DNA of 15,271 nt. Source: Candidatus Thorarchaeota archaeon (GTDB taxonomy: Archaea > Asgardarchaeota > Thorarchaeia > Thorarchaeales > Thorarchaeaceae). This document shows positions 1 to 15,271 of the stretch, piece by piece. The position numbers were made by a program, and so were the translations under genes. The stretch covers positions 1 through 15,271 of the forward strand of contig JAOUFI010000052.1 of NCBI GenBank assembly GCA_029858305.1. The letters are read 5' to 3'. Under the pieces are notes generated by a model. The model made no database searches and was not told the origin of the DNA. It saw nothing but the letters and a program-made list of their open reading frames with translations. How positions within the stretch are numbered: the first letter of the stretch is position 1; the number at the start of each line of letters is the position of its first letter.

Positions 1-10
1 GTAGGATGAT

Positions 11-40
11 ACTACCGGCGGCGCCACTTCTTCTCTAGAA
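11..40 (+). repeat. Direct repeat R1: core ACTACCGGCGGCGCCA (11-26) plus tail type A
   Basis: The 16-nt core is identical to 1501-1516. The tail CTTCTTCTCTAGAA matches the tail of R3 (CTCTTTCTTAAGAA) at 10/14. Confidence 0.9.
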
Positions 41-85
41 ATACTAATATCCATGATTCAATATACGTCCAATTGAGGAGTATCT

Positions 86-1441
86 ATGAGGGTTATCGGT
101 GCAATTATTATCCTAATTCTTATTATCAGTCCAGTATCACTCTTTCTTACGTTTTCATCTCAGATGGAGGGGGATTTAGCAGATCAGAGAATAACTCAGA
201 ATGTAGTGATATCGAATCTGATAGATCACGGACCGATAACGATTATTGGGGATAGTGATTTTGAAACTCAGGGTTGGCCAGGTGGCGGAAACAAAACCAG
301 TCCGTATATAATCGAGGGGTTGTCCATAATATCGAATGTCAGTTGTATCAGGATTGAGGACACCTCGGTCAATTTCGTGATTAGGAACTGCACATTCAGT
401 TCGAACAATACAGAAACACCACAGAGAGGCACATCCATTGACCTATACAATGTCACAAACGGAGTAATTGAGAACTGTACAATGTATGGGCAGAGCTGCG
501 CATTTGAGTCAACATATGCAGAACACACCAGCTTCAGAAGAAACACTGTCTATGACTTCAATGGATATGTAATAAATGGAGATTACCTAGTAAACTGTAG
601 CTTCGAAGACAATACAATGTATGACCTAATTGATGATGTCTTTCTAATACATAACGTTGAGAATTGCACCTTTTCGGGCAATCTGATTTATGATATCCAA
701 GAACCGGTTTTCTTACTTAGTGTTTCCAATGGATGTACAATCAGTTCAAACACGATTATGAATATAGAGGGCTACGGTATACTGATGAGCGATGTTGATG
801 AGTGTTTAATAACAGATAACATGATTTTCAATACAACAGGAGGAATTGGCGTAGGTCCAGTAAACAATACAATTGTTGCTAGAAATGTGGTAGAGCACAG
901 TAGAGTACACGAAGGGATTAGTATCTCAAGAGGCGAGAATTGCAATATCGAGGAGAATACTATCAGCGAAAGCAAACACCAGTCACGTTCAATATCTTTG
1001 TATGAGGTTATTGATTCCAGTCTGTACCACAATCTTGTGTTTAACAATACATTCGATGGGGTGTTGCTTCGCAATGTTGATTATTGTAACATAACATACA
1101 ACGAGATTCATGAAAATGGTCGTGTGGGTATTCGTGTAGATGAGAATTGCACAATGAATCGATTCTTTGGTAATGTTCTCTTTGACAATGCAGATAGTAA
1201 TGCGTTAGATGATGGACTTTCAAATCAGTGGGACGATGGTATAAGTATTGGAAACACTTGGGGAGATTATAACGGAATAGGAGTTTATGTAGTCCCTGGA
1301 TCTGCGGGTTCTGTAGACCATTATCCCACGGGAATTACCTCATCAAGCAATGGCACCGACAATCTGGTCTTAGTATATGTAGGAATAATTGGCGGCGTAG
1401 TGATAGTTCTTGCCCTATTGATATATGTCAGAAAACGCTGA
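86..1441 (+). CDS. Membrane-anchored right-handed parallel beta-helix (NosD/CASH-like) cell-surface protein
   Basis: 451 aa with an N-terminal hydrophobic signal and many N-x-I-x-x-N beta-helix repeats. It has an N-cap GWPGGGNKTSPYIIEGL and a C-cap NQWDDGISIGNTW...DHYP, then a C-terminal TM helix and basic tail YVRKR. GAGGAG RBS at 76-81. Confidence 0.85.
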   Translation: MRVIGAIIILILIISPVSLFLTFSSQMEGDLADQRITQNVVISNLIDHGPITIIGDSDFETQGWPGGGNKTSPYIIEGLSIISNVSCIRIEDTSVNFVIRNCTFSSNNTETPQRGTSIDLYNVTNGVIENCTMYGQSCAFESTYAEHTSFRRNTVYDFNGYVINGDYLVNCSFEDNTMYDLIDDVFLIHNVENCTFSGNLIYDIQEPVFLLSVSNGCTISSNTIMNIEGYGILMSDVDECLITDNMIFNTTGGIGVGPVNNTIVARNVVEHSRVHEGISISRGENCNIEENTISESKHQSRSISLYEVIDSSLYHNLVFNNTFDGVLLRNVDYCNITYNEIHENGRVGIRVDENCTMNRFFGNVLFDNADSNALDDGLSNQWDDGISIGNTWGDYNGIGVYVVPGSAGSVDHYPTGITSSSNGTDNLVLVYVGIIGGVVIVLALLIYVRKR

Positions 1442-1500
1442 AACATATCGGAATGAGAACAATGGCCAAAAGGCTTCCATCAGAGGTGGTGGATAGAGCA

Positions 1501-1542
1501 ACTACCGGCGGCGCCATCATTCATTTTTCACTGTAGTTAATT
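1501..1542 (+). repeat. Direct repeat R2: core ACTACCGGCGGCGCCA (1501-1516) plus tail type B
   Basis: The core is identical to R1. The tail TCATTCATTTTTCACTGTAGTTAATT matches the tail of R4 at 22/26. Confidence 0.92.
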
Positions 1543-1547
1543 GCCAA

Positions 1548-3293
1548 TTACTCTATCTTCTTGGCAGGAATCACGAATCCCCCGGAAACGTAGGCAAACT
1601 CGGTTATCTGTCCAGACTCATCCTTCTTGAAAGTAATACTCAGCAGATCCGAGTCCTTTGATTTGAATCTCATCCCCCGTACTGCTTCGAGTTCAATTGC
1701 TTGCTGTCCGGATGGTACACATATAATTGAATTATCCCCCTTTAGCGAGATTTCTACTATCTGCCCAGCGACATCATATTTTCCAAGAAGCGTCGAGAGA
1801 AATCTTTTGTCACTCATATACTTATCAGGAACTCGTCTAACAAGAATAGGTGGAACTGTATCTTCGAGTTTTATCGAGAATCCAATTACTTCACCATTAG
1901 AATCTATTTGAAAGGTGAGAAGATCCTTGAAATCTAATCGTGTTACCTCAAACTGAAATGTATCATAATGATAATGAGTCAGGGGATATTCTATTGTGCC
2001 ATACTTCACTTTGAGCTCTCCATCCACCTCGCGGAAGTTGAATGTTCCGTAGCCTGGATGATTGTATGTCCCTGCATACTCCTGCAGGTCGAACGTGGGT
2101 TTTGTATTAGTCTTTCGTAGCTTTAGGGATTGATCTCCACTTTCCTTTATTACCTTGGTCTGACTATCCTCTAGAGGTTTTAATAATCCATTCCAATCAA
2201 CGGGGTCCAGTCCTAGAATTTTATCAACTAGATGGTACATTGCAGCGACCTGAAGGTAGGAGTTTGATTGGTTCACAATAGCCATGGCTCCAATGTTTTC
2301 ATCTGGCAAGAACGCCATACGACAGGTTGAACCATCGATTCCCCCACTATGGGTAACCACTCTATATCCTCTATACATTACACCCATCCAACCAAGTGCA
2401 TAGGTATTCATACGGAATACTTTCTGTTCCGGGATATACATACTAAGGATGCCTTGAACGGATTCAATAATGACTGGATCATGAGTCATTCTCAGGTTCT
2501 CTGGGGATACAAGCTGCTTGTTGCCAACCATGCCATTGTTAAGATGAAATATTAGCCACTTTCCCATGTCATCAACACTCGCATTAATGCATCCAGCACC
2601 AGTCGCAGAGTCATTTGCAATAAACTCGCACTCAATTATGTCAAATTCCTCTTTCTGATAGTCAATCTTGTATGGTTTTGCGTAATTTGGGGTCTTTTGC
2701 ATGTCAGTCACAGAGAAGTTTGAGTTTTTCATTCCTAAAGGCTTGAAGATTCGCTTTGAAATGAATTCGTTGTAGCTCACTCCCGACAGCTCCTCGATAA
2801 TCACAGAAGCTGCCAGATACATGAGATTGCAGTACTGATACTTCATACGAATGTCTGCACTCAGGTCCAAGTATGGTAATCTATCGAGTATCTGACGGTA
2901 GGTGAATTCATCATTTATCCAAATCATTTCATGTCGGGGTAGGCCAGTTCTGTGTGACAATATATCCACGATTGTGACACGACTAGATGTAACAAAATCC
3001 TTCAGTCTGAACCGTGGAATGAATTCCTGGATTGGTGTGTTCCATTCAAGTTTTCCTTCATCCACAAGCATCGCGATTGCAGTGCTAGTAAATGACTTCG
3101 TACATGATGCAATGGGATGTGTCGTGTCCTTTGTCATCAGAAGCTTATTTGCTACATCACGATAGCCGAAGCCCTTTGAATAAATGACCTCATTATCTTT
3201 GATCGCAATTGCTGCGATCCCCGGAGCTCTCCATAATTCTAGAGTTTCCATTAGATGATTGTCAAATTTCCTAGTATCAACACTTTGCTTCAA
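1548..3293 (-). CDS. Serine hydrolase of the beta-lactamase/penicillin-binding (AmpC-like) family with a C-terminal DUF3471-like region
   Basis: 581 aa with the SxxK motif (ASCTK), LSHRTGL, YxN (YCN) and HSGG. The segment LQEYAGTYNHPGYG...LTHYHYDTF is typical of DUF3471. TTG start preceded by AGGGGA. No signal peptide. Confidence 0.9.
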   Translation of the reverse strand: MKQSVDTRKFDNHLMETLELWRAPGIAAIAIKDNEVIYSKGFGYRDVANKLLMTKDTTHPIASCTKSFTSTAIAMLVDEGKLEWNTPIQEFIPRFRLKDFVTSSRVTIVDILSHRTGLPRHEMIWINDEFTYRQILDRLPYLDLSADIRMKYQYCNLMYLAASVIIEELSGVSYNEFISKRIFKPLGMKNSNFSVTDMQKTPNYAKPYKIDYQKEEFDIIECEFIANDSATGAGCINASVDDMGKWLIFHLNNGMVGNKQLVSPENLRMTHDPVIIESVQGILSMYIPEQKVFRMNTYALGWMGVMYRGYRVVTHSGGIDGSTCRMAFLPDENIGAMAIVNQSNSYLQVAAMYHLVDKILGLDPVDWNGLLKPLEDSQTKVIKESGDQSLKLRKTNTKPTFDLQEYAGTYNHPGYGTFNFREVDGELKVKYGTIEYPLTHYHYDTFQFEVTRLDFKDLLTFQIDSNGEVIGFSIKLEDTVPPILVRRVPDKYMSDKRFLSTLLGKYDVAGQIVEISLKGDNSIICVPSGQQAIELEAVRGMRFKSKDSDLLSITFKKDESGQITEFAYVSGGFVIPAKKIE

Positions 3294-3375
3294 GCTTCAA
3301 TCCCCTTATTCCTTAGAAAACAGAATTCGAATTGTATTATAAATCAATGACAATCATCTATTTGAGTGATTTCTT

Positions 3376-3405
3376 TCTCCCGACGGCGCCACTCTTTCTT
3401 AAGAA
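3376..3405 (+). repeat. Direct repeat R3: core TCTCCCGACGGCGCCA (3376-3391) plus tail type A
   Basis: The 15 nt CTCCCGACGGCGCCA are identical to R4. The tail resembles that of R1. Confidence 0.9.
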
Positions 3406-3462
3406 TCAATCATGAGAGACTGATTGGTGTTGATGATTCTTTCATTTCTAAGTGGGGATTGT

Positions 3463-5121
3463 TCACGTCTTTCTTCTTCGAAGAAGGACAACTGCAAGAA
3501 GAGAAACGACAATTGCCCCTGTAGAAATTAAGATGATTGCATTGCCTGCAATGACTTCAGCGAACGGGCGATACGGCAAGGCATACCTATCGACAGCCAT
3601 CGCATAACCAGGAACAGCATACTCTCCAGGAAAGAGTATCTCAGTCCAATAGTTACCCATACTGACTCCATCATCCCACTGGTTGTTATGACCATTATCC
3701 TCTGCACCCTTGCCATTGTCAATGAAGTAGTTATAGTAGACCTTGTTTTCGTCAGCAGATCCTCCGAGATACAGACCAATAGTATTTCCCTGAATCGTAT
3801 TGTTTGTTATGATGCAACCAGTACTCAAACTTCCAGGACCAGATATTCCATAGTGAAAATTTCTGATAGTATTCAGATGAACAATTGAGCGATTGCTGAG
3901 GTCAATGCCAGCACTATTGGTTAATCCAGTTCCAATCAATGTGTTGTTGTAGATATAACAATTAACTCCACTATTCACAATGCCATAAGATCCGACCTGT
4001 GCGATGGTATTATGCGAAACCTCGGCATCGTTTCTTCTAGTGTCAATGTAAATACTCCCATTAATGATGTCATTATATGAAATCCTTGCAGATTCTCCCT
4101 TAGCAGTAACGCTGGTGTTGAAAAAGTGGCAGTTGGATATGGTACCATTCTCTACAAACGTTATTCTTGCTGTGGTAAAGTCAGTGAACGTGCAATTCTT
4201 GACAAAAGCGTTCCATGCAGTCTGAAAATCAGGTTCTCCCCCAATATGAAAAATCGGAGGACGATGTATTGAGGGAAATTCTCGTTCAAATGTACAATCA
4301 AGGACCTTTGTATTGTTGCTGCGGACAACCCTGAAGGCCATATCACTGTCCGATGTGAAACTGTTATTCTTTACGAAGAAGTCGGTGCAATATCGAGCAA
4401 ACAATGCCGTACTTGCGCGCCCCCCGCGGATTTCATTGTCCTCTAAATAGATACTCTCACATCTCTCAAGCCATATGTGGTATCCGAGTTCTCCAGTGTT
4501 TCCAAGTGGGTCGCAGAGAAATAGATTGGTATTGATATCGATGTTAGAAGAATAGGATATTTTCAGTCCTTGGGCATAATATAGCTCAATTCTAGAATCC
4601 GCAATTGTGCAATCATTAGAATTTTCTACCATGACCGCGGATTCGCTGCAATTCCATACTCTGCAGTTTTCAATGGTGATGGGTATCGCATCTGCTGCTA
4701 TACCCACAGAGCAGTTCAAGACATCACAGTCCTCAACTTGTGCAATTCCGCTTTGCAGAGAAATTCCAGCATATTCAAGCCAAGGTCCTCGACTACCAGA
4801 AACCATGCAATTGCGGATTGTGTAATAAATGCCCGGGCATCCAGTAATCCTAATACAGGAAGAATCCCATGCTTCATGACCAACTGATGTGATTGATAGG
4901 TCTTCTATTAGAAACGGAGCGCTCTCAGATCCACTGCCATTAAAGCCCAAGCTTATGAAATCGCTAGGAGAGGATATGAGAATCTGTGGATGAGGAACTC
5001 TAATCTGATTTGATGATGCGAAAAATGCATCTGGTCTATTGTTGAATGTCTTCGCATTGAATCCATTGGTCACAAGCATGATTAAGAGGAGCATGATTGT
5101 GAGTAATTGCTTGGATGCCAT
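3463..5121 (-). CDS. Membrane-anchored right-handed parallel beta-helix (NosD-like) surface protein, divergent paralog of 86..1441
   Basis: Same architecture as 86..1441: signal peptide, GFNGSGSESAPFLIEDL N-cap, beta-helix repeats, NQWDDGVSMGNYW...DRY C-cap, TM helix and RRRKT tail. The ORF is open to 5199, but ATG 5121 (MASKQLL) follows GGAGG and puts the signal peptide at the N-terminus. Confidence 0.85.
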   Translation of the reverse strand: MASKQLLTIMLLLIMLVTNGFNAKTFNNRPDAFFASSNQIRVPHPQILISSPSDFISLGFNGSGSESAPFLIEDLSITSVGHEAWDSSCIRITGCPGIYYTIRNCMVSGSRGPWLEYAGISLQSGIAQVEDCDVLNCSVGIAADAIPITIENCRVWNCSESAVMVENSNDCTIADSRIELYYAQGLKISYSSNIDINTNLFLCDPLGNTGELGYHIWLERCESIYLEDNEIRGGRASTALFARYCTDFFVKNNSFTSDSDMAFRVVRSNNTKVLDCTFEREFPSIHRPPIFHIGGEPDFQTAWNAFVKNCTFTDFTTARITFVENGTISNCHFFNTSVTAKGESARISYNDIINGSIYIDTRRNDAEVSHNTIAQVGSYGIVNSGVNCYIYNNTLIGTGLTNSAGIDLSNRSIVHLNTIRNFHYGISGPGSLSTGCIITNNTIQGNTIGLYLGGSADENKVYYNYFIDNGKGAEDNGHNNQWDDGVSMGNYWTEILFPGEYAVPGYAMAVDRYALPYRPFAEVIAGNAIILISTGAIVVSLLAVVLLRRRKT

Positions 5122-5290
5122 TTGCCCACTCGCCTCCGACCAGCAGATGACCTTCTTTATAGAAAAATCTTCTGGATTCGTTGGCTTTCGTTTTCTCATA
5201 TCAGAACTCTACTGGTGCTTCTTTTCTCCTGTGGAAAACCTCATTTGATTTCTGGTACTTTGTATTAGTGATAGCTGGGTGTGAAGAAAA

Positions 5291-5914
5291 TTGAGAGGCG
5301 AAACAAGCATTTCAGATTTGAGAGCGAATGGATTTTACATAGACGAGAAATGCGATGAAATTAATGAAGTACTTAGAAAGAATCCTGAGTATGCGGAGTA
5401 TGAAGTAAGACGCCAACACATAGGAGATGATTGGACCCTCGACCCATACATCATTCAAGATGAAGGTAAAGCTGAGCTGATGCTACTCGCGCCGGAGGAA
5501 GTCAATACTCTAAACGATTCCGAACTCCTTGCCTATATTGATGTGCAAATGAAACGTCTGGACTGTTCAGAGAATTACGCTCTCTTCTTACTGGCTACAC
5601 TGGTACTGGCTCCTACATCAGCGATCAACTCACTAATGGTGATAGTCTATCAATCGACCATAGACATCGCATGAGCATTAGCAACTACATTCGTACTTGT
5701 TTTTCTCACCCTTCTTTCTGGAGCTATGTACTATACAAGACGAAAAACCATGAGGACTAATAGGCGCCAAGTCGATTTGGAAGCTGCTGGGGAGAATTCG
5801 ATATTTCTTTCGGCTTTGCAAAAATTAGCGGCTTTGTCTGATAACAGTGAGTGGAAAGACCAAGAGAATAGAAAAAGACTGCAATACATCAAAAATAGAC
5901 TTGAGAGCATGTAA
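5291..5914 (+). pseudogene. Two-TM hypothetical membrane protein interrupted by an in-frame TGA at 5672-5674
   Basis: ORFs 5291..5674 and 5726..5914 are in the same frame. The 17 intervening codons (ALATTFVLVFLTLLSGA) are open and form a TM helix followed by basic residues (YYTRRK). Confidence 0.75.
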
Positions 5915-5955
5915 CTCCCGACGGCGCCATCACTCATTTTTCACTATTGGTAATT
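5914..5955 (+). repeat. Direct repeat R4: core ACTCCCGACGGCGCCA (5914-5929) plus tail type B
   Basis: The core matches R3 and the tail matches R2 (22/26). Its first base is the last base of the upstream TAA stop. Confidence 0.92.
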
Positions 5956-6045
5956 TCTTATATTGGGTGATGAGGGTGTAATCTTTCTTAAAAAGACTAA
6001 AAGGTTAAGACTAAAGTTGAATATTCCAACAAGCGGTAGTTATCC

Positions 6046-6444
6046 ATGCAATTAGAATCTATGATTCTATATTATTCATTGAATATTGCAGGACTTATTG
6101 GTCAAATATTGTCACTATTGGTATTGATAGCACTTCTCCGCCCTCTGAAAGGATCGATGCGAAGCATCGTATACGCTCTGGGTTCAGCAATCTCATTCTT
6201 TATTGGCAGTTTTTATTTGGCTTTCGTAGCAATCTTTCAATATCTCGCTTCGCCTGCAGCCAATATCCATCTTAGCCTACCACTATCATCCATCACAATT
6301 ACAGTTGGATGGCATAATATTCTTGGAGTTGTCTGTGGTTACCTGCTACTCATCATCGCTATAGTCCAATACAGGAAAGATCATACAAAGCAACTATCAG
6401 TGAATCCACTTGAATCCAATGAATCCTCCTTTTCTTTAGGTTGA
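6046..6444 (+). CDS. Hypothetical integral membrane protein (about 3 TM segments)
   Basis: 132 aa with three long hydrophobic stretches and a polar C-terminal tail. Confidence 0.7.
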   Translation: MQLESMILYYSLNIAGLIGQILSLLVLIALLRPLKGSMRSIVYALGSAISFFIGSFYLAFVAIFQYLASPAANIHLSLPLSSITITVGWHNILGVVCGYLLLIIAIVQYRKDHTKQLSVNPLESNESSFSLG

Positions 6445-6504
6445 GGGAACTGACAGATGAGAAAGAGGGTACAGCCAGAATTTTCAGATATCGACAAGTC
6501 CCTA

Positions 6505-7752
6505 TCATGGAGAATACCGATAATCGAATACATTGTCTAACCAGTCAAACATCACCTGCTGACCGCGAGATATATTGTCAAGCTGACAATGGTCATATGA
6601 ACCATCCTGTTCTAGGGTAAAGACATGAAGCATCTTGTTTTTCGAGCCAATTCTCTGCATGAATGCCCTCGCTTGCTCGAGCATGGCTTCACCTTCGTGC
6701 ATACTAACCAATGCAAGAGTGGGACATGTAATCTTGTGTACTTCTTCGGTGATGATGCTGTCCAGTTTTGGCTTCCAATCCATCCATTCAATGAAATTCG
6801 GACAGCCCCACGACCAGATGCCATAGTAGACAAGACCCCTCAACACCGGAGTGTTCTTCAACTTCTTCTCTATAGCTTTTTCCAGAAGACGGCTCGGCAT
6901 GGCTCTAAACATACGACTCATCTGACTGCTCCTTTGTAGCGCAGGTATGTCTATGAGTGGACTGTCAGCTATTAGAGCTTTAATTCTTGATTCGCCTGTG
7001 GTGACTTGAGAGGCAACATAGCCGCCATAACTATACCCTGAGAGTGCAATTCGTTCATCGACTTCAGGAAGACTTCCCAGCAGTTCGAGAGCTGCAGCGA
7101 AGGGAGCAGAATAGTTCGATCGCTTCACACAATCTGAGTAGAGATGAACTGCTCCGCGATGACCAGGATAATCGAATGTGAAGAAGTTATAGCCTCTACG
7201 CACTGCCGAGAATCCAACAGCTATCAGTATCTCCTCAGCAGAGGAATCGTTCCCACCTACTGCAAACATTGTGGGCCTCGTCAAGTCGGAGTCATCCGGG
7301 CGCATGAAGTAGCCGGGGAGCATCTTTCCCTCGTATGGAACCTCTAGTATCCGAATCTCCGGATTAAATAATGAACACGCTTTTCTGAAGGCATCAACAC
7401 TCCGACGCCAAGTTTCATGAAAACGGTGATGACTTGGAGTACATGCGTACTCAGCAGTTCTCCAGTAGTTTGAAGCTCGGAGAAATGCCTCTCTAGCACT
7501 TATTATATGCTGATCTCTCAGAGACTCATCACCAAGAGCCTCCACACGTTCTGCGAGAGCTGCCCACTCAGATATCCAGCTATCACCATCTTTTTCATCT
7601 ATTCGGCGAGCAGCATAGAGGCATTCTCCAATTTCTGCAGCCTTTTCGCTCATGAACTCTAGAGTCCGGTTGAATGCCCAATCGGTTTCTGGATCCTTGA
7701 ATATGCCAATACTTCTTGGTGCTCTCGCCAAGTCTAGTTTTAGTCGAGCCAT
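6505..7752 (-). CDS. Alpha/beta hydrolase (FrsA / 2,6-dihydropseudooxynicotine-hydrolase-like esterase-peptidase)
   Basis: Nucleophile elbow GYSYG, RASNYWRTAEY, VPYEGKMLPGY and a C-terminal DHCQ catalytic His. The ORF-track GTG start at 7782 lies inside an operator palindrome, so ATG 7752 (MARLK) is preferred. Confidence 0.85.
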   Translation of the reverse strand: MARLKLDLARAPRSIGIFKDPETDWAFNRTLEFMSEKAAEIGECLYAARRIDEKDGDSWISEWAALAERVEALGDESLRDQHIISAREAFLRASNYWRTAEYACTPSHHRFHETWRRSVDAFRKACSLFNPEIRILEVPYEGKMLPGYFMRPDDSDLTRPTMFAVGGNDSSAEEILIAVGFSAVRRGYNFFTFDYPGHRGAVHLYSDCVKRSNYSAPFAAALELLGSLPEVDERIALSGYSYGGYVASQVTTGESRIKALIADSPLIDIPALQRSSQMSRMFRAMPSRLLEKAIEKKLKNTPVLRGLVYYGIWSWGCPNFIEWMDWKPKLDSIITEEVHKITCPTLALVSMHEGEAMLEQARAFMQRIGSKNKMLHVFTLEQDGSYDHCQLDNISRGQQVMFDWLDNVFDYRYSP

Positions 7753-7767
7753 ATTGTGCACCACGAG

Positions 7768-7812
7768 GTGAGCAATGCTCACTTATATGTTAGTGAGCAA
7801 AACTCACTTATA
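7768..7812. promoter_or_regulatory. Two tandem palindromic operators with adjacent TATA-like boxes in a divergent promoter, probably bound by the adjacent TetR
   Basis: GTGAGCA-A-TGCTCAC (7768-7782, perfect 7-1-7) and AGTGAG-CAAAA-CTCACT (7792-7808, 6-5-6) lie 25 bp apart, and each runs into TTATA. Confidence 0.85.
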
Positions 7813-7835
7813 GATGTATCTTTCAGAGTATACGT

Positions 7836-8435
7836 ATGACTCGTCCTCAACAACGTAACAAGGCCGCAAAGATTGAAGCTATTCTTCAGACTGCCATGAT
7901 ACTCTTCAGAACACGAGGGTATCCTGCCACCACAACCAACCAGATAGCAGCAGAGGCAGGAGTGAGTATCGGTCTTCTCTATAAGTACTTCCCGGGCGGC
8001 AAACCTGAGATCGCCAGAAGAACTGTTGAAAATATCGGAGAGGTGATCGTTTCAGAGGAGTTTAGTGATGTGACAATCGAAGATGCTTCAGTTGTTCTAC
8101 GTAGGGCATTGCTTAGGTTCATCAAAGGGCACAGACAGATTTCACCAAACCTTGCTGCCTTTGAAATAGCTTCCTTTGAAGATCCTAAAACTGAAGAGAT
8201 GGGAAATCAACTATATACGATTGGTCAAGAGCCGATATTGATGGTACTAGAGAAACTTACTGGACAAAAGAGGACTGGTAATCTTGAGAAATGGGCTAAC
8301 GTTATCTTTCATGTGATTGATTCTGTTACCCACAGGCATGTATTACATGGGGGACTAATGATGTCTGATGAGATGTTGGCAGATTTTCTAGTCCAAATCA
8401 TAGTAAGAAGCATCCCGGCGGTAATAGGAGAATGA
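7836..8435 (+). CDS. TetR/AcrR family transcriptional regulator
   Basis: N-terminal HTH signature ILQTAMILFRTRGYPATTTNQIAAEAGVSIGLLYKYFPGGK; 199 aa. Confidence 0.95.
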   Translation: MTRPQQRNKAAKIEAILQTAMILFRTRGYPATTTNQIAAEAGVSIGLLYKYFPGGKPEIARRTVENIGEVIVSEEFSDVTIEDASVVLRRALLRFIKGHRQISPNLAAFEIASFEDPKTEEMGNQLYTIGQEPILMVLEKLTGQKRTGNLEKWANVIFHVIDSVTHRHVLHGGLMMSDEMLADFLVQIIVRSIPAVIGE

Positions 8436-8511
8436 ATCCCCTGAGAAACGAACACGTGAAACGAGTGCAATATGTTGAAAATGCACTGACAGGGACTTAT
8501 TCATAGAAAAA

Positions 8512-8820
8512 CTACTTCACAGGTGCCTTTCTATCGACACGCAATTTCTTATCCTCTTCATACTTCTCGATGAATTTCTGCTGGATATTAAAGTAGCTCG
8601 CCTCATAGACCTGATAGTTGTTATCCGAATCAAATCCCCACCCATCCCAATCAACAATCAACTGCATTATTTTGTCATATATCTCTATAATCTCAGGATA
8701 TGGGCACCGTATGTCTAGATTCCCATCTTGAATTGCATCTTCGTACTCTTTTGCCATTTTTTGAGCTCTTTCATGCAGAACATTGATTTCGTCGAAGGGA
8801 TCAGGTTTCGTTCCATTCAT
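8512..8820 (-). CDS. Small acidic helical hypothetical protein
   Basis: 102-aa ORF filling the gap between tetR and the aldo/keto reductase. No recognised motif. Confidence 0.6.
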   Translation of the reverse strand: MNGTKPDPFDEINVLHERAQKMAKEYEDAIQDGNLDIRCPYPEIIEIYDKIMQLIVDWDGWGFDSDNNYQVYEASYFNIQQKFIEKYEEDKKLRVDRKAPVK

Positions 8821-8899
8821 CTTTGTTCAGTACCAGCTAATTCTCTAACTACTCATTAGTCACATCTGGGTAGCTAATAGTCTTTCAAAATCAATAATG

Positions 8900-9778
8900 T
8901 CATTTATAGTCACTTGTACTAGATGCTATTGTCTTCATATCAAACTCATCAACCATAGCATGCATTTCTGCATTAGAAGGGGTTTTATCATAACGAAGGG
9001 CAGCATCCAACATCTTGGGTAAAAGCCGAATGTCGCCTGCTGTAATCAGAAAACTATCCTTAAGACTCAATGACCAATGGACCGACTTGTCAATCGCATT
9101 TTGATTCTCTAATGGTTCATAGAAGTAGGTGTTGTAAGTCGGTGGACGTTGACCCCAGGGCTGCCGAACAATGGACTGTATAGTCTGCACTGCTACCCTA
9201 CGCTTGCGGCAAAGCTCCACTAAATCATTGAAGTATGCCGCGTAACGAGATTTCTGCATCTGCAAATAGTTGTATGGTAGCATGACTGAATCGAATTCAA
9301 ATCGTTCCAAACTTTGTTTGTGCATTGCTGGTACGTTATCACCATGGCCTGTCACTCCTAGAAATCGTACTAGACCCTTGTCACGTGCTTCAATAAAGGC
9401 CTCCAAAGCCCCTCCGGGACCCATCACTCTTTGCCAACCTACTGGATTAGTCAACCCATGCATCTGCCAAAGGTCAATATAATCAACTCCCATGATGCTC
9501 AAAGATTTCTCCAAATCATCCTTTGCTCCTTCGTATGATCGCTTGCGCGACTTTGTTGCAAGGAAAAAATCACCACGATGTTTTTTCATCCACAATCCAA
9601 TGCATTTCTCAGCATTTCCGTACATGGGAGCTGTATCAATATGATTCACACCATATTTCAGCAATATTTTAAGAACATGATCTGCTTCAGTCTGTGTCGC
9701 GTTATTCAATGCATACGACCCAAAGATAACACGCGTGCTAGCATGTTTCGTACGACCAAAAGAGTTTAGGGGTATCAT
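8900..9778 (-). CDS. Aldo/keto reductase
   Basis: GVNHIDTAPMYG (catalytic Asp/Tyr), FLATK (Lys), DYIDLWQMH (His) and GLVRFLGVTGH. GGAGG upstream on the minus strand. Confidence 0.95.
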   Translation of the reverse strand: MIPLNSFGRTKHASTRVIFGSYALNNATQTEADHVLKILLKYGVNHIDTAPMYGNAEKCIGLWMKKHRGDFFLATKSRKRSYEGAKDDLEKSLSIMGVDYIDLWQMHGLTNPVGWQRVMGPGGALEAFIEARDKGLVRFLGVTGHGDNVPAMHKQSLERFEFDSVMLPYNYLQMQKSRYAAYFNDLVELCRKRRVAVQTIQSIVRQPWGQRPPTYNTYFYEPLENQNAIDKSVHWSLSLKDSFLITAGDIRLLPKMLDAALRYDKTPSNAEMHAMVDEFDMKTIASSTSDYK

Positions 9779-9917
9779 CTATCACTGCCTCCATGACCTA
9801 TGAGCGGCCTGTGCGATATGTACAGCCTATTAATTATGGGTGTTTCACTCGAAGCAATCGAGTGCGAGAAGTACATGAAAAGCGGATTTTTTCAGAAACA
9901 ACAACACTGAACTTGAT

Positions 9918-10619
9918 CTACTCTGGAATATCAACAAGTGGTTGCAGGCTCGAATCAGGATTTCTGCAGGTATAGGTCATGTTTAAGCTGGAATCAAGAG
10001 GATCATACTCGACAATCTTATCGTCAAGATTCTTGATTCTCCGGCAGATGCCAATAACATCATGCGGTTCGAAACCAAGTGTTTCAGCTACCAAAAGTAA
10101 GTCGGTTCTGTGTCGTTTCCTAACAATATCCCTTACAAGTTGCTCCCAACGCGTCTTGAACGACAATCGAAGGCTTGACAAAGCAACGAAATCAAGTAAC
10201 CAAGTATTTGCAGGGTTCCCAAGGGGGGTCGGTTCACCATCTCGTTTCCCATTTAGAGTAGGCATCTTGACTTTTCGAGACGCCCTGATACCTGCGACGA
10301 ATCCACTTGTTCCAGAAATTTTGGCATACCAATCGGGGTCCCGAGTCTGATGTGCACTGCTATCAATACTTAGATAACCTTCATCCTTCCAGAATGGCAC
10401 TGAAAACTCAGGATCCTCCTTCCATCGTTCCCATTTGACATAACGAGACTCGTCAAGATTTCGCATTCTCTCCCGTGCTTTTTCCGCATCTGGAACGAGT
10501 ATACTGTTTGAAAGTCCAATAAGTAACCTTTCAGCAATGCCTTCCTTTCCCGATAGAAGCTCTTCCTCTGCCTTCTTCAAAGCACCCTCCGCTCGCCTAA
10601 TGACGTCAGGATAGCTCAT
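9918..10619 (-). CDS. Hypothetical protein, possibly with a C-terminal winged-helix-like region
   Basis: Long ORF open to 10640; ATG 10619 follows GGTGGTG. The C-terminal segment TDLLLVAETLGFEPHDVIGICRRI is HTH-like (weak inference). Confidence 0.65.
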   Translation of the reverse strand: MSYPDVIRRAEGALKKAEEELLSGKEGIAERLLIGLSNSILVPDAEKARERMRNLDESRYVKWERWKEDPEFSVPFWKDEGYLSIDSSAHQTRDPDWYAKISGTSGFVAGIRASRKVKMPTLNGKRDGEPTPLGNPANTWLLDFVALSSLRLSFKTRWEQLVRDIVRKRHRTDLLLVAETLGFEPHDVIGICRRIKNLDDKIVEYDPLDSSLNMTYTCRNPDSSLQPLVDIPE

Positions 10620-10748
10620 AGACACCACCGCCAAAAACATCTAATGATACATCTCCGGAGGACCAAATAAGATTGGTGCTACTCCCCTAAGACAGTAAGA
10701 TTGGGAAATGGGTACTTATCAGAAGCTTATCGTGAAACACCATAAGAA

Positions 10749-11621
10749 TTATAGCATTCTTTCAAGCAAAGTCAGAGCCCACTCCTCATCTTCATTTTCA
10801 TCCAGCTGAACCCAGTCTAGATTGTGCATAGTTTCTACATAATCTGTTTCGAAGGCCACGAAGATAGAGGTACATCCACTCTTCGAGGCTATGTCTATAT
10901 GATACGACAGATGATCTAGGAACCCTGTCCTATCAGAAGCGTAGATTGTGAAAGACCATTGCATCCCAGAACTGACATCACGGGCGAATCCCAATGAGAA
11001 CGATGTGAGCTTACCAGCACGCGTCTGAACCCAAAACCGTGCAGTCGAACCTATTTTGTTAAGACCCTTTGGCGTGACATCGAATGCCTTCCAGTCGTGG
11101 ATGAGGATGTTGAATGGAATCAAGTTGGCATCAATTAGATCTTGACACACCTCATCCGCAGAAACCTCAAGTAGTGGGAAACCTCTCATCCGCCAAGAGA
11201 TTTCAGATGGGTTCTCCTGCCAATGAACAGCAAGGTCGAATTTTCTCTTCATTCCTACTACTTCAGCAAGATGCAATGATGTTTCATTACCTACTGAAGT
11301 TGTATATCGAATGCACTTTACTGGAATGCTCTTTGCAAGCTGAACAACATACTGGGTCAGGCTAGTTGCAAGTCCCTTTCCTCGATGATTTGGATGTACT
11401 CGAAGAGCCTCCATCCATCCAGTTTTTCCATCATCGATTACTCGTAGATTAGCTAGGGCAATAATATGACCGTCATACTCAACACCCACAGGATAGGAGT
11501 TCTTGTCTTTCAGCCAAGTGTCAAAATAGTAGGGGATATAGTCATGTCCCTCCCATGTGTGCCGTGCAATTTCAAGAATGTCATCCTTATCTGATTCTCT
11601 AAGCGGTCGTATATCGTTCAT
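10749..11621 (-). CDS. GNAT family N-acetyltransferase with a C-terminal extension
   Basis: N-terminal IRPLRESD and the acetyl-CoA motif A LRVHPNHRGKGLAT. Start placed at ATG 11621 (ORF open to 11705). Confidence 0.9.
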   Translation of the reverse strand: MNDIRPLRESDKDDILEIARHTWEGHDYIPYYFDTWLKDKNSYPVGVEYDGHIIALANLRVIDDGKTGWMEALRVHPNHRGKGLATSLTQYVVQLAKSIPVKCIRYTTSVGNETSLHLAEVVGMKRKFDLAVHWQENPSEISWRMRGFPLLEVSADEVCQDLIDANLIPFNILIHDWKAFDVTPKGLNKIGSTARFWVQTRAGKLTSFSLGFARDVSSGMQWSFTIYASDRTGFLDHLSYHIDIASKSGCTSIFVAFETDYVETMHNLDWVQLDENEDEEWALTLLERML

Positions 11622-11720
11622 TCGGAAGACCTGGATGAAGGATATTTCTTTCAGAGATTTGAAGTAAGTGATACGAACCCAAAAGTCTGCGTCCCTAGAG
11701 CTCAAACTTAATTTTTCATA

Positions 11721-12092
11721 CTAATCCCCTGTAGGAGTCACATCCTTTCCCTCAACCATCAAGATTGCAGTGCGTACCGGAGCTCTTGTACGATGGGATA
11801 GTCCTAGTGGCACTAGGAACCCTTGCCCAGGCTTCAAATCTACCGTTCTGTCCCCTAAATCGATGTGTAATAGACCAGCAATGACATAGAAGAACTCATC
11901 CTCGTGGTCATGCTTGTGCCAATGAAATTCACCGTGTATTACTCCTAATCGGATTACGCAGTTGTTTACCTCACAGAGGGAGAAGTTCTGCCAGTCCTTT
12001 TGACATTCTTCAATCAATCTGGGGATATCTATCAGCTCGAGAGCCTCAAATTTGATATCGGTATCAATTGAATAGCGATTCTGGTTATCCAT
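11721..12092 (-). CDS. Cupin domain protein
   Basis: Cupin motif 1 GEFHWHKHDHEDEFFYVIAG and motif 2 PGQGFLVPLGLSHRT. Confidence 0.92.
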   Translation of the reverse strand: MDNQNRYSIDTDIKFEALELIDIPRLIEECQKDWQNFSLCEVNNCVIRLGVIHGEFHWHKHDHEDEFFYVIAGLLHIDLGDRTVDLKPGQGFLVPLGLSHRTRAPVRTAILMVEGKDVTPTGD

Positions 12093-12115
12093 TTTGAAGA
12101 CTCCTATATTATGAA

Positions 12116-12565
12116 TTACTTCTTTCGTAGACGCAAGAGGCGAGGTCCGTATTTTGCCGCGACCAGAATGATGACGAGGACAATGATTGCTCCAGTAATT
12201 AAGGTACCCACACCTTCGGCAATAAATACGACCTGAGTACTGGTCCGATGCACTACTCCAAGATTGTCGATTCCTACTAATGTGATATTAGTTGGTCCTC
12301 CAAGATATTCTCCGGTATTGAACAGCCAACTGACACTATTACCAGTGACGAAGTGGACCTCATTCTCATTGAAGTAAACAGTCAGGTTCTGGATTGAATC
12401 CGGGCCATTCCCCTCTAGTAGAAAGCTCCCACTGATATAATTACCAAACGCCATTCCAAAGGACCGATTGATGGAGAGCGAGAGCGTGTCTTGTGCAAGC
12501 ACATTCATTGGTATGAGAGATGAAAGTGTAATTCCAATCAATATGGTAAGAGCAACTCTCCGCAT
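12116..12565 (-). CDS. Small secreted, membrane-anchored protein with a beta-rich (Ig-like?) domain
   Basis: Signal peptide MRRVALTILIG...VLA, a beta-strand-rich middle, a C-terminal TM helix and basic tail. Start uncertain (12565 or 12595). Confidence 0.7.
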   Translation of the reverse strand: MRRVALTILIGITLSSLIPMNVLAQDTLSLSINRSFGMAFGNYISGSFLLEGNGPDSIQNLTVYFNENEVHFVTGNSVSWLFNTGEYLGGPTNITLVGIDNLGVVHRTSTQVVFIAEGVGTLITGAIIVLVIILVAAKYGPRLLRLRKK

Positions 12566-12670
12566 CACGTGCAAGTTCTTGGAGTGTGCTATCACGTCAA
12601 TAGATACCTCAACACCCCGCTCAGAATGAGTGATAGAAAAATTGTGTGGTGTGAGTTTGATTGAATCGGA

Positions 12671-12946
12671 TTATTTTTCGATAGGTTTTCGAGAGATTTT
12701 GTAGACGACTTGATGATTATAGTCACTGCAACCGACTGTCATGTAATCACTTCCATCCTCAGACTCCGTAAAGCTACCTCCTGACTCCATCACCATTATC
12801 CATGGGTAGAGAATATGGAATGAGCTTGGGCACATCTTGCCTCGATCTTCTGGATAATCGTAGGTGTCGCCAATTTTTTGCCCCATCGAACACTTGCCCT
12901 GATTCAGAATATCGATTACCTCAATTCTTACTTTATATCTTGCCAT
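12671..12946 (-). CDS. TIGR04076-like small Cys-containing protein
   Basis: Pattern YKVRIEV...GKCSMGQKIGD...MCP...GCSD...VVYKISR. Start MARYK at 12946 (ORF open to 12958). Confidence 0.75.
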   Translation of the reverse strand: MARYKVRIEVIDILNQGKCSMGQKIGDTYDYPEDRGKMCPSSFHILYPWIMVMESGGSFTESEDGSDYMTVGCSDYNHQVVYKISRKPIEK

Positions 12947-13057
12947 TAGTTCCACCAACAGAATATTGGCTGTAACAGCAATCTAGTATTAGAAACAACT
13001 TTTCCAAGCAATACTCAGACAAGCAATACTGAAAACGGACGAGTACAAGCTGCAGGC

Positions 13058-13666
13058 ATGGCCTCCAATAAATCTGACCATGTATCAATGGCCGTCTGGT
13101 GTACGTTAATACCACCTGAAGAATTAGATAGATTCTCTAAGAACGAGGATGGCCTACGAAGTGTGAGTGAAGCGTATGAGGATTGGTTAGTGTCCATGAG
13201 GGGAAAGTCCTTCGTTGGAGCGGATGTGGGCATAATGTTGGATCGGATTCGTATTCTTATGATAAACATAGGAATAGCTTGTGCGACTAATCGTGAATTA
13301 GCTGAAGAGGTACAAGAGGTTGTTTCCGACCATCTACGAAGACGGAGTCTTTCAATGGTGGATAGACTTCCAAATGATACTATTGAGAAAGTTGCTGTCA
13401 AAGAAACATTAGCAATATTCTTCCGTGACCTCAAATTCACACGGGACATATTTCCCGAGGAGGATGTAAAGGGGATTATCCCTGTAAAGGTGTCCATTAC
13501 GCCAGATTCTTCCAAGGGTCATCTTGGTCGGCTTGTGGGGTCAAAATCAAAAACAGCTAATGTTGAGAAGGGGCAAGTACTCAAAGCAGCATTGCTAGAG
13601 AGCTCAAATGTCCTGAAAAAGCTCTATATGCGCCTTCTTAGTCCAGATCCCTGGGGAACATACTAG
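13058..13666 (+). CDS. Hypothetical alpha-helical protein
   Basis: 202-aa ORF with protein-like composition, divergent from the upstream gene and convergent with the phosphoesterase. No recognised family. Confidence 0.75.
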   Translation: MASNKSDHVSMAVWCTLIPPEELDRFSKNEDGLRSVSEAYEDWLVSMRGKSFVGADVGIMLDRIRILMINIGIACATNRELAEEVQEVVSDHLRRRSLSMVDRLPNDTIEKVAVKETLAIFFRDLKFTRDIFPEEDVKGIIPVKVSITPDSSKGHLGRLVGSKSKTANVEKGQVLKAALLESSNVLKKLYMRLLSPDPWGTY

Positions 13667-13687
13667 GATGGTCGTCGGCGAGTATAC

Positions 13688-14266
13688 TCAGGATATTCTT
13701 TTGATTCTCTCTTTTTGCTTCTGATACTCAACTTCAGTTCTTTTCACAACCCGCCAATCAGTAGAATGAAGGATCACACACATTTGGTTATCATTCACAA
13801 TTAGCTCGATGAAGCTTGCATTTGTACGACCACCTGCGCCTCCTGTTGCACCTGTTATTGTTCCCGGATTAAGAAAGAGTCTGTCTTTATAGAGGTCAAT
13901 AGTAGCTTGGTGAGTGTGCCCATGGATTGCTATATCCCCTCCGATGTGCTGGAGAATCTCCCAGAGTTGTTCTATATTCCCACGGGGACTGAGTTGCGTT
14001 CCATGTAGTAGAAGGATATTGAAGCTGTCGACTTGTACCTGCTCGTGAAAATTGTATGAACTTCCAAAATCCATATTTCCTGTGACAATAAAACATCTTG
14101 GGAGAGGAGGAAGAGCTGCTCTCATGTCTGACTCTCGTACAAGGTCGCCAGTGATGAGAGCCATATCATATTGGGAGTCATTGATGTATTGATAGAAGTC
14201 ATCAGGTATTGCATCTCTACGGGAAGGAATGTGCATGTCCCCAAGGACAAGAACTCTGTATGGCAT
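13688..14266 (-). CDS. Metallophosphoesterase, YfcE/MJ0936/Vps29 family
   Basis: Motifs GDMH, GD, GNMD, HG, GHTH and NPG. Its start overlaps the upstream stop (TGATG). Confidence 0.92.
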   Translation of the reverse strand: MPYRVLVLGDMHIPSRRDAIPDDFYQYINDSQYDMALITGDLVRESDMRAALPPLPRCFIVTGNMDFGSSYNFHEQVQVDSFNILLLHGTQLSPRGNIEQLWEILQHIGGDIAIHGHTHQATIDLYKDRLFLNPGTITGATGGAGGRTNASFIELIVNDNQMCVILHSTDWRVVKRTEVEYQKQKERIKRIS

Positions 14267-15271
14267 CAGTCTCTTACTCTGTTAAGGTTCTCCAAAATCT
14301 TTTCGTAGACTGCCTTCTTAGGGCCTTTTGTCAGTTTGGAAAGTCTTTCAACGATGAGTTCTGGCGTACTTCTTGCCAACGCGCCAAAGCGTGGAGTTCT
14401 ATCTACAACAAGCTCGAGGTTTTCATCGAGACCACGGGCTTCAATCCCGTCTATCCTAAGGGGTACTGATGTGACCTCTTGAATCTCTCGTGCCAGATGG
14501 CTACAGATTACTGTCGAGGTCTTGGGATCACTCTGAAGAATCTCGATTAGACCAGCGATGACATTAGCTGCACTGCCAGGTTCTGTTATTGCTTCGATTT
14601 CATCAAAGAGAGCTAATTTCGACTTCTCTGAAACGACTATCTCTGCAAACTGTTTCAATGTGGTTTCAAACGCTCCAGCACTGACCATCCCTCGGCTCTT
14701 ATAGAAGAAATAGAGCTCTTCAAACACTGGCAGATATGCTTGTTGTGCAGGTACAGGAAAACCTGATTGGGCCATGGTGACGATCTGGGCAAGCGTCTGA
14801 ATTGTTGTAGTTTTTCCACCACTATTCGCACCAGAGAGCAATGCGCAGTTCTCACCATTTGTTCCTGCAGGTTGGAATGGTGTCTTCCCAATAGAATAAT
14901 CGATGGGCTGGACTTTCCTATGCTTTCCTTTCAGGTAACTCTCAACTAGGAATATATTGCTAGCACCTTGAACTCCAACACCTGTGTATTCTAGTGAGAT
15001 TTTTGGAGTCACCAGCTCATAGTCATGGGCAAATAGACCAACGGCAAGAAAGAGGTCAAACTCAAGAAGAGTTTGAACTGCGTTCATGACCTCATCACGC
15101 GTTTTGTCGAGCTCGTTTGCAATCTTTTTAATCATGTTAAACTGCTTGTCTGCAAAAAGCCGGCGCAGTCGGTCCTCAAGATCATTGATTTGTGTCGCGA
15201 CCAATTTAACTGGGAGAGAGATCTCCTCACTGATTATACCAGTTACCCAATCAGCCTCACGAGCTGTAAGA
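14266..15271 (-). CDS. Archaeal MutS-related (MutS5-type) ATPase, C-terminal part; 5' end lies outside the window
   Basis: Walker A SGANSGGKTT, MAQSGFPVPA, SAGAFE, Walker B LFDEIEAITEPG and CSH. The frame stays open from 15204 to the window edge (LTAREADWVTGIISEEISLPVK). Confidence 0.88.
   Translation of the reverse strand, partial: LTAREADWVTGIISEEISLPVKLVATQINDLEDRLRRLFADKQFNMIKKIANELDKTRDEVMNAVQTLLEFDLFLAVGLFAHDYELVTPKISLEYTGVGVQGASNIFLVESYLKGKHRKVQPIDYSIGKTPFQPAGTNGENCALLSGANSGGKTTTIQTLAQIVTMAQSGFPVPAQQAYLPVFEELYFFYKSRGMVSAGAFETTLKQFAEIVVSEKSKLALFDEIEAITEPGSAANVIAGLIEILQSDPKTSTVICSHLAREIQEVTSVPLRIDGIEARGLDENLELVVDRTPRFGALARSTPELIVERLSKLTKGPKKAVYEKILENLNRVRD

Follow-up and report, generated by a model that had tools for sequence, protein, structure and literature searches.

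Four co-oriented repeats and the units between them

The window analysed here is a stretch of 15,271 nucleotides that begins at a contig end in a Candidatus Thorarchaeota genome (G000; 205 contigs, 3.04 Mb). It was searched for a degenerate 16-mer with up to two mismatches tolerated. Four matches were found, starting at 11, 1501, 3376 and 5914 (spacings of 1490, 1875 and 2538 bp), all on the + strand and all exact, and there was no further match at that setting. The chance expectation was 0.01, and four matches were reached in none of 200 shuffles. The first-pass annotation had described four co-oriented 16-bp repeats, here called R1 to R4, and both the repeats and their gene context were borne out. 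The features of the window are as follows.

11..34, + strand: R1, a tRNA-Asn 3'-end fragment with a pyrimidine tail; its core, 12-26, equals tRNA positions 62-76
86..1441, + strand: cargo of unit 1 (fam19), a right-handed beta-helix protein (Beta_helix/NosD-like) with a C-terminal membrane anchor
1501..1543, + strand: R2, a tRNA-Asn fragment with a 'B-type' tail, common to R4 and a copy in G007
1548..3293, − strand: cargo of unit 2 (fam33), a Beta-lactamase-fold serine hydrolase with DUF3471
3376..3399, + strand: R3, a tRNA-Asn fragment with a pyrimidine tail
3463..5199, − strand: cargo a of unit 3 (fam19), a second Beta_helix/NosD-like protein, also in G007
5291..5914, + strand: cargo b of unit 3 (fam1), a protein about 210 aa long for which two membrane helices are predicted
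5914..5956, + strand: R4, the window's final fragment, likewise with a B-type tail
6046..9778: G000-specific segment with a membrane protein, an alpha/beta hydrolase, TetR, a small ORF and an aldo-keto reductase
9918..12092, − strand: conserved distal flank of the variable region with fam35, a GNAT acetyltransferase (fam12) and a cupin (fam3)

The anchoring tRNA gene lies just beyond the window, on the adjoining contig C113, and the complete order reads: intact tRNA-Asn, LAGLIDADG-type stump, R1, unit, R2, unit, R3, unit, R4, flank. The stump, a truncated fam23 gene, forms the left flank of R1. A genome-wide scan, proposed with the first description of the repeats, found the motif confined to this locus. 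The single extra match, C113:97-112, is the R1 copy itself, since the end of the reverse-complemented C113 overlaps window positions 3-122.

R1 equals R2 in sequence, and R3 is nearly equal to R4. The 43-nt tail of R2 and R4 is 86% identical between the two and ends, as had been noted, 5 bp from the stop at 1548-1550, and R4 shares one base with the TAA stop at 5912-5914. The B-type tail of R4 resembles the native downstream flank of tRNA-Asn in some congeners. None of the three window units contains terminal inverted repeats. The 1.87-kb fam33 unit also sits between two fragments in G007, the closest relative. The most recurrent cassette gene is fam1, whose stop abuts a fragment and which matched no known family. 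It had been annotated as a complete membrane protein gene; the predicted helices agree with a membrane protein, but the window copy has an in-frame TGA at 5672-5674. The segment at 6046..9778 is missing from G007 and has no fragment at its right edge. The distal-flank genes lie beyond the arrays in G007, G015, G017, G014 and G022 and on metagenome contigs.

The repeats are 3'-end copies of tRNA-Asn

With ARAGORN, a tRNA-Asn(gtt) gene was found at C113 c[381,544], equivalent to window positions -421..-258 on the + strand. The gene ends 258 bp before the window start and has the orientation of the repeats. It contains three short introns, which were removed by coordinates before cloverleaf scoring. 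In the intron-free tRNA, every one of the 17 pairs scored in the acceptor, anticodon and T stems is formed, and the T-loop reads TTCGAGC. In the congeners the motif is the tRNA-Asn 3' end itself (11 true tRNA ends, 0-4 introns). Of the tRNA and the recombinase for which an inspection of the upstream sequence had been suggested, the tRNA was there, and no recombinase was found in the genome.

Across 34 fragments from 15 genomes, the information content was high from position 0 to about +22 and near zero upstream, and the fragments share a sharp left edge at tRNA position 62. The site comprises about 23 bp, namely tRNA-Asn positions 62-76 including the CCA and a pyrimidine flank of about 8 nt. 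The original 16-mer captured this block in part; its first letter lies outside, and the block runs about 8 nt past the CCA. Fragments can differ from the resident tRNA: G000 has CTACCGGCGG and CTCCCGACGG in the fragments and ..CTCCCGATGG.. in the tRNA, and G015 has CTCCC in the tRNA versus CTACC in four fragments. DNA folding of the sites gave z values from -1.27 to +1.29. The repeat sites do not fold and are not attC-like, in agreement with the initial view.

These data show that the repeats are 3'-end copies of tRNA-Asn and that the array is anchored on the upstream tRNA-Asn gene. Partial tRNA copies beside inserted DNA are described as the classic scar of site-specific integration (PMC9897764, 10.1101/2020.12.28.424599, PMC6563490), and integration at tRNA genes in Asgard archaea is treated in PMC8813620. 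The proposal of an undescribed gene-capture system was overstated, because the sites are the tRNA-Asn 3' end and carry this classic scar.

Units turn over at the sites

The relatives were compared for gain, loss or reordering of units exactly at the repeat, as the first-pass annotation had advised, with a positive outcome. Of 339 unique blastn alignment ends located no more than 5 kb from a site, 37 fell within 10 nt of one; the random expectation was 4.0, and the highest value among 1000 draws was 12. Homology to G007 (80% over 3560 bp) starts exactly at R2 in both genomes. Units with fam1, fam10, fam15 and fam13 recur in differing orders and with differing neighbours. The contigs L195 and L196 are 99.84% identical over 6117 bp and differ by two units at the tRNA end. 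They form an empty/occupied pair, in which two alignments overlap by 25 nt, the site duplication that brackets the units. In X1, the probable source sample, a contig is 1216 letters longer at R4, with a core on either side of the added stretch, which corresponds to one extra unit. At R1, an X1 contig carries another left flank, joined exactly at base 12. Contigs of X2 and X4 diverge exactly at 5914 (R4). We conclude that the sites are where units turn over, whether species, near-identical strains or variants in the probable source sample are compared. As had been claimed, gene-sized units are stacked at one locus, and the repeats are their recombination joints.

The pattern was present in 17 of the 41 genomes searched, G000 included. 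It was found in 15 of 24 congeneric Thorarchaeota and in the one genome of the sister family (tRNA end only), and in none of 15 genomes from other families. The Asgard attribution made at first holds for the genus. Of 92 metagenome stretches, 24 had a GC content below 0.50, and at least 12 of these 24 have two or more sites; these independent contigs, at least 12 in number, form comparable arrays. The units (n = 27) have a median length of 747 bp and range from 283 to 3114 bp, and exactly one ORF of 60 aa or more was counted in 21 of them. Their cargo is diverse and includes a SAM methyltransferase, Zn ribbon, TPR, PRC barrel, M1 peptidase, PLD nuclease, SDR, APH kinase and cation efflux protein. 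The same arrangement recurs in G000 at 10 or more other tRNA loci, where co-oriented 3' fragments, mostly beginning in the T-loop, follow 0.2-3.5 kb downstream.

Candidate enzymes, rival explanations and related systems

The recombinase was searched for with PF00589, PF00239, PF16795 and PF01867, none of which matched in G000 (88.9% complete). Neither a tyrosine recombinase nor a serine recombinase nor Cas1 was found in G000 or in any array, and the earlier remark that the window contains no recombinase holds for the genome at this completeness. The classical enzyme exists in the genus: PF00589 matched at 21 places in 9 of 28 genomes, one of them on a contig where the integrase gene is next to a tRNA-type T-loop..CCA end at the contig start. 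None of the 21 places in these 28 congeners is on an array contig, and the large-array genomes G014, G015 and G002 have no PF00589 match. When 21 ORFs from the 12 integrase loci were used in tblastn, no match was obtained in any array locus. A free or viral attP donor was looked for and not found, no circular form was seen in the runs, which were examined as contigs, and the unit proteins put through Pfam showed no integrase, replication or capsid domain.

A different candidate, fam23, was found beside tRNA 3' ends. The fam23 proteins have 565-933 aa, a long helical N-terminal part and, in an AlphaFold model, a C-terminal double LAGLIDADG fold; they have no sequence match in Pfam or PDB. Foldseek with this model gave 12 matches at E <= 1e-3, and all those listed are LAGLIDADG endonucleases. 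They are VDE/PI-SceI, I-Tsp061I and the TliVMA intein, with I-DmoI and PI-PfuI at weaker E-values. In our own assignment of the motifs, both motif helices end in acidic residues that are invariant in 4 of 4 sequences. A fam23 match was present in 17 of 28 genomes, at up to 7 places per genome and often as short open frames. It is convergent to tRNA-Asn in G015, G002, G020 and on L228, and the stump between tRNA-Asn and R1 in G000 matches the last 63 residues (59% identity, E 6e-27). Of 24 copies, 11 have their end no more than 60 nt from the 3' end of a convergent tRNA. ARAGORN labelled these tRNAs Asn, Phe, Ser and Arg-CCG, with two ends unnamed, and the 'Ser' end matches the tRNA-Phe end of G000. 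In 3 more copies a tRNA-Asn lies about 600 bp away. The copies cluster by neighbouring tRNA. Like free-standing or element-borne LAGLIDADG homing endonucleases, with I-DmoI, I-Tsp061I and PI-SceI as relatives of solved structure and the HeimM2 element of Heimdallarchaeum (PMC8813620) as a further case, fam23 has a predicted double fold and is multi-copy, and it is patchy, often truncated and beside a highly conserved RNA gene. Unlike these relatives, it has the large size and the helical part and lies outside introns and inteins, and its endonuclease role is putative.

Our preferred explanation, held with moderate confidence, is that R1 to R4 are attachment-site scars of the tRNA-Asn(GUU) 3' end, at which single-gene units were accreted and lost. 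The enzyme would have acted in trans, since the units are without a recombinase of their own. A small unit with one site copy would recombine either at the tRNA end or at any site copy already present. Each insertion would duplicate the site around the unit and shift older units outward, and recombination between two site copies would remove units. The units may be integrase-less, cis- or trans-mobilised elements, similar to CIMEs, cut down to single accessory genes. As enzyme, we would first choose a tRNA-targeting tyrosine integrase from elements absent from the assembled genome bins. In this model, the circular intermediates, the direction in which events ran and the enzyme's identity are inferred. 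Successive integration at a tRNA that pushes older elements inward and leaves partial tRNAs as attachment scars is described in 10.1101/2020.12.28.424599 and PMC9897764, and integrase-less CIMEs and accretion are described in PMC5704250.

It is possible, if doubtful, that the enzyme is instead a homing-type endonuclease and that fam23 cuts the site at the tRNA 3' end. Both partners could be cut and their compatible ends ligated, or break repair could copy a unit from another array; either route would restore the site on both sides. The convergent positions and the stump at R1 point in this direction, as do the multiple copies, their places at tRNA ends, their clustering by neighbouring tRNA and the predicted fold with its acidic residues, and a block of about 23 bp suits a LAGLIDADG target. 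For a Heimdallarchaeum element, a homing-endonuclease homologue next to a tRNA gene was proposed to serve in site-specific integration (PMC8813620). However, fam23 was not matched in the array genomes G014, G018, G006, G017, G011 and G022 and is present in G000 as the stump only, known homing leaves no direct repeats, and none of the Asn-adjacent fam23 genes is bracketed by two co-oriented sites. Moreover, the cleavage site and activity are putative, the fold model was built on a 4-sequence alignment (mean pLDDT 59.7; 70-95 in the C-terminal part), and the clustering by tRNA may reflect orthology among the congeners.

We consider it unlikely that the units are decayed remains of large integrated elements such as proviruses or plasmids, shaved by deletions and never mobile singly. 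Tandem integration followed by decay is documented (10.1101/2020.12.28.424599, PMC5704250), integrated elements of 9-23 kb are described (PMC9897764), and the fam23 stump, the in-frame TGA in fam1 and degenerate fragments were seen here as signs of decay. Against this stand the single full-length ORF that fills the unit in 21 of 27 cases, the largest unit of only 3.1 kb, the lack of integrase, replication or capsid domains in the Pfam-searched proteins and of integrase remnants by tblastn in the array loci, the compact units that reappear in different orders, and the 99.8%-identical strains that differ by two whole units. Quite unlikely, too, is a reshuffling without any dedicated enzyme, in which strains exchange DNA and the cell's homologous or microhomology-mediated recombination then acts on the short repeats. 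Deletion between direct repeats of 23-25 bp would yield the L195/L196 difference and the X1 variant, and it would suit the failure to find a recombinase, but it leaves unexplained how each new gene was first flanked by a tRNA 3' fragment, why 34 fragments begin sharply at position 62 and why many tRNAs show the same pattern. Casposon insertion takes place at tRNA 3' ends and duplicates about 15 bp, and target-site duplications by such an integrase or by a transposon would account for the identity of R1 with R2 and the near-identity of R3 with R4. Target-site duplications and tandem casposons are mentioned in PMC6563490. This origin is very improbable, given that G000 has no Cas1, the three window units are without terminal inverted repeats, and the fragments are often unlike the resident tRNA, as in G000 and G015.

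The failure to find a recombinase, an attP donor or a circular form speaks against the preferred explanation, and other observations are not easily fitted to it. R1 abuts a truncated resident gene and not a unit end, and the right edge of the G000-specific segment is siteless. At least 10 different tRNAs are targeted, which would take many specific integrases. In G015, G002, G021 and two metagenome contigs the tRNA and the fragments lie in opposite orientations, so that extra inversions are required.

Site-specific accretion at a tRNA 3'-end attachment site is a known principle. Its form here is unusual in the single-gene size of the units, the lack of an integrase in any unit and the many tRNAs of the genome at which it occurs. 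The tycheposon islands of Prochlorococcus, as described in 10.1101/2020.12.28.424599, likewise have an intact tRNA at one end, partial copies that separate the insertions, older units pushed outward, several tRNA anchors per genome and accessory cargo. A tyrosine or large serine recombinase is encoded in tycheposons, usually along with replication genes, and their cargo can reach 10 kb or more, whereas 0 of 27 units here, from an Asgard host and with their median of 747 bp, show a recombinase or replication gene. CIMEs, in the account of PMC5704250, keep attL and attR without an integrase, lie in tandem at tRNA 3' ends and can be moved by the integrase of another element. They are decayed ICEs or IMEs of several kb, in contrast to the single intact genes seen here; these compact modules reappear in many genomes, and no helper element was found for them. 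In archaeal tRNA-integrated elements of Thermococcaceae (PMC9897764) and Thaumarchaeota (PMC6563490), the target is also the 3'-distal part of the tRNA, partial copies represent attR, and inversions can put full and partial copies on opposite strands. Those elements measure about 9-23 kb or are whole proviruses, ICEs or casposons with their own integrase; the available parts of both reports describe no arrays of sub-kilobase units. Integrons, among them the archaeal integrons and CALINs that are reported to be enriched in Asgard archaea (PMC9668308), share with the present arrays the tandem, mostly single-ORF cassettes with a short site between them, the shuffling among genomes and the occurrence without a neighbouring integrase. 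Here, no intI or attI was found, the site is a non-folding tRNA-derived sequence of 23 bp and not an attC hairpin, the anchor is a tRNA, and the gene orientation varies relative to the site.

The repeats and the tRNA-Asn gene

The four repeats R1 to R4 at positions 11, 1501, 3376 and 5914, all on the plus strand, were confirmed as copies of a degenerate 16-mer. In the window, 0.01 copies are expected by chance and 4 were found, with no fifth copy at up to 2 mismatches. The gene content and the tight boundaries around the repeats also agree with the first-pass annotation. R2 and R4 have a 43-nt stretch of 86% identity in common, and a different tail is common to R1 and R3. When the whole genome G000 (205 contigs, 3.04 Mb, 43% GC) was scanned, the motif proved to be clustered and confined to this locus. 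The sole additional match lay at one end of contig C113. The reverse complement of this contig shares positions 3-122 with the window and is therefore its upstream continuation. The join between C113 and the window's contig C48 is bridged by a contig of sequencing run X1 that came from another assembler, with a loose end at place 3.

Inspection of the upstream sequence for a tRNA, as had been advised, was successful. ARAGORN called a tRNA-Asn(gtt) on C113 in the same orientation as the repeats, ending 258 bp before the window start. The single-intron model of ARAGORN fitted this gene poorly. When three short introns were deleted, with the deletions enumerated by coordinates, a cloverleaf was obtained with each of the 17 scored pairs of the acceptor, anticodon and T-stems in place, CTGTTAA in the anticodon loop and TTCGAGC in the T-loop. 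The Rfam tRNA model at gathering score misses this intron-rich gene, which reaches 13.3 bits at a loose threshold.

The tRNA-Asn gene of G000 and its introns (intron ends ambiguous by 1-3 nt)
C113 381-544 (window-equivalent -421 to -258), minus strand of C113: tRNA-Asn(GUU), ARAGORN
Intron 1: 28 nt, after position 37
Intron 2: about 29 nt, in the variable region
Intron 3: 30 nt, in the T-stem

The intron content of tRNA-Asn(GUU) was compared between the G000 gene and the congener loci L014, L017, L018, L020, L021, L023, L025, L026, L030 and L031. It ranges from 0 to 4, with three introns in G000 and an intron-less gene in G018. Across the genus, introns were located after position 37 and within the D-arm/anticodon-stem region, the variable region, the T-stem and the T-loop. 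Such multi-intron tRNAs, together with the tRNA fragments, will mislead automatic annotation of tRNAs and islands in these genomes.

R1 to R4 correspond to tRNA positions 62-76 followed by a tail. R4 differs from the tRNA-Asn 3' end on C113 at 3 of 16 positions, and in congeners the motif is literally the tRNA-Asn end. Alignment of 34 fragments from 15 genomes showed a conserved block that starts sharply at tRNA position 62 and continues through the discriminator and CCA into a pyrimidine-rich flank of about 8 nt; upstream of the block the information content is about zero. The sites are tRNA-derived attachment sites and no new kind of sequence. The fragments often differ from the resident tRNA. 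In G000 the tRNA reads ..CTCCCGATGG.. whereas the fragments read CTACCGGCGG and CTCCCGACGG, and in G015 the tRNA has CTCCC where four fragments have CTACC. Such differences are expected if the units bring their own copy of the site, and they speak against a duplicated host target.

The earlier statement that the sites are not attC is borne out by 7 DNA folds around R1 to R4, computed on both strands, which gave z values from -1.27 to +1.29 and hence no excess stability. The conserved block itself, a 23-mer derived from the tRNA, is not palindromic. A promoter or terminator role of the repeat was set aside, since the comparative data account for the repeat, and the repeat keeps one orientation in differing gene contexts.

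Turnover of units at the sites

Asgard archaea are known to have large and flexible sets of genes, and little is known of how accessory genes get into and out of their chromosomes. The first-pass annotation had proposed a comparison with relatives for gain, loss or reordering at the repeats, and this comparison revealed breakpoints at the sites as well as empty and occupied forms. An all-against-all blastn of 20 loci was evaluated for unique alignment ends within 5 kb of a site. Of these, 37 of 339 lay at most 10 nt from a site, against 4.0 by random placement (maximum 12 in 1000 draws); because the loci are related, this figure is an enrichment and no test on independent samples.

The closest relative, G007, is 89% identical to G000 over 4.3 kb upstream of the tRNA. 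The stretch from R2 through the hydrolase and R3 to the beta-helix gene is common to both (80% over 3560 bp), and the homology begins at offset 0 of R2 in each. To the left of R2, G007 carries a Zn-ribbon unit, whereas G000 carries R1 and the first beta-helix gene. The neighbours of the units with the protein families fam1, fam10, fam13, fam15 and fam17 likewise change from genome to genome.

The array changes even between strains of 99.8% identity. Between the metagenome contigs L195 and L196, 6117 bp of flank align at 99.84% identity and the tRNA at 99%. In L196 the bare tRNA end is followed directly by the flank, whereas in L195 two units of 413 and 682 bp, measured from site to site, lie in between. 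The 25 nt common to both alignments are the duplicated site.

The 8 sequencing runs found were compared with the window as assembled contigs, a form in which rare variants, circles and differences in depth are invisible. One contig of X1, which may be the source sample of the window, follows positions 3-5928, continues with 1216 letters that are absent from the window and returns to 5914-6454. These letters form an additional unit at R4 that is flanked by the core on either side. Further contigs depart from the window exactly at base 12 (X1) and at 5914 (X2 and X4). A joint from 36 to 8543 in X4, with a side of 28 letters, and the parts without contig cover were left out as evidence. The reading of the locus as a cassette array is largely right, and its sites are pieces of a tRNA.

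Arrays across the genus and at other tRNA genes

A 15-mer pattern of the site was present in 17 of 41 genomes including G000, namely in 15 of 24 congeners and, as the tRNA end only, in the single sister-family genome (1/1). It was absent from 15 of 15 genomes of other families, whose tRNA-Asn sequences presumably differ from it. In the 19 fetched loci a conserved block 5' of the tRNA is followed by a variable array, in which small units are separated by co-oriented fragments, and then by a conserved distal block with GNAT, cupin and other genes. Among public metagenome contigs, 92 stretches match the core and tail; 24 have a GC content below 0.50 and at least 12 of these have two or more sites. 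One such array sits on a 203-kb contig.

The median size of 27 units was 747 bp (range 283-3114 bp). One ORF of at least 60 aa was found in 21 of them, two in 3, three in 2 and none in 1. The direction of the ORF relative to the site varies among families and is fixed within each, so that fam1 reads with the site and fam10 against it. The cargo is functionally diverse, like ordinary accessory genes, and includes surface beta-helix proteins, hydrolases, methyltransferases and transporters. The commonest unit gene, fam1, encodes a protein of about 210 aa that belongs to no known family and for which two membrane helices are predicted; the stop of the gene abuts the fragment. The fam1 copy in the window (5291-5914) is full-length except for one in-frame TGA at 5672-5674, which could reflect a pseudogene, a sequencing error or recoding. 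ARAGORN called a tRNA-SeC on contig C133 of G000. Another recurrent unit, nearest to the inverted tRNA-Asn and also with its stop abutting the fragment, encodes fam22, a PLD-family nuclease with an N-terminal zinc ribbon.

Copies of fam22
L014 14792-15781 (G015)
L020 1-778 (G021)
L203 8286-9266

The tRNA-Asn locus is not the only one of its kind in G000. At least 10 further tRNA loci have co-oriented copies of their own last 15 nt located 0.2-3.5 kb downstream. These copies usually start within the T-loop, and the ORFs between them are small. Inspection of the ORF lists revealed no recombinase-like ORF by length or sequence at these loci, a weak negative.

Further tRNA loci of G000 with downstream copies of their own 3' end
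Tyr
Glu
Leu (two loci)
Ala
Gly
Ser-like
tRNA on contig C111
pair on contig C180
Arg-like cluster

Contig C34 (45911-49983, minus strand) carries five near-identical copies of an Arg-like tRNA at intervals of about 1 kb, with small membrane-protein ORFs between them. The anticodons read CCG, AAC, GCG and GCG; a single bare 3' fragment is present, and the acceptor end of one copy is damaged. The cluster seems to reflect the same kind of accretion, but here the identity block takes in nearly the entire tRNA.

Genus-wide hot spots lie beside tRNA genes, where single accessory genes come, go and change their order at one exact joint of 23 bp. The principle is known and the form is unusual: tRNA-anchored accretion is reduced here to integrase-less single-gene units and is pervasive in this Thorarchaeota genus. 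In the portions of the literature available to us we found no account of sub-kilobase cassette arrays delimited by tRNA fragments in Asgard archaea; small units lacking an integrase may appear in the supplementary tables of 10.1101/2020.12.28.424599, PMC9897764 and PMC6563490.

Candidate enzymes for the movement of the units

The first-pass annotation had reported no integrase in the window, and this holds for the whole of G000 (88.9% complete), where PF00589, PF00239, PF16795 and PF01867 gave no match. In the genus, PF00589 was found at 21 places in 9 of 28 genomes, none of them on an array contig. PF00589 had no match in G000 or in 19 of the 28 genomes, so this model detected no recombinase there, the Xer type included. 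No integrase was found in the arrays when the unit, flank and neighbouring proteins were searched with Pfam and when tblastn was run with ORFs from the integrase loci, and none of the unit proteins tested with Pfam had a recombinase or replication domain. One integrase contig of G018 begins with a tRNA-type end, showing that classical tRNA-targeting integrases are present in the genus. They probably sit on poorly binned elements. A search for a viral attP donor in IMG/VR with a 19-mer matched one unrelated contig of 55% GC without a tRNA; the 15-mer, with at least 120 stretches, was set aside as too unspecific.

According to 10.1101/2020.12.28.424599, PMC9897764 and PMC6563490, a partial tRNA 3' copy beyond the inserted DNA is the usual result of recombination between an element's site and a tRNA gene, and repeated integration at one tRNA stacks elements with partial tRNAs between them. 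Integrase-less derivatives that retain their sites are described as CIMEs in PMC5704250. By analogy, the unit's own site would recombine with the tRNA 3' end and leave a partial tRNA copy on the far side, and repeated integration at the same tRNA would stack the units with the fragments between them. The constant extent of the identity block, the constant orientation of the sites, the fixed orientation of each family to the site and the mismatches between fragments and tRNA fit this scheme. Since classical tRNA-targeting integrases exist in the genus, we prefer recombination in trans as the most likely mechanism, with the enzyme itself inferred. Several findings fit the usual picture of tRNA integration poorly, namely the single-gene units, the lack of a detected recombinase in G000 and the lack of PF00589 on the array contigs. 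In addition, R1 abuts a truncated resident gene, and a 4-kb segment of G000 that is absent from G007 has no site at its right end. The tRNA-Asn is inverted relative to the fragment array in L014 (G015), L021 (G002), L019 and L020 (G021) and the metagenome loci L203 and L228, together with the protein family fam23 where it is present, which points to inversions whose ends lie at the sites or close to them.

Known systems resemble the arrays in part. Like islands integrated site-specifically at a tRNA, the arrays have an intact tRNA at one end, inserted DNA bracketed by co-oriented partial tRNA 3' copies (with the tRNA inverted in G015, G002 and G021), variable content, breakpoints at the repeats and empty and occupied sites. 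An integrase in or beside the element, a feature of such islands, was not found here. The grammar is that of an integron, but the site is a tRNA piece, and neither intI beside an attI nor attC hairpins were found (no PF00589 in G000 or on array contigs; folds without excess stability). Of the 27 units 21 have a single ORF, in an orientation to the site that varies. Tycheposons have a tyrosine or large serine recombinase and a replication module as their hallmark, whereas no such domain occurs in the unit proteins tested. CIMEs are likewise flanked by att sites, devoid of integration and transfer genes and arranged in tandem at a target gene; their published definition includes an origin from decayed ICEs or IMEs, and the likeness here covers the sites, the gene content and the stacking. 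A casposon or another element with target-site duplication was rejected, since the Cas1 model PF01867 had no match in G000 and the three window units showed no terminal inverted repeats. With an integron-like grammar, a tRNA piece as the site and no integrase found, the question of which enzyme moves the units becomes directly testable. There are two concrete candidates, the sporadic tyrosine integrases and a new LAGLIDADG family at the tRNA ends.

The latter family is fam23, a large protein. On its minus strand, the DNA between tRNA-Asn and R1 codes for the C-terminal 63 residues of fam23; this stump matches the G015 copy clearly and the G002 copy weakly. The gene is convergent to tRNA-Asn in G015, G002, G020 and one metagenome contig. 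It is multi-copy and patchy, with up to 7 places per genome in 17 of 28 genomes and many short frames. The sequence gave no meaningful Pfam or PDB match. An AlphaFold model from a 4-sequence alignment was confident only in the C-terminal ~280 residues. With this part Foldseek returned 12 matches at E <= 1e-3, all of those listed being LAGLIDADG homing endonucleases, with a target-normalised TM of about 0.5 against single-chain archaeal enzymes. In this moderately confident model fam23 has the double alpha-beta-beta-alpha-beta-beta-alpha LAGLIDADG fold. S-D and D-G at the ends of the putative motif helices are invariant in 4 of 4 sequences, and we take their acids to be the two catalytic ones.

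Of 24 copies examined, 11 end at most 60 nt from a convergent tRNA 3' end, and tRNA-Asn is about 600 bp away from 3 more. ARAGORN named the neighbouring tRNAs Asn, Phe, Ser and Arg-CCG, besides two unnamed ends; the 'Ser' end matches the tRNA-Phe end of G000. In a tree the fam23 copies group by their neighbouring tRNA, which among congeners may be orthology. In the locus L273 (G012:C331, 865-3188) ARAGORN called a tRNA-Phe with an 'intron' of 2232 nt that contains a fam23 gene; more likely, the locus consists of a tRNA-Phe gene, a fam23 unit convergent to it and a 3' fragment further downstream. In the literature portions covered, no account was found of LAGLIDADG genes beside tRNA genes in Asgard archaea. 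PMC8813620 describes a Heimdallarchaeum element with a homing-endonuclease homologue beside a tRNA gene and suggests its use in integration.

Speculatively, if one endonuclease cut an asymmetric site shared by the chromosome and the unit, ligation or break repair could then give arrays of site, unit and site. The cassette system at Thorarchaeota tRNAs would then be independent of integrases: tRNA-end-specific LAGLIDADG endonucleases of the fam23 family would cut the ~23-bp site, and single-gene units with the same site would be pasted in, cut out or copied between arrays by compatible ends or break repair, rebuilding the site on both sides. Such a system, powered by a domesticated homing endonuclease, would in effect be a counterpart in archaea to integrons or to mating-type cassette switching. 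The position of fam23 at tRNA ends speaks for it, but fam23 is missing from several genomes with arrays, and the known forms of homing leave no repeats behind. We consider it unlikely and retain recombination in trans as the preferred mechanism.

Two observations concern the right part of the window. At 8437, just after the TetR stop, X1 and X3 contigs leave the window with the same 30 letters, a structural variant without a tRNA fragment. At 7768-7812, between the divergent genes of an alpha/beta-hydrolase (6505-7782, minus strand) and TetR (7836-8435, plus strand), two 20-nt copies of a palindrome-containing motif lie 25 nt apart and are probably a TetR operator.

Follow-up and report, generated by a model that had tools for sequence, protein, structure and literature searches.

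What leaves behind four short direct repeats in which two left halves and two right tails occur in every possible combination? The question is raised by a stretch of 15,271 nucleotides from a Candidatus Thorarchaeota archaeon (contig JAOUFI010000052.1), referred to below as the window. It contains four direct copies of CTMCCGRCGGCGCCA, all on the + strand (12-26, 1502-1516, 3377-3391 and 5915-5929; Table 1). The right-hand part of the motif, CGGCGCCA, is present exactly four times and on the + strand only (19-26, 1509-1516, 3384-3391 and 5922-5929), against 0.10 expected occurrences, and none of 200 shuffles reached four. Searches with the 15-mer CYMCCGRCGGCGCCA gave zero-mismatch matches at the same four sites and, with up to three mismatches, a single additional match in the window (2780-2794, within a coding region). 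The left half reads CTACCGG (X) in R1 and R2 and CTCCCGA (Y) in R3 and R4. Tail A follows R1 (CTTCTTCTCTAGAA) and R3 (CTCTTTCTTAAGAA), identical at 10 of 14 positions. R2 and R4 share tail B (TCAYTCATTTTTCACT...TAATT), and their 43-nt units (family D2) are 86% identical. The mosaic described in an earlier note on this DNA, with the combinations XA, XB, YA and YB, is therefore confirmed in the sequence. With a weight matrix derived from 31 copies of other genomes, the four sites reach 31-41 bits, compared with at most 8 bits for the rest of the window and 15.9 bits for the best of 50 shuffles. No hairpins were found at the four repeats, whose DNA folds gave z = +1.1 to -1.6.

Table 1. Repeats, cassettes and flanking regions of the window
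Feature	Position	Strand	Description
R1	12..40	+	X allele CTACCGGCGGCGCCA (12-26) and tail A (27-40); 40.8 bits
Cassette 1	27..1501	+	One gene, 86-1441 (+)
R2	1502..1544	+	X allele (1502-1516) and tail B
Cassette 2	1517..3376	-	One gene, 1548-3293 (-); orthologue in L048
R3	3377..3405	+	Y allele CTCCCGACGGCGCCA (3377-3391) and tail A
Cassette 3	3392..5914		Two genes
Beta-helix/NosD-like gene, cassette 3	3463-5199	-	
Small two-helix membrane protein gene (family F2), cassette 3	5291-5914	+	
R4	5915..5961	+	Y allele (5915-5929) and tail B; last recognisable copy in the window
Distal variable region	5962..11720		Without recognisable copies
Conserved hotspot flank	11721..15271		Starts 46 nt after tRNA-Asn in L070

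The repeat as the 3' end of tRNA-Asn(GTT)

Comparison with related genomes identifies the repeats, at the level of sequence, as copies of the last 15 bases of the archaeal (Thorarchaeota) tRNA-Asn(GTT) gene, a point overlooked in the earlier note. The 15 nt correspond to positions 62-76 of the tRNA, CCA included, in the orientation of the tRNA, and comprise the 3' strand of the T-stem, the 3' strand of the acceptor stem, the discriminator and CCA. In two relatives (L050 and L042), the tRNA-Asn(GTT) gene located by ARAGORN ends exactly on the motif. Further, in a spliced alignment, 11 tRNA-Asn genes matched at 72-76 of 76 positions, all ending in the motif. X is the tRNA-Asn end in five of the 11 related genomes and Y is that of L048, the closest relative of the window, in which the opposite stem strands compensate for Y (5' acceptor strand GCCGTCG, T-stem GGAGG). 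These genes show X and Y to be two naturally occurring alleles of the tRNA that differ at base-paired stem positions. The base preceding CTN is C in all 11 tRNAs and in none of 18 non-tRNA copies, which sets a sharp left edge of the repeat at position 61/62.

The window itself holds no tRNA gene (0 by ARAGORN, 0 Rfam matches). It begins 11 nt before R1, and R1 has no tRNA body, its 24 of 76 matches to the tRNA being noise. An intact tRNA is present at the proximal end of the array in relatives L048, L050, L010, L040 and L018, and by comparison with L048 the tRNA-Asn gene should sit just beyond the start of the window.

A variable locus downstream of tRNA-Asn

A single scan of species representatives, using a pattern in which a pyrimidine tail was obligatory, returned 73 loci, 17 of which (on 15 contigs) were from Thorarchaeota or other Asgard archaea. 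In these 15 contigs the copies are arrayed downstream of tRNA-Asn between conserved flanks, and 10 of them carry 2-5 perfect copies each. An empty site is found in L070, a complete chromosome with the order ZIP, F9, tRNA-Asn, 46 nt, cupin block, whereas in the window the cupin block lies more than 11.7 kb from R1. The last of three repeats in L046 abuts the cupin gene, and in L015 and L018 the tRNA and part of the array point in opposite directions. These comparisons identify a conserved hypervariable locus of Thorarchaeota, ranging from 46 nt (empty) to more than 11 kb, at which single genes for hydrolases, peptidases, methyltransferases and beta-helix surface proteins appear to be gained, lost and reordered at a 15-nt site. 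A 12-nt core is perfect in 35 copies despite the divergence of the intergenic surroundings. Six copies with one mismatch were observed versus 0.2 expected, and seven with two mismatches are intergenic and have pyrimidine tails. Distal copies are decaying, the degenerate ones lying mostly further from the tRNA.

Intervals between neighbouring copies range from 319 to 2523 nt, and 24 of the 28 contain one ORF. Homology of cassettes across genomes ends at the repeats, and the neighbours differ on either side. Cassettes F13 and F17 are 86% and 85.5% identical between genomes, respectively, and the homology of the Zn cassette spans 398-747 versus repeat cores at 401 and 736. F13, F17, F16 and Zn all have different neighbours in different genomes, and the order deduced from the maps is cyclic (F13<F20<F33<F16<F13) among genomes that are ~15% diverged.

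Could the motif instead be a cis element that is under selection and involves no recombination, for example a terminator, a signal for processing or a spare 3' exon of an intron-split tRNA-Asn? Its T/C-rich tail resembles archaeal tRNA trailers, many + strand cassette genes end 0-11 nt before a copy, and five of the 11 tRNA-Asn genes have an intron at 59/60 that leaves a 17-nt 3' exon nearly equal to the repeat. However, cassette genes are found on either strand (20 +, 17 -) whereas the copies keep the orientation of the tRNA, and the copies include the trailer, which is absent from mature tRNA. Further, the left flanks are unrelated, which leaves no bulge-helix-bulge partner and no conserved fold, and breakpoints of synteny fall on the copies. 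Such an element is highly improbable.

The earlier note had proposed that the repeats are cassette ends and recombination breakpoints, and the halting of cassette homology at the repeats agrees with this. Left halves and tails did not co-segregate in the larger set either (CTA occurs with CT/TC tails 5/6 times, CTC with the same tails 2/2 times), so that the outcome named in the note as refuting it was not seen. Its proposal of strand exchange is correct in outline. L048 is 80-84% identical to the window, with homology beginning at R2, and its tRNA-Asn lies 397 nt upstream of its own copy. R2 is orthologous to the second L048 copy, which has a different upstream cassette and a Y left half together with the same tail B and downstream gene; this difference fits an exchange inside the 15-nt segment. 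The CTN variant of the same cassette differs between genomes, so that the data do not fix the exchange point to CGGCGCCA rather than to the variable CTNCCGR part. The tails were suggested to be possible recombinase-binding arms, which is not supported; tail B is the tRNA trailer of the lineage, found in L048, and tail A the family-wide trailer consensus CTTCTTC, found after most copies. Tail A is nonetheless distinct from random AT-rich DNA: each of the first six positions (CTTCTT) is conserved in 9-10 of 11 non-tRNA copies that depart from the scan pattern and come from other genomes.

From one genome to another, a left flank stays with its upstream cassette and a tail with its downstream one. 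The mosaic repeat could thereby become a readable record of insertions, in which the left half would point to a tRNA-Asn allele and the tail to the downstream cassette. It should, however, be noted that tail B (22-30 nt) precedes three contexts, namely the Zn cassette in L048, the hydrolase cassette and the region of the 132-aa ORF, a misfit to the simple rule that a tail belongs to its downstream cassette.

Origin of the junctions

The four repeats are probably att-type junctions that arose from successive insertions of small cassettes at the 3' end of tRNA-Asn. Each consists of a copy of the last 15 nt of tRNA-Asn(GTT) and a pyrimidine-rich trailer, and the window would represent the distal part of the array with three cassettes. 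Insertion and shuffling would be carried out by a site-specific recombinase encoded elsewhere, most plausibly a tyrosine integrase of an element targeting tRNA-Asn, and the cassettes, which carry no recombinase, would act like cis-mobilizable units. The mosaic may have originated when cassettes with X and tail A recombined, inside the 15 nt, with resident sites composed of Y and trailer B, an exchange that would place X-B to the right of the insert.

Searches at thresholds of E<=0.01, 0.001, 0.001 and 1e-6 found no member of the integrase, resolvase or transposase families among 195 ORFs, 19 of them from the window and 176 from within 10 kb of the copies at 15 Asgard loci, and PHROGs and NCBIfam gave no recombinase among the ORFs scanned. 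Nor was a circular element, or one bearing attP, seen. Since none of the 195 ORFs matched such a family, the enzyme is purely one that we infer. As in a tRNA-targeted array, the repeat is the 3' end of the tRNA, and the same flanks enclose an empty site in one relative; a recombinase encoded on or beside the inserted DNA is missing from the 195 ORFs. Two other identities were considered and rejected. An SSV-type split integrase does not match the ORFs beside the copies, which encode beta-helix, hydrolase and membrane proteins without int-like matches. For the primer-binding site of an LTR-retroelement, the copies are in the tRNA sense and arrayed beside the tRNA gene, and there is no RT or LTR.

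The same array and junctions could also have formed with no dedicated recombinase, by short-homology recombination or replication slippage between copies of 15-45 nt, through which cassettes are looped out, lost, re-inserted and reordered. The empty recombinase search is in keeping with this, as are the shared stretch of ~45 nt (15 nt and trailer B) in the lineage of the window and an exchange point that appears variable, the CTN variants not being cassette-bound. However, the left edge of identity is sharp at 61/62 in 18 of 24 non-tRNA copies, as expected of a fixed cleavage site and not of homology-driven exchange, and foreign DNA arriving beside the tRNA for the first time must itself bring an att-like site. 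Further, 12-15 nt is very short for homologous recombination. This account is unlikely.

Another account holds that a few large integrated viruses or plasmids decayed by deletion and left the repeats behind as inert scars, and that the cassettes were never mobile. Degenerate copies are present, the genes are those of ordinary metabolism and surface proteins, and the only matches to viral families are of beta-lactamase-fold and beta-helix domains to phage tail-protein families. Tandem integration followed by loss of the integrase is also reported for archaeal elements in passages of a review (PMC8371274). Decay of this kind is nevertheless hard to reconcile with nearly every gene being flanked singly, in intervals as short as 319 nt, with the differing neighbours and conflicting orders of F13, F17, F16 and Zn at ~15% divergence, or with a 12-nt core kept perfect amid diverged surroundings, and we consider it decidedly unlikely.

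The insertion of cassettes at tRNA-Asn has precedents. McMurdie et al. 2011 (PMC3146451) describe ssrA islands of Dehalococcoides in tandem downstream of one small-RNA gene, 16 with a serine-recombinase integration module and 15 without, the latter suggested to be cis-mobilizable elements, a term used here in the sense of that paper. Both systems have units delimited by direct repeats of the gene's 3' end (20 bp there, 15 nt and trailer here), an insertion point in the T-loop/T-stem region and a region hypervariable between strains. The Dehalococcoides islands are, however, multi-gene, whereas the units here measure 0.3-2.5 kb and mostly hold one gene, without a recombinase in cassettes or flanks, in an Asgard archaeon and with tRNA-Asn as target. 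Like cis-mobilizable elements and att accretion, the cassettes are att-flanked units without a recombination function that could move in trans. The original work on such elements was done in Streptococcus; they are described for bacterial ICE/IME families and are larger, and mobility in the present case is something that we infer.

Passages of the review on archaeal tRNA-targeting elements (PMC8371274) describe tandem insertions at a single locus and integrase genes that are lost once integration has taken place, and cite She et al. 2001 for 'gene capture'. SSV-type and pNOB8-type elements, with tyrosine integrases, insert at tRNA genes and duplicate the 3' part of the gene as a direct repeat, as seen here. 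They span kb to tens of kb with replication or virion genes and int fragments, in contrast to the cassettes here, which have none. To our knowledge, no arrays of single-gene units have been described for them. Sugahara et al. 2012 (PMC3293823) report a tRNA gene of Caldiarchaeum disrupted by integration of a mobile element. That case is similar in the displacement of a tRNA fragment by a 1.8-kb insert and in the link between integration and tRNA introns, but it concerns a 5' fragment and a recombinase-encoding insertion, whereas here copies of the 3' end form an array with no recombinase.

Collectively, the array represents a known kind of integration scar in an unusually integron-like layout. 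As in integrons, mostly single-gene cassettes lie between recombination sites and are shared and reordered across genomes, and copies decay mostly away from the tRNA-proximal end. Archaeal integrons have reportedly been found by Ghaly and colleagues (2022). A strict integron, with attC-bounded cassettes beside an IntI gene, would account for the single-gene array. However, the window and the 15 related loci contain no IntI tyrosine recombinase, nor do the 195 ORFs include any tyrosine recombinase, and attI and Pc are missing here. An attC identity was rejected: the site is derived from a tRNA and conserved in sequence, lacks the imperfect inverted repeats that characterise attC, and shows neither a dyad nor folding (the z values given above). 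The cassette genes are not co-oriented and have room for promoters of their own (14-180 nt upstream). The probability of a strict integron is close to nil.

More tentatively, the locus may be an integron-like platform of Thorarchaeota for gene capture at tRNA-Asn, which we regard as possible though doubtful. A ~24-nt site (the last 15 nt of the tRNA and the CTTCTTC trailer) would then serve as attC and the tRNA gene as attI, and a recombinase encoded at another genomic location or by a helper element would insert, excise and reorder single-gene cassettes, many of which would carry bacterial-type enzymes and surface proteins. Such a platform, based on a tRNA end instead of a folded attC, would offer genes a concrete way into Asgard archaea; should the cassettes turn out to move in trans, the locus would be a cassette system independent of attC folding. 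Asgard genomes are noted for many acquired genes, and a defined acquisition site with a simple signature makes this influx testable.

Genes of the window

Cassette 1 encodes a right-handed beta-helix/NosD-like protein with a hydrophobic C-terminal end, and cassette 2 a beta-lactamase-fold serine hydrolase with DUF3471; a true beta-lactamase was rejected, the scores being far under the cut-offs. The orthologue of R3 in L048 keeps 14 of the 15 bases and the 19 nt immediately to the left (34 identical columns), with a diverged tail, and the 47 nt of R4 match the L048 copy at 91.5% identity. L048 has no counterpart of the stretch 5053-9921, which runs from within cassette 3 to where the 240-aa ORF ends. 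The distal variable region encodes a 132-aa ORF, an alpha/beta hydrolase, TetR, a 102-aa ORF, an aldo-keto reductase, the 240-aa ORF and GNAT, genes that are missing from the empty-site genome L070. The conserved flank contains genes for a cupin, a TIGR04076-family protein, a 202-aa ORF, a metallophosphoesterase and a MutS-domain ATPase. Finally, the stop codon of the F2 gene in cassette 3 abuts R4, and an in-frame TGA at 5672-5674 splits this gene.

Identity of the repeated motif

The window holds four direct copies (R1-R4) of a 15-nt motif. Its invariant part, CGGCGCCA, is present four times where 0.10 would be expected, a number reached in none of 200 shuffles. No further credible match to the 15-mer was found in the window at up to three mismatches, nor did a weight-matrix scan of 5930-11720 find degenerate copies above 8 bits. 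The earlier note had described the copies as mosaics, in which two left halves, X (CTACCGG) and Y (CTCCCGA), are joined in all four combinations to two right tails, A and B, and this observation stands as made. Tail A is modestly similar between R1 and R3 (10/14), R2 and R4 with tail B are 86% identical over 43-nt units, and an alignment of the flanks of the four sites confines conservation to the core and the tails. A hairpin or attC-like structure was dismissed, as DNA folds of the four sites were no better than those of shuffles (z +1.1 to -1.6). The window contains no Rfam family and no tRNA.

A species-representative genome collection was scanned once with both variable positions free and a pyrimidine-rich tail required. 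The scan returned 73 loci, none of them from the window's own source genome, namely 53 bacterial, 3 from other archaea and 17 of Asgard type. The bacterial and other archaeal loci mostly have one copy each, which by our own estimate is close to what chance would yield when 596 Gb are searched with a GC-rich pattern of 24 nt. The 17 loci, on 15 contigs, come from Thorarchaeota, 'Promethearchaeota' or archaea with genes common to the window, and 10 of the 15 contigs contain two to five perfect copies of the 12-nt core.

In one of these loci (L050), ARAGORN places a tRNA-Asn(GTT) at 5106-5181 that ends exactly on the motif, as does a tRNA-Asn(GTT) on an Archaeoglobaceae contig. With the intron option, genes ending at the motif were also called in L010, L040, L044, L070 and L071. 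Since ARAGORN miscalls the anticodon at non-canonical introns, a spliced alignment was relied on instead, in which the intronless L050 tRNA was compared with the DNA upstream of every copy and long gaps were allowed. The copies fall into two cleanly separate classes: 11 tRNA-Asn ends, which match at 72-76 of 76 positions and are interrupted by 0-4 introns of 28-33 nt each, and 24 others, all four window copies included, with 24-62 matches (noise range 47-62). This split identifies the 15 nt as tRNA positions 62-76, comprising four T-stem bases (3' strand), the acceptor 3' strand, the discriminator G and CCA, within a site of ~24 nt that reads CTNCCGGCGGCGCCA followed by CTTCTTC. The left edge of the identity is sharp: the base before CTN is C in 11 of 11 tRNAs and is never the tRNA's C in the 18 non-tRNA copies that keep CTN.

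A degenerate or intron-split tRNA ending at R1 or R2 was also considered. Their 24 and 58 of 76 matches, against 72-76 in the real genes, fall in the noise, and searches of the window for a tRNA 5' end and a T-arm gave nothing meaningful. A retroelement primer-binding site is ruled out by the orientation, the position beside a tRNA gene and the lack of a reverse transcriptase. The window, probably the whole contig, starts 11 nt before R1, so that neither the tRNA gene nor any additional cassette is in view; an assembly that broke at a repeated sequence would start in this way.

Halves, tails and the homology break

X (in full CTAC-CGGCGGC-G-CCA) is the tRNA-Asn end in five of the 11 genes (L016, L044, L049, L050 and L071), and Y (CTCC-CGACGGC-G-CCA) in one, that of L048, the closest relative of the window (80-84% nucleotide identity, ~8.5 kb collinear). 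There the partner strands are altered to match Y (T-stem GGAGG, 5' acceptor GCCGTCG). X and Y are thus two natural tRNA alleles whose differences fall at base-paired positions and do not reflect random drift. For ~22 nt, tail B equals the trailer of the tRNA-Asn gene in L048, and it recurs, over ~30 nt, after the second L048 copy and after R2 and R4. Tail A is the family-wide trailer consensus: among 11 non-tRNA copies of other genomes that fall outside the scan pattern, tail positions 1-6 read CTTCTT in 9-10 of 11 each. Tail B lies ahead of three different contexts, which a simple rule that the tail goes with the downstream cassette fails to explain, and the shared stretch, hence the exchange zone, may reach ~30 nt into the trailer in this lineage.

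When the same cassette was compared pairwise between genomes with 400 nt of flank on each side, homology began and ended at the copies and the neighbours differed (see table). Similarly, when the junctions of gene families F13, F16 and F2 are lined up, the left flank follows the upstream cassette and the tail the downstream one. Gene-family maps give conflicting cassette orders between genomes, which form a cycle (F13<F20<F33<F16<F13), so that differential loss alone does not explain the arrays.

Repeat copies and conserved block in the window, and extents of homology between cassettes of related loci
Feature	Location	Position (nt)	Strand	Remarks
R1	window	12-26	+	15-nt motif, X, tail A
R2	window	1502-1516	+	15-nt motif, X, tail B
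R3	window	3377-3391	+	15-nt motif, Y, tail A
R4	window	5915-5929	+	15-nt motif, Y, tail B
Conserved 3'-side block	window	11721-15271
Zinc-ribbon (Zn) cassette	L015 vs L018	homology 398-747		cores at 401, 736
F13 cassette	L012 vs L018	homology 400-1317		86% identity
F17 cassette	L015 vs L018	homology 385-2518		85.5% identity
F16 cassette	L039 vs L050			homology stops at right copy

The site orthologous to R2 is the most instructive. L048 has the zinc-ribbon cassette, Y and tail B at this site, the window has cassette 1 (the beta-helix gene between R1 and R2) and X, and tail B and the downstream gene are common to both. As upstream DNA and left half differ and tail and gene are the same, the homology break falls within the 15 nt. 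If X/A-type DNA entered a resident Y-B site, X-B would be left on the right side, which is R2; R1 (X-A) would then be internal and join two X-type cassettes, and R3 (Y-A-like) and R4 (Y-B) are junctions of the resident type. R3 is older than the split of the window and L048. The earlier note had placed strand exchange within or next to CGGCGCCA. A break inside the 15 nt agrees with this in substance. The CTN base varies between genomes within one cassette (Zn CTA/CTC, F16 CTC/CTA, F17 CTC/CTG), so that the strands may cross in CGGCGCCA or equally in CTNCCGR as an overlap region. The interpretation in the note is upheld in part: the copies are cassette recombination junctions, their origin as a tRNA end had been missed, and the tails are at most putative recombinase-binding arms.

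Cassettes and the tRNA-Asn locus across relatives

Perfect copies, and intergenic copies with at most two mismatches and a pyrimidine tail, delimit 29 intervals between neighbouring copies, or 28 once L015 4825-10004 (a chance match inside an ORF) is dropped. These span 319-2523 nt. One ORF of 60 aa or more occupies 24 of the 28 and two ORFs occupy three, of which the one in L004 is further divided by a copy lost to the tail filter; window cassette 3 (R3-R4) has two genes and a spurious antisense ORF. Cassette genes lie in both orientations (20 +, 17 -), and many on the + strand have their stop 0-11 nt before a copy, for example F2 at R4. Copies with one mismatch number 6 against 0.2 expected and those with two mismatches 10 against 4.35, seven of the latter being intergenic with the right tail and mostly away from the tRNA. 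This distribution is the pattern of old junctions decaying, the proximal ones being intact.

Locus maps of gene families and Pfam names place the arrays in a conserved frame, with a ZIP transporter and small conserved ORFs on the tRNA 5' side and a cupin, a TIGR04076-family protein, a ~200-aa ORF, a metallophosphoesterase and a MutS-domain ATPase on the 3' side; the flanks consist of housekeeping genes, among them those for ProRS, a NOG1-type GTPase, RtcA and QRPTase. On the complete chromosome of L070 the cupin gene follows 46 nt after the tRNA, which marks an empty site. L046 has three copies bounding two complete cassettes, the last copy abutting the cupin and a third cassette being cut by the contig start, and in the window the distance from R1 to the cupin is at least 11.7 kb. 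L048 runs from tRNA-Asn through the 0.4-kb zinc-ribbon cassette, a copy, the hydrolase gene of window cassette 2 and another copy to a beta-helix gene; this last copy, orthologous to R3, has one changed base and adjoins the same beta-helix gene as in the window.

Other rearrangements are seen around the locus. F9, a 159-165-aa ORF (window 12116-12595, -; L070 9292-9789, +), is upstream of the tRNA in L070 and L010, also occurs in L018, and is on the far side of the array in opposite orientation in the window and L048; its displacement is another rearrangement around the hotspot. L018 has an inverted core copy (9770-9781, -) ~90 nt upstream of its tRNA gene, and its tRNA and two cassettes (10004-11463) run opposite to the conserved flanks. 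The L015 tRNA (copy 11290-11301) is likewise inverted, relative to the array copies at 5026-10021. Both arrangements look like inversion between inverted site copies.

Window 5053-9921 (~4.9 kb; beta-helix N-terminus, F2, R4, a 132-aa ORF, a hydrolase, TetR, a 102-aa ORF and an aldo-keto reductase) is unmatched in L048 (6217-6474), and its left boundary is inside a gene with no copy there. The aldo-keto reductase lies near the array in L004, and the segment was therefore probably lost in L048. Within it, the gene for the small membrane protein F2 (5291-5914, +) has one in-frame TGA at 5672-5674, and both halves are collinear with homologues that are intact in L050, L015 and L010; a pseudogene, a sequencing error or read-through could account for it. 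Between the divergently oriented genes for the alpha/beta hydrolase (6505-7782, -) and TetR (7836-8435, +) are two tandem 20-nt units (7768-7787 and 7793-7812) with the palindrome GTGAGCA-N-TGCTCAC, probably TetR operator sites. At R3, 34 alignment columns (3358-3391) are identical with L048: 19 nt to the left (CTATTTGAGTGATTTCTTT), one preceding base and the first 14 of the 15 copy bases, the last base being different. The surrounding intergenic DNA is much more diverged, and the identical stretch may belong to the promoter region that serves the hydrolase gene (- strand, start 84 nt away).

Recombinase search and comparison with described systems

Among 195 ORFs (19 in the window, 176 from the 15 loci), none matched integrase, resolvase or transposase families, part of this search having been run at a stricter 1e-6, at which divergent enzymes could be missed; PHROGs and NCBIfam added nothing on recombinases. 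F1 (13058-13666, conserved flank) and F2 were set aside as recombinase candidates, both being blank in Pfam, PHROGs and NCBIfam; in a protein atlas, F1 had no usable match and F2 matched only clusters that were unnamed or weak. Any enzyme involved acts in trans, and short-homology recombination instead of an enzyme is a live rival. The boldest surviving reading, put forward tentatively, is a tRNA-anchored, integron-like cassette platform of Asgard archaea with its recombinase encoded elsewhere.

Among the described systems compared, the nearest is the tandem ssrA islands of Dehalococcoides, in which insertion maps to the T-loop and 15 islands without an integration module were suggested to be cis-mobilizable (PMC3146451). 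A review of archaeal tyrosine recombinases reports that elements may integrate in tandem at a single locus and that the integrase gene may be lost afterwards (PMC8371274). The Thorarchaeota array is set apart by units of mostly one gene, down to 0.3 kb, by the absence of recombinase genes from all 15 loci, and by an arrangement conserved across a whole Asgard lineage. It is not an integron, as it is without IntI, folded attC and co-oriented cassettes. The aloposons of Heimdallarchaeum are large giant-gene elements integrated at tRNA sites, with unrelated content. Within the limited coverage of the full-text literature, such arrays in Thorarchaeota or Asgard archaea are not described, which leaves novelty unproven, and a search of two Asgard virus and mobilome papers gave nothing on tRNA-Asn integration.

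In Caldiarchaeum, the integration of elements has been proposed to be linked to tRNA introns (PMC3293823). Thorarchaeota tRNA-Asn genes (L048 ~10406-10600, -; L049 ~1690-1896; L010, L015, L016, L018, L040, L044, L070 and L071) have introns at positions 22/23, 28/29, 37/38, 43/44, 50/51 and 59/60, with four each in L048 and L049, and ARAGORN overlooks such genes or miscalls their anticodon. The T-loop intron at ~59/60, present in five of 11 genes (L015, L016, L018, L048 and L049), leaves a 17-nt 3' exon (CCCTNCCGRCGGCGCCA), only 2 nt longer than the repeat unit, and its position thus coincides with the left edge of att identity, be it by coincidence, as protection against integration or as a by-product of integration.

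What the first reader, a model, noticed from the sequence alone, without database searches (positions are those of the whole stretch)
5914..5929. Repeat core reads as a tRNA 3' end (end of T-loop, T-stem, acceptor strand, discriminator)
ACT-CCCGA-CGGCGCC-A parses as tRNA positions 58-60, 61-65, 66-72 and 73 of a tRNA that would begin GGCGCCG. Pyrimidine/T-rich tails follow, as after archaeal tRNA genes. Established: integrases commonly target tRNA 3' ends and duplicate them as att sites, and repeated integration leaves serial tRNA fragments (e.g. tycheposon-built islands in Prochlorococcus). The unusual part is that the units are only single-gene sized. The R1/R2 variant (ACTACCGG) would break the conserved C61, so it is either a diverged att site or the tRNA reading is wrong. 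Prediction: an intact tRNA lies on the + strand upstream of this window.
Basis: inference. Interest (0 to 1): 0.75.

Follow-up and report, generated by a model that had tools for sequence, protein, structure and literature searches.

The report
tRNA-Asn end repeats bound gene cassettes
The short repeat is the tail end of an asparagine tRNA gene, copied again and again at the borders of single genes inserted behind that tRNA in an Asgard (Thor-type) archaeon, and no enzyme that could have inserted them is in sight.

Summary
The repeat is real: four co-oriented copies at 12-26, 1502-1516, 3377-3391 and 5915-5929. This genome encodes CCA in 29 of 29 full-length tRNA genes scored. The core therefore reads T-stem 62-65, acceptor 66-72, G73, CCA, of tRNA-Asn(GTT), which begins GCCGYCG.

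Both variants occur as ends of intact tRNA-Asn genes in relatives, so R1/R2 does not break C61. The predicted intact tRNA exists: a three-intron tRNA-Asn on contig C113, same strand, 258-421 nt upstream of the window.

In congeners the same locus, between conserved housekeeping flanks, holds tRNA-Asn followed by one to five such fragments. I measured 27 units of 324-3114 nt (median 921); 21 hold one ORF, in either orientation.

No tyrosine or serine recombinase or reverse transcriptase was found in this assembly, and no homologue of the congeners' integrase-locus ORFs in 40 arrays. Contigs from the probable source sample carry an extra ~1.2 kb unit bounded by the core.

In this genome 11 of 29 tRNA genes have such downstream copies. 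A LAGLIDADG-fold protein family sits convergent to tRNA 3' ends.

Verdict: a known kind (att duplication at a tRNA) in an unusual cassette-like, integrase-less form.

The parts
12..26 (+). Copy 1 of the tRNA-Asn 3' end (CTAC-CGGCGGC-G-CCA; positions 62-76), followed by the trailer CTTCTTCTC up to 35
   Evidence: PWM built from relatives only: 41.5 bits. The same copy stands at C113:111-97 in the 120-nt contig overlap.
86..1441 (+). Unit 1 cargo: a 451-aa right-handed beta-helix / NosD-like protein. It is the only ORF of 60 aa or more in the 1490-nt unit.
   Evidence: PF13229 2.9e-26, PF05048 4.7e-24.
1502..1516 (+). Copy 2 (CTACCGGCGGCGCCA). The right flank TCATTCATTTTTCACTGTAGTTAATT goes with the next unit.
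   Evidence: (family D2). The same right flank, but a different left half of the core, stands before the orthologous unit in congener G007.
1548..3293 (-). Unit 2 cargo: a 581-aa beta-lactamase-family serine hydrolase with DUF3471, the only ORF of the 1875-nt unit. An orthologous unit of 1874 nt, bounded by the same cores, is in G007.
   Evidence: PF00144 4.1e-52, PF11954 2.2e-18.
2779..2794 (+). Look-alike with 3 mismatches inside the hydrolase ORF. Taken as chance, not a part of the array.
   Evidence: Not recovered by the PWM scan at 8 bits or more.
3377..3391 (+). Copy 3 (CTCC-CGACGGC-G-CCA), trailer CTCTTTCTT
   Evidence: 32.3 bits.
3463..5199 (-). Unit 3 cargo a: a 578-aa beta-helix / NosD-like protein
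   Evidence: PF05048 1.1e-24, PF13229 1.6e-24.
5291..5914 (+). Unit 3 cargo b: a 'fam0' two-helix membrane protein, here split into two ORFs (5291-5674 and 5726-5914). Its stop codon abuts copy 4, as in its relatives.
   Evidence: tblastn 5285-5911, 38-40% identity to full-length 216-219 aa members.
5915..5929 (+). Copy 4, the copy named in the finding (CTCCCGACGGCGCCA). Right flank TCACTCATTTTTCACTATTGGTAATT. It is the last detectable copy.
   Evidence: In contigs of run X1 a further 1216 nt sit between two copies of 5914-5928.
5930..10748 (.). Genes without detectable tRNA fragments: a 132-aa ORF, an alpha/beta hydrolase, TetR, an aldo/keto reductase and a 240-aa ORF. Partly shared with congeners; either an older part of the island or a semi-conserved flank.
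10749..15270 (-). Conserved downstream flank of the island: GNAT, cupin, fam14, fam2, fam3 (on the + strand), metallophosphoesterase and a MutS-domain ATPase
   Evidence: The same families in the same order lie beside the arrays of congeners.

Best explanation
The 15-nt core is the 3' end of the tRNA-Asn(GTT) gene: T-stem 62-65, acceptor strand 66-72, discriminator G73 and genome-encoded CCA. It usually continues into about 8 nt of the tRNA's pyrimidine trailer. The window begins inside a hypervariable island that starts at the tRNA-Asn gene, 258-421 nt upstream on the adjoining contig, and ends at conserved housekeeping genes.

Each copy is an attachment-site duplicate left where a gene-sized piece of DNA was inserted by site-specific recombination at the tRNA's 3' end or at an existing copy. 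The exchange lies in the invariant half CGGCGCCA. So the left half of each core travels with the unit on its left, and the trailer with the unit on its right.

I commit to the reading that the units are small non-autonomous cassettes: one gene with its own promoter plus one site. On this reading they are moved in and out by a recombinase supplied in trans, from an unbinned virus or plasmid or from an unrecognised family.

Shown: the tRNA identity, the register, the intact gene upstream, the island structure, the unit sizes, and the polymorphism at the cores.

Inferred: site-specific recombination, the crossover position, and mobilisation in trans.
For: Identity and register:
- CCA follows 29 of 29 tRNA genes.
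- Intact tRNA-Asn genes of relatives end in both core variants.
- An intron-less 76-nt copy in G018 aligns to the G000 gene with three insertions, and the exons alone are called tRNA-Asn(GTT).
- None of 37 fragments has a 5' acceptor partner within 260 nt, against 11 of 11 intact genes.

Island:
- C113 holds the upstream flank (ZIP transporter, GGR, thioredoxin, QRPTase) and the window holds the downstream flank. The same families flank the arrays of congeners.
- The 12-mer CCGRCGGCGCCA occurs in 19 of 24 congeners, often clustered; 5 matches of the reversed control across all 41 genomes searched.

Cassette character:
- There are 27 units of 324-3114 nt, median 921. Of these, 21 have one ORF of 60 aa or more, and 17 of 35 ORFs are co-oriented with the fragments.
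- ORFs fill about 87-94% of the units I checked.
- fam0 genes end 0-8 nt before a core in the window, in congeners and in metagenome contigs.
- The small DUF6487 unit has different neighbours in six genomes.

Boundaries:
- Conservation begins abruptly at C62, and CGGCGCCA is nearly invariant.
- G000 copy 2 and its G007 counterpart share the right flank but differ in the left half of the core.

Recent change:
- A contig of run X1 carries 1216 extra nt between two copies of 5914-5928.
- Other contigs change context exactly at base 12 (X1) and at 5914 (X2, X4).

Generality: 11 of 29 tRNA genes of G000 have co-oriented downstream copies. Opposite-strand and reversed controls gave 0 of 29 each.
Against: - No recombinase was found. 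PF00589, PF16795, NF040815 and PF00239 gave nothing in G000.
- PF00589 is found in only 9 of 28 genomes of the genus, and none of those 21 loci carries the core.
- No homologue of the ORFs at those integrase loci occurs in 40 array loci.
- No free circular cassette and no attP-bearing element was seen. Two scans of viral contigs gave only chance hits and phage tRNA-Ser genes.
- Some units do look like decay. The 269 nt between the tRNA and copy 1 hold only the last 74 codons of a 683-aa gene, and the window's fam0 gene is split.
- A 15-24 nt direct repeat could also give deletions by slippage or short homology, so the polymorphism does not by itself prove an enzyme.
- That evidence comes from assembled contigs, not reads, and X1 is probably the source sample.
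- At the DNA level, only 3 of 15 pairs of the DUF6487 unit are more alike inside the unit than in the flanks. The medians are about 0.6 everywhere, which is the baseline.
- All genomes are MAGs (G000 is 88.9% complete), so absences are weak.
Confidence: 0.5

Rival explanations
1. The copies are att-site duplicates, but the units are eroded remnants of larger autonomous elements (proviruses, integrated plasmids, tycheposon-like elements). These elements brought their own integrase and later lost it, along with most of their genes.
For: - This is the textbook route to serial partial tRNAs. Passages of the tycheposon preprint 10.1101/2020.12.28.424599 and of PMC9897764 describe it.
- Unit 0 is a clear remnant: only the C-terminal 74 codons of fam15 remain.
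- The fam0 gene in the window is split.
- Several cores are degenerate.
- At other tRNAs of G000 the identity blocks (19-60 nt, starting in the T loop, the variable region or the anticodon loop) look like classical integrase sites.
Against: - Of 27 units, 21 hold exactly one apparently intact ORF that fills most of the unit.
- No integrase pseudogene or homologue occurs in 40 arrays, and none in the Pfam scans of cargo.
- Units as small as 324-413 nt recur in six genomes with borders at the cores.
- Random erosion should leave gene fragments and spacers of irregular size.
Confidence: 0.3
2. A homing-endonuclease-type process, not a recombinase, drives the island. The fam15 protein (coiled coil plus a double LAGLIDADG fold) cuts the roughly 24-bp tRNA-end-plus-trailer site. 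Break repair from other genomes or other copies then brings in, removes or duplicates the DNA between sites.
For: - The fam15 model (pLDDT 78.8, pTM 0.70) matches archaeal intron and intein LAGLIDADG endonucleases: I-Tsp061I at E 7e-6 with TM 0.60, and I-DmoI at TM 0.58-0.63.
- The protein atlas gives the same lead.
- One of 4 members has a weak PF14528 hit.
- Two invariant Asp residues (D390, D487) lie at the ends of the two predicted motif helices.
- The family occurs in 17 of 28 genomes of the genus.
- In 14 of 28 loci examined, a convergent tRNA gene (Asn, Phe, Ser, Arg and others) ends 9-623 nt from the protein's C-terminus.
- In G000 its remnant ends 14 nt from the tRNA-Asn gene.
- The conserved site (15 + about 8 nt) has the length I recall for LAGLIDADG targets.
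Against: - Homing as it is known does not leave direct repeats of the target.
- G000 has arrays at 11 tRNAs but only one fam15 remnant.
- Cleavage is untested.
- Sequence searches against PDB found nothing.
- The Pfam hit is below its cut-off.
- For 14 of 28 loci no tRNA was detected, although both detectors miss multi-intron tRNAs.
Confidence: 0.1
3. The copies are kept because they work as signals, for example a terminator or processing signal borrowed from the tRNA's end and trailer. On this reading they spread by tandem duplication of a gene-plus-signal module rather than by insertion.
For: - The trailer CTTCTTYT is conserved after the copies and resembles the trailers of real tRNA genes.
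- fam0 paralogues are always co-oriented with and abut a copy, and two stand side by side in G006.
Against: - Half of the cargo ORFs (18 of 35) face the other way.
- Unrelated genes carry the same site.
- There is no acceptor partner (0 of 37), no hairpin and no Rfam match in the window.
- The copies are strictly polar to the tRNA gene at 11 loci.
- Contexts change exactly at the core.
Confidence: 0.05
4. The copies descend from mature tRNA used as a primer for reverse transcription (a primer-binding-site-like origin), and the units are retro-copies.
For: The copies cover the 3'-terminal 15 nt including CCA. From recall, that is the part of a tRNA that primes retroelement cDNA synthesis.
Against: - CCA is encoded in the genes here, so it says nothing about an RNA origin.
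- The copies continue into the gene's untranscribed or trimmed trailer.
- At other tRNAs the blocks extend 19-60 nt, past the T loop.
- No RVT_1 was found in 5 of 5 genomes searched.
Confidence: 0.02

Closest known systems
Genomic islands integrated at tRNA genes by tyrosine integrases, where the target gene is regenerated and a 3' fragment is displaced (Islander/TIGER-type islands; Williams 2002, cited from recall and from the reference list seen)
   Same: - An intact tRNA stands at one end.
- Co-oriented displaced 3' fragments lie downstream and are strictly polar.
- Variable cargo sits between conserved flanks.
- Serial copies come from repeated use of one site.
   Different: - No integrase is present in or near any array.
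- Units are 0.3-3.1 kb with one gene each, instead of roughly 9-23 kb and larger elements (passages of PMC9897764).
- The identity block is only 15 nt of the tRNA plus about 8 nt of trailer.
Tycheposon-built islands of Prochlorococcus (bioRxiv 10.1101/2020.12.28.424599; passages read)
   Same: - Several tRNA genes per genome serve as island anchors.
- Partial tRNAs separate neighbouring insertions, and newcomers push older ones inward.
- Cargo is niche-type accessory genes.
- The host otherwise has few mobile elements.
   Different: - Tycheposons carry a lineage-specific tyrosine (or large serine) recombinase and often a replication module. Neither was found here.
- Their cargo modules span several kb.
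- The host here is an Asgard archaeon.
Integron cassette arrays, including attC clusters without an integrase (CALINs) reported in Asgard archaea (PMC9668308; passages read)
   Same: - Arrays consist of compact, mostly one-gene units, each ending in the same short recombination site.
- The arrays usually lack a nearby integrase.
- Cassette content differs between close relatives.
   Different: - The site is a 15-24 nt tRNA end with no attC-type imperfect palindrome.
- Gene orientation is random (17 of 35).
- The array is anchored at a tRNA gene rather than at attI/intI.
- That paper does not contain the word tRNA (0 occurrences).
Archaeal LAGLIDADG homing endonucleases (I-DmoI, I-Tsp061I, intein endonucleases); this comparison concerns the neighbouring fam15 protein only
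   Same: A double alpha-beta-beta-alpha-beta-beta-alpha fold with two acidic residues at the motif helices.
   Different: - The gene is free-standing, with a 160-aa coiled-coil N-terminus.
- It is not inside an intron or intein.
- It lies convergent to tRNA genes.
- Sequence similarity is below the Pfam threshold.
- Activity is unknown.

Membership tests
tRNA gene 3' end (tRNA-Asn GTT) | The sequence equals positions 62-76 of an intact, foldable tRNA in this genome or in relatives | tested here: met
   Intact tRNA-Asn genes end in CTCCCGACGGCGCCA (G007, G020, G025) or CTACCGGCGGCGCCA (G010, G014, G018, G021, G023). G000's own gene ends CTCCCGATGGCGCCT, with two differences.
tRNA gene 3' end (tRNA-Asn GTT) | The copies in the window are fragments, not whole genes | tested here: met
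   ARAGORN found 0 genes in the window. Rfam gave 0 matches. None of 37 fragments has a 5' acceptor partner, against 11 of 11 intact genes.
Integrase-built tRNA-linked genomic island | An intact tRNA at one end and co-oriented 3' fragment(s) downstream | tested here: met
   The tRNA-Asn gene lies at C113:544-381 and the four copies lie in the window, all on one strand.
Integrase-built tRNA-linked genomic island | Variable content between flanks that are conserved in relatives | tested here: met
Integrase-built tRNA-linked genomic island | An integrase (tyrosine or serine recombinase) encoded in the island | tested here: not met
   - Pfam scans of all larger ORFs of the window and of C113:1-4400 gave no recombinase.
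- PF00589, PF16795, NF040815 and PF00239 gave nothing in G000.
- BLAST of ORFs from the congeners' integrase loci gave no hit in 40 arrays.
- Caveat: these are MAGs, and the genome search uses a loose first filter.
Tycheposon | A lineage-specific tyrosine or large serine recombinase facing inward at one end, with an optional replication module | tested here: not met
   Same searches as above. No primase, helicase or polymerase domain was found in the cargo.
Integron | An attC site: a 57-141 bp imperfect inverted repeat that folds as a single strand | tested here: not met
   Seven folds of 90-121 nt around the four copies, on both strands, gave z-scores from -0.49 to +1.34.
Integron | An IntI integrase with attI and co-oriented promoterless cassettes | tested here: not met
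   G000 has no PF00589 match. Only 17 of 35 cargo ORFs are co-oriented.
Integron | Compact units of mostly one gene, each ending in the same site | tested here: met
   21 of 27 units have one ORF; median unit 921 nt.
SSV-type archaeal integration (integrase gene split by its own att site) | SSV-family integrase halves flanking the element | tested here: not met
   PF16795 matched 0 of 5 genomes. ORFs reading through the cores are short antisense artefacts.
LAGLIDADG homing endonuclease (fam15 neighbour) | The LAGLIDADG double-domain fold | tested here: met
   Foldseek against PDB gave 21 matches at E 0.001 or better. The top hits are I-Tsp061I, intein endonucleases and I-DmoI, with TM 0.58-0.63 by target. 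Model pLDDT is 78.8.
LAGLIDADG homing endonuclease (fam15 neighbour) | Family membership by sequence (Pfam PF14528 above its cut-off) | tested here: inconclusive
   One of 4 members scored 20.5 bits against a cut-off of 22.5 (E 5.7e-4); the other three had no hit. A profile search against PDB sequences found nothing.
LAGLIDADG homing endonuclease (fam15 neighbour) | Site-specific DNA cleavage and homing | not testable with these tools
   There are only two invariant Asp residues at the motif-helix ends.

The most novel reading that the evidence does not exclude
Thor-type Asgard archaea run a gene-cassette system that uses the 3' ends of tRNA genes as its recombination sites. One-gene modules, each carrying one copy of a 15-30 nt tRNA end, are inserted, excised and shuffled behind about a third of the tRNA genes. 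The machinery is not a recognisable tyrosine or serine recombinase. It may involve the tRNA-end-associated LAGLIDADG-fold family. This would be an archaeal, tRNA-anchored counterpart of the integron.
Probability: 0.25. Interest if true: 0.85.

Novelty: new variant of a known kind. Interest (0 to 1): 0.62.

Why it matters
Partial tRNA copies are the standard footprint of integrated mobile elements, so the bare observation is ordinary.

What is not ordinary is the grain and the missing enzyme. The units are compact and single-gene, in either orientation. They are stacked behind a tRNA, and this recurs at 11 of 29 tRNA genes of one genome and across a whole genus. Most of that genus's assemblies show no tyrosine recombinase at all, not even XerA.

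If the units move as cassettes, this would be a route of gene gain and loss in Asgard archaea distinct from the integrons and large elements described there so far. It would also give a direct handle on how their accessory genome turns over, through a 24-bp site, defined cassettes and a candidate endonuclease family.

The result is practical for annotation too. Multi-intron tRNA genes (0 to 3 or more introns in the same tRNA-Asn among congeners) are missed by standard tRNA finders, which hides the anchor of such islands.

Tried and rejected
Rejected, because CCA is encoded and because of the intact homologues.
- **A tRNA in the window.** None was found.
- **Standard detection of the G000 tRNA-Asn.** It failed with ARAGORN without introns, with the Infernal genome search, with cmscan on C113:1-4400 at E up to 5, and with my 5'-end and T-arm patterns. 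Only ARAGORN with introns found it.
- **5S, SRP and RNase P ends.** Not pursued, because the tRNA explains the core.
- **Integrase searches.** Searches were all negative for the arrays.
- **Reverse transcriptase.** One search was negative.
- **attC-type hairpin.** One search was negative.
- **Viral contigs with the two 15-mers.** There were 175 stretches in all. None had a pyrimidine trailer in 8 or more of 9 bases. The two low-GC hits with a T-arm are phage tRNA clusters carrying tRNA-Ser. So no attP donor was found.
- **Beta-lactamase-family relatives in other Thor, Heimdall or Bathy-named records.** None of the 9 other loci I examined is flanked by the core.
- **PF14528 in five genomes.** It found only what are probably intein-type hits in large ORFs, unrelated to fam15.
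- **fam15 against NCBIfam and PDB sequences.** Nothing useful came back.
- **DNA identity test of the DUF6487 unit.** Only 3 of 15 pairs rose above baseline.
- **Read laying.**
  - The joint 1979->2818 has only 21 nt on one side, so I ignored it.
  - Parts of the stretch without cover in X2-X4 are not interpreted.
  - Loose ends at 1954, 2644, 2680, 2838, 3357, 3619 and 6463 are not at cores and are unexplained.
  - The loose end at base 9 in X4 is also left uninterpreted.
  - I did not search with the loose-end letters, because they are not from a stored locus.
- **Supplements.** Supplementary files of papers were closed. The tycheposon and Thermococcaceae supplements may list small or integrase-less cases that I could not see.
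- **Papers.** I saw search listings and passages only. No paper was read whole. My statement that tRNA-anchored one-gene arrays in Asgard archaea are not described rests on those six searches alone.
Full report
**1. Observation**

The 16 letters stand at 5914-5929. Allowing 3 mismatches, the window holds five + strand matches against 0.03 expected, and 0 of 200 shuffles reached five. Four of them (11, 1501, 3376, 5914) lie between ORFs and align over the core plus a pyrimidine-rich tail. The fifth (2779) lies inside an ORF and is not recovered by a weight matrix built from relatives only, so I treat it as chance. The window is a whole contig (C48) of a 3.04 Mb, 205-contig assembly that is 88.9% complete. 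Outside this locus the core does not occur in that assembly.

**2. Register**

ARAGORN and Infernal find tRNA genes elsewhere in the genome. All 29 full-length Infernal hits are followed directly by CCA and then by trailers such as CTTCTTCTT. The final CCA of the repeat is therefore the encoded CCA, not acceptor bases plus an A73 discriminator.

The 12-mer CCGRCGGCGCCA occurs in 19 of 24 genomes of the same genus, often several times on one contig. The reversed control gave five matches in all 41 genomes searched. In several relatives the match is the end of an intact tRNA:

- G023 reads ...GTAGG-TTCGAGC-CCTAC-CGGCGGC-G-CCA.
- G006 reads ...GGAGG-TTCGAGC-CCTCC-CGGCGGC-G-CCA.
- G007, G020 and G025 (G025 from another family of the order) end CCTCC-CGACGGC-G-CCA.

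The anticodon loop reads CTGTTAA, so this is tRNA-Asn(GTT), with the G73 that I recall as typical of tRNA-Asn. The core is thus 62-65, 66-72, 73 and 74-76, and the tRNA begins GCCGYCG. The R1/R2 form is the commonest allele of the genus and does not break C61.

Across 38 fragment sites in the window and 20 loci of congeners, conservation starts abruptly at C62. It is near-total over CGGCGCCA and continues at a lower level through CTTCTTYT. A few intact genes were included in that set by my flagging. None of 37 fragments has a complementary 5' acceptor strand within 260 nt, whereas all 11 intact genes do.

**3. The intact tRNA of this genome**

The reverse complement of contig C113 ends in 120 nt identical to window 3-122. 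C113 carries the genes that flank the tRNA-Asn gene upstream in congeners: a ZIP transporter, fam36, fam11, a geranylgeranyl-reductase-like gene, thioredoxin and QRPTase. A contig of the probable source run also runs from window base 3 into C113 sequence (compare).

Standard searches missed a tRNA there. ARAGORN with introns then called tRNA-Asn(GTT) at C113:544-381 on the strand that continues into the window's + strand. I aligned it to the intron-less 76-nt gene of G018. It shows three insertions of about 28, 30 and 30 nt, after position 37, after 43, and in the 5' T-stem. The exons alone are called tRNA-Asn(GTT).

Its end reads CTCC-CGATGGC-G-CCT, with acceptor pair GCCATCG/CGATGGC. This is a third allele and the one tRNA gene here without an encoded CCA. 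In window coordinates the gene lies at about -421 to -258, and its core equivalent starts 283 nt before copy 1.

**4. The island**

In 20 loci of congeners the same picture recurs. The order is the conserved upstream flank, then tRNA-Asn, then one to five co-oriented fragments, then the conserved downstream flank. That flank comprises GNAT, cupin, fam2, fam3, a metallophosphoesterase and a MutS-domain ATPase, which are the genes at 10749-15270 of the window.

Between consecutive fragments I measured 27 units of 324-3114 nt, median 921. Of these, 21 hold one ORF of 60 aa or more, 4 hold two and 2 hold three. Of the 35 ORFs, 17 are co-oriented with the fragments. The cargo is ordinary accessory genes:

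- beta-helix/NosD-like proteins
- a beta-lactamase-family hydrolase
- SAM methyltransferases
- PRC-barrel, TPR and CxxCxxCC proteins
- an M1 peptidase
- a cation-efflux protein
- a small DUF6487 zinc-ribbon protein
- 'fam0', a two-helix membrane protein of about 210 aa with no Pfam match

fam0 genes are always co-oriented with a fragment and end 0-8 nt before it. This holds in the window (where the gene is split into 5291-5674 and 5726-5914), in congeners and in metagenome contigs. The window's hydrolase unit (1875 nt) has an orthologous 1874-nt unit in G007 bounded by the same cores, but with a different left neighbour. Twenty further metagenome contigs with Thor-like composition show the same arrays.

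**5. Where the exchange lies**

Copy 2 of the window and its G007 counterpart share the right flank, TCAYTCATTTTTCACTRTAGTTAATT. They differ in the left half of the core, CTACCGG against CTCCCGA. Together with the near-invariance of CGGCGCCA, this fits a crossover in the 3' half of the core. The left half would then belong to the unit on the left, and the trailer to the unit on the right. This is inference. It also explains how three alleles (the tRNA, copies 1-2 and copies 3-4) coexist in one array: the left halves came in with the units, from hosts with other tRNA-Asn alleles.

**6. Recent change**

The evidence here is Logan contigs, not reads.

- In run X1, the probable source sample, one 7683-nt contig covers window 3-5928 and also 5914-6454, with 1216 other letters between. 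That is an extra unit bounded by two copies of the core.
- Another X1 contig has a different sequence up to base 11 and matches the window from base 12, the first base of copy 1.
- In X2 the sequence left of 5914 differs.
- In X4 the sequence right of 5914 differs.

So contexts change exactly at the cores in natural populations. A short direct repeat could also cause deletions without an enzyme, and X1 is not independent of the assembly.

**7. No enzyme in sight**

- PF00589, PF16795, the archaeal XerA model and PF00239 give nothing in G000, G014 or G007.
- PF00589 is found in 9 of 28 genomes of the genus, mostly on short contigs. None of those 21 loci holds the core or a tRNA.
- ORFs from those loci have no homologue in 40 array loci.
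- RVT_1 is absent from five genomes.
- The sites do not fold like attC.
- Viral contigs gave no donor.

These are MAGs, and the genome search has a first filter, so absence is not proven.

**8. A candidate neighbour**

The 269 nt between the G000 tRNA and copy 1 encode, on the other strand, the last 74 residues of 'fam15'. The match is 61% identical to residues 607-680 of a 683-aa protein and ends 14 nt from the tRNA.

Full-length fam15 genes lie beside tRNA-Asn in G002, G009, G015, G020 and one metagenome contig. In G002 and G009 they lie between two convergent tRNA-Asn genes. The copy that faces the fam15 end (or the end of the small fam32 gene that follows it in G009 and G015) is followed by the palindrome TTAACYATAGTTAA.

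fam15 has no Pfam family at E 0.01 or better in three members, and a sub-threshold LAGLIDADG_3 hit in a fourth. All source names among its 31 homologues are Thor- or Promethearchaeota-type.

An AlphaFold model built from 24 sequences has pLDDT 78.8 and pTM 0.70, with a helical N-terminus of low confidence. It matches archaeal intron and intein LAGLIDADG endonucleases: I-Tsp061I at E 7e-6 and I-DmoI at TM 0.58-0.63 by target. The protein atlas agrees. Two invariant aspartates lie at the ends of the two motif-like helices.

The family is multi-copy in 17 of 28 genomes. In 14 of 28 loci examined, a convergent tRNA gene ends 9-623 nt from the protein's C-terminus. The tRNAs are Asn, Phe, Ser, Arg and two untyped ones. 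Twelve were found by my heuristic and two more by ARAGORN only. The other 14 loci showed none, but both detectors miss multi-intron tRNAs (cmscan of ten loci found none). This is a lead to an endonuclease aimed at tRNA ends, not a demonstrated mechanism.

**9. Generality in this genome**

For 11 of 29 tRNA genes of G000, the last 12 nt recur, co-oriented, within 20 kb downstream, with true identity of 19-60 nt. Upstream this happens for 3 of 29, which are the tandem tRNA-Arg copies of C34. It happens for 0 of 29 on the opposite strand and for 0 of 29 with a reversed control. The units there also hold one or two ordinary genes (BNR, esterase, FG-GAP, LRR, methyltransferase) and no recombinase.

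**10. Comparison and verdict**

The kind is known: att-site duplication at tRNA genes, with serial partial tRNAs in islands. Passages describe it. The form is unusual:

- compact one-gene units in either orientation;
- a very short tRNA block;
- no integrase in any array;
- spread over a third of the tRNA genes;
- an Asgard host. Nearest record titles and protein names point to Thorarchaeota.

Integron-like arrays without integrases are reported in Asgard archaea. Those use attC sites, which these are not. Six literature searches found no description of tRNA-anchored one-gene arrays or of a tRNA-associated free-standing LAGLIDADG family in archaea. I saw listings and passages only, and supplements were closed.

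My odds:

| Reading | Probability |
|---|---|
| The core is the tRNA-Asn 3' end | about 0.97 |
| The copies mark insertion borders made by site-specific recombination | about 0.8 |
| Within that: small cassettes moved in trans | 0.5 |
| Within that: eroded larger elements | 0.3 |
| Endonuclease-driven | 0.1 |
| Signal or tandem duplication | 0.05 |
| Retro-origin | 0.02 |

Noticed in passing
G000:C34:45911-49983 (locus L082): Four whole tRNA-Arg-like genes (anticodons CCG, AAC, GCG, GCG as called by ARAGORN) plus one 19-nt fragment lie on one strand at 0.8-2.2 kb spacing. Some have mismatched acceptor halves. They look like serial insertions that crossed over in the anticodon loop.
   Followed up: partly
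G000, 11 tRNA loci (for example C91:7390-11020, C204:2894-4210, C5:5940-7144, C188:15238-18820): 11 of 29 tRNA genes have co-oriented copies of their 3' ends (19-60 nt) within 20 kb downstream. Opposite-strand and reversed controls gave 0 of 29. The units hold one or two ordinary genes and no recombinase.
   Followed up: partly
L382-L410 and G000:C113:137-367: A Thorarchaeota-restricted protein family ('fam15', 540-1000 aa) combines a coiled-coil N-terminus with a double LAGLIDADG fold. It is multi-copy in 17 of 28 congeners. In 14 of 28 loci it is convergent with a tRNA gene (Asn, Phe, Ser, Arg and others) that ends 9-623 nt from its stop.
   Followed up: partly
L030 (G002:C63:3662-6629), L039 (G009:C180:163-4312): Two complete tRNA-Asn genes in convergent orientation flank the fam15 gene. 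The copy that faces the fam15 end (in G009, the end of fam32, the small gene after fam15) is followed by the palindrome TTAACYATAGTTAA. Degenerate versions of that motif follow window copies 2 and 4 (1517-1542, 5930-5955).
   Followed up: no
C113:544-381 and loci L012, L013, L014, L016, L029: The same tRNA-Asn gene has 0 introns in G018, 1 in G023, 2 in G006 and 3 in G000. It has more in G007 and G020, including one in the T loop, at non-canonical positions. Infernal and default ARAGORN miss the multi-intron forms. G000's copy is the only tRNA gene seen here without an encoded CCA (it has CCT).
   Followed up: partly
whole genus (28 genomes): No tyrosine recombinase (PF00589) was detected in 19 of 28 assemblies. 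The archaeal XerA model reached its cut-off in none of 5 genomes searched. This is unusual for archaea if it is not an artefact of MAGs or of the search filter.
   Followed up: no
window 5291-5914: The fam0 membrane-protein gene is split into two ORFs (127 and 62 aa), where relatives have one ORF of 206-219 aa. This is either a pseudogene or an assembly error.
   Followed up: partly
G000:C113:6231-7667: A 22-nt copy of the tRNA-Met 3' end (2 mismatches) lies 1363 nt downstream of tRNA-Met. The two bracket the geranylgeranyl-reductase-like gene, which is conserved at this place in congeners.
   Followed up: no
window 1-2 versus C113: The first two bases of the window (GT) differ from C113 (TG) just outside the 120-nt overlap. 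A contig of run X1 has yet another sequence up to base 11. So there are several left contexts of copy 1 in the population.
   Followed up: partly
window 3247-3264 / 3348-3365: An 18-nt inverted repeat (89% complementary) lies just upstream of copy 3, downstream of the hydrolase gene's start region. It is not seen at the other copies.
   Followed up: no
L023:12792-13781, L318:8286-9266, L034:1097-2089, L041:1-778: A PLD-family nuclease-like protein with an N-terminal zinc-ribbon (Nudix_N) region recurs at the tRNA-proximal end of several arrays.
   Followed up: no
G000:C133:5823-5913: ARAGORN called a tRNA-SeC gene.
   Followed up: no
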